Positions 1 through 64,000 of a stretch of DNA of 64,000 nucleotides are shown here, one piece after another. How positions within the stretch are numbered: the first letter of the stretch is position 1; each line of letters opens with the position of its first letter. Under the pieces are notes generated by a model. That model was given only the letters and a program-made list of their open reading frames with translations. It was not told where the DNA came from and did no database searches. Source of the stretch: Sphingomonadaceae bacterium. GTDB lineage: Bacteria > Pseudomonadota > Alphaproteobacteria > Sphingomonadales > Sphingomonadaceae. The DNA is taken from contig CANFXW010000005.1 in the NCBI GenBank assembly GCA_947451145.1, forward strand, positions 66,230 to 130,229, given 5' to 3'. Position numbers and translations under genes: made by a program.

Positions 1-3000
1 GACGCTTATCTCATCCATCTTGATGCCGGTCCGAGCGAGTATCCTGCCGACGGTGGCCGCGCGCGCCGGCAATTCGGCCAGCAGGTTAAGGTCCATCGTG
101 CGTATGATCCTGAGCCGGCTTTCATCGCTGATGTTCGCCTCCAGCAGTTTTTGTCGGAAATCGTCGTCCACGTTGCACTGTTCCTCGGCTTCGAAGAACT
201 CTGCGATGTTCTTCTCCACGAAGGTGACGCCTAGCGGGGGATTACCGCTGAGATGCGCCAGGTTGCTGGCGGAGAAATGGATCGCGTTCAGGTCCACGAG
301 TATCTTGGTCTTCGCTGCGCTGAGGTGCTGTGGGAGAGCTTTGAACCGTCTCGGAAGCGCTCCAACATAGGTAGCATATGCTTCATCGCTCAACGCGTCG
401 TTCTCGATTATGAACTGGCGCAATGGTGCGGCCTGATCGCTGCCCGAAACCTTGTGGCCGGAGAGTGCTCGCAAGGTTTCGGCGCTGTTCAGAAACTGAA
501 CGAGCGTCTCCGCATCGTAATTTTCGCCGCCAAGAAAAGTCAGGCAGTTTTCCCAAGTCGCCTCGATTTTCTGGATTTGAAATAGCGTGGCGTGGAGCAT
601 GCCCGGAACTTGGTCCAAGGTTGGGAGCGCTGTTGACTGCTTCTCGAGAAATTCCACCATGGATTCGAGTCCCACGTCGCTCCGCCCAATGACACATTGA
701 ATGGTTGAAACGCTCTCTCGGCGATTGTCTGGCAAACGAAGCAGGACGTTACTCATATACTCGTCGAAGCAACCATCGATCTTCGACAGAAGCGGTCCGC
801 TCCCGGATTCAAGCGCTACCGTGTAATTTTGTTCACGCGCCCGATCGGGGTCGTCGATGACGAGGACTGCCCGCAGGATGAAGTCCAGATTGTCGATGGA
901 GAGTTGATAAAAACCCTCGTCGAACAAGACCCGCATGACCGCCGGGTGGGCCGCCACGGCGGCCAGATCGGTTACTTCGACGTCGAGTAATCGCAGGCGT
1001 TCCGCGGGAAAATCGACCTCCTGCGTCAGAATGTCGGCCAATCGGTTTGAAATGAAGTCGGTCAGCGCCGGGTGCCTAGAGGCGAGGTCTCTCAGACGCG
1101 CGTCCGGGAGGTGGCTGATGATGCGCGACACATGCATAACACTACCGGCGCTGGTCACCGTCGCCGCGACGAACCCAGGCCATGTCGTTGCCAATCTGGA
1201 GGTAAGCGCCGTGACGGCTTTGCCTCGGGCATAGTAACTCGAGAAAAACTTCTCGCAGGCGTCGAAATCGGACGCGATGAAGTCCAGCAAGCGCCTCGTC
1301 TGCGTTTCATAGCCCGAAGGATCGGCAAGCAGGCAGTCGACGATTGTGACGTTGAGAACGTAGTTCCGGCTGAAATCCTCGTCGCGCATCGCGGCGACGA
1401 CCTCCTTCGGATTGTCGATCTGAAAATCGGGATCCGGAGTCCTGAAGCTGCGTATTTGAATCAGAAACTTGTTATCGCTGGGGGAGAGGCGTCCTGAATG
1501 GAAAAGCGACGTATACTGGTAGTAGGTGTCATCCAGATGACCCTCGAGCACCAGAAAGCGCGCCAGATCTGCACCCTCCCCGAATTTATCGAACAAGGCG
1601 TCGGCTTCGTCCACATTGTCCCGGATGACCTCGTTGAACTTGGCCATGCGCAAGGTGCCCAATTTCGCCCGCAGGTCGCGAATTTGCCTGAGTGACGCTT
1701 CTTTGAACGCAGCAGACTTCTTCTCGACGTCACCCTTTCGCTGCTGAAACGTCCTGTGAGGATCGACCTTTGCCTGCAGATCGTTCAGCTGAAGTTGCTG
1801 CTGATGGCCTTGATTTGTGGCAATCTGCAGTTGGCGCGATTCCACCATTGCATCGAACCGCTCATCGCTTGCGAGGTTGTGTAGAAGGATCATGCTGTTG
1901 CGGTCGAGACCGACGCGACTCCAGCCTTCCGGTATTATTTCCACCATGGCCATCGCATAGATCCGGCGTAATTCCGCGAGAGAGTTCGGCAACTGCCTAT
2001 CTCCGTCGTCGACGAGCTTCTCGAGGCGGGCGATCTCGTGCGTATATCGAGATTCGCTCGCCGCGATGTTTTGATCGTGACTGCGAAGAACCTGTGCGAG
2101 ATTGCCCTTTCCGCGATGGAGGCTCTCGAAGTCGCTTGGAAACACGTTCTTGTAGATCAAGACCGCCAACAGCTTATTGACGTCCAGATTGTTTTCATTC
2201 TCAGTTTCGAGGTTTGCTACGTAGATGGCATATTCATTGAAAATGTTCTGTATGAGCCTGAGGTCGTTCAGATATCGAGAAACCTCCCGCAGAAACTGAT
2301 GATCGAGCCTATCATCGAGAGAAAGGCGCTTGCCCTGCTCCAGCACCTTGTCGATCGAATTCGAGCTGTTGATGATGGGGATAACGGGAATGATGAATTC
2401 GAAGAACTTGGTTCGATCAGTGTTCGCGAACATGTCGTCGCGAAGAGCGTAAAGAAACCGAATGTGTCGCTTGCCGCGTAGATTGGCATTCACGAGGCTG
2501 TTAATCTCGCGCAGCGTGACAAAAATGTCGGGATTATTGAACCTGTCCAGATCCTCGATCACGACAAGGTCATATTGCGTGGATTGGAAGAAATATATGA
2601 TCTCGTCCAGGTGACGGTTCAGGATGGATTCCTCGGTCGCCGCTTTGGGCGTGATCTCGATATCCTTCAGAGATATGCTCTTCAGCGATATTCCGAAACT
2701 CGCGATATAAAGATGATGGATGACCTTCCAAATGAACCCGCCGCCGATCGCAAAGGCGAGCAGGTTTAGCCAGTTCACCACGGCCAACGGACGAAAATAG
2801 TCGCCCGCCATTATCGCATCTCGCTGCTGGAACAGATGCCAACAGGAGATGACGCCGAGTATTATGAATAGAGAGGCCAGCATCGACCAACGGCCAGGCG
2901 ACTGTATCCGCTTGAACCTCGAAAGCGGAAGCCGTCTGGCATCGGCGCCGTAGAGCATCTGCTGAAGAATGCTGCGCTCGATCTCCTGCCTGCCTACCTT

Positions 3001-3327
3001 GCCGTTGTTTGACCCCGTTTCAGGCAGAGCTTCCGGCAGGAACGCGGCCAAGGATATCTGCAGAACCGGTCTCTTATACCCCTTGAGGAAGGACTTGATG
3101 ATGCTGCTCTTGCCTGATCCATAGGGCCCGGTGAGGGCGATGTTCATCACGCGGGGATTGTTGGTCGCCTTGGTCAAGGCAGCCGAATAGACACCCGCCG
3201 GGTCGGCTTGGTCCGTCGGGGCAAGATCGACGTATCGGGATTCAGCGCCTGCTTCCTCGGGTTTTCGAGTGAGCCGATTTGCAGCCGTCGTAAGCCAGCC
3301 CGCTAGTTTCGTTCGATAGTCGAACAA
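1..3327 (-). CDS. YobI-like / KAP-type P-loop NTPase with two TM helices inserted in the NTPase domain; C-terminus runs off the window start (>=1109 aa)
   Basis: Absent from the supplied ORF track because it has no stop inside the window. My reverse-strand translation stays open in one frame from ~3375 to base 1 (frame checked at 3129, 2571, 1137, 660, 18). Walker A LTGPYGSGKSS (~3103-3138). Two hydrophobic helices follow (WSMLASLFIILGVISCWHLF; LAVVNWLNLLAFAIGGGFIW). Walker B is DLVVIEDLDRF (~2541-2571). The start is uncertain: TTG at 3327 is used here, and GTG-ATG (VMNIAL) near 3150 is the alternative. Confidence 0.6.
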   Translation of the reverse strand, partial: MFDYRTKLAGWLTTAANRLTRKPEEAGAESRYVDLAPTDQADPAGVYSAALTKATNNPRVMNIALTGPYGSGKSSIIKSFLKGYKRPVLQISLAAFLPEALPETGSNNGKVGRQEIERSILQQMLYGADARRLPLSRFKRIQSPGRWSMLASLFIILGVISCWHLFQQRDAIMAGDYFRPLAVVNWLNLLAFAIGGGFIWKVIHHLYIASFGISLKSISLKDIEITPKAATEESILNRHLDEIIYFFQSTQYDLVVIEDLDRFNNPDIFVTLREINSLVNANLRGKRHIRFLYALRDDMFANTDRTKFFEFIIPVIPIINSSNSIDKVLEQGKRLSLDDRLDHQFLREVSRYLNDLRLIQNIFNEYAIYVANLETENENNLDVNKLLAVLIYKNVFPSDFESLHRGKGNLAQVLRSHDQNIAASESRYTHEIARLEKLVDDGDRQLPNSLAELRRIYAMAMVEIIPEGWSRVGLDRNSMILLHNLASDERFDAMVESRQLQIATNQGHQQQLQLNDLQAKVDPHRTFQQRKGDVEKKSAAFKEASLRQIRDLRAKLGTLRMAKFNEVIRDNVDEADALFDKFGEGADLARFLVLEGHLDDTYYQYTSLFHSGRLSPSDNKFLIQIRSFRTPDPDFQIDNPKEVVAAMRDEDFSRNYVLNVTIVDCLLADPSGYETQTRRLLDFIASDFDACEKFFSSYYARGKAVTALTSRLATTWPGFVAATVTSAGSVMHVSRIISHLPDARLRDLASRHPALTDFISNRLADILTQEVDFPAERLRLLDVEVTDLAAVAAHPAVMRVLFDEGFYQLSIDNLDFILRAVLVIDDPDRAREQNYTVALESGSGPLLSKIDGCFDEYMSNVLLRLPDNRRESVSTIQCVIGRSDVGLESMVEFLEKQSTALPTLDQVPGMLHATLFQIQKIEATWENCLTFLGGENYDAETLVQFLNSAETLRALSGHKVSGSDQAAPLRQFIIENDALSDEAYATYVGALPRRFKALPQHLSAAKTKILVDLNAIHFSASNLAHLSGNPPLGVTFVEKNIAEFFEAEEQCNVDDDFRQKLLEANISDESRLRIIRTMDLNLLAELPARAATVGRILARTGIKMDEISV

Positions 3328-3385
3328 GTTTGAAGCCCTTAGATAAAGTGTGACGAAAGCATTTTGCGCATGAGCGAGCTTTGCC

Positions 3386-4246
3386 TTAACCACAGGCAAT
3401 TCCGGCTAGCTTATCGACCTTGGCGAGGAAAAAGCGCTCACTCCACAGGTCAACCGATTTAAGATCGGCAGGACGCAGGAAGCGCTCGACATCTTTTGCC
3501 GCTTCCTTCCACTCGATCCGAGTGATTGCGCCAGAAAGCGCAGCCTTCAACCATGACATGTCGACTTGGAGCGACCCGTCACCGGCCCATGGCCCTGCCT
3601 GAACGAGCGCGTTTTGCAAAAGGACGAAATTGGGTTCGAGCCCGCGCGAAACATACCAGGAGAAGTCGAACCAGTCGCGACCTTTGAGGAAGCCTCGGCA
3701 TAGCAGGGCATGAATCTTCAGCGCGAAATTGGATGCCAGATCCTGATGGCGCACCTCATAGTCGGCTGGAAAATCAAGATAGGTGGTCGCCTCGGCCGAT
3801 CCTGCGGGCGGGTTCACATCAATTTCCAGCTTAATCTTGATCGCCTTGCGATGGCCGGTGCCTGCGAATGACAGGTCGAGCTGGCTGGCGATGGAATCGT
3901 CCTTGAGCAGCGCCTGGCGAATGGCCGTATCCATGCGCGGCTTGGGATGCGCTTCCAGCGTCAGTCCGAACTGGCCGAACACCTCGGTCATCCCCTCGAG
4001 GTAAGGGGACCAGTCGAAGTCCATGTTCGGCACGCGCAGGAGAAAGTCCAAGTCCTCGGAAAAGCGTGGCAGGCCGTGTAAAATGCGCAAGCTGGTGCCG
4101 CCCTGGAACAGGGCGCAATCGAAGAAATCGGCGCGCCACAGCGCGTATAGCGCAATCTCCTGGAGGACCTCCTTGAGCGCGTTTTCCTCTTCAAGCGCAT
4201 TGGTGGCGCCATAGCGGCCGAGCTTTTCCTTGATGATGTCAATCAT
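3386..4246 (-). CDS. abiEii: AbiEii/AbiGii-family nucleotidyltransferase toxin (DUF1814)
   Basis: 286-aa ORF. N-terminal motif ALFQGGTSLRILHGLPRFSEDLDF is typical of the AbiEii NTase fold. It overlaps the upstream AbiEi-like gene by 8 nt. Confidence 0.75.
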   Translation of the reverse strand: MIDIIKEKLGRYGATNALEEENALKEVLQEIALYALWRADFFDCALFQGGTSLRILHGLPRFSEDLDFLLRVPNMDFDWSPYLEGMTEVFGQFGLTLEAHPKPRMDTAIRQALLKDDSIASQLDLSFAGTGHRKAIKIKLEIDVNPPAGSAEATTYLDFPADYEVRHQDLASNFALKIHALLCRGFLKGRDWFDFSWYVSRGLEPNFVLLQNALVQAGPWAGDGSLQVDMSWLKAALSGAITRIEWKEAAKDVERFLRPADLKSVDLWSERFFLAKVDKLAGIACG

Positions 4247-4925
4247 GCAGCGATCCCCTGCCTTGAGCCCGTCTTGCCGTCAGAACCACATCTTCAAGCT
4301 CGGAATGGAAGGCGTTGACTGCCTTGTGCTTGTAAACCAACTTCACTGCGGCAAAGTCCTTTTGCGTCAATGCCAGAAGCGCCTCGTCATCGATCCGCAT
4401 GCCACTGGTCAGCCAATCGAGGCCAGACCATTCCACTTTGCGCAGGGCGACAAGATCCATAAGGGCGCGTAGCGGCGTAGCGACAAAGGCGGTGAGCTTG
4501 TCGAAGGTCACCCGTTCGACGCCGCCAAGGAAGCAATAATCAGCAATGGCGAGCGGATGATATTTGAAGGAACCGAATTCGGTGGCCGGGATCTCCAGCG
4601 TTTTACGCCCCGGCGTCACGCTGGCAGTGACAAGCACGGCCTCAGGAATCCAGCCATGGTAAGCCAGCGCGCTTTCAAAGGAAATATAGCTCCCGGGAAG
4701 CAAAGCCTGCGCCACCGCGAAGGGATGCACAGGAGCGCTTCGATGCGCCTTGGCAAGCGTATAAACCCCGCGCTTCAGGCGAATGAGTGACCCGTCCTTG
4801 AGGGCGCGGTTGACGAGGCCATATCGCCGGGCATCACCTCCCCCCAGCAGTTCGCTGAGCTGGCGTTCATTGAAGACCCGGTCGCGCAGCGCGCTTGCGG
4901 ATACCTGTTGCGCTAGGCTGGACAT
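4239..4925 (-). CDS. abiEi: AbiEi-family type IV antitoxin / transcriptional regulator
   Basis: 228-aa ORF directly upstream of AbiEii and overlapping it. The N-terminal wHTH-like segment (RRYGLVNRALKDGSLIRLKRGVYTL) matches the AbiEi pattern. An AT-rich promoter region lies upstream. Confidence 0.7.
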   Translation of the reverse strand: MSSLAQQVSASALRDRVFNERQLSELLGGGDARRYGLVNRALKDGSLIRLKRGVYTLAKAHRSAPVHPFAVAQALLPGSYISFESALAYHGWIPEAVLVTASVTPGRKTLEIPATEFGSFKYHPLAIADYCFLGGVERVTFDKLTAFVATPLRALMDLVALRKVEWSGLDWLTSGMRIDDEALLALTQKDFAAVKLVYKHKAVNAFHSELEDVVLTARRAQGRGSLHD

Positions 4926-4926
4926 A

Positions 4927-4967
4927 AAATTCTCAATACTTCCTAATTATGAAAGTTTCAAGAATTT
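4927..4967 (-). promoter_or_regulatory. Candidate AbiE promoter/operator: inverted repeats in an AT-rich leader
   Basis: AAATTCT (4927-4933) and AGAATTT (4961-4967) are reverse complements. An internal palindrome TGAAAGTTTCA sits at 4950-4960. The region lies immediately upstream of the abiEi start, and AbiEi proteins are known autorepressors that bind inverted repeats. Confidence 0.3.
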
Positions 4968-5193
4968 CTACATCTCCGCCTATGCGCACCGTTCGCGCTG
5001 CAATTGACTCCCTCAGGCGTGCGTCGGCGGCGCACAGGCCATCGTCAAAGCGTTTCCAACTACGCCCCTCCCTGTTTTTCTATCCCCCACTGCTACGACG
5101 CTAAATCCTTGTTGAACTAGCACCTTTTCTGCGTCTCTTACTCATCCCCGTCGAGCCGGACGATCCTGTCCCGCTCCCGAAGCGGGGTATCCG

Positions 5194-6177
5194 ATGGGCG
5201 CTGAGCCAGTCCGAATTGAAGCACGTTCACGCGGCGCACGCATGCTGCGCACGGCTATGGGCGTCTCGATTGCGACCTGGCTGGCTGACCTGCAGGTCAT
5301 CGAGATCATGCTCAATCCTGACGGACGCCTCTGGGTCGACCGGTTGGGCATCGGACTGTCCGACAGTGGTGAACGCCTGACGGCAGCCGATGGTGAGCGC
5401 ATCATCCGATTGGTTGCCCATCATGTGGGTGCCGAAGTTCACGGCGATGCACCGCGCGTGTCAGCGGAGCTGCCGGAAAGCGGAGAACGGTTCGAAGGCC
5501 TCCTGCCACCGGTGGTGGCGGCTCCCACCTTTGCCATCCGCAAGCCCGCCGTCGCGGTGTTCCTGCTCGAGGACTATGTCAGCGCAGGAATCATGTGCGT
5601 AGCTGAAGCCGACAGGCTTCGTTCGGGCGTTGCAGAACGGCTGAACATCCTTGTCGCTGGGGGCACTGGCACCGGCAAAACGACGCTCACGAACGCGCTC
5701 CTCGCCGAAGTCGCCAAGACCACCGACCGGGTGGTTCTCATCGAAGATACCCGTGAGCTGCAATGCCGCGCGCCAAATCTTGTGGCGATGCGCACCAAGG
5801 ATGGCGTTGCATCGCTTTCCGATCTGGTCCGCTCCAGCCTTCGACTTCGCCCTGACCGGATTCCGATTGGCGAAGTCCGCGGCGCCGAGGCGCTTGACCT
5901 CCTCAAGGCCTGGGGCACCGGCCACCCTGGCGGGATCGGGACGATCCATGCTGGCAGTGCGATCGGTGCGCTCCGGCGGATGGAGCAGCTGATCCAGGAA
6001 GCGGTGGTCACCGTTCCGCGCGCCCTGATCGCCGAGACCATCAACCTCGTCGCCGTACTGGTGCGCGACGGCACCGGGCGGCGTCTCGCCGAACTGGCCC
6101 GCGTCGACGGGCTCGACCCCGTCACCGGCGACTACCGCCTGATTCCCGCCACCCAAACCCAAGGAGACTCCCTATGA
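5194..6177 (+). CDS. trbB: P-type conjugative transfer ATPase TrbB (VirB11 family)
   Basis: 327 aa. Walker [17 protein letters not shown]. First gene of a collinear trb operon. Its stop overlaps the trbC start. Confidence 0.9.
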
Positions 6178-6506
6178 TCCATGCCCTCCGGCGCGGCACC
6201 AATCGCGCTGCGCTCGCTGCGACTGCTGCTTTCGTGATGGTGGCCACTGCCACCCCGGCGCATGCCGGTGGTTCGTCGATGCCGTGGGAAGCCCCGCTGC
6301 AGTCGATCCTCGAGAGCATCGAGGGGCCGGTCGCCAAGATCGTTGCGGTGATCATCATCATCGTCACCGGCCTCAGCCTGGCCTTCGGCGACACGTCGGG
6401 CGGCTTTCGCCGGCTGATCCAGATCGTGTTCGGCCTCTCCATCGCCTTTGCCGCATCGAGCTTCTTCCTGAGCTTCTTCAGCTTCGGCGGCGGAGCGCTG
6501 ATCTGA
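6174..6506 (+). CDS. trbC: TrbC/VirB2-family pilin
   Basis: 110 aa with a signal-like N-terminus and two hydrophobic helices. Position between trbB and trbD. Confidence 0.8.
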   Translation: MIHALRRGTNRAALAATAAFVMVATATPAHAGGSSMPWEAPLQSILESIEGPVAKIVAVIIIIVTGLSLAFGDTSGGFRRLIQIVFGLSIAFAASSFFLSFFSFGGGALI

Positions 6507-6775
6507 TGACATCGGCAGACGACATCCCCGGCTTCTATGCCCCGGTCCACCGCGCACTGGCCGAGCCGATCCTGCTCGGCGGTGCGCCGCGTGCACTCGC
6601 CATCGTCAATGGCACGCTGGCGGGCGCGATTGGCCTCGGCTTGCGGCTCTGGCTCGCTGGCCTTGCCATCTGGGCAATCGGTCATGTGCTTTCGGTCTGG
6701 GCTGCACGCCGCGATCCCCAGTTTGTCGATGTCGCGCGCCGCCATCTCAAATATCCGACCTGGGTGCGGCCATGA
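6506..6775 (+). CDS. trbD: TrbD (VirB3-like) conjugal transfer protein
   Basis: In-frame ATG at 6506 (MTSADDIPGFYAPVHRAL...) overlaps the trbC stop (TGATG). 89 aa, hydrophobic. The track ORF 6284..6775 is an N-terminally over-extended version. Confidence 0.8.
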   Translation: MTSADDIPGFYAPVHRALAEPILLGGAPRALAIVNGTLAGAIGLGLRLWLAGLAIWAIGHVLSVWAARRDPQFVDVARRHLKYPTWVRP

Positions 6776-9228
6776 TGTCACTTCAGGAATATCGGACCAA
6801 ATCCGCCAGTCTCGCAGACTTCCTCCCCTGGGTCGCACTGGTGGGGCAGGGCGTGGTGCTCAACAAGGACGGATCTTTCCAGCGGACAGCGCGCTTTCGC
6901 GGTCCCGATCTCGACAGTGCCACGCCCGCCGAACTCGTGGCCGTCACCTCCCGGCTCAACAACGCCCTGCGGCGGTTGGGTTCAGGATGGGCGGTTTTCG
7001 TCGAAGCGCAGCGCACCGCGGCGCAAGCCTATCCGCAATCCCGTTTTCCCGATCCTGTGTCGGCACTGGTCGACAGGGAACGCCGCGAACAGTTTCGTGA
7101 GGAAGGCGCGCATTTCGAAAGCGGCTATTATCTGACTCTGCTGTGGATGCCGCCGCCCGAGGAAGCGGCGCGCGCCGAAGGCTGGCTCTACGAAGGCAAG
7201 GCGTCGACCGGGGTCGATCCCAAGGAACTCGTCAAATCCTTCGCTGATCGTACCGACCGCGTGCTGCATCTGGTTGAGGGATTTATGCCCGAGGCCGCGT
7301 GGCTCGATGACACTGCCACGCTGACCTATCTCCACAGCACGGTATCGACCAGGACGCAGCGCGTTCGCGTGCCCGAAACGCCGGTCTATCTCGACGCGCT
7401 GCTGGCCGATGAGCCGCTGACCGGCGGTCTCGAACCCATGCTCGGCGCCCATCATTTGCGCACGCTCACCATCACCGGCTTTCCGACGGCGACCTTTCCC
7501 GGGCTGCTTGATGAGCTCAACCGGCAAGCCTTCCCTTACCGCTGGTCGACGCGGGCAATCATGCTCGACAAGACCGACGCCACCAAGTTGCTCTCGAAGA
7601 TTCGGCGGCAATGGTTCGCCAAGCGCAAATCGGTTGCTGCCATCCTCAAGGAGGTGATGACCAACGAGCAGTCGGTGCTGATGGATTCGGACGCCTCGAA
7701 CAAGGCGGCCGATGCCGACATGGCGCTGCAGGAACTCGGCGCGGATCATGCCGGCATTGCTTATGTCACTGCGACGGTCACGGTCTGGGACCGCGACCCG
7801 GCGCTGGCGGCGGAGAAGCTGAGGCTGGTCGAAAAGGTCATCCAGGGCCGCGACTTCACCTGCGCGATCGAAGGCATGAATGCGCTCGAGGCATGGCTCG
7901 GATCGCTTCCCGGCCATGTCTACGCCAATGTCCGGCAGCCGCCCATTTCCACACTCAATCTCGCCCACCTGATCCCCCTGTCAGCGGTATGGGCGGGAGC
8001 GGAACGGGACGAGCATTTCGGTGACGCCCCCTTGCTTTACGGCAAGACCGAAGGCTCGACCCCGTTCCGCCTTTCCCTTCATGTCGGCGATGTCGGACAC
8101 AGCCTCATCGTTGGCCCGACAGGGGCAGGCAAATCCGTGCTGCTGGCGCTGATGGCGTTGCAGTTCCGGCGCTACAAAGGCAGCCAGATCTTCGCCTTCG
8201 ATTTTGGTGGATCGATCCGCGCTGCCGCGCTCGGCATGGGCGGCGACTGGCAGGATCTCGGAGGCGCGCTGCATGCCGAGGAAGGCGACAGCGATGCCGT
8301 CGCCCTGCAGCCGCTTGCAAGGATCGACAACGCCGGCGAACGCGCCTGGGCCGCCGAATGGCTGGCGGCGATGCTGGCCGGCGAAGGCATGGTGATTGAC
8401 CCTGCCGCCAAAGAGCATCTCTGGTCGGCCCTGACATCGCTTGCGTCCGCTCCGCCTGCCGAACGCACCCTCACCGGCCTCGCGGTCCTGCTGCAATCCC
8501 AGGAATTGAAACAGGCACTCGCCCCGTATCTCATTGGCGGTCCATGGGGACGGCTGCTTGATGCCGAACAGGAACGTCTGGGCGAGGCATCTGTGCAGGC
8601 TTTCGAAACCGAAGGTCTGATCGGCGCATCATCGGCCGCTGCTGTGCTTGCCTATCTGTTCCACCGGATCGAGGGGCGGCTCGACGGCTCGCCGACCATG
8701 ATCATCATCGATGAAGGCTGGCTTGTTCTCGACAGCCCGGCCTTCGCCGCGCAACTGCGTGAATGGCTGAAGACGCTGCGCAAGAAGAATGCGAGCGTCA
8801 TCTTCGCGACACAGAGCCTTGCCGACATCGAGACGTCGGCCATCGCGCCTGCCATCATCGAAAGCTGCCCGACGCGCATCTTTCTGCCCAACGAGCGCGC
8901 GGCCGAACCGCAGATCGCACGGGTCTATGAGCGGTTCGGCCTCAATGATCGCCAGATCGAAATCCTGAGCCGGGCTACCCCGAAACGCGATTATTATTGT
9001 CAATCGCGGCGCGGCAACCGGTTGTTCGAGCTGGGACTCGGCGATGTCGCACTCGCCTTCAGCGCCGCCTCTTCCAAAACCGACCAGATCCGCATCGCCG
9101 AGCTTGTCGCAGCCCATGGCCGCGAAGGCTTTGCAACGGCCTGGCTCCAGAACCGCAGCCTCGAATGGGCGGCCGAGCTGCTTCCTCCCCCGTCGCCCGC
9201 ACTAACGGACAAGGAAAACCGCCCATGA
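6772..9228 (+). CDS. trbE: TrbE (VirB4-family) conjugal transfer ATPase
   Basis: 818 aa. Walker A VGPTGAGKS and Walker B-like MIIIDEGW. ATGA overlap with trbD. Confidence 0.9.
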   Translation: MMSLQEYRTKSASLADFLPWVALVGQGVVLNKDGSFQRTARFRGPDLDSATPAELVAVTSRLNNALRRLGSGWAVFVEAQRTAAQAYPQSRFPDPVSALVDRERREQFREEGAHFESGYYLTLLWMPPPEEAARAEGWLYEGKASTGVDPKELVKSFADRTDRVLHLVEGFMPEAAWLDDTATLTYLHSTVSTRTQRVRVPETPVYLDALLADEPLTGGLEPMLGAHHLRTLTITGFPTATFPGLLDELNRQAFPYRWSTRAIMLDKTDATKLLSKIRRQWFAKRKSVAAILKEVMTNEQSVLMDSDASNKAADADMALQELGADHAGIAYVTATVTVWDRDPALAAEKLRLVEKVIQGRDFTCAIEGMNALEAWLGSLPGHVYANVRQPPISTLNLAHLIPLSAVWAGAERDEHFGDAPLLYGKTEGSTPFRLSLHVGDVGHSLIVGPTGAGKSVLLALMALQFRRYKGSQIFAFDFGGSIRAAALGMGGDWQDLGGALHAEEGDSDAVALQPLARIDNAGERAWAAEWLAAMLAGEGMVIDPAAKEHLWSALTSLASAPPAERTLTGLAVLLQSQELKQALAPYLIGGPWGRLLDAEQERLGEASVQAFETEGLIGASSAAAVLAYLFHRIEGRLDGSPTMIIIDEGWLVLDSPAFAAQLREWLKTLRKKNASVIFATQSLADIETSAIAPAIIESCPTRIFLPNERAAEPQIARVYERFGLNDRQIEILSRATPKRDYYCQSRRGNRLFELGLGDVALAFSAASSKTDQIRIAELVAAHGREGFATAWLQNRSLEWAAELLPPPSPALTDKENRP

Positions 9229-9944
9229 AAATACCCGTCCTCCGCCGCGCTCTCATGGCGACGGCGATCGCCACTTCGCTGGTATCAGGCACCATGATCG
9301 CCGCGCCGGCGCAGGCCCAGTTTGGCGGGATCGTCTATGACCCCAGCAACTACGCGCAGAACGTACTGACCGCCGCCCGGACGCTGCAGCAAGTCAACAA
9401 CCAGATCCAGCAGATCCAGAACCAGGCGACCAGCCTCATCAACGAGGCCCGAAATCTTGCCAGTCTGCCGGTCTCGACGATCCAGACGCTGCAGCAACAG
9501 GTCGACCAGACCCGCCAGTTGCTGAACCAGGCCCAGCGCATCGCCTATGACGTGACCGACGTGCAGCAGGTGTTCAACGGCCGTTACAAGGGGGCGGCAC
9601 TGACCGGCGGGCAGGCCCAGATGGTCGCCAACGCCAATGCGCGATGGCAGGACAGCGTCGGCGCCTTCGAAGACGCAATGAAGGTTCAGGCCGGGATCGT
9701 CGGCAATCTGGGTGCGACCCGCAGCTCGATCACGACACTGGTCGGCGCCAGCCAGTCAGCGACCGGGGCTTTGCAGGCGGCACAGGCCGGCAATCAGCTA
9801 CTGGCTTTGCAAACCCAGCAACTGGCCGATCTGACCGCCGCTATTGCGGCGCAGGGCCGCGCGCAGTCGATCGAGGCCGCGCGCAATGCCGCGACCGAGG
9901 CCGAGGGCCGCGAGCGTTTCCGCCGCTTCCGGACCCGGAACTGA
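9225..9944 (+). CDS. trbJ: TrbJ (VirB5-like) P-type conjugative transfer protein
   Basis: ATG at 9225 overlaps the trbE stop. Signal peptide MKIPVLRRALMATAIATSLVSGTMIAAPAQA, then a coiled-coil-rich sequence (YDPSNYAQNVL...). Confidence 0.8.
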   Translation: MKIPVLRRALMATAIATSLVSGTMIAAPAQAQFGGIVYDPSNYAQNVLTAARTLQQVNNQIQQIQNQATSLINEARNLASLPVSTIQTLQQQVDQTRQLLNQAQRIAYDVTDVQQVFNGRYKGAALTGGQAQMVANANARWQDSVGAFEDAMKVQAGIVGNLGATRSSITTLVGASQSATGALQAAQAGNQLLALQTQQLADLTAAIAAQGRAQSIEAARNAATEAEGRERFRRFRTRN

Positions 9945-9945
9945 C

Positions 9946-10200
9946 ATGATCCGGTCGGTCAAGCTGGCGGCAGCCGCTGCTTTTGGCGGATTGCTGATCG
10001 CGGTCGCGGTTGTGTCAACAACGCAGCCGCCAGCTCGGCACGACACAACGACCTATGTCGCGGACGAGACAGGATCTCCGAACCCTCACGCCGCAGAACT
10101 CAAGCGCTGCAGCACGATCACCATGCCGGAGTCGGGATGCGATGCGGTCTGGGAAGCTGAGCGCCGCCGATTTTTCCATGGAAGGGACCGGCAGCCATGA
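9946..10200 (+). CDS. TrbK-alt-like putative entry-exclusion protein
   Basis: 84 aa, ATG two nt after the trbJ stop. One TM/signal helix and two Cys (RCSTITMPESGCDAVWEAERRRFF). Sits in the trbJ-trbL slot where TrbK-type exclusion proteins occur. Confidence 0.55.
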   Translation: MIRSVKLAAAAAFGGLLIAVAVVSTTQPPARHDTTTYVADETGSPNPHAAELKRCSTITMPESGCDAVWEAERRRFFHGRDRQP

Positions 10201-11477
10201 ATGATACCGGCGTCATCGACCAGTTTCTGACGGTCTTCACCCAATATATCGACAGCGGCTTCGGCTTGCTCGGCGGCGAGGTCGGCTTCCTGTCGACCAC
10301 CCTCATTGTCATCGACGTGACCATAGCCGCCTTGTTCTGGGCCTGGGGCACCGATGAAGATGTGCTGCAGCGCCTGATCAAGAAGACACTCTACATCGGC
10401 ACTTTCGCCTTCATCATCGGCAACTTCTCGAGCCTCGCTGGTATCATGCTCCAGAGCTTTGCCGGGCTTGGCCTGCAGGCCAGTGGTAGCGGTATGGCCA
10501 TCGGCGATTTCATGCGCCCCGGCGTTGTCGCTGCAACCGGACTTGATGCCGGGCAACCGCTACTCGACGCCACCGCCGATCTTGTTGGGCCGGTGGGTCT
10601 GTTCACCAATTTCGTGCAGATCCTGATCTTGCTGATCTCTTGGCTGATCGTCGTCATCGCCTTCTTCGTGCTGGCGATCCAGGTCTTCGTCACCATCATT
10701 GAGTTCAAGCTGGTGACGCTTGCAGGCTTCGTGCTGCTGCCGTTCGCCTTTTTCGGGCGCACCGCCTTCATGGCCGAGCGCGTCCTTGGCCACATCATTT
10801 CCTCCGGCATCAAAGTGCTCGTGCTTGCCGTCATCACCGGCATTGGCACGACCCTGTTCACGCAGTTCATCAATGCCGGACTCGGAGTCGAACCCGACAT
10901 CCAGCAAGTCATGGCGATTGCGCTTGCGGCCCTGACGTTGCTCGGCCTTGGTATCTTTGGTCCCAGCATCGCTAACGGCATTGTGTCGGGCGGACCGCAG
11001 CTTGGGGCAGGGGCGGCAGCAGGTACGGCGATCGCTGCTGGCGCGACGATTGCGGGCGGTATCGCAGGTGCCAAGCTCGCCGCAGGTGCCGCCGGCTCTG
11101 CCATAGCGGGCACGGCCACGGGCGGTGCCCGCGCGGCAGGCGGCGCATCGGGTGCCTATGCAGCCGGAGCCGCTGGCAAAACCGGACGGGCTGCGGCTGC
11201 CTCGGGTCTCGCCAACGTCGCAAAATCAGCCGCAAGCAGCGCGGCGTCACCGCTTCGCCGTGCAGCCGACAGTCTCAAGGCGAACTATGCCGGTGGCAAG
11301 GCCGGGACGCCCGCAAATGCGGCAACGACCGGCGCCGCCGATGGCCCTCCTGCATGGGCCACCGCGATGAAGCGGCGTCAGGCGATGACGCAGGGAGCCA
11401 ACATGGCCTCGCATACCCTCAAGGGCGGCGACAGCCACGGCGGCGGCTCTGGCCCCGACATCTCCGACAAAAGCTGA
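10197..11477 (+). CDS. trbL: TrbL (VirB6-like) conjugal transfer protein
   Basis: 426 aa with multiple TM helices and an Ala/Gly-rich low-complexity C-terminus. ATGA overlap with the upstream gene. Confidence 0.85.
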   Translation: MNDTGVIDQFLTVFTQYIDSGFGLLGGEVGFLSTTLIVIDVTIAALFWAWGTDEDVLQRLIKKTLYIGTFAFIIGNFSSLAGIMLQSFAGLGLQASGSGMAIGDFMRPGVVAATGLDAGQPLLDATADLVGPVGLFTNFVQILILLISWLIVVIAFFVLAIQVFVTIIEFKLVTLAGFVLLPFAFFGRTAFMAERVLGHIISSGIKVLVLAVITGIGTTLFTQFINAGLGVEPDIQQVMAIALAALTLLGLGIFGPSIANGIVSGGPQLGAGAAAGTAIAAGATIAGGIAGAKLAAGAAGSAIAGTATGGARAAGGASGAYAAGAAGKTGRAAAASGLANVAKSAASSAASPLRRAADSLKANYAGGKAGTPANAATTGAADGPPAWATAMKRRQAMTQGANMASHTLKGGDSHGGGSGPDISDKS

Positions 11478-11498
11478 AACTTCCGAAAAGGATCCGAC

Positions 11499-12182
11499 AT
11501 GTTTCGACGCCCCTCCATCCGCTACGGGACCAGTCCCGAGCCCGTCACACCCTATCAACGCGCCGCACAGGTCTGGGACGACCGCATCGGTTCAGCACGG
11601 GTGCAGGCGAAAAACTGGCGGCTCGCCTTCTTCGGTTGCCTCGCGCTTTCGGGAGGGCTGGCAGGCGGTCTCGTCTGGCAATCGGCGCGCGGCACGATCA
11701 CGCCCTGGGTGGTCGAAGTCGACAAGTTCGGCCAGGCACAGGCCATCGCGCCTGCCGATGTCGATTATCGCCCGACCGACCCGCAGATGGCGTTCCACCT
11801 TGCTCGCTTTATCGAACAGGTGCGCGCCATTCCCGCCGATCCGATTGTGCTGCGGCAAGACTGGCTCAGGGCTTACGACTTCACCACCGACCGCGGCGCG
11901 CAGGCGCTCAATGACTATGCGCGCAACAACGATCCCTTTGCCCAAGTCGGCAAGGTGCAGGTCGCGGTCGATGTGTCGAGCGTCGTTCGTGCGTCGAACG
12001 ACAGCTTTCGCGTCGGCTGGACCGAGCGGCGTTACCAGGATGGTGCACTCCTCGAGACCTCGCGGTGGTCAGCGATCCTGACCACCGTCGTTCAGCCACC
12101 ACGCACCCCCGATGCCCTGCGCAAGAATCCGCTCGGCCTGTTCATCAACGCCATCAACTGGTCAAAGGAGCTTAGCCAATGA
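11499..12182 (+). CDS. trbF: TrbF (VirB8-like) conjugal transfer protein
   Basis: 227 aa with a single N-terminal TM helix. Operon position between trbL and trbG. Confidence 0.8.
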   Translation: MFRRPSIRYGTSPEPVTPYQRAAQVWDDRIGSARVQAKNWRLAFFGCLALSGGLAGGLVWQSARGTITPWVVEVDKFGQAQAIAPADVDYRPTDPQMAFHLARFIEQVRAIPADPIVLRQDWLRAYDFTTDRGAQALNDYARNNDPFAQVGKVQVAVDVSSVVRASNDSFRVGWTERRYQDGALLETSRWSAILTTVVQPPRTPDALRKNPLGLFINAINWSKELSQ

Positions 12183-13096
12183 TCCGCCCGTCGCGCGCCC
12201 TGCGCACATCCATTATGCTCTCAGCGGTAACACTGATCTGCATCCCTGCCCAAGCCATGGCGCGCGAACAGCGCGCTCAGCCGCATCCAATTCCTGCTAC
12301 ATCGGCGCAGACCGTTGAGCCTGCCGACCCGCGCACCCGTGTTGGTAGAGCCAACGCCGCAGCGCGGGTGGAACCGGAGCGCACCAGCTATTTCAATGCC
12401 ATCCAGCAATATGCCTACACCGACGGCGCTCTGTTCCAGATTTACACCGCACCGGGGCAGATCACCGACATCATACTACAGGAAGGCGAGGAACTCGTCG
12501 GACCAGGGCCGGTCGCATCGGGCGATACGGTCCGCTGGATCATCGGCGACACGGTAAGCGGGAGCGGATCATCGCGCCGCGTTCACATCCTCGTCAAGCC
12601 GACGCGGGCCGACATTCGCACCAACCTCATCATCAATACCAATCGCCGCACCTATCATCTTGAACTCAGCGCGACGAACTCGACCTATATGGCCGCAGTC
12701 TCCTGGACCTATCCGCAGGACGCCCTGATCGCCCTGCGTACTGTCGAGGCCGAGCGTGAACGCACGGATCCGGTGGCGGCGGGAATCGATTTCTCAAGCC
12801 TGAACTTTCGCTACCGCATTGCGGGCGATCGCCCCGGATGGCGGCCAGTACGGGTGTTCGATGATGGCCGGCAGGTGTTCATCGAGTTTCCGGGTGACAT
12901 TGCCAGCGGCGATATGCCGCCGCTGTTCGTGATCGGCGCAGATCAGGCAGCTGAACTGGTGAACTACCGCGTGCAGGGCCGCTACATGGTTGTCGACCGG
13001 CTGTTTGAGCGTGCCGAACTGCGGCTTGGCGCAGGCAACAGCGCCAAGCAGGTTCGCATTGAGCGTGAACGCGCACGCCGCCGGAGCCGCTCATGA
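12179..13096 (+). CDS. trbG: TrbG (VirB9-like) conjugal transfer protein
   Basis: 305 aa with a signal peptide. ATGA overlaps on both sides. Operon position. Confidence 0.8.
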   Translation: MIRPSRALRTSIMLSAVTLICIPAQAMAREQRAQPHPIPATSAQTVEPADPRTRVGRANAAARVEPERTSYFNAIQQYAYTDGALFQIYTAPGQITDIILQEGEELVGPGPVASGDTVRWIIGDTVSGSGSSRRVHILVKPTRADIRTNLIINTNRRTYHLELSATNSTYMAAVSWTYPQDALIALRTVEAERERTDPVAAGIDFSSLNFRYRIAGDRPGWRPVRVFDDGRQVFIEFPGDIASGDMPPLFVIGADQAAELVNYRVQGRYMVVDRLFERAELRLGAGNSAKQVRIERERARRRSRS

Positions 13097-14418
13097 ACAC
13101 GCGACCGCAGGATGATGGCGTGCCACCGGTCACCAACCGGATTGTTGAGGCTGACGTCGAGACCGACGTTGAAACTGACGTTGAGGTCGAAGCCGAAGGC
13201 GATGAGCCTGACGACGAACGCCCAGTTGCACCGGCCAGTCCGGAGGGGTTTCGCCTTGGCGGGGAACCGCCGCGCGTCATGCGCTTGTCGCGCAAGGCAC
13301 TGGCTACTCTTGGGCTCCTCGTCAGCGTCGGGATTGGCGGTTCGCTGATCTACGCACTTCAGCCCAAGAACCACGCGCCAGCCGAGAATCTCTACGATAC
13401 GAACAGCCGCAACCGCGCGGACTCGGTCAATGGTGCGCCTGCCAACTATGGCGACGTACCAAAGCTAGGTCCTGCACTGCCCGGCGACCTCGGCGGTCCT
13501 ATTGTTGCCGCACAGCGTGGCGGACAGAATGTCCCGATCCCGCCCATTGGCACCGCCCCGGCCACAGGACAGCCCGATCCGCGGATTGCCGCCGCCGAGC
13601 AAGCGCGCGAGCGCGCGGCGCAGGAGCGTGACAGCGCCCGGACCAGTCGCCTCTTTCTTGCCGGAGAGACCGGAACGACCGACAGTCGGTCTGCAACCGC
13701 AGTAGGGCCAGCGCCATCAGCTTCGATACCGGGTGCCGATCCGGCTCAACCGTCTGCACCAACAGCCACGTCCAGTCGCCGCGCCTTTCTCGGACAGCCC
13801 GGCAACCGCAGCACGGAAAGCCCTGAGCGCATCATGCGCCTTGCATCGCCTTACGTTGTGCAGGCCGGCAGCGTCATACCGGCGGCACTCATAACCGGCA
13901 TCCGGTCAGACCTTCCAGGCCAGATCACGGCGCAGGTTACGCAAAATGTCTATGACAGCCCTACCGGCCGGATCCTCCTGATCCCCCAAGGCTCAAGGCT
14001 GATCGGTGAATATGACAGCGAGGTAGCCGCCGGACAGAACCGCGTGCTGCTGGCGTGGGACCGCCTCATCCTTCCCGGAGGTCAATCGATCCTGCTTGAT
14101 CGCCTGCCCGGCGCTGATGCTGCCGGTATGGCCGGCCTTGAAGACCAGACCAACTATCATTGGGGCAACATGCTCAAGGCCGCGCTCATTTCGACATTGC
14201 TGGGGGCTGGTACAGAGCTCATCTCGAATGGTGATAGCGATCTCATTCGGGCGCTGCGTTTCGGCACGCAGGACACCATAAGCCAGACCGGCAGGCAGGT
14301 CGTGCAGCGGCAATTGAATGTGCCGCCGACATTGACGGTGCGCCCCGGATTTCCGCTGCGCATCATCGTGACGCGCGATCTGGTGCTCGAACCTGTGCCT
14401 GCAGGAGGAACGCGATGA
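13093..14418 (+). CDS. trbI: TrbI (VirB10-like) conjugal transfer protein
   Basis: 441 aa with an acidic repeat N-terminus, a TM helix, a Pro-rich linker and a conserved C-terminal beta domain (GSRLIGEYDS...LLDRLPGADAAG). Confidence 0.85.
   Translation: MNTRPQDDGVPPVTNRIVEADVETDVETDVEVEAEGDEPDDERPVAPASPEGFRLGGEPPRVMRLSRKALATLGLLVSVGIGGSLIYALQPKNHAPAENLYDTNSRNRADSVNGAPANYGDVPKLGPALPGDLGGPIVAAQRGGQNVPIPPIGTAPATGQPDPRIAAAEQARERAAQERDSARTSRLFLAGETGTTDSRSATAVGPAPSASIPGADPAQPSAPTATSSRRAFLGQPGNRSTESPERIMRLASPYVVQAGSVIPAALITGIRSDLPGQITAQVTQNVYDSPTGRILLIPQGSRLIGEYDSEVAAGQNRVLLAWDRLILPGGQSILLDRLPGADAAGMAGLEDQTNYHWGNMLKAALISTLLGAGTELISNGDSDLIRALRFGTQDTISQTGRQVVQRQLNVPPTLTVRPGFPLRIIVTRDLVLEPVPAGGTR
13153..13200 (+). 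repeat. Imperfect 12-nt tandem repeat inside trbI encoding (D/E)V(E)T acidic repeats
   Basis: gacgtcgagacc / gacgttgaaact / gacgttgaggtc / gaagccgaaggc read directly. Encodes DVETDVETDVEVEAEG. Confidence 0.7.
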
Positions 14419-14642
14419 CCCGTCTCAAACTGACTGATCTGGCAGATGAAAAGCCGGTGCGGCTGACCTTGGAGCTCTCTGCCCGGCTTCACCGCGATCT
14501 GGTGGCTTATGCACTCGCCGTAAACGGCGGGGATGCCAAAGGTGCGCCGACCACCGAGCGGCTTATTCCGCCCATGCTTGAGCGGTTTATCGCAACTGAC
14601 CGGGCATTTGCCAAAGCGCGCAAGACACCTCAGACGGGGTAA
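14415..14642 (+). CDS. DUF2274-family small protein (conserved after trbI in this ICE type)
   Basis: 75 aa (MTRLKLTDLADEKPVRLTLELSARLHRDLVAYA...). ATGA overlap with trbI. Its 3' end overlaps the convergent LysR gene by 13 nt. Confidence 0.6.
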   Translation: MTRLKLTDLADEKPVRLTLELSARLHRDLVAYALAVNGGDAKGAPTTERLIPPMLERFIATDRAFAKARKTPQTG

Positions 14643-15526
14643 CGCTCGTTGATCAGGGTGAAGAAGCGTTGCAGCGCCGGATTGTCATTGTCTTCGCGCC
14701 AGTAAACCGAAAATTCGAGGCGCGTCGTGCCGTTCTGATCGTGGATATCGCGGAAATGGAGATCCGGCCATGTCACGCCCTGCGAGGCTTCGGTTGCGAT
14801 CGATATGAAACGACCGACCGATACAATGCTCAGCACGCTCTCGAGGCTGGTATTCTGCACGATGATGTTCGGCCGCCCGCCTTGTCCGGTCAGCCGCGCA
14901 GCAAGCAGATTGGCTAGAGTCGGACCAATGCCGCCGCCCGGCACCACGAACACTTCGCGGCGCAGATCACTCCAGTAGATCCGGTCGCTTTCGAGAAGCC
15001 GATGGCCCGACTGCAAGGCGACCATCAGCCTGTCAGACCAGACCGAGCGCGCCAGAATGCCACTCTCTTCCATCCCGGCCGGTGCCACCGCGACATCGAT
15101 GGTCCGTGATTGCAAGGCATTCAGCAGCTTTTCAGGGGCGGCTTCCTCGCCATCGAACTGGACGTCAGGAAATCGGGTCAGATACTCGGAGAAGGTCTGC
15201 TTCAGATTGCCTGCCATCAGCGAGGAGCTGTAACCGACAGCGAGACGCCCCTGTTCGCCATAGCTGACCGCTCTCGCAGTGGTCTGCAGATTGTCGATGT
15301 CGGTGATGATGCGCCGCGCAGACTCCAGAAAAACTTGGCCCATCTCGGTCGGCTCAGCTCCCCGCGTCGAGCGCGTAAACAACTTGATGCCGAGTTTGTC
15401 CTCAAGTTGCGTGACCCGCATGCTCAGCGTTGCCTGCTTCATGTTAAGCGCCGTAGCAGCACGGGAAAAGCTGCGGGTGTCTGCGGTCAGAACGGCGTAG
15501 CGGAGTTGCCGAACCTCGATCGTCAT
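14630..15526 (-). CDS. LysR-family transcriptional regulator
   Basis: 298 aa. N-terminal HTH RQLRYAVLTADTRSFSRAATALNMKQATLSMRVTQLEDKLGIKLF. Confidence 0.85.
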   Translation of the reverse strand: MTIEVRQLRYAVLTADTRSFSRAATALNMKQATLSMRVTQLEDKLGIKLFTRSTRGAEPTEMGQVFLESARRIITDIDNLQTTARAVSYGEQGRLAVGYSSSLMAGNLKQTFSEYLTRFPDVQFDGEEAAPEKLLNALQSRTIDVAVAPAGMEESGILARSVWSDRLMVALQSGHRLLESDRIYWSDLRREVFVVPGGGIGPTLANLLAARLTGQGGRPNIIVQNTSLESVLSIVSVGRFISIATEASQGVTWPDLHFRDIHDQNGTTRLEFSVYWREDNDNPALQRFFTLINERYPV

Positions 15527-15595
15527 GCTGCTAGTGCTCCCCCGTTCTCTTTCTTGCCGACATTGAGGCGCAATCGGACTGAAATCGCAATATAA

Positions 15596-15612
15596 ATTCG
15601 CGATAATGGAAT
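15596..15612. promoter_or_regulatory. Candidate LTTR box (ATTC-N9-GAAT, contains T-N11-A) in the LysR/NYN divergent intergenic region
   Basis: attcgcgataatggaat read directly, in an AT-rich 206-nt divergent spacer (15527-15732). Confidence 0.35.
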
Positions 15613-15732
15613 GAGGTCAGAGATCGATCCGTAAATTTACTTGCCCAGTCAGGCGGATGCCGGAATTTAACTTCAAATCTGTTTGATCTATTTTGGAGAC
15701 AAATTTTAACGGCGGCGTGGTAAGGATTCAAC

Positions 15733-16497
15733 ATGTCGAATGAACCCCGTGCTCCACGTCTTGCTGTCCTCATCGACGCTGACAATGCCTCCTCCCGTAT
15801 CGCTACCCGTCTGTTCGAAGAGATCGCCAAGATCGGTGAAGCCAGTGTGCGCCGGATTTATGGCGACTTCTCCGGAACCCGCCTCAAATCCTGGGCAGAG
15901 GTGCTTTCAACCCACGCAATCCGGGCGCAGCAGAATTTCGCCTACACCACCGGCAAGAATGCGTCTGACATTGCGCTCGTGATCGACGCCATGGACCTGT
16001 TGCATACCGGGCGCTTCGACGCCTTCTGTCTTGTATCGTCTGACAGTGATTTCACAGGGCTGGCGGCACGAATCCGCGAGCAAGGCATCGATGTCTATGG
16101 CTTCGGCGAGCAGAAAACTCCCGAGAGCTTCCGCCAGGCTTGCCGACGCTTCATCTACACGGAAAATCTTCTGCCGGAGGCTCCGACCTCGGAAGAGCCC
16201 GAACGCGCCGATCTGCGTCCTGCGGCAGCCAAACAAGCCCCAAGCGCGGCCGCCCCGCTTATTCGCAAGGCCATCGCGCAGCTGGACGATGACGGTGGCT
16301 GGGTTCCCTTGGGCCGAGTGGGCCAGCGTCTCGCCGAACTTGCCTCAGATTTCGATCCGCGTACCTATGGTCAGGCCAAGCTCAGCGATCTCGTAGACAA
16401 GGCGGGCGCGTTTGAATCGCGCCGCACGGAATCGGGCCATGTCCAAATTCGATTGAATACCGCAGATAAGCGAGCGCCGAAAACGTCGACGAGATAG
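15733..16497 (+). CDS. NYN-domain (LabA/limkain-b1-like) protein with C-terminal OST-HTH/LOTUS-like domain
   Basis: 254 aa. RLAVLIDADNAS...GKNASDIALVIDAMDLL...FCLVSSDSDFTGLA gives the acidic NYN signature. The C-terminal segment GWVPLGRVGQRL...YGQAKLSDLV resembles OST-HTH. Confidence 0.65.
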   Translation: MSNEPRAPRLAVLIDADNASSRIATRLFEEIAKIGEASVRRIYGDFSGTRLKSWAEVLSTHAIRAQQNFAYTTGKNASDIALVIDAMDLLHTGRFDAFCLVSSDSDFTGLAARIREQGIDVYGFGEQKTPESFRQACRRFIYTENLLPEAPTSEEPERADLRPAAAKQAPSAAAPLIRKAIAQLDDDGGWVPLGRVGQRLAELASDFDPRTYGQAKLSDLVDKAGAFESRRTESGHVQIRLNTADKRAPKTSTR

Positions 16498-16519
16498 GCA
16501 GCGTCCAACTGCCGTTTTT
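16497..16519 (+). terminator. Putative rho-independent terminator after the NYN gene
   Basis: GGCAG-cgtccaa-CTGCC stem-loop followed by GTTTTT, starting at the NYN stop codon. Lies between convergent genes. Confidence 0.45.
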
Positions 16520-19500
16520 CTAGGATAGTCCCTCAATCATCCGATCAATGTAGCTCGTTCCACTGGCTTCCATGAAAAGGACATTTCGAGCCTCGAGATC
16601 CGCACGATTCACTCGGCTGGTGTTGATCAAGTCCCCGAAATTGGTTTCAGAAAGGATGAAGGCATTCAGGCTTAGGGTGCCGTCGCCAATCTCTGCCTCG
16701 AGCTTCTTCACTTCCTCGAACAGCCCGAATTTCGGGTCGTCGAGGTCGAGGTTCCGAATGCCCTTGGGATCCAGGAAGCTCAGGCTCTGATGCCCTGTTT
16801 CCTCATCTACGAGCCACAGCAGGAAATCCGGATAGAAGTTGCCCGCCAGAGCGAAGCCCAGCCCCTTTGCTTTGGTGTCGGCATTGCGGAGCAGGTACAG
16901 ACTCCGTTTCCCGATTGCTTTGCGCCCAGCATCGGATTGGTAAAAGGCCATCAGGTCCTGCACGAACCTGACTTCACTCTCCGCGCCAAGACCTAGCGGC
17001 CGCATCTTCAACGGGAGGGTGCCATCCTTGACCGGGCAGAGCAGCGGGTAAAACAGGTGCCGATCGAAGCTGATCGCGACCATGTTGGCCGCGTGCCACT
17101 TGCTGGCTTCACCGATATTCCCGGCTGCGACAATCTCCTGCAGCGCCTTCAGACGGTTCAGGTAGCTTTCGCCGGCGTCGCTGTTCTCGATCTCGAACTG
17201 GTAGAGCTTGAGCATTGAACCATGCTCTTCGGTCACTTCGTCGAGGTCAAAATACTGACCCTCATAGGCCGCTTTCAGGCCTTGATAGAAACGGTCGGTG
17301 TAGTCGCATAGCAGCTGAAGCAGCACATCCTGAAGCTTCAGGATCGTCGTGAAGCCCGAGAATGTCAGCTCGTTCGCAGGCATGAATAGGGTGTACCAGT
17401 CGTCCCGGCTCTCGCAGAACTGGCGCAGCCGGACCTCGTCCAGACGAAGGTTGCTCCAGCTCTTCTGCAGCTTGTACTGCTGCAGCGACAGGAACAGGCG
17501 GTCCCAATCGAACATGGCCATGATGGCACGGTCGATCTTGCCGATGTGGCGCGCGTTCCCAACATCCGCCTGGCCCTTGCCGTCAGAGGCCATGGCCTCA
17601 ACGCGTGGATAGAGGTCCAGTGTGACATGCGGCGGCTTGATCTTGCCTTCGAATTCCGCGGGCACTTCGTAGAGCCATGGAAAGTGGACTCGCTTGAACC
17701 CTTTGGCCTGATTGTCCTTGTAGCCATCTCGCAGTTTCAGCGTTTTGAGCCGCCGACCAGTGGGAAGGTTGCTGCGCGTCGGGAAATCGAGCGTTATGAT
17801 TTCGTCGCTGGGTGTGATGCCTTCCTCAATCAGATATTCGCGGAAGGTGGCCATGTAGTCGGCCCGCACCCCGAAGATGTTCAGTGCCTCCAGTTTTTCC
17901 AGATAGCTGCCCTTGGGCCGTTCGGTCGGCAAAGACCGTTTAAGCGACATGTCACGCCCCTTTAGGCGGACGCCGCGGCCGAAGAGCTGGATGATCTGGG
18001 AGCCTTCGCCTCGGCCCATGTTGAGAAGGCCCATCGTCGATACGCGCCAGCTCGACCAGCCCTCAGTGAACTTGCGCGAACCCACCAGCATCGACATGCG
18101 GCTGTCAGGCAGGTTGATCTGATGAAACAGGCTGCCAGCGAAATCGTGGCCTTCGGTGTCGAAGCCCTTGGTTTCCAGATCGTCGGCGGTTTTGTAGAAG
18201 CCGCTGTCGTCGCCGATGTTGATCAGCCCGAATGGCTCTGACGTGCCGACGCGCAGCGCCAGTTCGCCCTTGCTGCTCTTGAGGTTGATGAGCTTCAGGC
18301 GCTGGCGCGATTCCGCATTGAACACGCGGCGAAGGATGTCGGCATAGACGGCTTCGACATCTTGCCCGAGAAGTGGCGTGAAGCGCCCGGCGAAGATACT
18401 GCGCCCCTTGGTATCAAGCAGTTGGGCTCGGTCGGCGATCAGCTCTGCGATCCAGCCTTTAGCGCGGCCGTCATTGTTCAAAAACCCGGCGAGGAAGCTG
18501 AGGACCGCCATAAGGTCGCTCTCTTCCCCGGCGACGGTATGGCCGACAAACACCCAGAGCGGCCGCTCGATGTTGAAATCGGCCATGACGGACCGCTTCG
18601 TCTCCCACAGGTAGAGCTGCTGGTAGAACGCCAGCAGGCACGCCGTGAAGTAGAGCGCGCGGGTTTCCTCGTTGCGGTCATCCGCCAAGTTGAGGATCAG
18701 GTGCTCCTTGCCGTAGCCATCGGCGTAGAAGAACTTGTAGCTGTAATCGAACAGGATTGCCTTGGCGTAAGTTTCCTTCACGGCATCGCTGCGCGCCCGC
18801 TTTTGCTCGGCAAGGCTCAGGCTCAGCTGCGCCTTTTCATCGCCGGAGAGGGTGCGCCATTGGCGATCCGGGAAGATCCGTTTGGCCTTCTTTTTCAGCA
18901 GCTCCTCTTCGGCCTTCTCGACTGTCATGCCCTTGCCGACAGCTTGCGAGAAAGTGGCGCTGTATTCAAAGGCAAATCCCTTGCTGACCAGCTTCTCGCG
19001 GCGGGCAAGCCATGCGCCTGCACCGCTGCTGGTGCCGCGATGGCCTTCATCGACCAGCACGAGATTGTCGCCTTCGAAGGCGTCTACGGCGACCGTCTTG
19101 TCGCCGCCCTCATCCCCGAGCTTGTTGACGTCGATCACCTCGATCGTGCCGGGGAAGTCCGGCGCACGGTTCTTGTCGAACAGCCGGTGGAACGAGAAGC
19201 CGGAGAGCGACAACTCCTCAAGATGCTGGCGCGACAGGCCCTCATTGGGGGTGAGGATGATGATCTTGTCTGGCCAAGGACCGGAAACACTCGCGCCCGA
19301 ACCCACGCCCGCATTGCCGCCGCGGTAATAGTGCAGATACTGCCGGATATTGACGTGGAGCAGCAACGTCTTGCCGCTGCCGGTTGCGCTCCAATAGGCG
19401 ATCTTGTTGAGATCGTCGGCAGTGTAGGGGCGGAACGGCTCAGCACCTTCTTCCGCACGGTACGCGTCCAGTTCGGCGTTCAGGCCATCGAGCAAGTCCT

Positions 19501-19867
19501 GCCGATGGTTGAAATACCAGTCGAGGTAGATTTCGCTGAACAGCAGGCTGAGGTACTGGAAGTACTTCATCGTCAGCACCGCGCCCTCGGCGACGTTGCG
19601 CTTTTCAGTGATGGCTTTCCAATGAGCAACGATGTTCAGGTCATAGCGGCGCAGTTCGGCATTGCTGATGCGGTCATATTCGAACAGGTCACGCACCAGT
19701 TCGTGGAAAAACCGCGTCTGCCCGTCATCGTCCAGCCCCTCGTGCCGGTCAGCGCCCAGGCGCTCCTTGAGCACGGCGAGGCTCTTCCCCCGGAAGTGGG
19801 AGAGCATCCAGCGGTTGAGCACCAGCTCCTGATGGAAGCTGCGACGTCGTTGCGGAGCGCGTGCCAT
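16520..19867 (-). CDS. Res-like (type III restriction-type) DEAD/DEAH helicase with C-terminal PD-(D/E)xK nuclease motif
   Basis: 1115 aa. Motif I SATGSGKTLLL (19367-19387) and motif II LVLVDEGHRG (~19040-19051). C-terminal NFYPDFLLWLVDE...SFLDPKG (~16760-16840) fits PD...(D/E)xK. Its start overlaps the stop of the upstream methyltransferase (TGATG). Confidence 0.75.
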   Translation of the reverse strand: MARAPQRRRSFHQELVLNRWMLSHFRGKSLAVLKERLGADRHEGLDDDGQTRFFHELVRDLFEYDRISNAELRRYDLNIVAHWKAITEKRNVAEGAVLTMKYFQYLSLLFSEIYLDWYFNHRQDLLDGLNAELDAYRAEEGAEPFRPYTADDLNKIAYWSATGSGKTLLLHVNIRQYLHYYRGGNAGVGSGASVSGPWPDKIIILTPNEGLSRQHLEELSLSGFSFHRLFDKNRAPDFPGTIEVIDVNKLGDEGGDKTVAVDAFEGDNLVLVDEGHRGTSSGAGAWLARREKLVSKGFAFEYSATFSQAVGKGMTVEKAEEELLKKKAKRIFPDRQWRTLSGDEKAQLSLSLAEQKRARSDAVKETYAKAILFDYSYKFFYADGYGKEHLILNLADDRNEETRALYFTACLLAFYQQLYLWETKRSVMADFNIERPLWVFVGHTVAGEESDLMAVLSFLAGFLNNDGRAKGWIAELIADRAQLLDTKGRSIFAGRFTPLLGQDVEAVYADILRRVFNAESRQRLKLINLKSSKGELALRVGTSEPFGLINIGDDSGFYKTADDLETKGFDTEGHDFAGSLFHQINLPDSRMSMLVGSRKFTEGWSSWRVSTMGLLNMGRGEGSQIIQLFGRGVRLKGRDMSLKRSLPTERPKGSYLEKLEALNIFGVRADYMATFREYLIEEGITPSDEIITLDFPTRSNLPTGRRLKTLKLRDGYKDNQAKGFKRVHFPWLYEVPAEFEGKIKPPHVTLDLYPRVEAMASDGKGQADVGNARHIGKIDRAIMAMFDWDRLFLSLQQYKLQKSWSNLRLDEVRLRQFCESRDDWYTLFMPANELTFSGFTTILKLQDVLLQLLCDYTDRFYQGLKAAYEGQYFDLDEVTEEHGSMLKLYQFEIENSDAGESYLNRLKALQEIVAAGNIGEASKWHAANMVAISFDRHLFYPLLCPVKDGTLPLKMRPLGLGAESEVRFVQDLMAFYQSDAGRKAIGKRSLYLLRNADTKAKGLGFALAGNFYPDFLLWLVDEETGHQSLSFLDPKGIRNLDLDDPKFGLFEEVKKLEAEIGDGTLSLNAFILSETNFGDLINTSRVNRADLEARNVLFMEASGTSYIDRMIEGLS

Positions 19868-22800
19868 CAGGCATCCGCCACATCGAACATGCGGGCAAGG
19901 AACTCCGGCTCGATTTGCCGGATATTCAGCTCCTTCTCCCCGCCGCCATCGGCCTCGGAGGCCTGCAGCTTCGTGGGCAGATTGTGATCGCCGTTGACGT
20001 AGACAACGTCATATTCGTTGTCGCCGGGATTGATTGCGAGACGGTCGCAGAGCTTGGTCAGCCCGTCGTAGTCGAGCTTCTCGCAGTCGCGCCACAGTAT
20101 CAGGGTGCGCTTGCCATCGGGCAGCGTGCCCTCAACCGTGGCGAAGCCGCGCGCGAGCTGAATGTCGATCGTCTTGACCGTGAGACCGATCAGATAATTG
20201 AAGGTCTCGAGCAGATCGACCTTGGTGCGCTGAGTGGCACCCGCGCTATCGACAGTGATATCCAGCTCATAGTCGAATGGCTTGGCAAAATCTTTGACCG
20301 AGAGCAGCGATCCGCGCCCTTCCACATCGAGCATGTAGCGCATCAGATATTCATCGCGTGCACCTGGCCCCATGCGTTCGAGCAGGCCCTGCTGAGCAGG
20401 ATCGCGATTGAGCGACAAGTTATTGAGGGTGTCCTCGTAGCTTTCGATCTTCAGCACCTTAAAGGCGTGGCTAATGCCAGACCCAGGACTTGTTGGCTTG
20501 CCGTCTTTCCATGTGCTTGAAAAAATCGACTTCATTACCCTGGGCTTCATCGCCCCATCAAAATATGCACCTTGCTCTGCAAGGATATAGCCTCGACGCT
20601 TTCCATCTAGCCTCACCATTTCAATGGCAGCGTGCGCAGTAGTTCCTGAACCTCCGTAATAATCAAGAACTATTCTTCCCTCATCACCAGCAAAACCAGT
20701 AACTCGCAAACAGTCCATGACGGCATAAATCGATTTCGGAAAAGAGAATTTATGGGTTTCGCCGAACATAGCCGCAAGTAAGTTTGTGCCATATGCGGCA
20801 GCCGATACCTTTGAGGTATCCCAGACCGTTTGAGGGAGAAGGCCTTCTGCGTTTATTCTCCATTTGCGATAAACTGCTGGCTTGCCATTTGTATCTAGTT
20901 TGACTTTTAGATGAGCGATATTAGCGAGGGCCGTCTCAGCCCCAAAGTCCCAGATGCGCTCGCGCCCCTTATCATCGATTGGCCAAAGTGCTGTTTCGTT
21001 CGCCAGAGGCTCCTCATGGATTCTCCAAATTCGCTGAGCGTTATCCCACTCCATTTCCGGAATGCGGAGATCCTCGTCCGTCAAATAGATGGGGTAAAAC
21101 TGCCGAGGGCGCTCCGTTCGATAGGTGTTGCCTCCGCCATGCTTGCGAAAGTTTGTCCATTCAAACGCCCCTAGCTCATCCCGTTCCTTGTAGCGCGCCT
21201 TCTGTGCATCTGAATGCTCCAGCCTTCCAACGCGAGATAGGTCGGGATCACCGAAAAAGAGGGCATACTCATGGCAAGTTGAGAAACCGACGGTTCCTGT
21301 CCGTCCCGCCGGGTTGTTTTTGATGGCGACGACGCCGAGCGCTTCAAATCGGCGTTCCTCTAGCATCACCTGGAGCTTATGCATTTCAACATCATCAATG
21401 GTGATGCAGGTAATAGCTCCGGGCTTTTCAAGAATCTTCTGCGCATCAATACGGTTGGCGACAAAAGAAAGCCAAGACGAGTCTTTGTAGGCGTTCTTGT
21501 AGATTATCGGCGCAGCATCGGTGTTGTATGGTGGATCGATGTAAACATCAGATACCTTATTTCGATACCGTTCCGATAGCAGCGACAGGGCCTGGAAGTT
21601 GTCACCATGAACCATTAGGCCATCGACAGTGCCGTCAAGATCGGGAATGGCCTTGAGCAGATCGGCGCGGAAAGCAGCGTCGAACAGCGCCGAATCCACC
21701 ATTAGATAGGGCTGCGCCTTCAGGTCTGCGGCGGTCCCGGGCGCGGTGCTTTCCCGCATGCCCAGATCGTGCCACTGCGCCCATTGTGCGGGGCTAGCTG
21801 CGATCCGATCATAAAGAGGCTCGGGCACGCGATCGAGCGTGACGCAATAATGCGCCGCCACGACGAATTTCTTCTTGAGCCACAGCTTTTTTTGGAAATC
21901 CTCGATGCTGGCGAGGAAGGTAATCAGATCCCGCGCAATCTGGCGCAGGCATTGGATCATCCGCAGGTTGGCTTCGATGGCGGCAAAGCTCTTGGCATCC
22001 TGCACGTCATCGAGGTTCATCACCTCGTTCTTGACGTAGAAATCGAGCTCGCGGCGCAGGAACGTGCCGAGGTCCTTGTGAATGAAGTAGTCGGCCGTGT
22101 TCTTCTGGGTATAGGTCGTCAGGTGCTTTTCCAGCACGGTACGCTGCGGGTTTTTGTCCGTTGGCGCGCGGGTGGTCAGGTCAAGCCAGCGCGTCTTGAC
22201 CGCGTCATCCGCCAGCACGGCCTGAACCGCTGCATTGACGAGGCTTTCCTGCGTGGTCTTGGCCGGGAACGCCCGATATTCGAAGCGGATGACCAGATCG
22301 CCATCTTCCTCGGCCACGGGAACGATCTCTTCCTCGAAAGCCTCGCCTTCATCATCGATGTGGGTGACGGTGCGCGCTTCGGCCAGCGCGAAGCGGCGGT
22401 CCTTGTCGTTATCCTTGCGGTTGTCTTTTGCGGTATCCGCGGCGATCAGCTGGAACCGGACAGCGCGCCCATCGGGCAACTTGAAGCCGTAGTTGCTGAA
22501 CGCTTCGCCGGACTTGGTGTAATATTGGTCCTTGTTGGCCCAATGCAGCAGCACCTCTTCCCCGGCATAGGGGATGGCGTAAGTGTCGCCCTTGTACCGA
22601 CGCTGGCTGATGAAATCGCCCTTGTCGTAGTAGCGCGAGAAGAATGCCAGCAGGTGCGAGAACACGGCGTTTTCGTGATCCGAAGCGCCCGATGATGCGC
22701 CAGCGATGGCGGCGCGCAGGTCTTTGACCTTGGGAGCAGCTTCGGGATCGACCCCGGCAGAAGTCAGCGCCTTGATCGTCTCATCCAGCTCACGCTGCTG

Positions 22801-22989
22801 GGATTCGACGTTGGCGGCAGAACCGCTCGCCAGCGCCGATTCCACCTGCTCCCGCAGACGCTTCGTCAGGTATTCGTTGATCTCGTCAGCGCGGGCGTTG
22901 AGGATACGGTAGACGCCAAAATCCAGCTCTGGCCGGTCAATCTGAAAAATCTCGCGCAGCTTGGTGACGAGTTCGTCGAATTTGCTCAT
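19867..22989 (-). CDS. Large beta-class (motif IV before motif I) N6-adenine/N4-cytosine DNA methyltransferase, type III Mod-like catalytic core with ~460-aa N-terminal extension
   Basis: DPPYN at 21523-21537 and DYYGGSGTT at 20641-20664. Start trimmed to ATG 22989 (MSKFDELVTKL...), which is preceded by GAGGGAG. The track start 23094 would overlap the SNF2 gene by 74 nt. Confidence 0.8.
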   Translation of the reverse strand: MSKFDELVTKLREIFQIDRPELDFGVYRILNARADEINEYLTKRLREQVESALASGSAANVESQQRELDETIKALTSAGVDPEAAPKVKDLRAAIAGASSGASDHENAVFSHLLAFFSRYYDKGDFISQRRYKGDTYAIPYAGEEVLLHWANKDQYYTKSGEAFSNYGFKLPDGRAVRFQLIAADTAKDNRKDNDKDRRFALAEARTVTHIDDEGEAFEEEIVPVAEEDGDLVIRFEYRAFPAKTTQESLVNAAVQAVLADDAVKTRWLDLTTRAPTDKNPQRTVLEKHLTTYTQKNTADYFIHKDLGTFLRRELDFYVKNEVMNLDDVQDAKSFAAIEANLRMIQCLRQIARDLITFLASIEDFQKKLWLKKKFVVAAHYCVTLDRVPEPLYDRIAASPAQWAQWHDLGMRESTAPGTAADLKAQPYLMVDSALFDAAFRADLLKAIPDLDGTVDGLMVHGDNFQALSLLSERYRNKVSDVYIDPPYNTDAAPIIYKNAYKDSSWLSFVANRIDAQKILEKPGAITCITIDDVEMHKLQVMLEERRFEALGVVAIKNNPAGRTGTVGFSTCHEYALFFGDPDLSRVGRLEHSDAQKARYKERDELGAFEWTNFRKHGGGNTYRTERPRQFYPIYLTDEDLRIPEMEWDNAQRIWRIHEEPLANETALWPIDDKGRERIWDFGAETALANIAHLKVKLDTNGKPAVYRKWRINAEGLLPQTVWDTSKVSAAAYGTNLLAAMFGETHKFSFPKSIYAVMDCLRVTGFAGDEGRIVLDYYGGSGTTAHAAIEMVRLDGKRRGYILAEQGAYFDGAMKPRVMKSIFSSTWKDGKPTSPGSGISHAFKVLKIESYEDTLNNLSLNRDPAQQGLLERMGPGARDEYLMRYMLDVEGRGSLLSVKDFAKPFDYELDITVDSAGATQRTKVDLLETFNYLIGLTVKTIDIQLARGFATVEGTLPDGKRTLILWRDCEKLDYDGLTKLCDRLAINPGDNEYDVVYVNGDHNLPTKLQASEADGGGEKELNIRQIEPEFLARMFDVADA

Positions 22990-23020
22990 GTAAGAATCAT
23001 GCTCCCTCTGGCGGCCACCT

Positions 23021-25897
23021 CTACACAACCGACCAACGGATGGTGAACAGAGTTTCGCACCGGGTGCGCTGAGCCATGCGCTTTTGCAGCGCATCGATCA
23101 TGCTGTCACGGCGCTCGGCAATTTCGTCTTCAACGTCAAAGATTTCCTGTCGCTGCTTGCGTTGTTTGCGCTCCAACTCCTGCAACTTCTTCTGGGCTTC
23201 GTGTTCTTCTTCAACGGTGGCAGCATTGCGGGCATTGCGGCGCATTGCCTTGATCTGTTCCTTGGTATCCTTGAGCGCGCGTTCGGCTGCGAAAATCTTG
23301 TCCTCAGCCCACTGCTCCAGCTTTTCCCGCGCCTGCGCAAAATGCTTGCCGCTGGTTTCGGCCGCATGGTTGAGCGTTGCCTTTTCCAGACGCTCTGCAC
23401 CCGCCTGGAGCCGCGCAGCGATGCCATCGGGCACCGTGATCGGGCGTGCCACCGTCGCGCCGATTGAGAACATCTTCTCGCAGACTTCAGTGTCAAGCGA
23501 ACGCCCATCATCGTTCATGCCAGACAGAAGCAAATGCTCTTCATCTTCGAATGCTGAGATGGTCAGGCGGCGCAGGGTCAGCCACCCGTTCTGCCCGCGC
23601 ATTTCCTCCATCACGGCATTGCGAACCGGGTGCCCGCTGATATCAAAATGCAGCTCGGCGGTGGGTGTTGGTAGCGCCTTCGCCCCGTCCAGCACATGCT
23701 CACCCAAAGGATGGGACAGGCGGTAGAGGAAGCTGCCAAAGGCGTTTGCCTCAAGCCCGTCTTCACGCAGTTTGGAAATGAGATGATATCGCCCGCGGGA
23801 AATATCGGGTGCCGGGGGCTGGTGCAGATCAAAGGTCAGGCTGGCCGGGTCAAACTCCGCCGCTGTGTCCAGCATGTGGCGTGTCACGTCCCAGAATTTG
23901 CTGCTGATCCGGTCGAGCTGCGCCCTGGTCTCATCGAGGCGCAGTTTCAGCCGCGCGTGAACATCCTCGTCGAAATGCTCCAACAGCGTGGCGCGGGTCT
24001 CGTCCATTCGCGAGGCGATCTGGTCCTCAAGCTCTGCTTGCAGCGCGTCGAAAGCGGATTGGATCTGCTCCTCTGTCCGGCACTTTTCGTAGATATCCAG
24101 AATACGGCGTTCGAAGTCGACGCCGGATTCGATGGCGCCGAGCACTTCATCAGAAGCGCCGAACACGCCGTCGAACAGCTTGAACTTGTCGCGCAGCAGC
24201 TCATGCACCCGCATGTCTACCGCGTTCCGCTCGTTGAGGAAGTTGATGACGATCACGTCATGCGTCTGGCCATAGCGATGGCAGCGACCGATACGCTGCT
24301 CGATCCGTTGCGGGTTCCAGGGCAGATCATAGTTGATCACCATCGAGCAGAACTGCAGGTTGACGCCCTCAGCAGCAGCCTCGGTCGCGATCATGATATC
24401 GGCGTGATCGCGAAAATGGTCGATAAGCGCGCTCCGCATGTCGATGGCCCGTGATCCGGTGGATTTGCCGCTGTCTCCATTTTCCGCGATCCATCGCTCC
24501 AGGATCGCCTTGTTTTCTTCGCCAGCGTTGGTCCCGCTAAAGCTAACGATTTTGCCACGATGACCGTTTTCTTCGAGGAATTGTTTGAGATAATCTTGGG
24601 TCCGCCGGGATTCCGTGAAGATCAACGCCTTTCGCTTCGCGCCCATTTCGGCCTGCTTCGCGAAGCCTATTTCCAGCGCCTGCTGAAGCGCGAAGGTCTT
24701 GCTATCGGTCCGGATCGCCTTGGCTCGCTCGATCAGCGCAGCGATTTCCTCGGTCTCCTTGCGCAGTTTGACAGGCTGAATGACAAGCGCATCTTCGTCA
24801 GGATCGCTCTCTGCCTCCCATTCCTCCAGCAACTCGGGTTCGAATTCCTCTTCTTCAAGCAGAGCTTCAAGAAGGTCATTCCCGACCTGACCTTCGCTCT
24901 TGCGGAGATCCTCTAGCCGCGACCTCATTGTGGCAAGCGTGCCAGCGATCGCGACCGACGACGAAGCCAGCAGCTTCCGCATGACCAGAACCGTGAGGTG
25001 CCGTTGGCGATCAGGCACCGAATACGTTCCTTCTTCCTCAAGGAACTTCGTCACCAAATCATAGAGCTCTTGCTCGGCATCGCTGGGATAAAACGGTTGG
25101 GTCAGAGCATGCCGTGCCGTGTAGCGGACGTATTCCAGCACTTGGCGGCGCAGCGTTCGTTTGCAGAACTCGGTCAGGCGGCCGCGCAGTTCCGCCAAGC
25201 TACCGCCAGCGTTCATGTATTTCGCCCGGAAGGCATATTGATCGCCGAAGAGATCCTCGTCGATCAAGGTCGACAGACCATAGAGCTCAAGAAGGCTGTT
25301 CTGCAGCGGGGTAGCAGTGAGCAGAAGCTTCTTCCGGCCTTCCGTTGCCCATCTGATCGACTGGCCCAGGCGATTGCTTTGCCGGTAGGCGTTGCGAAGC
25401 TTGTGCGCTTCGTCAATCACCACCAGGTCCCAATCGATTGCCCGCACCTCATCCTGCAATCGGGCCGCGTAGTGATACGACGTGATCAGCACCGCCCTTT
25501 GCTCAAGCGGCCAGGCATGTCCCTCGCGGCGCAACTCTCTGTAGGTTTTTGCATCCAGAACGAATGCCGGCAGGTTGAATTTTTCCTGAAGCTCGTTGGC
25601 CCACTGCTGACGAATGGCTGCGGGACAAATTATGATCAGCCGACGCTTCCGCTCGGCCCACTTTTGGCAGAGGACAATCCCAGCCTCAATCGTCTTGCCG
25701 AGGCCAACCTCATCGGCAAGTATGACACCTTGCGACAATGGTGACTGTAGTGCGAATGTCGCCGCCTCGATTTGATGCGGGTTAAGATCTACTGAAGCGT
25801 CGAACAACGACATCGAAAGATTATCTTCAGCACCAGACGGAGATTGCCGCGTAATCTCATGGGCAAATAATTGAACATGATAGTCGGTAAGCTTCAT
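23021..25897 (-). CDS. SNF2-family helicase (RapA/DrmD-like) with coiled-coil C-terminal region
   Basis: 958 aa. LADEVGLGKTIEAG, VVIDEAHKLRN, LLLTATPLQNSL, and helicase-C YDLPWNPQRIEQRIGRCHRYGQ. First gene of a three-gene minus-strand operon. Confidence 0.85.
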   Translation of the reverse strand: MKLTDYHVQLFAHEITRQSPSGAEDNLSMSLFDASVDLNPHQIEAATFALQSPLSQGVILADEVGLGKTIEAGIVLCQKWAERKRRLIIICPAAIRQQWANELQEKFNLPAFVLDAKTYRELRREGHAWPLEQRAVLITSYHYAARLQDEVRAIDWDLVVIDEAHKLRNAYRQSNRLGQSIRWATEGRKKLLLTATPLQNSLLELYGLSTLIDEDLFGDQYAFRAKYMNAGGSLAELRGRLTEFCKRTLRRQVLEYVRYTARHALTQPFYPSDAEQELYDLVTKFLEEEGTYSVPDRQRHLTVLVMRKLLASSSVAIAGTLATMRSRLEDLRKSEGQVGNDLLEALLEEEEFEPELLEEWEAESDPDEDALVIQPVKLRKETEEIAALIERAKAIRTDSKTFALQQALEIGFAKQAEMGAKRKALIFTESRRTQDYLKQFLEENGHRGKIVSFSGTNAGEENKAILERWIAENGDSGKSTGSRAIDMRSALIDHFRDHADIMIATEAAAEGVNLQFCSMVINYDLPWNPQRIEQRIGRCHRYGQTHDVIVINFLNERNAVDMRVHELLRDKFKLFDGVFGASDEVLGAIESGVDFERRILDIYEKCRTEEQIQSAFDALQAELEDQIASRMDETRATLLEHFDEDVHARLKLRLDETRAQLDRISSKFWDVTRHMLDTAAEFDPASLTFDLHQPPAPDISRGRYHLISKLREDGLEANAFGSFLYRLSHPLGEHVLDGAKALPTPTAELHFDISGHPVRNAVMEEMRGQNGWLTLRRLTISAFEDEEHLLLSGMNDDGRSLDTEVCEKMFSIGATVARPITVPDGIAARLQAGAERLEKATLNHAAETSGKHFAQAREKLEQWAEDKIFAAERALKDTKEQIKAMRRNARNAATVEEEHEAQKKLQELERKQRKQRQEIFDVEDEIAERRDSMIDALQKRMAQRTRCETLFTIRWSVV

Positions 25898-25999
25898 GTT
25901 GCATCGATAGCACAGAAGAGGATGGGCAAAAGCCTGTGATTGACGATTCTGAGCCCCCCCGAAACAAATGACTTCGTCAGATCATCTCATTTTTCAAGT

Positions 26000-26015
26000 G
26001 GGGAAGGCCTTCCCC
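26000..26015. promoter_or_regulatory. Perfect 16-bp palindrome in the SNF2/ArdC divergent promoter region
   Basis: GGGGAAGGCCTTCCCC read directly. A second short inverted repeat, GGTCTcatcAGACC, lies ~15 nt downstream. Confidence 0.3.
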
Positions 26016-26162
26016 TGCTGCTGAGCCCACCGGTCTCATCAGACCCCTTCGTGCGGGACTGCCGCCCCGCAACGCCCCGCAAGAGGAAGAGAACGGGATG
26101 GTCCCGTGACGGGCTGAGAGCGGCGAGAGAGGCTCGCTGCGGGTCCGTCGCGGAGACCTGCC

Positions 26163-27140
26163 ATGCCGCAACGACATGTTGCCCGCTCAAACCCTGAGCG
26201 AATCAATCTTTACCAGCAAATCACAGACCGCATCATCGCCGATCTCGAAGCCGGGCGCGTCCCATGGGTTCAGCCCTGGGGAACGGCCAATGCCGGCATC
26301 GGCATGCCGCACAATGCTGTCAGTTCCCGTCGATACAGTGGCATCAATGTGCTTACCCTCTGGCATGCCGTCGTCTCCCGAGGGTTTTTGAGCCATGCGT
26401 TCCTGACGTTCCGGCAAGCTGCGGCCTTGGGGGGCTCGGTGCGTCGCGGCGAACGCGGTGTCGGTATCATCTACACCCGCCGCTTTGTGCCCAGCAGCGA
26501 ACGTCGCCGAGCGGATACCGAAGGCACCGCAACCAGTGGCGGGATTCCGTTCCTCAAGCATTTCACGGTGTTCTCGGTCGACCAGTGTGACGGCCTGCCC
26601 GAACATATCTGTCTCCCGCCGCCGCCCATCCCGGATGGCCTGATCCTGCCACACGCCGAGGAACTGATTGCGGCTACGGGCGCCGATTTTCGCATCGGTG
26701 GCCCGTCCGCCTTTTACAGCCCGGCGCATGACTATGTTGCTGTGCCGCGGCCCGACGATTTCCATGAGCCGATCAACTGGCATCGCACGGCTTTTCACGA
26801 ACTGGGCCATTGGACCGGCCATGCCACCCGGCTTGGCCGCGATCAGACTGGCAGCTTCGGCTCCAAGAACTATGGCCGCGAAGAATTGGTCGCGGAAATG
26901 GCCGGAGCCTTCATCTGCGCCGCGCTCGGGATTGTGCCAAGCGTTCGCCACGCTGACTACATCGGCTCGTGGCTCCAGATTATCCGGGAAGACAATCGCG
27001 CCATCCTGCGCGCCGCCAGCGCTGCCTCCAAGGCGGCAGATTATATCCTCGCCTGTCGTGACACCGCATCGACTGATGTTGATGTCGCTGGTGAGGACGA
27101 AGCCGACGGCTTCGAGCTGGAAGGGAGGTTGGCGGCATGA
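26163..27140 (+). CDS. ardC: ArdC-like antirestriction protein (ssDNA-binding N-domain + zincin metallopeptidase-like C-domain)
   Basis: 325 aa. N-terminal ITDRIIADLEAGRVPWVQPW and an HExxH motif in FHELGHWTGH. Confidence 0.8.
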   Translation: MPQRHVARSNPERINLYQQITDRIIADLEAGRVPWVQPWGTANAGIGMPHNAVSSRRYSGINVLTLWHAVVSRGFLSHAFLTFRQAAALGGSVRRGERGVGIIYTRRFVPSSERRRADTEGTATSGGIPFLKHFTVFSVDQCDGLPEHICLPPPPIPDGLILPHAEELIAATGADFRIGGPSAFYSPAHDYVAVPRPDDFHEPINWHRTAFHELGHWTGHATRLGRDQTGSFGSKNYGREELVAEMAGAFICAALGIVPSVRHADYIGSWLQIIREDNRAILRAASAASKAADYILACRDTASTDVDVAGEDEADGFELEGRLAA

Positions 27141-27535
27141 ACCTGCTCACCCCCGAAATTCGCGCGGCCTTGCTCGCGAACATGCACGCGCGCCGCAATG
27201 CGCAGGCACAGGGCAAACGGGAGCCTGATCCCGTTCCCGTTGCCCGGTTCTTCAATCCGCTTGGCGCGGCCACCTGGCTTGCCACCGAACTCGACGAGGA
27301 CGGCATCCTATTCGGCCTTGCCGATCTCGGCCTTGGCTGCCCCGAACTCGGCAGCTTCTCATTGCGGGAATTGCAGTCGCTGCGCCTGCCGTTCGGCCTC
27401 GGGATCGAACGGGATATCCTCTTCGAAACTGCGTTGCCCATATCGGCCTACGTCGCGGCAGCCCGTCAGGCGGGTTCGATCCTGGGCGCTGAAAAGCTGC
27501 TGAGGGAACGCGCCATACCAGAAGGGGATGGCTGA
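27137..27535 (+). CDS. DUF2958-family protein (ICE/plasmid backbone)
   Basis: 132 aa. LLTPEIRAALLAN...ARFFNPLGAATWLATELDEDGILFGLADLGLGCPELGSFSL matches my recollection of DUF2958. ATGA overlap with ardC. Confidence 0.65.
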   Translation: MNLLTPEIRAALLANMHARRNAQAQGKREPDPVPVARFFNPLGAATWLATELDEDGILFGLADLGLGCPELGSFSLRELQSLRLPFGLGIERDILFETALPISAYVAAARQAGSILGAEKLLRERAIPEGDG

Positions 27536-27674
27536 AATCTGTTGGCCTGGCGACCTGCCAGATCGCTGGGTGGCCCGCCTGCGGCGGCCAGAGAGGAAGA
27601 GGAAGGCCAGGGCCTTCGTGACGGGCTTGGAAGCCGAGAGAGTGTCTCGCGGCGGCCCGTCATGGAGACCTACA

Positions 27675-29792
27675 ATGGCCAAACACCCTGCAAAAATCAC
27701 CCTCAGCCCGTCGCGTGACATTCCCTTCGACCATCTGATCCTTTCACAATCCAATGTCCGCCGCGTGAAGGCCGGCGTGTCGATCCCCGAGCTTGCCGAG
27801 GATATCGCGCGCCGGACGTTGCTTCAGAGCCTCAACGTGCGCCCGGTACTTGATGCCGAAGGTCAGGAGACCGGCATCTTCGAAGTTCCGGCCGGTGGCC
27901 GACGCTACCGTGCCCTTGAACATCTGGTGAAACAGAAGCGCCTGGCGCGCACCGCGCCGATTCCCTGCATCGTCAAGGCGGCGGACAATGACGTCTCGGC
28001 GGAAGAAGACAGCTATGCCGAAAACGCGCACCGGGAACAGTTGCATCCGCTCGACCAGTTCCGGGCCATGCAGGCCATGGTCGACAAGGGTAGCGCCGCC
28101 GAAGACATCGCCGCGCATTTCCTGACCACGCCCGCCGTCGTGCGCCAGCGTCTCAAACTGGCGTCGGTCTCGCCCAAACTCCACGACATTTACGCCGAAG
28201 ACGGCATGTCGCTGGACCAGTTGATGGCGTTCACCGTGTCCGAAGACCATGAGCGCCAGGAGCAGGTGTGGGAAATGCTCACCCACAGCTTCAACAAATC
28301 CGCCGCCTACATCCGCCAGCGCCTGACGGAAAACAGCGTCCGGGTTGCCGACAAGCGGGTGCGGTTCGTGTCCGTCGATGCCTATGTCGCGGCTGGCGGC
28401 GGCGTGATGCGCGACCTGTTCGAGGACGATGACGGGGGCTGGCTCACCGATCCCGCACTGCTCGACCGCTTGGTCGACGCGAAACTTGCCGCCGAGGGCA
28501 ACCGCATTGGCACTGAAGGCTGGAAATGGGTGGCGACTGCCGTCGACCTGCCATGGAATGCGACCAACGGACACCGTGAGATCGTTGGCGCAGAATTGCC
28601 CATGACTGAGGACGAGCAGGCAAGGCTCACGGTGCTTCAGGCTGAAATCGAGCAGATCGAGACCGAATGGGCCGACGACCCCAACGTGCCGCAGGACGTC
28701 TATGCGCGGATCGAAGGGCTTGAAACGGAAATCGGCCAGCTGGCCGACCGGCCCATGATTTTTGATCCTGCCGAAATGGCAATCGCCGGTGCCTTTGTGA
28801 CGATCGAGGCGGATGGTTCGCTTTGCATTGAGCGTGGCTATGTCCGAGCCGAAGACGAACCGGTGGCGGAAGTGAGCCGCGAAGACGATGGCTCCGGGGT
28901 CGATCCCGTTTCGGGCGAGCCAATACCTGGCGCAAACCACAACGGGACCGCACCAAGCGCCAGCGGTTCGGCGCCTACCGGAACTGATGCAGAAGATGCC
29001 GACGATGACATCCTCAAGCCGTTGCCCGACCGGCTGGTTGCCGACCTGACCGCCTGGCGCACGCTCGCATTGCAGGATGCCTTTGCCCAAAGCCCCGCCA
29101 CAGCCTTCGCGACGGTGCTGCACGCGCTCGTGCTCGACACCTTCTACAGCTACAGCCGCGAGAGCTGTCTGCAACTGTCGCTCAACCGGGTGTCCTTTGC
29201 CAATCCACCTGCAGGTCTGCGCGACAGTGCTCCCGCGCGGGCCATCGCCGAGCGCATGAAGCGCTGGGAGGATCGACTGCCGGAGTCCGACAAGGAACTC
29301 TGGGACGCGCTTCTGGCCTTCGACGCCGATGAGCAGGCCAGTCTGTTTGCCCATTGCACATCGCTGGCGGTGAACGCGCAGGCCGAGATCGTCCCGAAAT
29401 ACGACAATGGCCGGGTGTCGACGCACAGCGTTGCACGCCGCATCGCTCACAGCCATGTCCTGGCGCATGCTGTTGGTCTTGATGTCGTGGCGGCAGGCTG
29501 GAAGCCCACAGTCGATGGTTATTTCCGCAGCGTGACCAAACCGCGCATTCTTGCCGATGTGACCGAAGCGCGCGGGGAGCAGTTCGCTGGCATGATCGAT
29601 CACCTGAAAAAAGGCGACATGGCCCGCGAGGCGGAACGGCTGCTGGAAGATGCCCACTGGCTTCCAGAGCCGCTGCGGACGCCCGACGCCGACGGTGGTC
29701 ATGGCGCTACGCCTGACGTTGATCGTGAAGGGCTCGAGCTACCCGCGTTCCTTGATGATGACGAGGCGGCTTACGCGATCGCCGCCGAATGA
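27675..29792 (+). CDS. ParB/Srx-domain (ParB-like nuclease/partition) protein
   Basis: Start trimmed to ATG 27675 (MAKHPAKITLSPSRDIPFDHLILSQSNVRRV), preceded by GGAGA. ParB-box-like PAGGRRYRALEHL. 705 aa. Confidence 0.75.
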   Translation: MAKHPAKITLSPSRDIPFDHLILSQSNVRRVKAGVSIPELAEDIARRTLLQSLNVRPVLDAEGQETGIFEVPAGGRRYRALEHLVKQKRLARTAPIPCIVKAADNDVSAEEDSYAENAHREQLHPLDQFRAMQAMVDKGSAAEDIAAHFLTTPAVVRQRLKLASVSPKLHDIYAEDGMSLDQLMAFTVSEDHERQEQVWEMLTHSFNKSAAYIRQRLTENSVRVADKRVRFVSVDAYVAAGGGVMRDLFEDDDGGWLTDPALLDRLVDAKLAAEGNRIGTEGWKWVATAVDLPWNATNGHREIVGAELPMTEDEQARLTVLQAEIEQIETEWADDPNVPQDVYARIEGLETEIGQLADRPMIFDPAEMAIAGAFVTIEADGSLCIERGYVRAEDEPVAEVSREDDGSGVDPVSGEPIPGANHNGTAPSASGSAPTGTDAEDADDDILKPLPDRLVADLTAWRTLALQDAFAQSPATAFATVLHALVLDTFYSYSRESCLQLSLNRVSFANPPAGLRDSAPARAIAERMKRWEDRLPESDKELWDALLAFDADEQASLFAHCTSLAVNAQAEIVPKYDNGRVSTHSVARRIAHSHVLAHAVGLDVVAAGWKPTVDGYFRSVTKPRILADVTEARGEQFAGMIDHLKKGDMAREAERLLEDAHWLPEPLRTPDADGGHGATPDVDREGLELPAFLDDDEAAYAIAAE

Positions 29793-29926
29793 TCCGAACC
29801 GCGCGGGTTCAACATCCCGATTGTTTTTATCTCACTCAGGCCCGGCCACCACGCCGGGCCGCCTCTTTTTGAGGAGACCTCACATGCCGAAAACCAGTGC
29901 TCCCGTGCCCTGCTGGGGAGGACGCC

Positions 29927-30433
29927 ATGGCTGACTATCATTCACCAACGGTCGTGCAACCCGACATACCAGTCGCGGCAATGACCCCGCTCGAACGCCG
30001 TTTGCTCTGCGAACTGTTCGAGCATGAAGGCAATGACCAAGCGGTCTACTTTTTCGCCAGCGATAATGTCGCCGACACGGCTTGGATCGCGACCGCTGAG
30101 CTGGTCGAATTACTCGGTCAGGATAATGGCATGGTCAGTCGCATCGCTGACGTGGTGCGCGCGGAAATCGCCAAGGGTGATCTTGGCGAAGACGAGTTCG
30201 AGCTCGATTTCTCGATGATCGGCTATGACCTGATCTTCCAGGACATTGTGCGGCGATCGCCTGACCTTGACCATGTGCAGATCATCGCAGCGTGGACTTG
30301 CACGAAGATGCGGCCCGACGGCTTTGGCGGGATGGCGACCGTCATAACGGCTGACGAGGTCCATTCGATGTCGACCGCGTCCTACATCGAAGAGGTGCTC
30401 GGGCGTTTGGGCGAGCCACCGCCCTCCACCTGA
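29927..30433 (+). CDS. Conserved-looking hypothetical protein (ICE backbone)
   Basis: 168 aa from ATG 29927, preceded by GGAGGA. Balanced amino-acid composition. No motif recognised. Confidence 0.5.
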   Translation: MADYHSPTVVQPDIPVAAMTPLERRLLCELFEHEGNDQAVYFFASDNVADTAWIATAELVELLGQDNGMVSRIADVVRAEIAKGDLGEDEFELDFSMIGYDLIFQDIVRRSPDLDHVQIIAAWTCTKMRPDGFGGMATVITADEVHSMSTASYIEEVLGRLGEPPPST

Positions 30434-30504
30434 AATTTCCCGTCCAATCATCCCACGAAGCCCGGCCATTGCGCCGGGTTTTCGCGTTTTAAGGAGACCT
30501 GAAA

Positions 30505-30981
30505 ATGTCAGCGCAATACATCTACGACACCGCCCCCTTGGGCAGCCTCATCCACTATTCGAATGGCGCCCCGCGCCCGCCCGAGCGTTTCCGCCGCAAA
30601 CTTGCCGCTTGGGACAACGACAATGGCACCGGTCGGCTCGTTGAACGCTACCCCGGCCAGGTTACCGATAACTACCGTTCGCCGGCGCATTTCATGCTCC
30701 ATCTGGCAACCTACGGCAGTCAGGGCGTCATCGTCATGACCGTGCGCCGCGCCTACAGCGTCGAGAGCCCGCTCAATTTCGAGATCATCGATACGCCAAA
30801 GCCTGGTCAAGTCCGCGTCTTGACCACGTTTCGGGGCAAGGACGAATTGCGCCACCTCGCAGCCGACATGGAATCGGCAGAAGCATGGATGCGCGACAAT
30901 CTCTATTCCGGGATGCGCGCCGAGATTGTGACCGACGCTGATCTGGCCGTTCTGCCCTCTGAACTCAGGAGGGCGGCATGA
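30505..30981 (+). CDS. Hypothetical protein (ICE backbone)
   Basis: 158 aa. AAGGAGA Shine-Dalgarno 8 nt upstream. Its stop overlaps the next start (ATGA). Confidence 0.5.
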   Translation: MSAQYIYDTAPLGSLIHYSNGAPRPPERFRRKLAAWDNDNGTGRLVERYPGQVTDNYRSPAHFMLHLATYGSQGVIVMTVRRAYSVESPLNFEIIDTPKPGQVRVLTTFRGKDELRHLAADMESAEAWMRDNLYSGMRAEIVTDADLAVLPSELRRAA

Positions 30982-31778
30982 ACGACATCATCGTCGAACA
31001 TGGCACGACCAGCGACGGCCTTATGGCCGCACGGGTCGATGGGCTCGCCTATATCGCCATTCCGCTCAAGGAAGGCTTCTCGATCGTGTCCGGCTGGAAG
31101 CTCAACCGGCCGATTGGCGAATGGTCCCGGTCAGATGTTTATTGTGCCGAAGGCGCCGTGGCTGATGAAGTCTCCTTCCGCGCCTATATTGCCGACATCG
31201 CGCTACATGTCCGCCAGCGCAACGCGCTCGGCCGCGTCGATACGATCCTGCGCGTTTCCACGCCTTGGGGTATGTCTCAATCGGCGACCATCTACGCTGA
31301 GGGGATCGTCTTTCATTCCACTGCTGGTCATGGCGGCTTCAAGCTCGACCGGGCACGCAATGCGGGGATGGATCCCGTGTTGCGACTATCTGGCGGCTGG
31401 TATGAAGAAGACGCCGAATGGGCGCTCGTCGCCGCAGGTTACCCGGACCTGTTCACCTACCGCGAACAGGCTACGGCAGACAGGTCGTTGCGAGATTGGT
31501 ATCCTGATGCTTGGGAGGCCCTCCATGGCCGCGAGTTGTCAGCGGCAGAATCTTTCACCCGCGACCGCCAGCAGTTTGCCCGCCGCCACGCAAAGGATTG
31601 GGTGGTCATTTCTGCCGCTCGATCATCCGATCACTCTGGCATGGTTGAGGCGCTGGCCACCGTCGGAGGGGATCGGAATAGCCAAGAAACGCGACGATTT
31701 CTGGTGCGGGTCGGAGAATATGCAGCCGGACGCCATGGATTTGTCATTGTGCCAGCCGTCCACCAAGCCATTTCGTAA
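30978..31778 (+). CDS. Hypothetical protein, possibly DUF7007-like (ICE backbone)
   Basis: 266 aa. STPWGMSQSATIYAEGIVFHSTAGHGGFKLD...GWYEEDAEWALV. Preferred over the overlapping Arg/Ser/Pro-rich frame 31000..31839. Confidence 0.5.
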   Translation: MNDIIVEHGTTSDGLMAARVDGLAYIAIPLKEGFSIVSGWKLNRPIGEWSRSDVYCAEGAVADEVSFRAYIADIALHVRQRNALGRVDTILRVSTPWGMSQSATIYAEGIVFHSTAGHGGFKLDRARNAGMDPVLRLSGGWYEEDAEWALVAAGYPDLFTYREQATADRSLRDWYPDAWEALHGRELSAAESFTRDRQQFARRHAKDWVVISAARSSDHSGMVEALATVGGDRNSQETRRFLVRVGEYAAGRHGFVIVPAVHQAIS

Positions 31779-32024
31779 GCCTCGTTTGTGCTTGAAGTGC
31801 TGTGAATTGCTTGCGGGAAAATCTGGGTTCCAAAACTAGTCGGGGCCCGTTTGCTCGACTGCGCAAATTTCGTCAGAAGCATTTAGCTCGACCACGCTCC
31901 CGGCCCTGCCTCATTTGGAATGTCAGACGGGCGATCACTTGCTGGTTGGCCCCGCCACTATCACAGGAAAAGCGCGCGCAGTTTTCGACAAAATAAGTTG
32001 CATAACGCGAAAAATCATATATCG

Positions 32025-32045
32025 ATTCCTTCATAACGAAGGAAT
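32025..32045 (+). promoter_or_regulatory. Perfect 8-bp inverted repeat overlapping the Shine-Dalgarno of the first cargo-C gene (operator or SD-sequestering hairpin)
   Basis: ATTCCTTC-ataac-GAAGGAAT read directly. The right arm contains AAGGA 9 nt before ATG 32053. CATAACG is repeated at 32001-32007 and 32032-32038. AT-rich leader. Confidence 0.4.
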
Positions 32046-32052
32046 TTAGCTT

Positions 32053-32754
32053 ATGATCGACATCCGCAAGACGCTGGTTGAAGCATTGCCAAAGAATCTC
32101 CTCCTCGACCTAGAGGATCGGTTGCGCGCAGCTGCGTTGCACGCGTTCGATGTTGTCCAGCAGGAGTTGCCGCTCAATCGGAAGCGCAGCCGTGAAGCCG
32201 AAGGGCAGATTCGCTTCCGTCTTCAGGAGCAGGCCTATGAGGAGGTTGTGCGCGAACATGGCGGGGATCTGCTTGTCGATGGCGTGATGGTGGGAACCGA
32301 TCTCAAGGTATTCCAGCCCTTTGCGCGTTTCGCCGGTTCGAAAGCTGGTATTATCCTGGGCTTCGCGGCCATGCCCGAGCCGCGCAAGATCCCGCCGAAG
32401 AATCAATCGCGTGCTGCCGGTGTGACATTGAACGTCAGTCTGCAGCCAAGCCTGCTGGACGATGGCAAGAGCCCCCGGTCCTCAGACATCTTTGCGCTTT
32501 TCCTGACGGCTCGTGACCGTGAGCGCGCCGGACGAATTGAAGAAATTGCGATTGGCGTGATCGGGTCCGACTATAAGGACTTCATCTTCTATGAGTCGCT
32601 CGAGGCTTTTCTCGGTGGCTATGCCGAAGTGCCTGCCACGCCTGACCATGGCGGGAAGGGCGGGGCTGCAGTCAAGCTACGTGCGACCCGCAAGCCGTTT
32701 GTGCCGCCAGAGGTGCGTCCCGACACTGAGGTTGGCGACCGCATCGCAGAATAA
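32053..32754 (+). CDS. Hypothetical protein (233 aa), first gene of cargo block C
   Basis: ORF with a good SD. No motif recognised. Sits directly upstream of the XRE-ImmA/IrrE gene. Confidence 0.5.
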   Translation: MIDIRKTLVEALPKNLLLDLEDRLRAAALHAFDVVQQELPLNRKRSREAEGQIRFRLQEQAYEEVVREHGGDLLVDGVMVGTDLKVFQPFARFAGSKAGIILGFAAMPEPRKIPPKNQSRAAGVTLNVSLQPSLLDDGKSPRSSDIFALFLTARDRERAGRIEEIAIGVIGSDYKDFIFYESLEAFLGGYAEVPATPDHGGKGGAAVKLRATRKPFVPPEVRPDTEVGDRIAE

Positions 32755-32828
32755 ATCGGGCGTAGAAGTTGCACTTTAGTGTGTTCGCTCCGCGCCTTCC
32801 CGGCGCGGAGCTTTAAGGATTCTGGCAT

Positions 32829-34043
32829 ATGCGCATTGGCACTCCAGGCTTCGTCCCAGCGCGACTTACCGAAGCGCGTGAGGCGCGGCGAATTGCGACC
32901 AAATCGGCGCTGGCTCGACGGATCGGCGTCAGCCCAACATCTGTCTCGCGTTGGGAAGATGAAGGGTCTGAACAGACGCCCGACTATCCGACGCTCGTTC
33001 GTCTTGCGGGTGAACTGCAGGTTCGCCCTGAATTTTTCCTCCGTCCCACATTCCAAAGCGAGCGCCCAACCTTTTTGCGCTCGCTGGCGAGCACGCTGCA
33101 GCGCGATCTGAATTTCCAAAAGTCACAAATGCATTGGCTTCAGGAAGCAAGTTATGTTGTCAGCCATTACGTCGATTTGCCGGATGTTGATATTCCCGAT
33201 GTGCTCGAAGGGGCGAGCTACACTCAGCTTCGCGACGACGACATCGAGGCGATCGCTTTGCGGCTACGCAATCATTGGAACATGGGCGAAGGGCCATGCG
33301 GCGACATGGTTGCACTCATGGAGCGTGTCGGAATCGTCGTGGCCGCGATTCCGATGAATACGACCAAGCTGGATGGTCTGTGCAGCTGGTCGCCCGTCGA
33401 TGGGCGTCCCCATGTGCTGCTCGCGACAGACAAAATGTCGTTTCCCCGCCGCCAGATGGATGCTGCCCATGAGTTGGCCCATGCGGTTCTGCATCAAGCG
33501 GTCCCAGAAGAAGAGTTCCAGGACAATCTTCGCATGATTGAGCAGCAGGCGTTTCGCCTTGGCAGCGCATTTCTCATGCCCTCTTCCACTTACCCTCATG
33601 AAGTTCGGCATGCATCGCTTGCCATGCTGACCAGCCTCAAGGAGCGGTGGCGGGTTTCGATTAAAGCGCAGATTAAACGGCTTGCCGATCTGGACGTGAT
33701 CCCTGAGGATCACGCGCGTCAACTCTATAAGTTGTATTCGGCGAAAGGCTGGTCGAGAGGCGAGCCGCTTGATCAGCACTGGCCCGTGCCGGCACCAAAG
33801 GCTCTGCACGATAGTCTCAATCTGATCGTCGATAATGCTGTACGCGGCAAGGCTGATCTGATGGCTACCGAGTTCATTATTTCGGAATCCGACGTTGAGC
33901 TTCTTTGCGGTTTGCCTTGCGGCTGGTTCGAACGCGATGGTGCCGAAGTGGTCTCATTGAAGATCCGAGAAAACATGATACCGCCAAGGATCGACGGAGC
34001 GGCTGAGATCATACCCTTTCCAGATCGACGTTCGCCTCGCTGA
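32829..34043 (+). CDS. XRE-family HTH fused to ImmA/IrrE (COG2856) zinc metallopeptidase domain
   Basis: 404 aa. N-terminal HTH LTEAREARRIATKSALARRIGVSPTSVSRWE. HExxH motif AAHELAHAVLH at 33468-33482. Confidence 0.8.
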   Translation: MRIGTPGFVPARLTEAREARRIATKSALARRIGVSPTSVSRWEDEGSEQTPDYPTLVRLAGELQVRPEFFLRPTFQSERPTFLRSLASTLQRDLNFQKSQMHWLQEASYVVSHYVDLPDVDIPDVLEGASYTQLRDDDIEAIALRLRNHWNMGEGPCGDMVALMERVGIVVAAIPMNTTKLDGLCSWSPVDGRPHVLLATDKMSFPRRQMDAAHELAHAVLHQAVPEEEFQDNLRMIEQQAFRLGSAFLMPSSTYPHEVRHASLAMLTSLKERWRVSIKAQIKRLADLDVIPEDHARQLYKLYSAKGWSRGEPLDQHWPVPAPKALHDSLNLIVDNAVRGKADLMATEFIISESDVELLCGLPCGWFERDGAEVVSLKIRENMIPPRIDGAAEIIPFPDRRSPR

Positions 34044-34271
34044 GGCGATAATAGGTTAGCAGACGGGGCGGCTAATAGGCGGTGGCTTGTTCTGGTACCA
34101 GCCATTCTGTTTTTTCCGGACAGCTTATCGCCAATCAATTGAAGCCTTTTACCTAGCTCACCAGTTGCATGGGCTTCTTGTTGGCGTTGCCATGCAGCTC
34201 GGAAGGAGTTGAAGAACCATTCCCGCAAAAGCGCGATCGTTTCATTGGTGAAGTTATAACCTATATTCAGT

Positions 34272-35186
34272 GTGAACACAGTTGAAGTGAAGGGCCTGCC
34301 AGTGAGTCTTACTATGCCAACAAAATGGCGTTTCGGATCGCCGGGCGAACTGAACCAGCAGACCGTAAATGCATTCAACTCGCTCATCCACACAATCGCC
34401 ACCCAAGCCGATTCCACATGGGAAATCCTCGAGCTCTTCAAGGCGAAGTTCAACGGCGGTGCCAGCTGGAGCTCCAGCGAAAGCTGGGCGGTGGGTGACC
34501 TCCACAATGCCATGAACGGCGCGGCTGACAATGCCGCGACCTTCATCGCCGCCTTTTGGGACGGCTGCGAACAGGTCCATCGCGAGCATTCCACCATCGG
34601 CCTGCCAGACGTCGACATCATCAACCAGATTCTGTTCGAGCATGACGTCCCCTACGAGGTGCGGCCGCCCGAGCTCTTACCCCGCAATCCTCAGACCCCT
34701 ATCCCGGTCCAGACACCGCAGCGATCCATTGGCGAGCAGGCCGTTGCATTGGTCCACGCATCGCTCGATCAAGCCGACCGTCTGCTCCTCGAGCAACGCC
34801 CGCGGCCTGCGGTCCAAGAGATTCTCTGGCTGCTTGAGACGGTCGCCACCGCCTTCCAGGGCCTAGATACCGGGACAGGCACCATCGAGGGCAAATACTT
34901 TAACGAGATCATTCGCAATCTGCGCAACCACCACCGCGGCGGCGCGCTTGCCGAGGCCTTAGGTTGGATGACCAAGATGCACGGCTTTCTCTCATCACCC
35001 ACGGGTGGGGGCGTGCGTCACGGCACCCAAATGGCGGTCGACGTCTCACCGACGCTCAAGGAGGCGCATCTCTACTGCAACCTCACCCGCAGCTATATCA
35101 ACTATCTGCTCGCCGAGGCGGCGGACGCTTTGCCCGTTCAGCCCGTGAGCAGCTCGCCGTTCGGCGCGCCTGCCTGGAGGAGGTGA
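34272..35186 (+). CDS. Hypothetical protein with candidate C-terminal HEPN (Abi_C/AbiJ-like) domain
   Basis: 304 aa from GTG 34272 (ATG alternative at 34314). R-x4-H motif IIRNLRNHH at 34914-34931, preceded by a helical AVQEILWLLETVATAF segment. A downstream GGGVRHG is also present. Confidence 0.45.
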   Translation: MNTVEVKGLPVSLTMPTKWRFGSPGELNQQTVNAFNSLIHTIATQADSTWEILELFKAKFNGGASWSSSESWAVGDLHNAMNGAADNAATFIAAFWDGCEQVHREHSTIGLPDVDIINQILFEHDVPYEVRPPELLPRNPQTPIPVQTPQRSIGEQAVALVHASLDQADRLLLEQRPRPAVQEILWLLETVATAFQGLDTGTGTIEGKYFNEIIRNLRNHHRGGALAEALGWMTKMHGFLSSPTGGGVRHGTQMAVDVSPTLKEAHLYCNLTRSYINYLLAEAADALPVQPVSSSPFGAPAWRR

Positions 35187-35229
35187 CCTTGCATGTTGCC
35201 CTGCATGGCCTCTTCGCAGGGGCTGGGAT

Positions 35230-36369
35230 GTGATTTCGCTTGATGACTATGCGTCGGCGGTCCGGCGATATGCTGAGGCAGTCACAGGGCATGGCGATCA
35301 GCTCGAGCTGTACATCGACGGCCTTGTCGGCGATCCCGATGCTGAGAATTGCGTCTCGCTGCGAGCGATGGTCAGCACGCAGGAGGAAATGACCTTACGC
35401 CGGGGCTATCTTGAGATCGGCTATTTCCAACGAGCCGCGGCGGATCGCCGGCTTGCTTGGTGGCTCTTCTATTTCGACATCGCACACGAATTCGAAAACC
35501 TGTCGCTCGAGCGAAGTTGCGAGCTTTACTCTAAGGTTCATCCCCTCTTTCAGGGCACCCCATCCCTGTTTGCGAAGATCCGGCGCACGATCCCGGCAAA
35601 TGGCAAAAGCTTGGGGGTGCCCGATTTGGAGCTGATCGATGAGAAAGCAATCAAGCCCATCGAGGAAAGCGAGCTCGTTGCACTCAACCCTGGCTATGGC
35701 CAACTCGTCGCTTCCCTCCACCGAACGATCCCGGCTTTGGCGCGCCAGCTTTATCCGGACGCGCCGCGCTTCGTACGTCTTGATCCGCATTTTTGGTCCG
35801 CAAACCAGCCGTTCATGCGCCTAGAAGAGGTCGCCATCGCACCGGCCGATCCGACCTGGATGGCACAGCTCTCGCTGCCTCCGCGCACGGACACGTTCGC
35901 AGCTTACCTTCTCGAAGATTGCGATCCTAAAGCCAACATGGCGCAGTATCGTGATTATCACGTTCGTGGCATCCGCAAGCTGGAGGTGGTCGCGACCCGG
36001 CGCCGCGAGGACTACCTCTCGATGATGATCGAAGAGCTACCCCGCGACGACGACCCCAATGGACTGATGGTAGGGCGCTGCATTCATCTCGACACCCATG
36101 CGCGCTCCGGTACATCGAAGGGCGACGCGCGTCTTGCCCATCTCGATCTTGCCATCAACGTTTATCGTGGCGTCGACCGCGCGGCGCGCATAGCCAACAC
36201 GCTTCAGCACGGCAAAGCACAAGATGCGACATACCGGACGCACCTCTATCGCATCGAGGATGTCCCCTTTCCGGCGCTGTTTGTATTTGCCGCGCTCTTC
36301 CTGAAATCAAGGACCCTTCTAGGCGAATGGCTTGACGATCTGAACCTGCCGCGACCGCCAATGGTCTGA
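35230..36369 (+). CDS. Hypothetical protein (379 aa)
   Basis: ORF from GTG 35230 (start uncertain). Balanced composition. No catalytic or NTP-binding motif recognised. Confidence 0.45.
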   Translation: MISLDDYASAVRRYAEAVTGHGDQLELYIDGLVGDPDAENCVSLRAMVSTQEEMTLRRGYLEIGYFQRAAADRRLAWWLFYFDIAHEFENLSLERSCELYSKVHPLFQGTPSLFAKIRRTIPANGKSLGVPDLELIDEKAIKPIEESELVALNPGYGQLVASLHRTIPALARQLYPDAPRFVRLDPHFWSANQPFMRLEEVAIAPADPTWMAQLSLPPRTDTFAAYLLEDCDPKANMAQYRDYHVRGIRKLEVVATRRREDYLSMMIEELPRDDDPNGLMVGRCIHLDTHARSGTSKGDARLAHLDLAINVYRGVDRAARIANTLQHGKAQDATYRTHLYRIEDVPFPALFVFAALFLKSRTLLGEWLDDLNLPRPPMV

Positions 36370-36448
36370 TCATCAGCGAAAAAGTTTAGTGTGATTAAGA
36401 ACAATGCCGCCTGTTTGAGAGCTGGTTTGAGAAGGAGATCGACGGAAC

Positions 36449-37426
36449 ATGAGAGAAAGCCTGCGAAATCGTGTTCGTTTCCTAGACCAGAAGGTCATTG
36501 ACGCAAATGATCTTGTGCCGAATCAGCCAGGGGGTATTCAAAATCTGATTTACAGAACCCAGGATCCTGCACTGAAGTGGATCGAGAACGCCACTTCGCG
36601 CATCGGCGACTGGCGCGCGTCCGAGCGAAGCGTTTTTATGCGTTGGGCGATTACAATTAACGCGCTGCATGTAGCACGAGACCGTTACCGAGATTCGCCA
36701 GACATACTCCTTACCATCGACACCCTCCGCACTGCGAACGGACGGACTGAGCGTGTGCACATGGCAGGCTGGAGTGGTGAGGAGGCGGCGGGTAACCACG
36801 AGGCCACCATTCCAATGATGGCCGCCTACGCCGTTCAGGACATGTATGGAATCGTTGAGGAAATCGTCCTCGAGCTCTACGAAGTCTTCGTGCGCGGTAA
36901 TCCGCTTTTCCTCATGAAAGGGGACGATTACAAGCCACTACGCGCCGCGTTCCGTGCGATGGGCGATGGCGAAGCAGAGCGTGTTGCGTTCGAGGCGATG
37001 TGGGAGGATCGAATTGCGGGTTGGCGCCGTAATCGGACCTTCGATGGTCTTCACAAGGTCTTCGCAAGCTTCTGGGCCTCTGCTGGGCTAAATCGTCCCA
37101 GCAGCTATAGCCTGACGGACGTCGCCGATTGGCAGCGTGTCATGGAGACCATTGGAGAGGTCCGGCATCTCGTCACTCATGGCGAAGACAAGGTTTCGAA
37201 GCGTCTCGGTGACCTCTGCGCCGCCCAACCGAACCTTGGAATGACATTCAAAGAGGGGGAACCGCTAGAAGTGAAGCTGATGGATCTCTGGATCGTCGAG
37301 CATTTCATCGATCAGCTGCTGAACGCGATCAACATCAGTCTGCTCGAGAAGGCTGTTGGACCGCTGCCCCCGCCCGGCGGCGCTAAGCCCGATCAGGCCG
37401 GAACACCTGCGGCGACAGAGATGTAA
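36449..37426 (+). CDS. HEPN-domain protein (candidate RNase)
   Basis: 325 aa. GAAGGAGA SD upstream. R-x4-H motif METIGEVRHLVTHGEDKV (R239..H244 = 37163-37180) in a helical C-terminal half. Its stop TAA is immediately followed by the next ATG. Confidence 0.55.
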   Translation: MRESLRNRVRFLDQKVIDANDLVPNQPGGIQNLIYRTQDPALKWIENATSRIGDWRASERSVFMRWAITINALHVARDRYRDSPDILLTIDTLRTANGRTERVHMAGWSGEEAAGNHEATIPMMAAYAVQDMYGIVEEIVLELYEVFVRGNPLFLMKGDDYKPLRAAFRAMGDGEAERVAFEAMWEDRIAGWRRNRTFDGLHKVFASFWASAGLNRPSSYSLTDVADWQRVMETIGEVRHLVTHGEDKVSKRLGDLCAAQPNLGMTFKEGEPLEVKLMDLWIVEHFIDQLLNAINISLLEKAVGPLPPPGGAKPDQAGTPAATEM

Positions 37427-38875
37427 ATGGCGGTGACTGACCACAGCTTCGACCTGCTCGAGCGGCGACATGGCTGGAAAGTCGAAGAAGTCCTCGTCGT
37501 CACGCCCTACGTCGAGAAGGAATTCTTCGAACGTCTAGCCAAGGGGCTTCATCCTCAGCGTTTGAGCGTCATTATCGACGACGGTTGTCGCCTCGACGAC
37601 ATCGACATGGTCACTAAGGCCGTGTCCAAGGCAGGTAGCAAGACCGTTGCTGGATTGAGGTGCGTCCTCGGATCAGCGCCGGGACTGATGCATCTTAAGC
37701 TCTTCTACATCGTGTGGCGGACCCCCGGAAAGCGCACAGCGCGCACGCTGATTTTCGGCTCCGCCAACGCGACCAGACAGGGATTCGGCGGATCAGTAAA
37801 CGCCGAACTCATTGCCAGTTGCAGCCTTACCATGGGGCGGCACGCCGACGTCATAAGCTGGTGCAATGCCGCCATCGCCGCCGCGCGGTCGACGGAACAC
37901 ATAAAGCTCGCCGGCGCGAGGGATGTGGAGCTTGGCAAGGGCATACGGCTCAGACTTCCCGCTCTGACCATTGGACGCAAAAAATCGGCGCTCGCGAGCT
38001 TCGATCTGTGGGTTCAGCGTGGATGGCTGCTTTCGGAATATCGGCCCGACCCCGGCTTCCTGCGCGTTCCGATTCATCTCAGCAAGGCGCTTAGTCAGAC
38101 CGAACAGGAGCGTATCGCAGCAACCAGCGGCTTCGCCGTGCCAGCCAAGAAGCGCCTGACCTTTTCCTACGCATTGCCGGAGGGCCAGGTCGGCAACGGC
38201 ACGGACGATGATGACGCAGACGAAAGCGACGAGGGAGGTAATTGGCGACGGAAATTTTTCGTCTGGACCCAACTCGGCGAGTGGTGCTCTGATGCCTGTC
38301 ACCGCGCCGAACATCACCACTTCCGACGAAAGGGCTACCAGCAACGCGAAGAAAGGCTGCGCTGTCTCGAGACGCTGCGGTTGCCGTCTGTCCGACAAGA
38401 AGAGCGCGATCGCTTCCTTGCTTCGCTTACTAAGCTCTGGAACGACTTCGGTGAAGAGGCGAGCGAACTCCTTCGCGGCGGCGATGCGCTGGACGAGCAA
38501 TACTACGCGCAGCTGTTCGACCAGCGTGTGGAGCGCGATCTCGCGCTCGTCGTCGACGGGGAGTTCCAGGATCGCTATCTCACTGGCTACGAATTGAGCC
38601 AAGTCCCCCGCTTTAGGCCCGACGTCCGGGGTTGGCGCGATTTCCTCGAAAGTCTTGCGCGGCAAATCTGCTTAGACGGCGCCCGCAAGCAGAGCCAGTC
38701 GCGACTTCCTCGCGCCATTCTAGAGGCTTTGAAGCTGACGGGCTTAGACGACGCAGGCTTTGATGATCCTGAAATGCTCCTCGAAAAGCTGAAACTTGTT
38801 TTCGAGAAGGGGGAGTGCGGCGACGCTATTATGGCACAGGCAGCGACGACCATCAGCCGGTATCACCTAGACTGA
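37427..38875 (+). CDS. PLD-superfamily (single divergent HKD motif) nuclease-like protein with ~340-aa unknown C-terminal region
   Basis: 482 aa. LVVTPYVE...GLMHLKLFYIVW...LIFGSANATRQGF (H89/K91...G111-S-x-N114 = 37691-37768). The canonical Asp of HxK(x)4D is absent. Acidic stretch DDDDADESDEGG. Confidence 0.55.
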   Translation: MAVTDHSFDLLERRHGWKVEEVLVVTPYVEKEFFERLAKGLHPQRLSVIIDDGCRLDDIDMVTKAVSKAGSKTVAGLRCVLGSAPGLMHLKLFYIVWRTPGKRTARTLIFGSANATRQGFGGSVNAELIASCSLTMGRHADVISWCNAAIAAARSTEHIKLAGARDVELGKGIRLRLPALTIGRKKSALASFDLWVQRGWLLSEYRPDPGFLRVPIHLSKALSQTEQERIAATSGFAVPAKKRLTFSYALPEGQVGNGTDDDDADESDEGGNWRRKFFVWTQLGEWCSDACHRAEHHHFRRKGYQQREERLRCLETLRLPSVRQEERDRFLASLTKLWNDFGEEASELLRGGDALDEQYYAQLFDQRVERDLALVVDGEFQDRYLTGYELSQVPRFRPDVRGWRDFLESLARQICLDGARKQSQSRLPRAILEALKLTGLDDAGFDDPEMLLEKLKLVFEKGECGDAIMAQAATTISRYHLD

Positions 38876-39049
38876 GCCTACACAGAAGTTATTCATTCGT
38901 GAACCTCACACTGGGGCTCGAAAGCGCGCGATGCGCTTGCGAGCGCTGAGTTTGGAGGCAGAGCCTTGCCGGGAGCGGGCGAACCGCCCGGGTTTAGAGA
39001 GAGTGTCCGGGCGTGATCCGCCCTTTCTGCTCTCCCGGAGATCCCACCA

Positions 39050-42000
39050 ATGGCCCATACTCTAACGGACGCAGCGCTTGGCGCTGCGCCGCGCGCATCG
39101 AATTGCTCATTTGATGATCGTTCGCGTGCGCTGCTGACCGCAGCAACCTCGCTCATAGCCCTGCTCGAAACCGGGCAATGTGTTGAATCCGCCTGTTTGC
39201 GGGATGCAATGACGACAGCCTTTGGCGGCACCGATGCTGAAGGCGCATGGGATTGGAAGAGCGCCTACGATGCCTGTGAGGTTGCACAGATCCTGTTTCT
39301 GCGCCGCTTTGGCCCGGCAATCTTGTCTCGCAGTGGCTCCAGATCTCGCTCCCTTGCGCTGATTGAGCGGGTATCGGCTCTCATACCGACCCACACCCGG
39401 CGCTCTGAAACCAGCCAGGCCTTGCAACAATATTCGACGCCAGCGGGTCTATCGTTCGTGGCCGTTGTCGCTGCTTCGATTGGCGTTGGCGAAACTGTGC
39501 TCGAACCTTCTGCTGGCACAGGCATGTTGGCGATTCAGGCCGAACTGGCCGGTGCACAGCTCGTGCTGAATGAACTCGCTGAAGGCCGGGCAGCGCTGCT
39601 GTCGCACTTGTTCTCGGGCGTGGCTGTCAGCAGACATGACGCCGCGTCGATTGATGATCGTTTGCCCATTTCGGCACGCCCGAGCGTCATCCTGATGAAC
39701 CCGCCATTTTCGGCCGTCGCGCATGTTGAGCGGACGATGAAGGACGCCGCGCTTCGCCACCTCGCTTCCGCGCTGGCCCGGCTCGAGAATGGGGGCCGGC
39801 TGGTGGTCATTACCGGCGCTGGCTGTGCTCCTGATGCTCCAGCATGGCGCGATGCTTTCATCCGGTTGCAGGGGACCGGACGTGTGGTCTTCACCGCCGC
39901 CATCGACGGCAAGGTCTATCGCAAGCACGGCACGACGATCGACACGCGATTGACGGTGATCGACAAGTTGCCCGCCTCCGATCCCACGACTTTCGTTCCG
40001 AGTGCAGGGACTGCTTCTGATACCGCGACCTTGCTCAAATGGGTCGAAGCGCAGGTGCCGCCGCGCGGACCGATCGCCCCAATGCCCGGTGCAGGACTGC
40101 ATTGCGCTTCTTCGCCGTCGCCCGCGAGCCGCGCGGTTGCTCGGACTGCGCCGATCAATCCCATGGTCGATGCCGATGCGCCTGAACTCACCTATTCGAC
40201 TGCTGTCTGGGCTCCGCCTGAGGGGCAACTCGGGGACAGCATCTACGAACGATATGGACTTCAATCGGTCGTCATTCCCGGCGCATTGCCACACCCGACG
40301 CCGCTGGTTCAATCCGCGTCGATGGCCTCGGTCGCGCCGCCGAAACCCGCCTATTTCCCGCACTTGCCCGAGCACTTGTTGGCTAATGGCGTGTTGTCCG
40401 ACGCGCAGCTGGAATCCGTAATCTACGCTGGCGAGGCACATTCCGGGCATCTGGCAGGGTCCTGGACCGTTGACGAGACATGGGATCTCGTCTCGGCGGC
40501 GGCTGAAGTAAGCGATGCTGCCGTCCGCTTTCGCCGCGGCTGGTTTCTGGGTGACGGCACGGGCGCAGGCAAAGGGCGTCAGGTCGCAGGCATCATTCTC
40601 GACAACTGGCTCAAAGGCCGCCGCCGTTCGCTCTGGGTTTCGGTATCGGACCGCCTGCTTGAGGATGCTCAGCGCGACTGGTCGGCTTTGGGGCAGGAAC
40701 GACTGCTGGTGACACCCTTGTCGCGCTTCCGTCAGGGCACGCCCATCAAGCTGGCGGAAGGCATCTTGTTCACGACCTATGCGACCCTGCGTTCGCAGGA
40801 GCGGGGCGGTAAAGCGAGCCGGGTCCAGCAGATCGTCGAATGGCTTGGCCGTGACTTTGACGGTGTCATCTTCTTTGACGAGGCGCACGCCATGGCCAAT
40901 GCCGCAGGCGGCAAGGGCGCGCGCGGCGATGTTTCAGCCTCGCAGCAGGGACGGGCGGGCCTGCGGCTGCAACATGCTCTGCCCAATGCCCGCATCGTCT
41001 ATGTCTCGGCCACCGGTGCCACGACGGTGCAGAACCTCGCCTACGCCCAGCGGCTCGGCCTGTGGGGCGGCGAAGACTTTCCTTTCGCCTCACGCGCCGA
41101 CTTCGTGGCCGCGATTGAGGATGGCGGCGTCGCAGCTATGGAAGTGCTGGCCCGCGATCTGAAGGCGCTCGGCCTCTACGCTGCCCGTTCCTTGTCATTC
41201 GATGGCGTCGAATATGACCTGCTCGAGCACCAGCTGACCCCTGAGCAGGTGCGGATTTACGATTCCTATGCCGGAGCATTTCAGGTCATTCACGCCCATC
41301 TCGATGCAGCGCTCGAAGCATCGGGCGTCACCAGTGCATCCCATGGGACCTTGAACGCACAGGCCCGGTCGGCAGCGCGATCAGCTTTCGAAAGCGCCAA
41401 GCAGCGTTTCTTCAATCACCTGATCACCGCAATGCAGACGCCAAGCACCATTCAGGCGATGCAGCGCGATCTTGAGGCCGGTCACGCCTGTGTCGTGCAG
41501 ATCGTATCGACGGGCGAAGCGTTGCAGGAGCGCCGTCTTGCCGAAATCCCGACCGACGAATGGGATGACGTTTCCGTGGACATCACGCCACGTGAATATG
41601 TGCTCGACTATCTCGCGCACAGTTTTCCGGTGCAGCTCTATGAGCCCTTCACCGACAGCGAGGGCAATCTCGCCTCGCGGCCTGCTTTTGATGCCGACGG
41701 CAATCCCATCCTCAACCGTGAAGCCTGCCGAGCCCGTGATGCCATGCTCGAGCGGCTTGCCGCTTTGCCGCCTGTGCCCGGTGCGCTTGACCAGATTGTC
41801 CAGCATTTCGGGAGCGATGCGGTTGCCGAGGTGACCGGACGTTCCCGTCGCATAGTGCCCCGCGCCAGCAGCGATGGTTCGGTGCGCTTCGCCGTCGAAA
41901 ACCGGCCCGCATCAGCTAATATCGCTGAAACCCATGCGTTCATGGATGACAAGAAGCACATCCTTGTCTTCTCCGAGGCTGGCGGCACGGGGCGATCCTA

Positions 42001-43396
42001 TCATGCCGACCTAGGCGTGAAGAACCAGCGCCGCCGCGTCCACTACCTGCTCGAAGCAGGCTGGAAGGCCGACACCGCCATCCAGGGCTTTGGCCGCACC
42101 AACCGCACGAACCAGAAGCAGCCACCGCTGTTTCGCCCGGTATCGACCGACGTGAAGGCGCAGAAGCGCTTCATCTCGACGATCGCCCGAAGGCTCGACA
42201 GTCTCGGAGCGATCACGCGCGGCCAGCGGCAAACCGGCGGCCAGAACATGTTCAGCGCCAGCGACAATCTGGAATCCTACTATGCCCGCGATGCCCTACG
42301 CCAGCTTTACCAATTGCTGGTGCGCGGCAAGATCGATGGCTGTTCGCTAGGGCAATTCGAAACGGCCACCGGCCTGTCTCTGCTCGACAATGACGGCGGG
42401 CTCAAGGACGAGCTTCCACCCATCACGACCTTCCTCAACCGGATGCTGGCGCTCACCATTTCCATGCAGAACATCCTGTTCGAGGCCTTCGAGGGTCTGC
42501 TGACGGCCCGGGTCGAAGGCGCAATCGCCAGCGGCACCTATGAAATGGGCCTCGAAACCCTGCGCGCCGAGAGCTTCTCGGTCTCCGACCGCAAGACCAT
42601 CTACACCCATCCCGGCACCGGAGCTGTGACCCACCTCCTGACCATCGAACGCAAAGACCGGATCGAGCCGGTTGTGCTCGAGAGGGCGCTGGCCATGGCG
42701 ATGGATCGCGATGCCGAACTGGTGATCAACACTCGCTCCGGGCGCGCGGCAGTCAAATTGCGCGCGCGCAGTCTGATCGACGATGATGGCGGCATTCACC
42801 CACGCATCCGCCTCGTCCGGCCTTTGGAGGCGACCAATATCCTCGCGGAGGCGTTTGCGACCAGTCATTGGGAACCGGTGGACCGTGAGCGGTTCAGCGA
42901 AGTCTGGCAGGCCGAACTTGCCGACTTGCCGGAGTTCGAAACCTCGACCCTACACATGGTTTCAGGCCTGCTGCTGCCGATCTGGCGGCGGATCCCCAAC
43001 GAATCGACCCGCGTCTACCGCCTGCAAACCGATGCTGGCGAGCGCGTCATCGGCCGCAAGGTTTCGCCCGCTTGGGTCGCCACGGTGATTGAGCAGGACA
43101 CGGCGTCCGTCGTGCCTGCCGATGCTTGGGCGGTGCTGTGCGCCGGAGATGCCAAACTGCATCTGGCCGAAGATCAGACGCTCGCTCGCGTCCGCGCCAT
43201 GAATGACTGGCGGATCGAACTGACCGGCTTCAACGATCTTGGCATCGAGCGATTGAAGGCAATGGGCTTGATCTCCGAGATCGTCTCGTGGAAACTCAAG
43301 CTCTACATACCGACAGGGGCTGTCGGGGTTGATGTGCTCGCCAAGCTGCTGGACCGGTTTCCGATCCAGCGGATCGCGGCACGCAAAGCCGCCTGA
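39050..43396 (+). CDS. Strawberry-notch-family protein: N-terminal N6-adenine methyltransferase-like domain + P-loop/DEAH helicase
   Basis: 1448 aa. SAM motif VLEPSAGTGMLAI and motif IV NPPF at 39698-39709. FLGDGTGAGKGRQ P-loop and IFFDEAHAM. Typical backbone gene of this ICE type. Confidence 0.8.
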   Translation: MAHTLTDAALGAAPRASNCSFDDRSRALLTAATSLIALLETGQCVESACLRDAMTTAFGGTDAEGAWDWKSAYDACEVAQILFLRRFGPAILSRSGSRSRSLALIERVSALIPTHTRRSETSQALQQYSTPAGLSFVAVVAASIGVGETVLEPSAGTGMLAIQAELAGAQLVLNELAEGRAALLSHLFSGVAVSRHDAASIDDRLPISARPSVILMNPPFSAVAHVERTMKDAALRHLASALARLENGGRLVVITGAGCAPDAPAWRDAFIRLQGTGRVVFTAAIDGKVYRKHGTTIDTRLTVIDKLPASDPTTFVPSAGTASDTATLLKWVEAQVPPRGPIAPMPGAGLHCASSPSPASRAVARTAPINPMVDADAPELTYSTAVWAPPEGQLGDSIYERYGLQSVVIPGALPHPTPLVQSASMASVAPPKPAYFPHLPEHLLANGVLSDAQLESVIYAGEAHSGHLAGSWTVDETWDLVSAAAEVSDAAVRFRRGWFLGDGTGAGKGRQVAGIILDNWLKGRRRSLWVSVSDRLLEDAQRDWSALGQERLLVTPLSRFRQGTPIKLAEGILFTTYATLRSQERGGKASRVQQIVEWLGRDFDGVIFFDEAHAMANAAGGKGARGDVSASQQGRAGLRLQHALPNARIVYVSATGATTVQNLAYAQRLGLWGGEDFPFASRADFVAAIEDGGVAAMEVLARDLKALGLYAARSLSFDGVEYDLLEHQLTPEQVRIYDSYAGAFQVIHAHLDAALEASGVTSASHGTLNAQARSAARSAFESAKQRFFNHLITAMQTPSTIQAMQRDLEAGHACVVQIVSTGEALQERRLAEIPTDEWDDVSVDITPREYVLDYLAHSFPVQLYEPFTDSEGNLASRPAFDADGNPILNREACRARDAMLERLAALPPVPGALDQIVQHFGSDAVAEVTGRSRRIVPRASSDGSVRFAVENRPASANIAETHAFMDDKKHILVFSEAGGTGRSYHADLGVKNQRRRVHYLLEAGWKADTAIQGFGRTNRTNQKQPPLFRPVSTDVKAQKRFISTIARRLDSLGAITRGQRQTGGQNMFSASDNLESYYARDALRQLYQLLVRGKIDGCSLGQFETATGLSLLDNDGGLKDELPPITTFLNRMLALTISMQNILFEAFEGLLTARVEGAIASGTYEMGLETLRAESFSVSDRKTIYTHPGTGAVTHLLTIERKDRIEPVVLERALAMAMDRDAELVINTRSGRAAVKLRARSLIDDDGGIHPRIRLVRPLEATNILAEAFATSHWEPVDRERFSEVWQAELADLPEFETSTLHMVSGLLLPIWRRIPNESTRVYRLQTDAGERVIGRKVSPAWVATVIEQDTASVVPADAWAVLCAGDAKLHLAEDQTLARVRAMNDWRIELTGFNDLGIERLKAMGLISEIVSWKLKLYIPTGAVGVDVLAKLLDRFPIQRIAARKAA

Positions 43397-43407
43397 AGGA
43401 GCCCCGA

Positions 43408-44451
43408 ATGGACAGTCCCGCCACCGATATCGCCCGCCGCCTTGCCGCCTCAGCCGAGGCGGTCTGCCGCCGTTACCTGTCCAATGGTCGCCGAGAAGGC
43501 TGCTACTGGCTGGTCGGCGATGTTCACAATTCGCCGGGTCGCAGTCTCTACGTCCGATTGTCAGCAACAGCCGAAAGCCGGGGAGGCGCGGGCAAATGGA
43601 CAGACGCGCAAAGCGGCGACCATGGTGATCTTCTCGACATTATCGCCGCGAGTTGCTCCCATCGGACCATGCGCGAGACGCTCGACGAAGCCCGCCAATT
43701 CCTGAGCCTGCCGCCGCCTGATGAGTCCAAACTCCGAAACCCGACCATATGCAAAGCGCCGACCGGCACACCAGAAGCGGCCCGGCGCCTATGGGCCGCC
43801 TCAAAGCCGATCACGAACAGCATCGCAGCGCGTTATCTTGGTCGCCGGTCGATCATCGATCTTTCCGGCATTGATCAACTGCGTTTCCATCCGCGCTGTT
43901 ACTATCGGCCTGCTGAAGATGATGTCCCTGGTGTGCGGGAGGCATGGCCCGCAATGATCGCTGCAGTCACCGACAATGAGGGCACTATCACGGGGGTTCA
44001 TCGCACTTGGCTTGATCCACAATCCTACGACAAAGCGGCTGTCGCATATCCACGACGCGCCATGGGGCACTTGCTCGGCTCGGGCGTCCGGTTCGGCAAA
44101 GCGGACGGTGTCATGGTTGCCGGTGAAGGCCTCGAAACAATGCTGTCGCTGCGACAGGTGATGCCATCCATGGCGATGATCGCAGGGCTATCGGCCGCCC
44201 ACCTCGCTGCCATCCAGTTCCCTGCTGCGCTGCACTGCCTCTATGTCGCGCGCGATGATGATCCAGCCGGGGCAACGGCATTGTCGACCTTGACCGAGCG
44301 ATGCGAACCGTTGGGCATTGCGGTCATACCGCTTGAACCCCGGCTCGACGATTTCAACAGCGACCTTACAACCTATGGCCACGAGCAGTTGGCAGCGGCC
44401 ATTCGGGTGCAGCTCAGCGCCGCCGATGCCGTGCGGTTTCTCAAAGAGTGA
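43408..44451 (+). CDS. Toprim-domain protein (primase-like, ICE backbone)
   Basis: 347 aa. Toprim Glu in MVAGEGLETMLSL and DxD in YVARDDDPAG. Confidence 0.7.
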   Translation: MDSPATDIARRLAASAEAVCRRYLSNGRREGCYWLVGDVHNSPGRSLYVRLSATAESRGGAGKWTDAQSGDHGDLLDIIAASCSHRTMRETLDEARQFLSLPPPDESKLRNPTICKAPTGTPEAARRLWAASKPITNSIAARYLGRRSIIDLSGIDQLRFHPRCYYRPAEDDVPGVREAWPAMIAAVTDNEGTITGVHRTWLDPQSYDKAAVAYPRRAMGHLLGSGVRFGKADGVMVAGEGLETMLSLRQVMPSMAMIAGLSAAHLAAIQFPAALHCLYVARDDDPAGATALSTLTERCEPLGIAVIPLEPRLDDFNSDLTTYGHEQLAAAIRVQLSAADAVRFLKE

Positions 44452-44758
44452 GCGAAGCTGGCCGGTAAGCGGGGGATTTTCCGGGGCAGTGGGGCGCATC
44501 GCCACCTCTCCCGGTCCTTGAAGGTCGCCACGCCCTCGGCCTTCGGGAGGGGGCGACTGCGGCAGCGAACACGGGCACCGCAATGGCTGCGCTGCGGCTA
44601 TTTTCCGCCGGGGCTGCGCCCCTTTGCATCGCGAAACAAAATTGCCTTGCTTCGCCATCCTCCGCTGGCGCTCCGGCCGCGCGTTTCCGCGCGGTGCAGA
44701 CCCGTGCCCGCCGCCGCTGGTCGTCGCCACAAAGGCCGCGAGAGGCGCGGCTCAGGAC

Positions 44759-45706
44759 ATGGAGACCATCATGGCAAGCGCCCCAGATCTTCCCCTTGAA
44801 GACACCACCCCCGAACTCGGCCCAACCGCCTATCTCCTCCAGGAAATGCAGCTTTACGGCTATCGGCCCTTCCAGGACGAACCTGATGGCAGGCCGCTAC
44901 CAGATGCCCGCCTTGCCGGTGGCGCGGTCGCCGACATGTTCGACGGGCTTGTCTCAGCTTTGATCGACACCCGCATTGAACCCGATCTCGAAGACCTGCT
45001 CTGGAACCTCGTCAACATCTTCCACCGCGCCGGCGAGCGGGTCGAACGCGATATCGACGACAATGAACAGGCGCAAAAACGCCTTCAGCGCGAACAGGAT
45101 GGCAGCGAAGTGCGCTCGGTCGAACTTGAGCGCCATATTGCCGAAGGCATCTCGCTCATCGAACGCCGCGACACGATGGAATTCTTCCGTGAAGCCGCTG
45201 CCGATCAATTCCGCATCCACGCCCGCAAGGCCTGGACGCCCCGCACCGGATCCCGAGTCAACCGCAAGGCCATGACCTCAGCCATCATCGACAGCCGCGA
45301 CTTCCTCGACAAGCGTGCCAGAGAAAATGCCCGCGTGCTGCTGCCCGAAGGCACCCGTATCGCCTTCACCGGTGGCCCCGACTGCAACGATCACTCGGCG
45401 ATCTGGGATGTCCTCGACCGGGTACATGGGCGTCATGCCGACATGGTCTTGCTCCACGGCGCCACACCCACTGGTGCCGAACGCGCCGCCGCCTGCTGGG
45501 CCGACACGCGCCGCGTGCCACAAGTCGCCTTCCGGCCTGACTGGAACCGACACAAGAAGGCCGCTCCATTCAAGCGCAACGACCGTATGCTCGAAGCTCT
45601 GCCAGTAGGTCTGGTCGTATTTCCGGGCACCGGCATCCAGGACAATCTGGCTGACAAGGCGCGCAAGATGGGCATTCCGCTCTGGGACTTCCGCGAGAAG
45701 CGATGA
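44759..45706 (+). CDS. DUF2493 (SLOG-like) domain protein
   Basis: C-terminal IAFTGGPDCNDHSAIWDVLDRVHGRHADMVLLHGATPTGAERAAACWA. Start is uncertain: ATG 44759, or ATG 44771 which has GGAGA upstream. The track start 44624 looks over-extended. Confidence 0.6.
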   Translation: METIMASAPDLPLEDTTPELGPTAYLLQEMQLYGYRPFQDEPDGRPLPDARLAGGAVADMFDGLVSALIDTRIEPDLEDLLWNLVNIFHRAGERVERDIDDNEQAQKRLQREQDGSEVRSVELERHIAEGISLIERRDTMEFFREAAADQFRIHARKAWTPRTGSRVNRKAMTSAIIDSRDFLDKRARENARVLLPEGTRIAFTGGPDCNDHSAIWDVLDRVHGRHADMVLLHGATPTGAERAAACWADTRRVPQVAFRPDWNRHKKAAPFKRNDRMLEALPVGLVVFPGTGIQDNLADKARKMGIPLWDFREKR

Positions 45707-45987
45707 GACGGTTAGCTTCGTCCATTCTCACTTAGAATGGCCGGTTTAAGTTTCAGAAAGTGAGGTGGCTCCCCTCACATGTGCGAAGTGCAATGTCGGC
45801 ATACGCCGAACCCTGCCATTCGGAAGTTTGACGCTAGCTGGGCAGTCAGGGGCCCGTCCCAGTGGTTCGATTTAGACTGAAAGCATCCGCAGTTCGCTTT
45901 TCATCTTCGAAAAATTGGCGAGTCGTTTGTGAACCCATCGCGTGTATGGGTGATGTCACAGAAAGACGGCTATGACGGAAGTAACCG

Positions 45988-48900
45988 ATGGATTTTCGAC
46001 GAATCATTGATGAAGTGGCACGTCGTAAGGTCACTGGCTTCACCGGCACGATCGATGAGGACGGGGAATACTATTCTAAGATCTATGCCGGCAGCGCAAG
46101 CATGGGCGAAAGCATCGCGTCGGATTATCATGGCCGGTTCCTGATCGAGCTCATCCAGAACGCGAATGACGTGCATCCCGACGACCGATCCGACGGCGCG
46201 ATCGAGGTCGTCTTGAATTTAGCGGAGGGGCCGTTTGGTGTTCTCTACGTGGCAAACGGCGGCACGCCCTTCCGACCCAAGAACGTCGACGCGCTTTGTG
46301 ATATGGGCCTTTCCAGCAAGCCGCCAGGCGAGTCCATTGGCAACAAGGGACTGGGGTTTCGCAGCGTGCACCATGTGACGGATGTTCCGCACGTCTACTC
46401 CCGCGCATCCGACGCTAAGGCTGACCACTTCGACGGCTTCTGCTTCCGCTTCGCAGGAAGCGACGATCTGGACCGTCTATTTGCTAATCCTCGACATCGA
46501 GAGCTGGCAAAAAGCGACCTGCCGCTCTTCCATATCCCTGTCTGGGTGAGCGAACAGCCCGAGGCTGTTACCCACTTCGCGAGGCAAGGTTACTCGAGCG
46601 TGATCGCACTGCCGCTGAGATCGGCGGACGCCGTGGCAGACGTCCGGCGCGAGTTTGCCTCCGTTCGCGAGAGCGGCGTGCCACTCCTGCTGTTCCTGTC
46701 TCGACTCGCAAGTTTGACCGTCAAGGTTCTGGGGCCTGACGGCACAGTCGAGGACAAGATCATTCTCGAACGGACGGAAGACCCTGTCGAAATCGGCGGC
46801 CAATTGCTATCGGTCGCCTACTTGGGAAGCGCGGGTAAGTACCTGATCGCCAGAAGATCGGTTCCCGAGACCGAGATGCTCAGCGCCATTCAGGATGGCA
46901 TCGAGACCAAGCAACTCCACAAGCATTGGGAAAAATGGGAGGGTGATGGCGAAGTCGCCCTGGCTGTCCGCCTTGATGAGATGGTCCCGCAAACCCGCCT
47001 CTACACCTACCTGCCAATGGGAACGCAGGCTGTTTCGCCGTTCAATGGCTTCCTCCACGGTACATTTTTTCCTAACTCGAGCAGAACCGCGGTGGACGCG
47101 TCCATAAGGTTGAACGCCCTGCTCGCTGAGACAGCGGCAGCCTTAGCTGCGGCGACCATAGCGACGCTTGTCTCCCCTGCTGCGGATGAAGCATCGCCAA
47201 GCTTGGACCACGTGTGCCGTGCTAACGCGGTTGTGGACCTGCTAGCGTGGGAGCGGGTTGACAGTTTGGCAACCGACGCACCGCTCGAAGACATCATCGT
47301 CGAACAATTGATTTCAATCCTAGGGGTCGAATGTCTCGGCGATGCTCCGATCGTGCCGACGCTTTTGCAGGATGCTCAGCTTCTCGGTTGGTCGTCTGCC
47401 ACGAAGACTCGCCACTGGACTGAAGAGGGAGAGTTCTTCGGTGCCGACGCTGCAGCTCGAAACGCGCCAAGCACGGGTGTATCGCCCATCTGGCCGGGAT
47501 TGGGCCCGCGCATCGTCCGGCTTGGAAACTTCTTGGCACGGGCAATGATCGGGTATGTCGATAGGCCCAGAGACCAAGAGCGGGTCGCCCTTGTCGTCGC
47601 TATTGCAAGGGAAATTGCCAGCGGCAAGCAATCCACCATGTCGCGTTGGTCTGGTTTCTATCGCCAACTTCCAAAATTTCTGGATCGAGCGGGCATTGGC
47701 TTAGCCGGAGCGCTCGTCCTGCTCGATGCCGACGGAAAGTTGCGAAAGGCGATGACGCCTGCTGGAGAGGTTGAGGGCAAGGCGGTCCGCCGCAAGCGTG
47801 GCACGGTCGTGGTGTCGGTGTTCTTCCCGCCGGCGCGGCGCGGGGGAGGCCAGGACGAAGATGACCTTGTCCTGCCCGCGAGCCTTGCCGACAACTTCGC
47901 CTTCCTGTCGCACGGCCTCGATTGGTATGGCGACCTTTCCGAAGCCCGCGAATACCTAGAGAAGCACAAACTTGCCTTGGAGTTCGACCGCGACGTTATC
48001 CTTGCGCAGCTCTCTCGGATCGTCCGTGCGGATGGGAGGAACGCCACGCGGGCGGCTGGTCTTCGGTTGGCATTCCAAATTTGGCGCGGGCCCCGCACCA
48101 AAGGCCGTGCTTTCAAGTTGCAGGCACAGCATCGGTTCATGGTGCCGACGGTGGATGGCGAATTCGTCGATGCCCGGGAAGCGGTGTTCTCGCGTAGTTG
48201 GCCGGACGAGACACTTGGGCCGCTCATCCATCGGTTCATCGGGAGCGCACCCACCGGCTCGGCCGACATTGACGCACTCGCAGCGCGTCGATTGGGGGAT
48301 CGAAACCACTATTGCTTCAAAGGATCGAGCGGCGAACTGTGGACAGAGTTCCTCGCCGAGCTTGGCGTCCAGAAAGGACTCCATCCCATCCGCAAGACCC
48401 CACCGGCAAGCGTTCCCGCTCGTCGACTGAAGGACTTTTCGTTCTGCGAAGATCTTGGCATTCCCGAAACAGCTGCCCAAGCATGGCGCGCCGATATCAC
48501 CGAGCATGTCCCCGATGCGTTCAAGTTGAAGTCCTCTACCGGCGGCTATATCCTGCGAGGCGAAATCCTTTGGCTTCCCGGACAGGGCGATGTCGAGCGG
48601 TTCACGCGCGATTGCCTGGAGCATTTCGCCCAGCTGATTATCGCATGGCTCGAGGCTCCGCCTGCGAAGGGCTGGGCCATCGACGTCCATCACCATCATT
48701 TCATACACGACGACGCCCGCGACTGGCCTACCCCGATCCGATCGTTCCTGCGCTCATCCGCATGGATACCCGCTGATCAGCCTTCGACGGAAGGCACGCA
48801 GCATGTGACCGTCCGGGCTCGCGAGGTATGGCGGACCGAAGACGGGGAGCGCTTTCCGCCGTTTTTGAGGCGCCCCACCATCCCGGTGATGCGTACGCTC

Positions 48901-51447
48901 GAACGCGTCACGAAGGGGCAAGTTGGTGAGCTTCTAAAGCGGACTGGGATGAGTCAGCTTTTCGCTCCGGACACCCTGGTCCAGCAAGCTGCATTCCTCG
49001 CCACCCAGTTTGGCAGCGTTGGCTTCGATCGCTACTTCGAGCGACACTTCTTGAACCTTTATCATCGCGGCTGGCACCGACTCGCCACCCGTCACACTGC
49101 GGGAAAGTTAGACACGGCGACAGCCAAGGCTCCAAGCCTGATCGTCGTGAAGGAGGGCAACGGTTTCCGCACCGCCGACCTGACCCCGGCGGGTTCGCCA
49201 GCGGTCTACGTGCGGGATACACGCGACGACACGGTCGTGAGCCTTGCGGAAGCCGCTGGGGTGAGTCTGTTCGATGCGGGTTCGGGTGATGCGGAAGCGA
49301 TCGGTCGCCTCATGGCGGCACTCTACGGCGACCGCGTCCGCCTACTTTCCGGCGTCGGCTACGAACTGATCGCGGACGGCCAAGCGCTTGGTGAGGGCGA
49401 AACCGTGCCCGTACTCTCTCTCTGCCCACGCTTGCGCTTGTTTGTCGCGGTGGCACTGGAGGCATTGAAGGGTGCGGACTACCAGCGGCTTCCAGCAGAT
49501 CGACAAGGTATCCTTGCCAAGCTCGAACGCTTGCTGATCCAACGCGCTGGCATGATCCGGTTTAAGTTCGATGGGGTCGACATCGAGGGAGACGTCGAGC
49601 ACCGCCGAGCCTTCACGGTTAAGCTGGAAGACGAGCGCACGGTCGTCGTCACGCGCGTTTCCGGTGCCTTCGACTGGCAGTCTGTCGACGACTTGCTCCC
49701 TTCGATATGTGAGGCCATCGAGCAGCAATCGCTCGAGCCCAATCTGCGCCTGCTCCTGTCGGATATCCGATATTCCGGGGCGGCAGTGGACCAAGAACCG
49801 GACCTAGAGGGGGAGATTGAGCCGCTGGCGGATCGGCTTCGCCTGGGTGCGCAGGCCCGATCTGTTGCCCGCGACACCCTAGGCGCGAGCATCGAGCGAC
49901 AATCACCTTGGCTCAAGGCGGTGCTGCATGCTGCTGGCGGGCAAGCGGCGATCGACGCCTTCGAGGAGGACGAGGCCGCCATCGTGCAGGATGTCGGCCG
50001 CCTCCGTTCATTTCTCTCGCTGTGGCTGGCACCGGCGCAAATGGACGTCGAGCGTGTCCTTGACGCGTGTAGGACTTCACTTACGATATCGGAACTTCGC
50101 GAAGCACTAGGAATGGACTTCGCAGTTCTGAACCACGCGCTCGTCGCAGTCGGAGAGGCACCTGACACATATCCGGAAGTCCATGCCGGCCAGCTCGTCC
50201 ATTTCATCCGGGACAACGACCGGGCGATTCTGGACTGTCTACGCATCACGCACGCGGGTGCGTTGGCGCGCTTTGATCCGGCCCCCGGCTACTCGGCGGC
50301 GCGCGACGCGCTGTATGAACTCAAATCCGATCCTGCCTGGCTCATGCAATTTCGCGATGTGCCGGAGCTGATTCTAGCCGCACATGTGGATGTCTGGCTG
50401 TTGTCACATCGTGCGCCAGCTCTTGCCGAGGGTGGCGCCGGGCTCGAGCCACTCAATGAAGTCCGGGATTCAAACGCGGCAATGACCCGCAAGCTCGTGG
50501 CAACGGCCACACCCCTCGTGCGCGCTTGGTGCGTCAAAAACAGCGCGACGGTTCCAGCCCCGTGGATCGATGGCGATGGCGGCTATTCCTCGATACGCAC
50601 CGTTTTGGACAAGGGCGGTGCATTCGAGTTTCAGACCCTATCTGAGACCTCCGTTATACGCTGGCTCGCGATCCTGGGGGCTTGGCCGGCAGGCATGCCG
50701 GAGAGCCTCGACCGCGATGTCCTCGGGATCGGTGACAAGGACCTGGACGCCGAACATGCAAGGGTCCGCGCCGAGGCGGATGCCAGAAAGCGCGAGGCCC
50801 GGTCGGTTTCCTTCAATGGCCGCAAGATTGACCCCGAGGAAGCGGATTGGCCGTCGGTTTGCGACGAACTGTCAGCAACATTGTCTTCGAAGCTGTTTAG
50901 CATGGCGATCGGTAGCGCCGCGAAATTGAAGCCCTCGCGAGCTAGGGACAAATCCAGATCACGCGAGGAGGACCGCAAGCAGAAGCCGCCGCCGCCACCT
51001 TCGCGAGCGCCATCCCAGAAGACCGACATGATCGGGCGGCTAGGAGAGATGGCCGTCTATCATTGGCTACGCCGCCGGCTGCCGGACCAAGACATCGATG
51101 CTGCTTGGGTGTCTGGAAATGCGCGACCGATCACGAACCGCGAGGGAAGTGATAGCTTGGGCTACGACTTCGAGATCGGATTCCGCGGGCAGCGCTGGCA
51201 GATAGAGGTAAAGGCGAGCCTTTCCGATCCCTGCGCATTCATCCTCGGCGAAACGGAAGTCAGGGCTGGGAGGGCCGCTGCTCGCCCTCGAAGCGGGACG
51301 CAATATTGGATCGCCTATGTCAGCAATATCGGAACTCCCTCCCAGGCGAGGGTGGAGATGTTGCCAAATCCGATGAGCGAGGAAGGCGAGGCCGTCCTCA
51401 ACCTACTTGGCGAAGGACTTCGCTATGGCTTCGTCCGGGTGCCCTGA
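45988..51447 (+). CDS. Giant (1819 aa) GHKL/sacsin-like ATPase with C-terminal DUF3883 (NO VEIN C-terminal, PD-(D/E)xK-like) domain
   Basis: Bergerat N-box FLIELIQNANDV (46147-46170), VANGGTPF, GNKGLGFRSV. C-terminus GRLGEMAVYHWL...GYDFEI...WQIEVKAS (~51027-51444), preceded by a basic/Pro-rich linker. About 1300 aa in the middle carry no motif I recognise. Confidence 0.65.
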   Translation: MDFRRIIDEVARRKVTGFTGTIDEDGEYYSKIYAGSASMGESIASDYHGRFLIELIQNANDVHPDDRSDGAIEVVLNLAEGPFGVLYVANGGTPFRPKNVDALCDMGLSSKPPGESIGNKGLGFRSVHHVTDVPHVYSRASDAKADHFDGFCFRFAGSDDLDRLFANPRHRELAKSDLPLFHIPVWVSEQPEAVTHFARQGYSSVIALPLRSADAVADVRREFASVRESGVPLLLFLSRLASLTVKVLGPDGTVEDKIILERTEDPVEIGGQLLSVAYLGSAGKYLIARRSVPETEMLSAIQDGIETKQLHKHWEKWEGDGEVALAVRLDEMVPQTRLYTYLPMGTQAVSPFNGFLHGTFFPNSSRTAVDASIRLNALLAETAAALAAATIATLVSPAADEASPSLDHVCRANAVVDLLAWERVDSLATDAPLEDIIVEQLISILGVECLGDAPIVPTLLQDAQLLGWSSATKTRHWTEEGEFFGADAAARNAPSTGVSPIWPGLGPRIVRLGNFLARAMIGYVDRPRDQERVALVVAIAREIASGKQSTMSRWSGFYRQLPKFLDRAGIGLAGALVLLDADGKLRKAMTPAGEVEGKAVRRKRGTVVVSVFFPPARRGGGQDEDDLVLPASLADNFAFLSHGLDWYGDLSEAREYLEKHKLALEFDRDVILAQLSRIVRADGRNATRAAGLRLAFQIWRGPRTKGRAFKLQAQHRFMVPTVDGEFVDAREAVFSRSWPDETLGPLIHRFIGSAPTGSADIDALAARRLGDRNHYCFKGSSGELWTEFLAELGVQKGLHPIRKTPPASVPARRLKDFSFCEDLGIPETAAQAWRADITEHVPDAFKLKSSTGGYILRGEILWLPGQGDVERFTRDCLEHFAQLIIAWLEAPPAKGWAIDVHHHHFIHDDARDWPTPIRSFLRSSAWIPADQPSTEGTQHVTVRAREVWRTEDGERFPPFLRRPTIPVMRTLERVTKGQVGELLKRTGMSQLFAPDTLVQQAAFLATQFGSVGFDRYFERHFLNLYHRGWHRLATRHTAGKLDTATAKAPSLIVVKEGNGFRTADLTPAGSPAVYVRDTRDDTVVSLAEAAGVSLFDAGSGDAEAIGRLMAALYGDRVRLLSGVGYELIADGQALGEGETVPVLSLCPRLRLFVAVALEALKGADYQRLPADRQGILAKLERLLIQRAGMIRFKFDGVDIEGDVEHRRAFTVKLEDERTVVVTRVSGAFDWQSVDDLLPSICEAIEQQSLEPNLRLLLSDIRYSGAAVDQEPDLEGEIEPLADRLRLGAQARSVARDTLGASIERQSPWLKAVLHAAGGQAAIDAFEEDEAAIVQDVGRLRSFLSLWLAPAQMDVERVLDACRTSLTISELREALGMDFAVLNHALVAVGEAPDTYPEVHAGQLVHFIRDNDRAILDCLRITHAGALARFDPAPGYSAARDALYELKSDPAWLMQFRDVPELILAAHVDVWLLSHRAPALAEGGAGLEPLNEVRDSNAAMTRKLVATATPLVRAWCVKNSATVPAPWIDGDGGYSSIRTVLDKGGAFEFQTLSETSVIRWLAILGAWPAGMPESLDRDVLGIGDKDLDAEHARVRAEADARKREARSVSFNGRKIDPEEADWPSVCDELSATLSSKLFSMAIGSAAKLKPSRARDKSRSREEDRKQKPPPPPSRAPSQKTDMIGRLGEMAVYHWLRRRLPDQDIDAAWVSGNARPITNREGSDSLGYDFEIGFRGQRWQIEVKASLSDPCAFILGETEVRAGRAAARPRSGTQYWIAYVSNIGTPSQARVEMLPNPMSEEGEAVLNLLGEGLRYGFVRVP

Positions 51448-51485
51448 AAGTGTGTCCGCCGCGACTGCGTTCAGCTGCCAACGGT

Positions 51486-52226
51486 TCAAGTTTCCAGCAA
51501 CCGCTTCTCGTAGACGGTACTGATTCCGCTACCATCCCAAACATAGCACAGATGCCGTTCCTGCCGACAATTCGACAACCGCCGGGGCCGGAACACAGCG
51601 GCACATTCGCCGCCGGGATCGCGGACGCTTTCATATACAATCCCGTCCGACCCTGCGTCGCGCAAGGTTCGCGCGGTCTGCTGCGACACGGCATAGCTGC
51701 TCGGATGATACAACGCGGGTAACGCTTCCCGCTGCCCACGGATGTCGTGAAGGCTCGCGTCGAGATCGACGGCATAAACCCGCATGTCGAGTTCCTGCGC
51801 CGGTTCGTCGGTAGCCTCAAGGAAATGCGTGCGGTGATGCCTGGTTTCGGCAATTGCGGTTGCCAGCGTTCGCCCCGCATAAAAAACGCCGTAGCTGCCG
51901 TCGGTGAAGCGGTCGCCGACCGGATTGAGATGGGTGAACGCTGCCATGATTGCCGACGTACCGGGGCCGGAGACGCGGTCCTCAGGCGGCACGAGCGAAA
52001 GCTCGCCTGCTTCATCGCGCAGGCGGTCATTGGTCATGGCTTCGATGGCATAGACCGCTTCAAGATCAGCCGGATCGGCAACCGCCTCGAACAGCGAGAT
52101 TGGCGGAAACCGGCTCGGGATGATGCGGTAGCAGGGCGTCCAGCGGACTTTCGACGTGGGAATGTCCACGGGGTCAGCCGCGCTGCCCGTCGACATACTG
52201 GCGCACGACATAGAGGTCGGCGACAT
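51486..52226 (-). CDS. RES-domain toxin (NAD+-targeting family)
   Basis: CYRIIPSRFPPISLFE..., YAGRTLATAIAETRHH, DGIVYESVR supply the R/E/S residues. The true start is probably internal (ATG 52196 or GTG 52169, the latter 4 nt after the antitoxin stop). Confidence 0.7.
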   Translation of the reverse strand: MSPTSMSCASMSTGSAADPVDIPTSKVRWTPCYRIIPSRFPPISLFEAVADPADLEAVYAIEAMTNDRLRDEAGELSLVPPEDRVSGPGTSAIMAAFTHLNPVGDRFTDGSYGVFYAGRTLATAIAETRHHRTHFLEATDEPAQELDMRVYAVDLDASLHDIRGQREALPALYHPSSYAVSQQTARTLRDAGSDGIVYESVRDPGGECAAVFRPRRLSNCRQERHLCYVWDGSGISTVYEKRLLET

Positions 52227-52590
52227 TGCCCGACATCATCCGGTCGAGCGCCGAGGCGCCGCCGAAGACTTGCGCCTTGTTGGGTTTGCGCACCCACGCA
52301 TCGGCTGTCTTCGGCAGCAGGATATGCAGGCCCTTGTAGATGCCCATGACATAGGAAATCCGCTCCAGCGCATCCTTGGGCAGCGCCGCGACCACGCCGC
52401 GCTTCCATGACTGGAAGGTCGAGCGACTCTCCAGACCGAGCAAGCGCATCTGCTCCTGCTCTTTCAGGCCCCAGGCATCGGCAATGCGGAAGAACGTCCG
52501 CAGAGCTGGCCCCGTCAGATCCTTGCGATCAAGTCCCCTTGCAGGCGCGTTGGCTGCAGTTTGGATACCCATGTCGACACATCCTTTCAT
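52174..52590 (-). CDS. Xre/MbcA/ParS-like antitoxin (DUF2384 C-terminal toxin-binding domain)
   Basis: 138 aa. C-terminal GGASALDRMMSGNVADLYVVRQYVDG. Directly upstream of the RES gene. An alternative start, ATG 52572, has a better SD (AAGGA). Confidence 0.65.
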   Translation of the reverse strand: MKGCVDMGIQTAANAPARGLDRKDLTGPALRTFFRIADAWGLKEQEQMRLLGLESRSTFQSWKRGVVAALPKDALERISYVMGIYKGLHILLPKTADAWVRKPNKAQVFGGASALDRMMSGNVADLYVVRQYVDGQRG

Positions 52591-52601
52591 GGCTTCATAT
52601 G

Positions 52602-52630
52602 CTCATATTCTGCACAAAAGTCAATATGAG
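52602..52630. promoter_or_regulatory. 8-bp inverted repeat upstream of the Xre-RES operon (candidate autoregulatory operator)
   Basis: CTCATATT (52602-52609) ... AATATGAG (52623-52630) read directly, in an AT-rich stretch just upstream of the antitoxin start. Confidence 0.35.
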
Positions 52631-53010
52631 AGCTGATATTGCACATCACGACCTGTGTAATTCAGCGAGAGCTCACTGCTGTTGCCCGTTCGCTGTCCAA
52701 GGTGACGACGCCTCTCGATCAGACATTTCCTGGGTGTGAGGGATGATTGCTGCTGCGCTCCACGCAGTGATCCGATGGGGAGGAAGCGCCCGACTTTTGG
52801 TCGATGAAAACGGAGATTGCCGAGTGACATTCGTTCTCCGGTGGCGCGAAAATCACCCCTCCTTGTCGCCTGTCTGCGGGTCTCGTCTCGCCTAGTACCG
52901 TCAACCCCGTGCGGGGTTCGCCCTTCGCTGACGCTGCGGTGACGGCGGCTCCCGGCCCCTTCTTTTGGCGCCATCGGGGATGGTCCCCGACCACCTTTAG
53001 GAGAAACGAC

Positions 53011-53331
53011 ATGGCTACCATCGCAAACCTCACCGTGAAGTCCGACGACAGCTTCGAAGGCAACCTCGCAACGCTGACCGTCTCCGCGCCGATCGCGATC
53101 ATCCCCAACAACCGCAAGACCAAGGACAGCGAACCCGACTATCGCATCGTCAGCCGCAAGAACGGTTTCGAACTGGGCGCAGGCTGGAAGCGCTTCTCGC
53201 AGAACACCGGCGCCGAATATGTCTCGGTCTCGCTCTCGGCTCCTGAATTCGGCACCATCTACGGCAACATCGCCAACGCGCCGGGCGATGATCCTTCGAA
53301 GAAGGTCATCATCTGGAACCCGCCAAGCTAA
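53011..53331 (+). CDS. DUF736-family protein (ICE/plasmid backbone)
   Basis: 106 aa from ATG 53011, preceded by AGGAGA. MATIANLTVKSDDSFEGNLATLTVSAPIAIIPN...DYRIV...GAGWKR matches my recollection of DUF736. Confidence 0.7.
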   Translation: MATIANLTVKSDDSFEGNLATLTVSAPIAIIPNNRKTKDSEPDYRIVSRKNGFELGAGWKRFSQNTGAEYVSVSLSAPEFGTIYGNIANAPGDDPSKKVIIWNPPS

Positions 53332-53450
53332 GGTGCCAGCGTCGGCCCCGCCTCCGGGCGGGGCCGAATTAACACCAGTGCAAGAAAAGCAGCATGTCCG
53401 AAATGCATGCACATTTTTCGGACAATGCCCTGGATGCGCCTCTTACTGTC

Positions 53451-53852
53451 CTACCGCCGGATATTGCGGAGAGTTGTCACCTCTTCCGGATGGCGATCAA
53501 GAATCTCAATCAAGCCGACCGCAGCTTCGCTGGGCTGCATTGTACCACGCTCATACTTTTGGAACGCTCGCCGTCCGCCTCCAATGATCCTACCCGCCTC
53601 CTCTTGGGTGAGGCCAAGCTTCTTGCGCACGGCCTTGACCCGTGCGGCATAGGCCGCTCGCAACTCGATATAGGCTTGATCTATCGTTTGAAGTTCAGCG
53701 CCCGAATGGATGGAATCGCCATCGCCTTCAGGATACCAGCCCGGCACCTCCACTTCGCGTGCCAACGAGCCAACGCTCAGCGTTTGCATCCGCGCGTCAC
53801 GCCGAAGCACATCACCGGTCTTGGGATGAATCCGAGTCTGACCCATCTTCAA
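53451..53852 (-). CDS. MqsA-like HTH (XRE-type) protein lacking the zinc-ribbon cysteines; possible ICE regulator
   Basis: 133 aa. C-terminal HTH LGLTQEEAGRIIGGGRRAFQKYERGTMQPSEA is typical of MqsA. The N-terminal half has no Cys. No partner toxin ORF fits on either side. Confidence 0.5.
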   Translation of the reverse strand: MKMGQTRIHPKTGDVLRRDARMQTLSVGSLAREVEVPGWYPEGDGDSIHSGAELQTIDQAYIELRAAYAARVKAVRKKLGLTQEEAGRIIGGGRRAFQKYERGTMQPSEAAVGLIEILDRHPEEVTTLRNIRR

Positions 53853-53950
53853 ACCTCCTTGCCCGATGTCGATCGAAGATCGTTCAGCATCTCACCTGCA
53901 AACCCCAGCGCGAGAAGTTCTCTCTGGCTTCCGCCAATACACCTTCAAGG

Positions 53951-55231
53951 TTAATTTTCAACTGCCGCCGTTTGTCTGACCGGGCGCAACGATGCAGCGC
54001 CTTCGGCAAGCAGGCGGGCGATTTCGTCCGACGTTTTGCGCACCGCTAGCTTCAGAGCTTCATCGATATGGATGTAGTCCTGCGTCACGTTCTGCGAAGC
54101 ATGCCCGAGCATGGCCCGTATCGTCAGTTCCGTGAATCCGAGTTCGCCCGCGATGCTGCCGAAAGTGTGGCGAAGGGTATGAAGTGTGGCGCCCTCAATT
54201 CCCGCCCACTGGCAAACTCTCCGGAAACAGGCTGGTGCAGCCTGGTATGCGCCAGCGCCCGTCATTGACGGGAACACGTAGGGGTTACCAACGATCTCAG
54301 GTTGAGCGAGCACGACCTTCAGTGCTTCTGGGCCGATCGAGCGGACCTGAGCATCGGTTTTGGTATCCGGGAAGGAGACAAACCCGCCCTCCGCATGCAC
54401 CCAGGCGCGCTTCATCGACTGCGCCTCTTCCCGTCTGTATCCTGTCAGCGCAAGTGTCCGTACCACTGCAAGTGCTGTCGGATTTTCGCCATTACGTTCG
54501 GCATAGGCGATCGCTTTACCGAACGCCACGAGTTCGGCAGTGCTGAGCCGTCTCGTCTTCTTGTTGATTGCGAGTTTCTTGGCTCCTCTGGTTGGGTGCT
54601 CCGCAATCAGCCCCTTGTGCTTGGCATGACCCAAAATGGCTTGCAGCGACCCGAGGCATCGCGACGCGACGCCAGGTCCGCCAGCGGGCCGACCGCCACG
54701 GCCTTTACCTCTAGCCTTGGCAGTTTTACCGTCCCGGACATCAGCCTGCATCTGCTCGACATCCGCGATCGTCAGCCTTTTCGCCATGCGATGGCCAAGA
54801 ATCGGTTTGATGTGAGTGTTGATCCTGCTCTCATCCATCGCGAGCGAGGAGGCTTTGATTGGACGGTTCTTGCGGCCAAGAATGTTGCCGGCGCGAGCTT
54901 CAACCAGATACCAGTCACAGATCTCGGCGACGGTCATGCCACTGCGGGCCTGATGAATTGCCTCTGCTGGATCCTGACCACCAGCAACTTCGCCAAGCTT
55001 GATCTTCGCCAGATCCCGAGCTTGCTCCGTCGTGATGACACCATAGCGGCCGAGATTGATGCGCCGCTTGATCCCTTCGATGTTGCGGTACTGAACGATG
55101 AAGGTCTTGAGCCCCGACGGAAGCGCCCGCAAGCCGAAACCCCGAATCTCGCTGTCCCACAGGACGGCCTGTTTATCTTTAGGCGGCGCGAATGCGTCTA
55201 CATTGCGCTTGTTCAACTTCGCTGTCGGCAT
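53951..55231 (-). CDS. int: Tyrosine recombinase / integrase (P4-like, DUF4102 arm-binding N-domain)
   Basis: Start trimmed to ATG 55231 (MPTAKLNKRNVDAF...), preceded by GGAGGG. WDSEIRGFGLR N-domain. C-terminal HTLRHTFGS...LGH...Y catalytic signature. Adjacent to the tRNA-derived att site. Confidence 0.85.
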   Translation of the reverse strand: MPTAKLNKRNVDAFAPPKDKQAVLWDSEIRGFGLRALPSGLKTFIVQYRNIEGIKRRINLGRYGVITTEQARDLAKIKLGEVAGGQDPAEAIHQARSGMTVAEICDWYLVEARAGNILGRKNRPIKASSLAMDESRINTHIKPILGHRMAKRLTIADVEQMQADVRDGKTAKARGKGRGGRPAGGPGVASRCLGSLQAILGHAKHKGLIAEHPTRGAKKLAINKKTRRLSTAELVAFGKAIAYAERNGENPTALAVVRTLALTGYRREEAQSMKRAWVHAEGGFVSFPDTKTDAQVRSIGPEALKVVLAQPEIVGNPYVFPSMTGAGAYQAAPACFRRVCQWAGIEGATLHTLRHTFGSIAGELGFTELTIRAMLGHASQNVTQDYIHIDEALKLAVRKTSDEIARLLAEGAASLRPVRQTAAVEN

Positions 55232-55247
55232 ATTTGACCCTCCATTT

Positions 55248-55292
55248 GGAGACAAAGATTTCAGGGGGGTGCTTTGTCTCCACTTTGTCTCC
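55248..55292. repeat. Three copies of a 10-bp motif upstream of int (one inverted, two tandem direct)
   Basis: GGAGACAAAG (55248-55257), then CTTTGTCTCC at 55272-55281 and 55283-55292, read directly. TGGGAAA(A)GT is also duplicated at 55381-55400. Candidate arm-type or regulator binding sites. Confidence 0.5.
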
Positions 55293-55410
55293 AGATTTAA
55301 GCGTTTCGAGGGTATTATGGGCGGAGGCAATCGTAAACAGAAACATCATAAATATATGATGTAGCGTAGATAATCGTACTTGGGAAAGTTTGGGAAAAGT
55401 GGCCGAAATA

Positions 55411-55457
55411 TTTTGCCAAGGTTGGGGTCGAGGGTTCGAATCCCTTCGCCCGCTCCA
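55411..55457 (+). other. 3' portion (anticodon loop to CCA) of tRNA-Gly(GCC): putative ICE attachment site (attR), not an intact tRNA
   Basis: TTGCCAAGGTTGGGGTCGAGGGTTCGAATCCCTTCGCCCGCTCCA matches the canonical tRNA-Gly anticodon loop, variable loop, T-arm and acceptor 3' strand. No GCGGGCG acceptor 5' strand or D-arm lies upstream. Confidence 0.7.
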
Positions 55458-55594
55458 GTCTTTCCGACAATTTCGGAAAATTCGTGACAGGCCGTAGAGG
55501 CCTCAAGCACACATTCTTATGCTGGCACGTCCTCCCGTCCCGCGGGCAGAATGCTCTCAAGTTTGCCGGTCACCGCCAGGGCTTCATCAGCGCC

Positions 55595-57106
55595 TTATTT
55601 GCAGGCCCCGTTCCCTGCATTGCGCACCGCGACAAATGCGATCGATTGGGCCGGAACGCTCAGACTGCCCGCTACGGGCGTCCCGCCGAGGTTGGTGAGA
55701 TTGCTCCTGGTATCGATCCCCGGCGTCAGGCCGTTGATCTTGATATTTCGAGTGTCGATCGGTTCGCCGGTGATGGTCCAGCCCAGCGCACCTGCGCCCA
55801 CGCCCAAGGTTTGGTCCGAGGTGCCAGTGTTGATCGCCAGCAAGCCGACGCCGCCGGGTTGACCGCGCAGGCAATGGGCAAAGAGGCGCAAGTCGGGCGA
55901 GGGCGATTTGGGGGCTGCAAGCACGGTCGTGCCCATGGTGCGCTTCCACAGTACCGCGGCCCAGTAATTCGGGCGCGGCACGCCAGTGTCATGGTCGATC
56001 ATGCCGTAGTCGGAAGCATCGAGCGTGTTGTGCGCGACAACCTGCACACCCTTCTGTGCCAGCACGCCAAGCTGGTTGAGGAAACGGAATGTGTCGAGGT
56101 AGGTTGAGGCCCAAGGGCTGCCGCCACAAGCCGCCTGTGCCGTCTCGTTGAGCCACAGAGGTTTGCCCGGTGCGTACTTGTCGCGCAAGCCGTGATAGTA
56201 TGCTTCATCGGTAAGAGTGCGATTAAGCCAAGCGGCTGTCAGCGCCTCGTCCTTCAGGCCGGGGCCTGAACCGCAACGCTGCGAAACGTTGCCGTAAAAA
56301 TGGTAAGTGAAGATATCGAGGCTGTTCGGATCGAGCTTCAGCAGGTCTTCGGAACGAATCAGGCCAACGCCCTGTGTGGCGGTCCCATCCTTCATCATCG
56401 TGCCTTCGGCAGTCCCGCCCGTGCCGGATATTTTCAAATCAGGTGCAGACTTCTTCGCCCACGCCCGGAAAATGCGGAAATCGCGGGAATAGTCGGCTGC
56501 AGTGTAGTCCTTGGGAAAACCGCCGTGGGTGGGAATGGTCGGCTCGTTGAACAGTTCCGCGCCATAGATGCTGCCGCCAGCTTCGCGGGTGAGATCGACA
56601 AGGCGCTGCGCCTGCTCGGGATTCCAGCTGCCATCGGCATTGCGCGCGCCGGGACCGGCGGGAAAGCTGGTGACGATGCGCGCGTTGGTTGCTTTGGCGA
56701 AAGCGACGACACCACGCCATGCCTCCCGGCTCAAAACCTGATTATAGCCTTCGGGTGGCGTTGTGACAGTCTCATCTTTCGCGGGGAGGTAGGTGGTGTT
56801 GGCCCAGGTGCCCGAAACCCTGAGGTAGGTCGGTCCGAGCTGCCTGGCAAAGGCGAGGAGCGAGGGGTCGGCCAGATTCACCGCAGGACGCATCCGGTAT
56901 CTGTCATTGCCAAAACCATAGGGTGCCCAGAAGCGCCCGCCGGTCACTTCGACCATTTCGATATTGTAGGAAAGATAGCGATCCGAAACAGTTGCCACGC
57001 GGTGTAGCGAGGCCAAGGGGCTCTTTGGCGGGCTCTTTGCAGGCTTTGCACCAGCACCGGAGCACAGAACGGAGGCCGCAAGGGCCAGAGCAATCGTGCG
57101 CTTCAT
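55595..57106 (-). CDS. Secreted GH79-like glycoside hydrolase (beta-glucuronidase/heparanase-like)
   Basis: Start trimmed to ATG 57106 (MKRTIALALAASVLCSGAGA signal peptide; GAGGAG SD). ELFNEPT (acid/base) and LWLNETAQAACGGS (nucleophile) resemble the GH79 GNEPN / GETSSAYGGG motifs. Confidence 0.55.
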   Translation of the reverse strand: MKRTIALALAASVLCSGAGAKPAKSPPKSPLASLHRVATVSDRYLSYNIEMVEVTGGRFWAPYGFGNDRYRMRPAVNLADPSLLAFARQLGPTYLRVSGTWANTTYLPAKDETVTTPPEGYNQVLSREAWRGVVAFAKATNARIVTSFPAGPGARNADGSWNPEQAQRLVDLTREAGGSIYGAELFNEPTIPTHGGFPKDYTAADYSRDFRIFRAWAKKSAPDLKISGTGGTAEGTMMKDGTATQGVGLIRSEDLLKLDPNSLDIFTYHFYGNVSQRCGSGPGLKDEALTAAWLNRTLTDEAYYHGLRDKYAPGKPLWLNETAQAACGGSPWASTYLDTFRFLNQLGVLAQKGVQVVAHNTLDASDYGMIDHDTGVPRPNYWAAVLWKRTMGTTVLAAPKSPSPDLRLFAHCLRGQPGGVGLLAINTGTSDQTLGVGAGALGWTITGEPIDTRNIKINGLTPGIDTRSNLTNLGGTPVAGSLSVPAQSIAFVAVRNAGNGACK

Positions 57107-57117
57107 CGTCTCTCTCC

Positions 57118-58332
57118 TCACCAGTTCCACATCGTGCCGTCTTCCAGCCGGGCGACCGGGAGGTAAGCGGGCTTGTAGGGGTATTTTGCGGCCAGTTTCT
57201 CGTCGATATCGACGCCGTGGCCGGGGCTTTCGCCGCAGAACAGCTCGCCCGCATCGAAGTGATAGTCATGCGGGAAAACCGCGTCGGTCTCCTCGGAGTG
57301 GCGCATGTATTCCTGAATGCCGAAATTGGGCACCCAGGTATCGAAGTGCAGCGCGCAGCCCATGGTGACGGGCGAAAGGTCGGTCGCGCCGTGGCAGCCG
57401 GTGCGGATCTGGTAAAGCGCGGCAAGGTCGGCAATGCGCCGCAGGTGCGTGATCCCGCCCGCGCCGACCACGGTGCAGCGGATATAGTCGATCAACTGGT
57501 TCTGGATCAGGTCCTTGGCGTCCCAGATGGTGTTGAAGATCTCGCCCACGGCGAGTGGGGTGACGGTGTGCTGGCGCACCAGCTTGAACGCCTCCTGATT
57601 TTCCGCCGGAGTGCAATCCTCCAGCCAGAACAGCTGGTATGGCTCGAGCATCTTGCCGAGGTTGGCGGCTTCCTGCGGGGTGTAGCGATGGTGGCCATCG
57701 TGCAGCAGGTGGTGGTCAAAGCCGTATGTTTCACGCAGCTTCTCGAACAGCTTGGGGACATAGTTCAGCGCCTTGCGCGTGTCCCAGCCGGTGACCGAGG
57801 GCAGGGCGGCATCGGCCGGTTCGTAATAGAGCTTGCCGCGCCCGACACCGTAGGCGTCCTTGATGCCGGGAACGCCGGTCTGCGCCCGGATCGCTTTATA
57901 GCCCATGTCGATGTACTGGCCGACGGCATCGACCGTCTCGGCAATGTCTGATCCGTTGGCGTGGCCATAGACCATCACCCCGTCACGGCTGCGCCCGCCG
58001 AGCAGTTGATAGAGCGGCATTCCGGCCATCTTGGCCTTGATGTCCCACAGTGCCATATCGACAGCAGCAATCGCCCGCATTGTCACCGGGCCGCGCCGCC
58101 AATAGGCTCCGCGATAGAGATATTGCCAGATATCCTCGATCCGGCGTGGGTCCATGCCAATCAGGCAGGGGATGACGTGCTCTTCCAGATAGGCGACCAC
58201 CGAAAGCTCGCGCCCGTTCAGCGTGCCATCGCCGATGCCATAGACACCCTGATCGGTCTCGATCTTGAGCGTAACGAAATTGCGTCCCGGACAGGTGACG
58301 ATAACGCGGGCGGCGGTAATCTTCATGGGCAT
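57118..58332 (-). CDS. manD: D-mannonate dehydratase, enolase-superfamily type (ManD)
   Basis: 404 aa. The N-terminus [51 protein letters not shown]... is very close to the Novosphingobium ManD sequence as I recall it. Uronate-catabolism neighbours. Confidence 0.8.
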
Positions 58333-58371
58333 CCTGTGTTTTTGCTTTTGGCCGGGTTATGGTCGAACCTT

Positions 58372-58384
58372 GACCAGATTGGTC
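58372..58384. promoter_or_regulatory. Palindrome GACCAgatTGGTC in the manD/uxaC divergent promoter region (candidate GntR-type operator)
   Basis: Read directly. A further ATTGGT half-site lies at ~58399-58404. Confidence 0.3.
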
Positions 58385-58544
58385 TGACCTGTCAATCCGA
58401 TTGGTAAGGCCAAAGCTGTTTCGCATGGCCTTCGGGCGGATATTGGGCTTGTGCCAGGCAGCAAAATCGGCATTAGGAAACCGGTGTCATAAGCTCACGA
58501 ATTGTGCCAAAAGGTATTGCGCAACCAATCCGGAGTCTCTCCCC

Positions 58545-59957
58545 TTGCCTCATTCCGCATCCCGCCCGCTGACACTCCATCCCGACCGGCTATTGCCTGC
58601 CGATCCGGCCACGCGCGCCCTTGCGCGGGAGCTTTATGCCTCGGTCGCTGGCCTGCCGATTGTCAGCCCGCACGGCCACACGGACCCTTCGTGGTTCGCT
58701 GGCAACGCCTCATTCGGCAATGCAACCGAACTGCTGTTGGTGCCGGACCACTACGTTTTCCGCATGCTCTATTCCCAAGGCGTGCCGATGGAAGCGCTCG
58801 GTGTCGGTGGGGCGAAAGTCGATCCGCGCGAGGCATGGCGGCTGTTTGCGGAACGCTATCATCTGTTCCGCGGAACGCCCTCGCGCATGTGGCTGGATTG
58901 GGTCTTTGCCGAAGCTTTCGGCATCGATGTACGGCTGGATGGCGGGACCAGCGACCATTACTTCGATACGATCACCGATGCCCTCACCACCGATGCCTTC
59001 CGCCCCCGCGCCCTGTTCGAGCGGTTCAATATCGAGGTGATTGCGACCACCGAAAGCCCGCTCGACAGCCTTGAACACCACGCGGTGATTGGCGCATCAG
59101 GCTGGCAGGGCAAGGTCGTCACCGCCTATCGCCCCGATCCGGTGGTCGATCCCGATTTCGAGGGCTTCCGCGATAACCTGAGGACCTTCTCGGATCTGAC
59201 CGGCGAGGATTGCCTGTCCTGGACCGGCTACCTGAACGCACACCGCCAGCGCCGCGCTTTCTTCGCTTCGATGGGTGCGACCAGCACCGATCACGGCCAC
59301 CCGACCGCGCTGACCGCTGACCTAGGCACTGTGGAAGCTGAGGCGCTGTTCCGCAAAGTATTGGCTGGCACATTCACGGCGGAAGATGCGGAACTGTTCC
59401 GCGCCCAGATGCTCACCGAGATGGCGGCAATGTCTATCGACGACGGCCTAGTCATGCAGATCCACCCGGGGGCTTTCCGCAACCACAACGCCCGCGTGTT
59501 TGAGACGTTCGGGCGCGACAAGGGCGCGGATATCCCGAGCCGCACCGAATATGTCCGCGCGCTGAAACCCCTGCTCGACCGTTTCGGCAATGACCCGCGC
59601 CTTTCGGTGATCCTCTTCACGCTGGATGAGAGCACCTATGCCCGCGAACTGGCCCCGCTCGCCGGACACTATCCCTGCCTCAAGCTCGGCCCGGCCTGGT
59701 GGTTCCACGATAGCCCCGAAGGCATGCGCCGCTTCCGCCGCGCGACGACCGAGACGGCGGGCTTCTACAACACCGTCGGCTTTAACGATGATACCCGCGC
59801 GTTCCTCTCGATCCCGGCGCGGCATGACGTTGCCCGGCGGATCGACTGCGGCTTCCTCGCCGAACTGGTGATGGAACACCGCATCGAAGACTGGGAAGCA
59901 GCGGAGCTGGCGCAGGAACTCAGCTACAATCTGGTCAAGCAGGCTTACAAGCTGTGA
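58545..59957 (+). CDS. uxaC: Glucuronate isomerase
   Basis: RPLTLHPDRLLPADPATRALARELY...PIVSPHGHTDP is the classic UxaC N-terminus. No in-frame ATG is nearby, so TTG 58545 (GGAG upstream) is used, giving ~470 aa. The track start 58401 looks over-extended. Confidence 0.8.
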   Translation: MPHSASRPLTLHPDRLLPADPATRALARELYASVAGLPIVSPHGHTDPSWFAGNASFGNATELLLVPDHYVFRMLYSQGVPMEALGVGGAKVDPREAWRLFAERYHLFRGTPSRMWLDWVFAEAFGIDVRLDGGTSDHYFDTITDALTTDAFRPRALFERFNIEVIATTESPLDSLEHHAVIGASGWQGKVVTAYRPDPVVDPDFEGFRDNLRTFSDLTGEDCLSWTGYLNAHRQRRAFFASMGATSTDHGHPTALTADLGTVEAEALFRKVLAGTFTAEDAELFRAQMLTEMAAMSIDDGLVMQIHPGAFRNHNARVFETFGRDKGADIPSRTEYVRALKPLLDRFGNDPRLSVILFTLDESTYARELAPLAGHYPCLKLGPAWWFHDSPEGMRRFRRATTETAGFYNTVGFNDDTRAFLSIPARHDVARRIDCGFLAELVMEHRIEDWEAAELAQELSYNLVKQAYKL

Positions 59958-61321
59958 GCGATCTGCGCCTCAATCCCTTCACGCTGGCAACCTTCGCGCC
60001 TGCGGACGCCGAGCGCTATGACTATGACCGCGATGCGCAAGGCTGCGGCATTGTTCATTTCGGCATCGGCGCGTTCCACCGCGCGCATCAGGCCTGGTAC
60101 ACCGATCTTGCCATGTCAGCGGGTGATCGCGACTGGGGCATTATCGGCGTCTCGCTGCGATCAGGCGAAGTTGCGCACCAGATGAACCCGCAGGAAGGGC
60201 TCTACACCATCACCGAGCGTTCGGGCGAGGGCACGAAGACCCGCATCATTGGTGCGGTCAAGCAGGTGCTGGTCGCACCCTATGAGCCGGACGAGGTGGT
60301 TGCCGCGCTCGCCGCGCCGGGCACTCGCATTGCCAGCTTCACCATCACCGAAAAGGGCTATTGCCGCGCCAAGGATGGAAGCCTTGATCCGGCGCTGGCT
60401 GGCGACGAGAGCGTCTACCACTACCTCGCCCTTGGCTTGCGCCGCCGGCACGATGCGGACCTTCCCGGGCTGACCCTGCTCAGCTGCGATAACTTGGCCG
60501 ACAACGGCAAGCAGCTGGCACGACTGATGCGCGAATATCTGACGTGGCACGATCCGGCCTTGCTGGCTTGGTTCGAGGCGGAATGCACCTGTCCGTCCTC
60601 AATGGTCGACCGCATTGTTCCCGCCACCACCGCGGAGGATCGGGACGTCGTGGCCGAGACGCTCGACGAACTGCGCGATGAAGCGGCAGTGATGACCGAG
60701 CCGTTCAGCCAATGGGTGATTGAAGACAGGTTCGCAAACGGCCGTCCATCTTGGGACAAGGTCGGCGCGCAATTGGTGGCAGATGTCCGGCCCTATGAAA
60801 CCGCCAAGCTGCGGATGCTCAACGGCGCGCATTCGATGCTGGCCTATGTCGGCCTCGCGCATGGCCACACTTATGTTCATGAGGCCATGGCCGATCCCAC
60901 TATCCGCTCTCAGGCCGACCACCTGATGCGCGAGGAGGCCCTCCCCACAATCGCCGCCGCGCCGGGGCAGGATCTATCCTCTTATGCAGATGATCTACTG
61001 ACGCGCTTCGCCAACCCTGCGCTCCAGCACCGGCTTATCCAGATTGCGATGGATGGCAGCCAAAAGATCCCGCAACGCTGGCTTGAAACGCTTGCGGCCA
61101 ATCGGGAGTTGGGCCGCGATTGTCCGGCAATTCTGGCGGGTATTGCCGCGTGGATGGGGCATTTGCGCGGGCGCAATGGCCCGGTTGATGATCCGCGCGC
61201 GTCGGAGTTGTCCAGCGCTGTCGGCGGAGCTGATCCACTCGATGCCTTGTTTGGAGAGGGCGGCCTGCTAGCCTCTGGCTGGGTCCCCAGCGAGGCAAAC
61301 CGCAGGAAAATCCTCGGCTAG
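59954..61321 (+). CDS. uxuB: Mannitol-dehydrogenase-family oxidoreductase (probable fructuronate reductase / D-mannonate oxidoreductase)
   Basis: 455 aa. GIVHFGIGAFHRAHQAWY N-terminal motif. ATGA-type overlap with uxaC. Confidence 0.7.
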   Translation: MSDLRLNPFTLATFAPADAERYDYDRDAQGCGIVHFGIGAFHRAHQAWYTDLAMSAGDRDWGIIGVSLRSGEVAHQMNPQEGLYTITERSGEGTKTRIIGAVKQVLVAPYEPDEVVAALAAPGTRIASFTITEKGYCRAKDGSLDPALAGDESVYHYLALGLRRRHDADLPGLTLLSCDNLADNGKQLARLMREYLTWHDPALLAWFEAECTCPSSMVDRIVPATTAEDRDVVAETLDELRDEAAVMTEPFSQWVIEDRFANGRPSWDKVGAQLVADVRPYETAKLRMLNGAHSMLAYVGLAHGHTYVHEAMADPTIRSQADHLMREEALPTIAAAPGQDLSSYADDLLTRFANPALQHRLIQIAMDGSQKIPQRWLETLAANRELGRDCPAILAGIAAWMGHLRGRNGPVDDPRASELSSAVGGADPLDALFGEGGLLASGWVPSEANRRKILG

Positions 61322-61334
61322 CTTACCATAAGTA

Positions 61335-61360
61335 CGGCGGGGGCCAATCCGCCCCCGCCG
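61335..61360. terminator. Strong GC hairpin between convergent genes, followed by a C9 homopolymer
   Basis: cGGCGGGGGC-caatcc-GCCCCCGCCg (10-bp stem) read directly, with ccccccccc at 61361-61369. There is no T-run, so a terminator function is only inferred. Confidence 0.35.
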
Positions 61361-61371
61361 CCCCCCCCCGT

Positions 61372-62787
61372 TCAAAGTCCCAGATCGAGGACCTTGCCAT
61401 CGAAGTTGCCGCCCAGCTTCTGGGTGGCTGCTGCCAGCTTCGCCGGATCGTCATGCGCAATGTAGCCGTCGATCAGCCGCTGATAGTTGGCAACCAGACC
61501 TTCGACATCCTTTGCCAGCCGCATAAAGTCAAAGCCCTGCGAATGCAGGCCCTTCTGCTGGATCGGAATGTTCGAATAGTCCTGACGCGGAATCATCGGG
61601 AAGTCCTGGCTGTCATAGGGCAGGATCGTCGGTGCCATGGGTGGAGCGGGTTCCTGTCCTTCCGGGAACTGGGTTAGCGACCAGATCTCGAACAGGCAGC
61701 TTTCCGGACCCAGCGGGCGGATGCGGTAGGATGACATGGAGGTGAAGAAGGTCAGCAGGAAGTAGTGCGGGAACAGGAACGAGACCGCCTCAAGTGGATG
61801 TTCGACCATCACCTGGTTGAGGTCTGGCGCGTCCTCGCCGTGTGCGCGCAGTTCTGCTGTTATGGCGGCGTTGACCTTGCCAAACCACATCATCATCGCC
61901 TGATGCGGATCGTCGGGCAGGCCGTCGTGGCCAATCGAGCGGGCAATCTCGACTTCCTTGGCGTGGACCAAGCCCGACATGCCTTCGTTGAGCAGTTCAA
62001 GATTCCGGACTTGAGCCGCAATGTTGTCTGCAACGCTGATGTCCGGATTGATCTGAGGGCCAAGGCCGCCGGTGTCATTGCCATAGCGCGAGTTGTACAG
62101 CGCCGGCACCGCGTGCTGCAGTTGCGGGTGGGTTTTCATCACGTGGTAGCCTTCCATGAAGGCCTCCATCGCGATTTTCCAGTTCGCGGGAAGAACAGTC
62201 GCGAACCACCATTCGGAGCGCAACTTTTCCATCTTGCGGGCATCGAAGCCATCGAGCAGCGGACCCATGCTCTCACGCAGCGAAGGCGCGTTGTCATCGA
62301 AGTTGATGAAAGCGCAGCCGCCCCAAGTCTCAACCCGGCAGCTCTTCAGCGCGAGTTCCTTTTGATCGAGCAGGTCCTCGCTGAACAGGTGTCGGCCATA
62401 AACGAAGGTGCTTTCGCCATCCATGTTCCAACGCCAGCCGTGGAAGGGGCAGATGAAGCCGGACTTGGCGCAGTTGCCGTGGTCGGCACCATGGCCGCCG
62501 GCGATCGGCACGCCGCGGTGGCGGCAATGGTTGTGGTGTGCCTTGACCCCGTCCCTGGTGCGGACGACGATCACCGACTTGCCTACGTTTGAATACTCGA
62601 TCCAGTCACCGACCTTGGGGATCTGCTCCAGACGGCAGGCCATCTGCCAGACATGCGGCCACAGGTTTTCGACTTCGGCCTGATAAAAGGCCTCGTCATA
62701 ATACCGCTTCGAAGGGATCAGTTCGGGGTTCTCGATCGGGAAAGGATTTGCCGCACGCAGCATTCCCGCAGGGTCCATTTCAGCCAT
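61372..62787 (-). CDS. Rieske [2Fe-2S] aromatic-ring-hydroxylating oxygenase alpha subunit
   Basis: 471 aa. Rieske motif CRHRGVPIAG...CPFHGWRW. Confidence 0.8.
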   Translation of the reverse strand: MAEMDPAGMLRAANPFPIENPELIPSKRYYDEAFYQAEVENLWPHVWQMACRLEQIPKVGDWIEYSNVGKSVIVVRTRDGVKAHHNHCRHRGVPIAGGHGADHGNCAKSGFICPFHGWRWNMDGESTFVYGRHLFSEDLLDQKELALKSCRVETWGGCAFINFDDNAPSLRESMGPLLDGFDARKMEKLRSEWWFATVLPANWKIAMEAFMEGYHVMKTHPQLQHAVPALYNSRYGNDTGGLGPQINPDISVADNIAAQVRNLELLNEGMSGLVHAKEVEIARSIGHDGLPDDPHQAMMMWFGKVNAAITAELRAHGEDAPDLNQVMVEHPLEAVSFLFPHYFLLTFFTSMSSYRIRPLGPESCLFEIWSLTQFPEGQEPAPPMAPTILPYDSQDFPMIPRQDYSNIPIQQKGLHSQGFDFMRLAKDVEGLVANYQRLIDGYIAHDDPAKLAAATQKLGGNFDGKVLDLGL

Positions 62788-62826
62788 TGCAGCACCTCTT
62801 GTTCTTATGATTGGTGGAAGCAGCGA

Positions 62827-63672
62827 TCAGCTGAAGGGTTCATCGCCCAGCAGGATCGTCCGCTTCAACAGGCGGCCGCAATCGGGATCATAGGGCATGG
62901 CGCGGTGCAGGGTGCCGGTGTTGTCCCACATGACGGAATCGCCGACTTCCCACTCGTGCGCATAGTGATAGGGCTCGCTGGTCGCGAACTCGCGCAGGCC
63001 GTGGAGGATGCGGGCGCTTTCCTCATAGTCCTTGCCCACCACGTTGCGGGCGGTGTTGCCCAGAACCAGCGACTTGCGACCAGTGCTATGGTGCCAGACC
63101 AGCGGCAGTTCCTGCGTGCCCTTCGACATCCAGTCGTTCAGCTGTTCCATCGATGGTTCAGGGGTATGATAGAGCTGCGAAACCCACATCGCGTGGACAA
63201 CCCGCAGATCATCGATCTGATCCTTGGTTTCTTGGCTGAGGTCGTCATAGGCGGCATAGCAGTTCGAGAATTCGGTGTTGCCGCCCCAGGTCGGCAGAAC
63301 CTTGCTGGTCAGAATCGAGCCGCGCACCGGCACCGGGTTCATCGTGCCGTCGACATGCCAGAACAGCGAGCCTTTGAGGTATTCGATCACCGACTTGTGA
63401 TGCTCGCCCGCGTCAAGCGAGATCGAGAAGATTGCGCCGCCATCGACACCGATCTCGGTGGCGTTTCCACCCAGCAGATTGGTGAACTTGACCTGTTCTT
63501 CTTCGGTCAAGTGCAGTTGCTTGAATACCAGCACACCGCGCTGTTCGAGCAGTTCATTGATTTCTGCCGAAAGCTCTCCACTCAGCAGTTCCTCTTTCGA
63601 GTTGAGCACGCGTGAGCCGATTTTCGGTTTGATTTCTTCCGACTTCAGCCGGGTGATTGTTACAGCGTTCAT
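62827..63672 (-). CDS. TauD/TfdA-family Fe(II)/2-oxoglutarate dioxygenase
   Basis: Start trimmed to ATG 63672 (AGGAGG SD). WHVDGT (HxD) and a later His are consistent with the TauD fold. Confidence 0.65.
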   Translation of the reverse strand: MNAVTITRLKSEEIKPKIGSRVLNSKEELLSGELSAEINELLEQRGVLVFKQLHLTEEEQVKFTNLLGGNATEIGVDGGAIFSISLDAGEHHKSVIEYLKGSLFWHVDGTMNPVPVRGSILTSKVLPTWGGNTEFSNCYAAYDDLSQETKDQIDDLRVVHAMWVSQLYHTPEPSMEQLNDWMSKGTQELPLVWHHSTGRKSLVLGNTARNVVGKDYEESARILHGLREFATSEPYHYAHEWEVGDSVMWDNTGTLHRAMPYDPDCGRLLKRTILLGDEPFS

Positions 63673-63758
63673 GGCAATCCTCCTGATTTTCCGTCGTGCT
63701 ATACAGGTGTTCAGCATGGTTCTTTGATTTGGCGCAAACTGCTCAGGCGATGGGGCGC

Positions 63759-64000
63759 TCAGGTGATGGGAACAGGTGCGCCGGTTCCCATGTATTTCGC
63801 CAACTGGACGTGCAGGTTCGTCACCTTCCGCTCCTGCCAGGGGTTGGGGAGATTACCCTTGAACCCGCGCGATTTGTAACCGCGCTGCATCTCCACCATG
63901 TTCGAGATGTCCTGCGCGATAACCAGCGGCCACTTGTCGAGATCCTGTTCGAGATAGGTCCATTCGGTCTCGGGTTCATCGCCGGGCGGGAAGCGATCGA
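63759..64000 (-). CDS. C-terminal fragment of a second Rieske-oxygenase alpha-subunit paralogue (N-terminus beyond the window)
   Basis: My reverse translation ends ...MVEMQRGYKSRGFKGNLPNPWQERKVTNLHVQLAKYMGTGAPVPIT* with its stop at 63759-63761. It resembles the C-terminus of the 61372-62787 product. Confidence 0.45.
   Translation of the reverse strand, partial: DRFPPGDEPETEWTYLEQDLDKWPLVIAQDISNMVEMQRGYKSRGFKGNLPNPWQERKVTNLHVQLAKYMGTGAPVPIT

Follow-up and report, generated by a model that had tools for sequence, protein, structure and literature searches.

We believe that the segment at 31775-38950 of the window, the whole 64,000-nucleotide stretch of Sphingomonadaceae DNA analysed here, is what now fills a cargo hotspot of a sphingomonad Trb-type ICE, and that this content is a composite islet, directed against phages or other invaders and built of independent modules, a reading to which we give a probability of about 0.6. 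At the same time, our results correct the preliminary description, which put the block forward as the undescribed system of the window: its first two genes are already described, its third probably falls in the AbiJ family, and the six genes are not a unit. Described families occur in two of the three units, and there is no new six-gene system. The block is instead best read as a composite defence islet, a known kind of feature, and its undescribed remainder is three gene families, those of g4, g5 and g6, which are candidate defence genes and not parts of a six-gene machine.

Six plus-strand open reading frames, g1 to g6, fill the interval 31779-39049 between a DUF7007 gene on the left (30978-31778; Pfam DUF7007, 9e-48) and a methyltransferase and strawberry-notch (Sno) helicase gene on the right (39050-43396; AAA_34 1.2e-123, Helicase_C_4 4.8e-100), both of them also on the plus strand. 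The wider context is that of an ICE: there are Trb genes for type IV secretion, and an integrase gene (53951-55330) is followed by the chromosomal uxaC. Domain searches of g1-g6 found neither a transposase nor an integrase domain, and no direct or inverted repeats stand out at the flanks of the block; the ORF calls and domain searches thus agree with the earlier picture of six same-strand genes, free of recombinases and IS, between two ICE backbone genes. The three AT-rich leaders of that picture are also borne out. They lie 5' of g1 (31779-32052), g3 (34044-34271) and g5 (36370-36448), on the plus strand like the genes they precede, and have GC contents of 0.496, 0.487 and 0.443 against 0.578 for the block as a whole, which is itself below the 0.622 and 0.629 of the flanks. 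One sigma-70-like match falls at leader 1 (32030-32057), in a region where the frequency of such matches is not above chance. g2 begins 74 bp beyond the end of g1, g3 and g4 are separated by 43 bp, and the ATG of g6 follows immediately on the stop of g5. The three separate leaders suggest three transcription units, which would be g1-g2, g3-g4 and g5-g6.

Alignment with related ICEs, which had been proposed as the way to define the insertion, gives sharp edges on both sides. On the left, the homology of 11 close relatives (92-95% nt identity) stops at 31747-31774, and on the right it is back at 38951-38960 in the 8 of the 11 whose contigs extend as far as Sno; these edges place the variable segment at about 31775-38950, and it is without homology to these relatives. 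The right break point lies 90-100 bp 5' of the Sno ATG, at the conserved AGAGCCTTGCCGGGAGCGGGCGAACCGCCCG, and a conserved 31-mer begins at 38960, which makes the final ~95 bp of the interval first delimited (38951-39049, plus strand) a conserved Sno leader and the right boundary of the hotspot, not cargo. The DUF7007 gene is 92-95% identical across 18 sphingomonad loci, and the Sno gene is about 95% identical among close relatives. The statement that these two genes are normally neighbours holds only in part: they are about 200 bp apart, with the slot empty, in three distant relatives (L041, L043 and L044), but the distance is about 0.9 kb in four others (L023, L031, L032 and L035) and ranges from 2.6 kb up to over 10 kb in the remaining measurable relatives. 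The slot is usually occupied.

What occupies it differs from lineage to lineage. Alternative cargo was annotated at the same site in eight distinct relatives, and six of these carry defence-type domains: an OLD nuclease (L021), SMODS with an RNase_T exonuclease (L017/L020/L033), an RT-trypsin (RT-protease) with ABC-3C components (L028), NERD-UvrD (L022), WYL/WCX with an RNaseH-SF1 helicase and DUF6791-ThiF (L016), and HATPase with DruA-like and SNF2 genes (L026). The cargo of the other two, DUF1643 (L023) and metabolic genes (L029), is without defence-type domains. Homologues of g1-g6 were found in none of 79 related ICE/plasmid loci. The six-gene arrangement is also present on a separate metagenome contig, L103, which matches at 98.3% nt across 10,273 bp and is the same ICE; the full set is found nowhere else. 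The site thus combines conserved flanks, sharply bounded and lineage-variable content, and mostly defence-type cargo in relatives, as expected of a mobile-element defence hotspot, and the proposal that the block is variable cargo, free of transposases and set between two conserved genes of the ICE, stands. With neither a recombinase nor an IS or terminal repeat present, the slot content would most likely be swapped between lineages by recombination in the conserved flanks.

The first module, g1-g2, is by profile match a complete copy of the known RosmerTA system. g1 (32053-32754, plus strand, 233 aa) matches PADLOC RmrT (PDLC03942) at 7.3e-99 over its full length, residues 1-230, and g2 (32829-34043, plus strand, 404 aa) matches PADLOC RmrA (PDLC03956) over its full length at 1.4e-205. 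No Pfam family was found for g1, whereas g2 matches HTH_3 (1e-6) and Peptidase_M78 (5.6e-16) and contains a HELAH (HExxH) motif, giving the expected arrangement of an HTH and M78 antitoxin with HExxH beside an adjacent same-strand RmrT-matching gene. In this module the HTH-Zn-peptidase antitoxin would restrain the toxin until infection.

g3 (34272-35186, plus strand, 304 aa) is AbiJ-like, a probable member of the described AbiJ family with a HEPN-like fold, the AbiJ matches being weak and confined to some members of its own family. AbiJ_NTD4 is matched by 13 of 44 family members (best 1.8e-7) and Abi_C by 9 of 44 (best 0.008); g3 itself has no Pfam match, these two models included, and no PADLOC match. 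Its structure model (pLDDT 88.4) has an N-terminal alpha+beta domain, which we take as AbiJ-NTD4-like, and a C-terminal helical bundle, and HEPN domains head its Foldseek matches (2q00, at a probability of 0.99 and a TMt of 0.60; also 3o10, 1wol, 1o3u and 8yuf); the probabilities reach 0.99, but the E-values are only 0.2-3. R249, H250 and G251 are invariant in the family, while the canonical Rx4-6H is not conserved, and the RNLRNH at residues 215-220 of g3 is unconserved. With a sensing N-terminal domain and a HEPN RNase-type C-terminal domain, g3 may act by aborting infection.

Its neighbour g4 (35230-36369, plus strand, 379 aa) has no recognisable family or fold. Searches gave no Pfam, PADLOC, NCBIfam or PHROG match, and every one of its 118 homologue clusters is called 'hypothetical'. 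The model is confident (pLDDT 89.4, pTM 0.87), and the fold search returned nothing in PDB or BFVD better than E = 0.16, with TM <=0.37, so the predicted fold is apparently new. Residues R257, E268, E269, H286, D288, H304, D306, R336 and H338 are invariant, forming an EE pair, two HxD motifs and an RxH motif, and the placement of such His, Asp, Glu and Arg residues on predicted beta-strands suggests that g4 is a hydrolase.

In the third unit, g5 (36449-37426, plus strand, 325 aa) is a putative HEPN RNase and is translationally juxtaposed to g6. Its 43 homologue clusters are without a single annotation. R239, H244 and G245, an Rx4H followed by G and within the Rx4-6H pattern of HEPN proteins, are invariant in 37 family sequences, of which 7 match HEPN_RiboL-PSP weakly (best 0.0095); g5 itself has no Pfam match, and a PDB profile search came back empty. 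g6 (37427-38875, plus strand, 482 aa) is a putative single-HKD nuclease of the PLD family. Its PLDc_2 match (6.6e-4, 20.0 bits) is under the 27-bit Pfam cut-off, PADLOC ZacB matches the same stretch at 5e-6, and one homologue, P0061, has a precomputed PF13091 match. H89, K91, G111, S112 and N114 (HxK...GSxN) are invariant across 47 family sequences, and the remaining C-terminal region of about 300 aa, conserved and family-specific, may have a regulatory or sensing function. The domain calls of the preliminary description hold for the most part: XRE and ImmA/IrrE are both in g2, the two putative HEPN domains in g3 (from AbiJ family matches among homologues and the modelled fold) and g5 (from the invariant motif), and PLD in g6, by its motif and at a Pfam score below cut-off.

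The distribution of these genes elsewhere bears directly on whether they act together. Contiguity on one strand, the sensor or effector type of every recognisable domain and the retention of the entire block in L103 are what one integrated, undescribed six-gene immune system might look like. However, L103 is the same ICE, g1-g2 alone account for a complete known system, the three leaders suggest three transcription units, and the modules are found apart elsewhere and never together as a set; we rejected this candidate and regard it as highly improbable. Outside the block, g3, g4, g5 and g6 are each usually found singly, often by defence or mobile-element genes, and the g3-g4 and g5-g6 pairs recur separately, in unrelated islands, only in close relatives. 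Since the pairs do travel together in those relatives, functional coupling within each pair may exist, and they could even be two true two-gene systems, each a HEPN protein with a second effector or regulator, and thus new HEPN-based defence or TA pairs. Each pair has a single AT-rich leader and tight spacing; g3-g4 is shared with a different island, L092, as a 2.1-kb unit (85% nt, starting at 34230) and is present in L107 as well; and g5-g6 recur in L009/L010, in another context and with overlapping reading frames. Against this, the pairing is limited to close relatives. After dereplication, only 3 of 52 g4 loci have g3 upstream; g3 accompanies g4 at >=73% identity and is absent at <=60%, and no other conserved g4 partner was found. 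g6 is without g5 in 5 of 6 contexts, and close g6 homologues at 74% and 68% identity lack it. Solo homologues of g3 and g5 are found in viral and chromosomal loci. g3 is alone in 5 of 5 viral loci. Of the 4 viral g5 loci, L188 breaks off at the g5 match, and in the other 3, where the sequence continues downstream, g5 is alone. g5 is likewise without g6 on an ICE, where it adjoins a C5 methyltransferase, and beside a SIR2_2 protein. Two true two-gene systems are, in our judgement, a doubtful reading of this pattern.

A defence role for g3-g6 would be guilt by association, drawn from a handful of genomic contexts. Neighbours of g3-g4 homologues include MmeI, SLFN_AlbA_2, Fic and T5orf172 genes. 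Homologues of g6 are found near Ssp/Dnd-like clusters, a BrxC/BrxD gene, and AbiEii, Mrr and NYN genes, and the family recurrently adjoins giant sacsin-like ATPases. Other contexts do not look like defence: housekeeping genes and recombinases make up many of the g4 neighbours, and one g6 homologue is located among his and ABC-transporter genes. The opposing view would have the block serve the ICE itself, through addiction or post-segregational killing, with RosmerTA as a simple TA and the HEPN proteins as toxins, or by anti-defence or establishment functions. Maintenance of the element would indeed be a possible role for a TA module carried by an ICE, the related plasmid pMC4 has VapBC at the same site, the surrounding genes are of the establishment type (ParB-like, methyltransferase-helicase, Toprim), and anti-defence genes are abundant in the leading regions of plasmids that conjugate (PMC11541004). 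Yet the cargo in the same slot of relatives is canonical defence (OLD, SMODS, RT, ABC-3C), homologues of g4, g5 and g6 are found in chromosomal islands by RM, Ssp/Dnd, SIR2 and AbiE, away from conjugation genes, and L041, L043 and L044 have an empty slot and an intact backbone. We consider a function for the ICE unlikely, and prefer a composite defence islet in an exchangeable slot. Within such an islet, it is a tentative possibility that at least one of the g4, g5 and g6 families is a new anti-phage effector, the strongest candidate being g4, which is carried by mobile elements and defence islands, as a new single-gene system with g3 optional, followed by the putative PLD nuclease g6, with the putative HEPN RNase g5 as an optional partner.

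A precise defence slot, consisting of DUF7007, cargo and Sno and probably exchangeable by recombination, is now defined in a widespread alphaproteobacterial ICE family. The slot can be mined systematically, in that whatever lies between the two conserved break points is a candidate for defence, across hundreds of genomes of sphingomonads and rhizobia, and the present islet supplies three compact, unannotated families that are ready for testing: g4 with its apparently new fold, the HEPN-like g5 and the PLD-like g6.

Each part of the islet, and the slot itself, may be set beside a known system. DrmC of DISARM is a PLD/HKD-family nuclease used in defence. g6 aligns with PLDc_2 and with the PLD domain of Azaca ZacB and has HxK...GSxN, a likeness at the level of the domain only and with a sub-threshold PLD match; it differs from defence PLD nucleases in its single HKD motif, its longer K-to-GS spacing (20 residues) and its family-specific C-terminus, and the helicase and other partners of Azaca and DISARM are absent here. 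The g5 family resembles HEPN proteins of the RiboL-PSP type in its invariant R-x4-H-G and weak HEPN_RiboL-PSP matches, and unlike them (PMC3710099) it has no L-PSP fusion and no ParB operon. The sensor and RNase architecture of AbiJ, as read in PMC3710099, would fit the predicted layout of g3, which differs in having R249-H250-G251 in place of the canonical Rx4-6H and, in this lineage, in being followed by g4. g1-g2 share the described RmrT/RmrA layout of RosmerTA (bioRxiv 10.1101/2022.05.11.491447, PMC10440598) with no structural difference, the predicted copy here riding an alphaproteobacterial ICE hotspot. A preprint on sphingomonad ICEs reports defence genes and Sno helicases and, in the part available to us, does not mention DUF7007 (bioRxiv 10.64898/2025.12.11.693706). 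Finally, the slot is like SXT ICE hotspot 5, the P2/P4 hotspots and the E. coli defence-island hotspots in its conserved flanks and bounded, variable anti-phage content (bioRxiv 10.1101/2020.12.16.423150, PMC9122126, PMC10121019), but it is a different slot, set in a DUF7007/Sno backbone and carried by a Trb-type ICE family of the Sphingomonadales.

Overall, the six plus-strand genes g1-g6 that lie between the DUF7007 gene (30978-31778) and the methyltransferase/strawberry-notch (Sno) helicase gene (39050-43396; 1448 aa) form a composite islet rather than a single six-gene machine. The window at large is an integrative conjugative element (ICE), with Trb-type secretion genes at 6.8-14.4 kb, a DUF7146-Toprim gene next after Sno, and a tyrosine integrase (53951-55330) followed by chromosomal uxaC. 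Within it the islet comprises g1 (32053-32754), g2 (32829-34043), g3 (34272-35186), g4 (35230-36369), g5 (36449-37426) and g6 (37427-38875). Domain searches found no recombinase or transposase domain in any of the six proteins, and a search for terminal or att-like repeats around the block returned short, chance-level matches only. The three AT-rich leaders named in the preliminary description are real: they have GC contents of 0.496, 0.487 and 0.443, compared with 0.578 across the block and 0.62-0.63 in its flanks. They likely split the block into three transcription units, g1-g2, g3-g4 and g5-g6. Scans for consensus promoters (2 found, 2.3 expected from shuffled sequence) and terminators (8 found, 7.4 expected) did not rise above chance. 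A 283-aa, TTG-start ORF on the minus strand (33773-34624), running across the end of g2, the second leader and the start of g3, is probably a spurious high-GC antisense ORF.

A scan of the DUF7007 protein against 185,579 species genomes recovered 79 loci, 18 of them from sphingomonads at 92-95% protein identity. In nucleotide alignments with the window, homology ends at 31747-31774 in eleven close relatives and resumes at 38951-38960 in the eight whose contigs extend to the Sno side, the restart point being a conserved 31-mer ~90 bp ahead of the Sno start; this places the variable segment at ~31775-38950. These sharp break points bear out an insertion between two ICE backbone genes, as first proposed for 31779-39049, except that the right end of that interval takes in ~95 bp of conserved Sno leader. 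Nor are the six genes invariant backbone of related ICEs, since homologues of g1-g6 occur in none of the 79 loci (tblastn, 1e-5). The same six genes with the same flanks recur at 98.3% nucleotide identity in L103, an independent metagenome contig, which rules out an assembly artefact as the origin of the arrangement, and a megablast search of 72,556 plasmids with the region matched Sno alone. Because the break points are sharp and shared, and no recombinase or repeat is present, we infer that the content is exchanged through homologous recombination within the flanking conserved sequence.

The slot itself varies widely in content. DUF7007 and Sno are ~200 bp apart in L041, L043 and L044 and ~0.9 kb apart in L023, L031, L032 and L035, and the other measurable loci give 2.6, 3.9, 4.5, 6.0, 7.0, 7.8 or 9.2 kb, or >8-10 kb. 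The comparison of cargo at the same site that the preliminary description had suggested yielded eight annotated alternatives, six of defence type: an OLD-family nuclease (AAA_15 plus TOPRIM; L021); a SMODS nucleotidyltransferase with an RNase_T-type exonuclease (L017/L020/L033); a reverse transcriptase-trypsin fusion, an ABC ATPase and a hydrolase with an ABC-3C CTD9 domain (L028); a NERD-UvrD helicase with an HTH protein (L022); a WYL/WCX regulator, an RNase_H-SF1 helicase and a DUF6791-ThiF protein (L016); HATPase, DruA-like and SNF2 proteins (L026); a DUF1643 gene alone (L023); and metabolic genes (amidohydrolase, CN-hydrolase, MFS; L029). Upstream of Sno, the related plasmids pCHQ1 and pMC4 carry a hypothetical gene and DUF4326 plus VapBC, respectively. 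Sno is itself interrupted in L044, where a ~3.6-kb insertion (13526-17178) splits it at about residue 851, and in L017 the Sno match ends at the same residue (~17810), which could mean either a hotspot for insertions or an intron-like element within the gene. Elsewhere in the window, a minus-strand, cargo-like block between the Trb genes and a ParB-like gene (16520-25897) encodes a 958-aa SNF2 helicase, a 1075-aa N6_N4 DNA methylase and a protein of 1115 aa that hits no Pfam model.

A third of the block, proposed as an undescribed system, turns out to be of a known kind. By full-length PADLOC profile matches, g1 and g2 are assigned to RmrT (7.3e-99) and RmrA (1.4e-205), the latter with HTH and M78 peptidase domains and a HELAH motif, making the pair a predicted RosmerTA, a toxin-antitoxin (TA) system with a Zn-peptidase antitoxin and diverse toxins that has been shown by experiment to be anti-phage (bioRxiv 10.1101/2022.05.11.491447; PMC10440598).

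The most fitting label for g3, in our view, is a divergent AbiJ-like protein. No Pfam model matches g3 itself, for which a full HMMER search across 1.84 billion representative proteins returned 445 relatives of ~285 aa; among 44 aligned relatives, AbiJ_NTD4 matches 13 (best 1.8e-7) and Abi_C, the AbiJ-type HEPN domain, matches nine (best 0.008). In its AlphaFold model (pLDDT 88.4), an alpha+beta domain at the N terminus is followed by a helical bundle at the C terminus, and the top-ranking PDB structures are HEPN domains (2q00, 3o10 from sacsin, 1wol and 1o3u), along with the HEPN toxins 8yuf and 8xdj; these matches reach probabilities of up to 0.99, yet their E-values are only 0.2-3. For the AbiJ family, an N-terminal sensor coupled to a HEPN RNase suicide effector has been proposed (PMC3710099). 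The family invariants are R249-H250-G251, and the RNLRNH motif that probably lay behind the original HEPN call is not conserved. The families of g3 and g5, a putative HEPN protein, show no relationship in profile-profile comparison, which rules out gene duplication as the source of the two HEPN calls.

The g4 family is an orphan: a search of 5.8 billion proteins gave 118 homologue clusters, every one of them annotated as hypothetical. It has no match in Pfam or PADLOC; g3-g6 all lack matches in PHROGs and NCBIfam, and for these four neither sequence nor profile searches of all PDB sequences produced a meaningful match. The g4 invariants (R257, E268, E269, H286, D288, H304, D306, R336 and H338) sit on predicted beta-strands of a confident model (pLDDT 89.4, pTM 0.87), for which Foldseek searches of PDB and BFVD gave a best E of 0.16 and TM <=0.37. 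When 445 neighbouring ORFs were clustered, no conserved partner of g4 emerged; the largest groups were serine recombinases (seven loci) and an E2/JAB-ThiF(E1)/DUF6527 operon (five loci), within a mix that also includes tyrosine recombinases, M78 peptidases, SIR2_2, Mrr plus pentapeptide, MmeI, SLFN, Fic and housekeeping genes. The Mrr_cat and pentapeptide families each occur twice among these neighbours (two g4 loci in alignment A6). In L095, L127, L128, L131 and L164, all ParB-bearing elements, the g4 homologue lies 36 bp downstream of the operon, here Multi_ubiq-E2/JAB-ThiF(E1)/DUF6527, with the feature placed ~1.8 kb upstream of g4; this may be a tie to a ubiquitin-like conjugation system that is specific to one sub-clade.

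None of the 43 g5 homologue clusters is annotated. The invariants R239, H244 and G245 form an Rx4H motif, and HEPN_RiboL-PSP weakly matches seven of 37 family members. The g6 family has 71 homologue clusters, and its invariants H89, K91, G111, S112 and N114 make up the HKD signature. A match of g6 to PLDc_2 is weak and under the Pfam cut-off, and a second match is to the PLD region of ZacB; one of the 72,556 plasmids carries g6. The gene directly after the g6 homologue encodes a giant sacsin-like (SACS/DUF3883) ATPase in L003 (11482-15573), L009 (9150-13373) and L190 (9718-14472), the L003 and L009 proteins being 72% identical, and the association may be recurrent. The window's own SACS-like gene (45988-51447; 1819 aa) was considered as a g6 partner and set aside, lying 7 kb downstream in a separate variable slot; only its N-terminal ~380 aa are shared, at 22-25%. 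It too is variable cargo, as homology to L021 and L023 stops at 45712-45799, and before this second slot the conserved backbone ends with a gene for a YAcAr (YspA/cpYpsA-related SLOG) domain protein (44624-45706).

With g1-g2 assigned to RosmerTA and the g3-g6 families predominantly autonomous, the suggestion that the six genes form one system is not borne out. Only three of the 52 dereplicated g4 loci whose upstream sequence is long enough have g3 in front of g4, namely L092, L107 and the ICE of the window itself. In L107 (121-2169) both homologues look frameshifted, each in two tblastn pieces, which could be decay or sequencing error. Homologues of g5 stand alone beside a C5 methyltransferase on a Qipengyuania ICE, beside a 1050-aa SIR2_2 protein, and in three of four viral contigs, the three that include downstream sequence. 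Solo g6 (L003, L004, L005/6, L007/8, L011/12) adjoins Ssp/Dnd-like clusters, a BrxC/BrxD gene, AbiEii, Mrr and NYN genes, with one locus among housekeeping genes, and g5 precedes it only in L009/L010, where the genes overlap. The g6 homologue in L004 adjoins an Mrr_cat and pentapeptide-repeat gene pair (11937-14440). Viral contigs hold five g3, two g4, four g5 and no g6 homologues, so the families are not phage-enriched.

Since g3-g4 (85% nucleotide identity with L092 over 34230-36359) and g5-g6 each stay together when they move between close relatives, a loose functional tie within each pair is conceivable; we consider it unlikely, given that autonomy is the dominant pattern for all four families. 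A role for the TA-like parts in ICE maintenance or anti-defence is likewise unlikely, since relatives carry canonical defence cargo, some slots are empty and homologues occur in chromosomal defence-island contexts. Regardless of these alternatives, the composite islet brings together RosmerTA and an AbiJ-like protein, whose families are already described, with three unannotated candidate families, g4, g5 and g6, that are new. The most intriguing is g4, because its confident model has no structural relative, and at least one of the three may, though this is less likely than not, prove to be a new defence effector. Also new is this slot in the DUF7007/Sno ICE backbone; the accessible portion of a sphingomonad-ICE preprint (bioRxiv 10.64898/2025.12.11.693706) makes no mention of DUF7007. 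Mobile-element hotspots filled with defence cargo are already known as a kind of feature, and in its mostly defence-type variable content the slot resembles SXT hotspot 5 and the P2/P4 hotspots, for which the same pattern has been described (bioRxiv 10.1101/2020.12.16.423150; PMC9122126).

Follow-up and report, generated by a model that had tools for sequence, protein, structure and literature searches.

A Stop-to-Start Gene Pair in the Cargo Region of an ICE

The window analyzed here is a 64,000-nucleotide stretch of a Sphingomonadaceae contig (CANFXW010000005.1). It contains two co-directional genes, designated A and B, that abut stop-to-start: the TAA of gene A occupies positions 37424–37426, and the ATG of gene B begins at 37427. 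The ORF list and a reading of the sequence give 325 residues for protein A and 482 for protein B, and re-reading the sequence reproduced exactly the junction and ORF coordinates of the initial annotation. The two genes and their flanking features are as follows.

36432–36437, plus strand: Shine-Dalgarno-like AAGGAG, 11 nt 5′ of the gene A ATG, read from the sequence.
36449–37426, plus strand: gene A, all-α protein, probable HEPN-like RNase of an unnamed family (ORF, homologues, AlphaFold (AF2) model, dN/dS).
37427–38875, plus strand: gene B, with an N-terminal single-HKD PLD domain, a β-rich middle, and a helical C-terminal region (ORF, homologues, AF2 model, dN/dS).
39009–39033, plus strand: weak terminator-like hairpin with a T-rich tail, 134 nt 3′ of the B stop.

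The hairpin is considered weak because such sites are no more common in the region than in shuffled sequence; a promoter and terminator scan of the region returned site counts at the shuffle level and was uninformative.

Both A and B are real, conserved genes that are under purifying selection and encode confidently folded proteins. Homologue searches yielded 43 clusters for A and 71–73 for B, and the A family comprises 134 representatives at 50% identity. The dN/dS values range from 0.08 to 0.33 for A and from 0.09 to 0.22 for B, and the AF2 models have pLDDT values of 88 and 86, respectively. The pair is embedded in ICE cargo that includes other defense genes: the window encodes VirB4/TrbE, ArdC, a Toprim protein, an integrase, a Rosmer system, and an SNF2 and methylase cluster, and its GC content falls from 63% to 55–60% across 31.5–39 kb. 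A Walker A motif is present in neither protein. A PADLOC run on the window, together with Pfam, NCBIfam, and PHROGs searches, assigned neither A nor B to a named defense system, with zero matches for either protein in NCBIfam and PHROGs. Three statements of the initial annotation are thus upheld, namely that the pair lies in an ICE insertion with other defense cargo, that neither protein has a P-loop, and that the pair belongs to no named defense system.

Protein A, a Probable HEPN-like Protein

Three conserved features of protein A are visualized in the alignments and in the model.

36641–36661, plus strand: RWAITIN (residues 65–71), the most highly conserved segment within A, in a long N-terminal helix (alignments, model).
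36857–36859, plus strand: E137, an invariant acidic residue in helix 110–150 and a candidate second HEPN active-site residue (alignments).
37163–37180, plus strand: R239-H-L-V-T-H244, an R[N/H]x3H motif at the C-terminal end of helix 225–243 (alignments, DSSP).

HEPN domains are characterized by a conserved Rx4–6H motif with a polar residue (Asn, Asp, or His) just after the Arg, and by another conserved acidic residue, located in a helix upstream of the motif and often within Ex3[KR] (PMC3710099). The A family displays the conserved motif and the polar residue. R239 and H244 are invariant across 29 relatives, and in a wider set of 50 sequences, extending to 16% identity, they are retained in 50/50 and 46/50, respectively, with residue 240 polar in 47/50 (38 Asn, eight His, and one Asp). 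E137 is found in 29/29 and 50/50 sequences, and the residue at position +4 from it is neither Lys nor Arg. According to DSSP, the R239–H244 segment ends helix 225–243 and is followed by a loop, in a model that is all-α but for one β hairpin; helix 40–82 holds RWAITIN, of which W66 is invariant throughout the wide family. An R-x4-H motif alone is uninformative, since a lone one arises in 45% of shuffles of protein A, which itself has two, and the weight therefore rests on the invariance of R239 and H244.

Profile and fold comparisons did not yield a significant HEPN match. The HEPN_RiboL-PSP profile matched six of the 29 A members, with a best E value of 0.0095 at 16 bits against a cut-off of 28.4, and these weak matches fall in the R239–H244 region; the RTasHEPN profile matched three of the 29 (best E value of 0.016), and no HEPN profile matched the family at its curated threshold. 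Whole-chain Foldseek searches of A against the PDB and BFVD returned nothing below an E value of 0.02 and no HEPN protein. When the A alignment was compared by hhalign with the TIGR02391 protein and Abi_C, both single HEPN-clan proteins, only the RN..H segment was aligned, with a probability below 2%. PADLOC gave no ApeA or Abi match for A, profile searches of A and of B against PDB sequences gave no match, and an exhaustive profile search with A described a closed family with no distant annotated relatives. Thus, of the proposal that the R-x4-H motif of A is a HEPN signature, the motif itself stands, being conserved and located at a helix end in the model, whereas a recognizable HEPN profile or fold does not accompany it. 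HEPN identity is probable rather than proven because no profile or fold match is significant, and the motif pattern and its placement fit.

A resembles the single-protein HEPN Abi families (Ribo L-PSP-HEPN, AbiD/AbiF, AbiJ/Abi_C, and ApeA) in being a stand-alone protein of ~300 residues found in defense islands, with R[N/H]x3H at a modeled helix end and an invariant upstream Glu as the candidate second residue. The main differences are that A has its own invariant W66/RWAITIN helix and β hairpin and matches none of these families at threshold. The likeliest identity of protein A is an abortive-infection RNase of the HEPN type that needs no metal; as in other HEPN proteins, the active form would be a dimer, with the E137/R239/H244 site cutting RNA once infection or invasion is sensed.

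Protein B, a Divergent Single-HKD PLD Protein

Protein B is modular, and its features are distributed along the chain as follows.

37478–37891, plus strand: PLD-like domain, approximately residues 18–155 (PLDc_2, ZacB profile, Foldseek).
37691–37768, plus strand: divergent HKD motif, H89-x-K91, a 19-residue spacer, and G111-S-A-N114 (alignment).
38198–38236, plus strand: acidic variable loop, residues 258–270 (pLDDT <50, variable alignment columns).
38606–38617, plus strand: invariant P394-R-F-R397 in the C-terminal helical region (alignment).

The assignment of a divergent single-HKD PLD domain to B is supported. H89, K91, G111, S112, and N114 are invariant (36/36), as are N125 and E127, C-terminal to the HKD motif. 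In place of the Asp of HxK(x)4D, the window protein has V96 and relatives have Val, Glu, Arg, Leu, Ile, or Lys; members of the Tdp1 type likewise lack the HKD Asp. The spacer between the Lys and the Gly-Ser is 19 residues long in 32 of 36 relatives. The PLDc_2 profile matches residues 21–130 of the window protein with an E value of 6.6e-4 and 20 bits, below the curated cut-off of 27, and it matches 35/36 B relatives (best E value of 5.5e-6), three of which have a precomputed PF13091 match. The PLD region of ZacB is matched by all 36 relatives, with a best E value of 2.7e-10. The order of secondary structure elements is PLD-like, and the top 18 Foldseek matches in the PDB all belong to the PLD superfamily (PLD3, Streptomyces PLD, and FAM83), with Tdp1 lower in the list; the best of these reach a probability of up to 0.97 with an E value of only 0.058 over ~150 aligned columns. 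A second profile search with B added one marginal PLD protein and nothing else. The ~330 residues that follow the PLD domain had no match in the searches run, and the acidic DDDDADESDEGG patch sits inside the disordered, variable loop 258–270. These results bear out the initial annotation, which had described a PLD core devoid of the canonical Asp, an unusually long Lys-to-Gly-Ser spacer, and a long C-terminal part with no recognized motif.

The best sequence match to the PLD domain of B is ZacB of the Azaca system, in which residues 18–132 of B align with model positions 226–334, so that only ~110 of 586 model positions are covered. Cleavage of DNA by Azaca requires ZacA (DUF6361) and the SF2 helicase ZacC in addition to ZacB. 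Neither ZacA nor ZacC is found near B in the window or at any related locus, and PADLOC matched neither among the neighbors; membership of B in Azaca is rejected on these grounds. Mokosh, Azaca, and DISARM DrmC resemble B in placing a PLD-type effector in a defense island, and B differs from them in that A and B lack a P-loop and no helicase is adjacent.

Nuc and BfiI are single-HKD PLD nucleases. As in B, each chain contributes one H-x-K…G-S-x-N set and has a conserved Glu C-terminal to the motif. Unlike Nuc, BfiI, PLD3, Streptomyces PLD, and Tdp1 taken as a set, B lacks the HKD Asp and has a 19-residue hairpin between the Lys and the Gly-Ser and an additional ~330 unmatched residues. The likeliest identity of B is a phosphodiesterase or nuclease of the PLD family; on the model of Nuc and BfiI, a single H-K-N active site would be built from two paired copies, and the C-terminal part may serve in target recognition or control.

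Occurrence of A and B across Genomes

The initial annotation had proposed that A and B form one two-nuclease module and would be expected as conserved neighbors in other genomes. A is absent from all 13 genome loci that carry B, and among 28 metagenome loci with A, B is present only at the near-identical L014 and at L015/16. In all, ~23 other distinct A loci lack B, and ~15 other distinct B loci lack A, in a survey in which many A and B loci sit on short contigs. Clustering of neighbors revealed no conserved partner of A, and DNA homology to the window ends at the gene borders.

Within the close clade, an intact pair is visualized in the window and in L042, whose copies are 77% and 71% identical and whose junction is a 14-nt overlap. 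The remaining members of the clade are broken in both directions. A is frameshifted in L051/52, as seen in two independent assemblies; a 37-residue A relic precedes an intact B in L049; an intact A is followed by a 68-residue B relic in L046; and an imuB-dnaE2 cassette cuts B at residue 214 in L015/16. B stands alone in L001, L006, and L047, and A stands alone in L045. The trees show a single origin of the A-B operon, with solo B genes nested within the paired clade, and solo B stays under purifying selection, with a dN/dS of 0.20 at a dS of 0.36 for the sisters L001 and L006.

That A and B act jointly in this clade as an RNase and DNase defense system, solo copies being degenerate or differently partnered, is unlikely. 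The abutment in the window and the overlap in L042 suggest translational coupling, and the pair has been co-inherited down to 60% identity for B and 73% for A. In addition, the two domain types are known to meet elsewhere: CoCoNuT systems use HEPN and PLD interchangeably as effector domains, and SAV_2148 is a HEPN-PLD fusion in one polypeptide, with the HEPN domain listed as inactive (Anantharaman et al. 2013). A-B shares the two domain types of SAV_2148 but is encoded by two genes with a facultative link, and the catalytic motif is kept in A. Against a joint system are the many distinct loci with one gene alone, the purifying selection on solo B, and the observation that most lineages of the clade have lost, frameshifted, or truncated one partner while the other ORF is intact. 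Because the genes are neighbors only in one small clade, where the arrangement is repeatedly broken and the survivor remains intact, the data do not support an obligate two-gene module.

The same distribution bears on a toxin-antitoxin pair of mutually dependent genes. Two small neighboring genes that share an orientation, carry nuclease-like motifs, and lie beside a Rosmer toxin-antitoxin system would fit this description. However, each gene persists in intact, conserved form in many genomes that lack the other, and profile searches found no antitoxin-like DNA-binding domain in A or B. This reading is extremely improbable and is rejected on the solo distribution.

The genes at 34272–36369, upstream of the pair, accompany A-B only in the near-identical L014; elsewhere they occur apart from each other or without A and B, and the link is rejected on the basis of this separate occurrence.

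Genomic Neighborhood of A and B

Among loci with usable flanks, known defense genes are observed at nearly every A or B locus, one exception being L056, which has a housekeeping context. The neighbors of A include SIR2-HerA, RmrA-like, and TIR-KAP genes, a type II CBASS, DUF4433 and macro-domain (DarTG-like) genes, a SIR2 protein, and, on an ICE, a C5 methylase. These observations support the view that both families live among known defense systems on ICEs and plasmids, and by guilt by association A and B are candidate defense genes.

Only one kind of ATPase recurs near B, and it does so at a minority of loci: a giant Sacsin-like protein of the GHKL type that also has a NOV_C (DUF3883) nuclease-like domain. 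The candidate in the window, at 45988–51447, is 1819 residues long. Giants adjoin B in L001, L042, and L051, L049 retains a relic, and further adjacent copies occur in L012/L068 (of another subtype) and L005; one lies 1.4 kb from A-B in L015 and another 7 kb from B in the window. They are near B at eight of ~23 B loci, compared with zero of ~23 A-only loci, and they fall into three subtypes of no more than 28% identity. PLD nucleases in defense typically require NTPases, and this giant could be the partner of B in a nuclease-NTPase system, with A as an add-on. This reading is quite unlikely: the giant is absent from 15 B loci with good flanks, it varies in orientation and in its distance from B, four of the eight occurrences represent one inherited arrangement, and two ICE backbone genes separate it from B in the window. 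A looser arrangement, in which B, the HEPN-like A, and the giant would belong to a loosely linked, undescribed nuclease-NTPase system with a GHKL ATPase rather than a P-loop helicase controlling a PLD DNase and an RNase, is very doubtful.

The position of A-B among transfer-proximal cargo could also indicate that A, B, or both act on behalf of the mobile element, for example in anti-defense or in the exclusion of rival plasmids or ICEs. Anti-defense genes gather in the leading regions of conjugative elements. In the window, the A-B region has ArdC on one side and a methylase-helicase and Toprim backbone on the other; in L060, A is flanked on one side by a DNA methylase and on the other by SSB, TraG, and TrwC; and A relatives occur in four IMG/VR contigs. 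Such a role is very unlikely given that the neighbors are mostly bona fide defense systems, including on chromosomal islands, with one housekeeping locus as well, that A and B are both absent from the GenBank phages searched, and that active sites of the RNase or nuclease type are more usual in effectors.

Discussion

Because each gene is, across genomes, mostly alone among defense genes, A and B are best viewed as two independent candidates and not as one system. The explanation that we favor, with somewhat better than an even chance of being correct, is that A and B are autonomous single-gene cassettes that became neighbors and were co-transcribed once, in one alphaproteobacterial ICE-cargo lineage. 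They would represent two candidate defense cassettes stacked in an ICE hotspot, each guarding the host or the element alone, such that stacking adds two layers. The RNase activity, the DNase activity, the dimerization, and the defense phenotype of A and B are what we infer from this context and from the analogies drawn above. As a counterpoint, the window and L042, although diverged, both retain a stop-start junction that abuts or overlaps, which argues for real co-expression, and possibly cooperation, within that clade. B may also not be fully autonomous, since known defense PLD nucleases usually need an NTPase partner and Sacsin-like ATPase giants recur near B.

The A-B case illustrates that a tidy operon in a defense hotspot need not be a system and may instead be a young juxtaposition in decay, a lesson for pipelines that call systems by adjacency in one genome. 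The two families are so far mostly alphaproteobacterial, with ~70 clusters for B and ~130 representatives for A among billions of sequences. If confirmed by experiment, two rare, unannotated families would join the single-gene immunity candidates, A as a new HEPN-like family marked by an invariant N-terminal helix of its own, and B as a PLD nuclease that apparently operates without the NTPase partner needed by known PLD defense nucleases.

Gene Pair and Genomic Setting

The window is an integrative conjugative element (ICE), and the two genes under study, A and B, are part of its cargo region.

Features of the window (coordinates, strand where noted, description)
6772–9228, VirB4/TrbE, ICE backbone
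16520–25897, −, SNF2 helicase (958 aa), N6/N4 DNA methylase (1075 aa), and unannotated 1115-aa protein
26163–27140, ArdC, ICE backbone
27528–29792, +, 754-aa ORF adjoining ArdC, no Pfam match
30978–31778, DUF7007, ICE backbone
32053–32754, +, Rosmer RmrT (PADLOC, E 7e-99)
32829–34043, +, Rosmer RmrA, HTH and M78 peptidase (PADLOC, E 1e-205)
34272–35186 and 35230–36369, +, orphan genes upstream of A, no family match
36449–37426, +, gene A (ORF, 325 aa)
37163–37180, +, RHLVTH, R239–H244 of A, read in the sequence
37427–38875, +, gene B (ORF, 482 aa)
37691–37768, +, H89-x-K91 ... G111-S-A-N114 block of B, read in the sequence
39050–43396, methylase-helicase of the Strawberry-notch type, ICE backbone
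43408–44451, Toprim protein, ICE backbone
45988–51447, +, candidate Sacsin-like giant (1819 aa), 7 kb downstream of B
53951–55330, integrase, ICE backbone

The TAA of A is followed without a gap by the ATG of B, and AAGGAG is found 11 nt upstream of the A start codon. The ORF pair and motif positions reported in the initial annotation are exactly reproduced, as is the described setting in an ICE with other defense cargo: in addition to the backbone genes, a complete Rosmer system (32053–34043, +) lies close upstream of the pair, and the cluster at 16520–25897 resembles a helicase-methylase defense system, whether BREX/DISARM-like or of another kind. The GC content drops from 63% to 55–60% over 31.5–39 kb. 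A and B are real genes, because both have homolog clusters (43 for A and 71–73 for B), dN/dS values of 0.08–0.33, and confident AlphaFold models (A and B score pLDDT 88 and 86 and pTM 0.81 and 0.72, respectively). Two further claims, that neither protein has a P-loop and that the genes belong to no named system, are likewise supported: a Walker A motif is absent from both proteins, and Pfam, NCBIfam, PADLOC 2.0, and PHROGs name neither gene. Both families are real, rare, and unannotated. Orphan nuclease-like genes are commonly met in defense islands.

The two orphan genes upstream of A were considered as part of A–B and rejected as unrelated cassettes. Relatives of 34272–35186 occur on 47 plasmids of Alphaproteobacteria and Burkholderia, most of which are conjugative, and one on an Agrobacterium vitis plasmid lies in another defense island (ABC-three-component system, TIGR02391, and TrlF). 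Distant relatives of 35230–36369 occur on Bacillus plasmids, and relatives of the two genes are not neighbors of each other elsewhere.

Protein A as a Probable HEPN-like Family

A single R-x4-H motif, from which a HEPN RNase had been proposed, is not meaningful alone, because 45% of shuffled A sequences contain one and A itself has a second, unconserved copy. R239, H244, and G245 are invariant across 29 relatives of A. Across 50 full-length members of the family, with identities as low as 16%, W66, E137, and R239 alone are invariant; 46 of the 50 retain H244, and 47 have N, H, or D at residue 240. The fold predicted by AlphaFold is all-α except for one β-hairpin. A survey of HEPN proteins describes three features, including a polar N, D, or H after the Arg and a conserved acidic residue in an upstream helix (PMC3710099), and A agrees with all three as far as its sequence and predicted secondary structure show. 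The HEPN_RiboL-PSP profile matches 6 of 29 members in the motif region (best E 0.0095) and RTasHEPN matches 3 of 29 (best E 0.016). No HEPN structure is present among the Foldseek matches of A in PDB and BFVD, and hhalign against two HEPN-clan proteins aligns the motif alone. The conserved motif and the feature fit stand in favor of the HEPN call, and the failure of the profile and Foldseek searches to give a significant match stands against it. The assignment is fairly probable, and A probably represents a new HEPN-like family.

Protein B and Its Relation to Known PLD Systems

The N-terminal ~155 residues of B form a PLD-type domain, as initially annotated. PLDc_2 matches the window copy below threshold (E 6.6e-4, 20 bits; cutoff 27) and 35 of 36 relatives (best E 5.5e-6), and all 36 are matched by the PADLOC model of ZacB over its PLD portion (best E 2.7e-10). 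The best 18 Foldseek matches in PDB all belong to the PLD superfamily (PLD3, Streptomyces PLD, and FAM83), with Tdp1 slightly lower; their probability reaches 0.97, yet E is only 0.06 or worse. H89, K91, G111, S112, N114, N125, and E127 are invariant in the relatives. The HKD motif lacks its canonical Asp, as the initial annotation had noted; position 96 is V in the window copy and V, E, R, or L in relatives. In 32 of 36 relatives, a spacer of 19 aa separates the K from the GS. The region after the PLD core, put at ~340 aa with no recognized motif, comprises ~330 aa, with a β-rich middle followed by a helical C-terminal part in which PRFR is invariant. Searches of Pfam, PDB sequences, and PDB folds gave no match to it. 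The acidic patch is a variable, low-confidence loop in the alignment and AlphaFold model. B is most likely a PLD nuclease that lacks an NTPase partner and whose C-terminal architecture is new.

B shares only the PLD domain with ZacB of Azaca; Azaca cleavage requires ZacA (DUF6361) and the helicase ZacC, both absent beside B, and B was rejected as an Azaca component. Mokosh and DISARM-type PLD genes have helicases alongside, whereas no helicase adjoins B. The fusion protein SAV_2148, a HEPN and PLD precedent in which the HEPN is inactive (PMC3710099), is unlike the A–B pair, as are the CoCoNuT systems, in which HEPN and PLD both occur but as alternative effector domains.

Giant Sacsin-like GHKL ATPases carrying a NOV_C (DUF3883) domain are found repeatedly near B, in the window and at some of the other loci (numbered with the prefix L), which is noteworthy because known PLD defense nucleases usually depend on an NTPase. 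A giant is adjacent and convergent to B in L001 (11482–15573), L042 (9150–13373), and L051 (4032–8258), and L049 retains a relic of one. In L005 (8164–9924) the giant adjoins B divergently, and in L015 (3319–6570) it lies 1.4 kb from A–B. A different subtype is adjacent and co-directional to B on a Microvirga plasmid (L012, 11628–16472). Giants of three subtypes are found at 8 of ~23 distinct B loci, the window among them, versus 0 of ~23 A-only loci, which favors a functional link between B and the giant; however, four of the eight cases trace to one inherited arrangement, and no giant is present at 15 B loci. This link is a minority possibility, and B and the giants may instead be shared hotspot cargo.

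Defense Neighborhoods

In L046, a dense defense island (2305–13607) surrounds a solo A, which adjoins SIR2 and HerA-like genes, an RmrA-like pair, and a 1178-aa TIR-KAP NTPase. RmrA/ImmA-like pairs similar to the window Rosmer are found near A in this locus and near B in L068. A also adjoins a type II CBASS on Ensifer plasmid pD, DUF4433 and macro-domain genes that look like DarT/DarG on a Methylobacterium plasmid, a large SIR2 protein at one further locus, and a C5 methylase on a Qipengyuania ICE. In L045, an 812-aa protein with no Pfam match (7381–9819, −) is convergent to solo A and begins 1 nt past its stop.

B adjoins a dnd cluster with a BrxC/D-like cluster; GmrSD, SLFN/AlbA, Vsr, and Dcm; SIR2 and Abi_C at another locus; and, on a plasmid-like contig, AbiE, an NYN-domain gene, and DndB/DUF4007 genes suggestive of a phosphorothioation (Ssp/Dnd-type) cluster. 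Once, B is found in a housekeeping locus. Neither gene was found in GenBank phages; relatives of A (34–43% identity), and none of B, occur in IMG/VR, in four contigs classed as viral (L071–L074). These neighborhoods provide strong guilt by association for a defense role of A and of B, each singly.

Distribution and Separation of the Pair

Co-occurrence of the two families does not support the proposed two-nuclease module as an obligate unit. A B-centered scan of one genome per species recovered 13 loci (Sphingobium, Sphingomonas, Azorhizobium, Methylobacterium, a Microvirga plasmid, and Hyphomicrobiales MAGs), and A is missing from all of them, including those whose B shares 74% and 71% identity with that of the window. 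Among 28 loci of an A-centered metagenome scan, B follows A only in L014, which is the same element as the window (99%), and in L015/16. Outside the close clade, all copies of A at ≤57% identity are solo, as are all copies of B at ≤54%.

Pairing is thus confined to one close clade, where context look-ups and a sensitive relic search show it to be broken repeatedly. The pair is intact in the window and in L042–44 (A 77%, B 71%, 14-nt overlap). In L051/52, A is frameshifted and B intact, as seen in two independent assemblies; in L049/50, a 37-aa A relic lies immediately 5′ of an intact B; and in L046, a 68-aa B relic lies immediately 3′ of an intact A. B of L015/16 is broken at residue 214, and its 3′ part is replaced by a convergent imuB-dnaE2 (error-prone polymerase) cassette (L016 1530–6514, −; same arrangement in L015); the truncated 263-aa allele (P0247) is present on three contigs from three sources (JGI, Logan, and ENA). 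B occurs without A in L001, L006, and L047/48, and A without B in L045. DNA homology to the window stops at the gene borders, and therefore the flanks differ everywhere.

In neighbor-joining trees, the operon arises once and solo B genes branch from within the paired clade. The solo B sisters L001 and L006 have a dN/dS of 0.20 at an unsaturated dS of 0.36, and B is therefore constrained without A. Each gene persists, conserved, without the other. This effectively excludes a toxin-antitoxin pairing and speaks against a system that needs both parts. Within the close clade, A and B may still cooperate, as the ORF coupling is conserved in the window and L042. We nevertheless lean toward reading A and B as two autonomous, single-gene candidate defense cassettes, which would have been brought together once in an ICE cargo hotspot and would now be separating again by shuffling.
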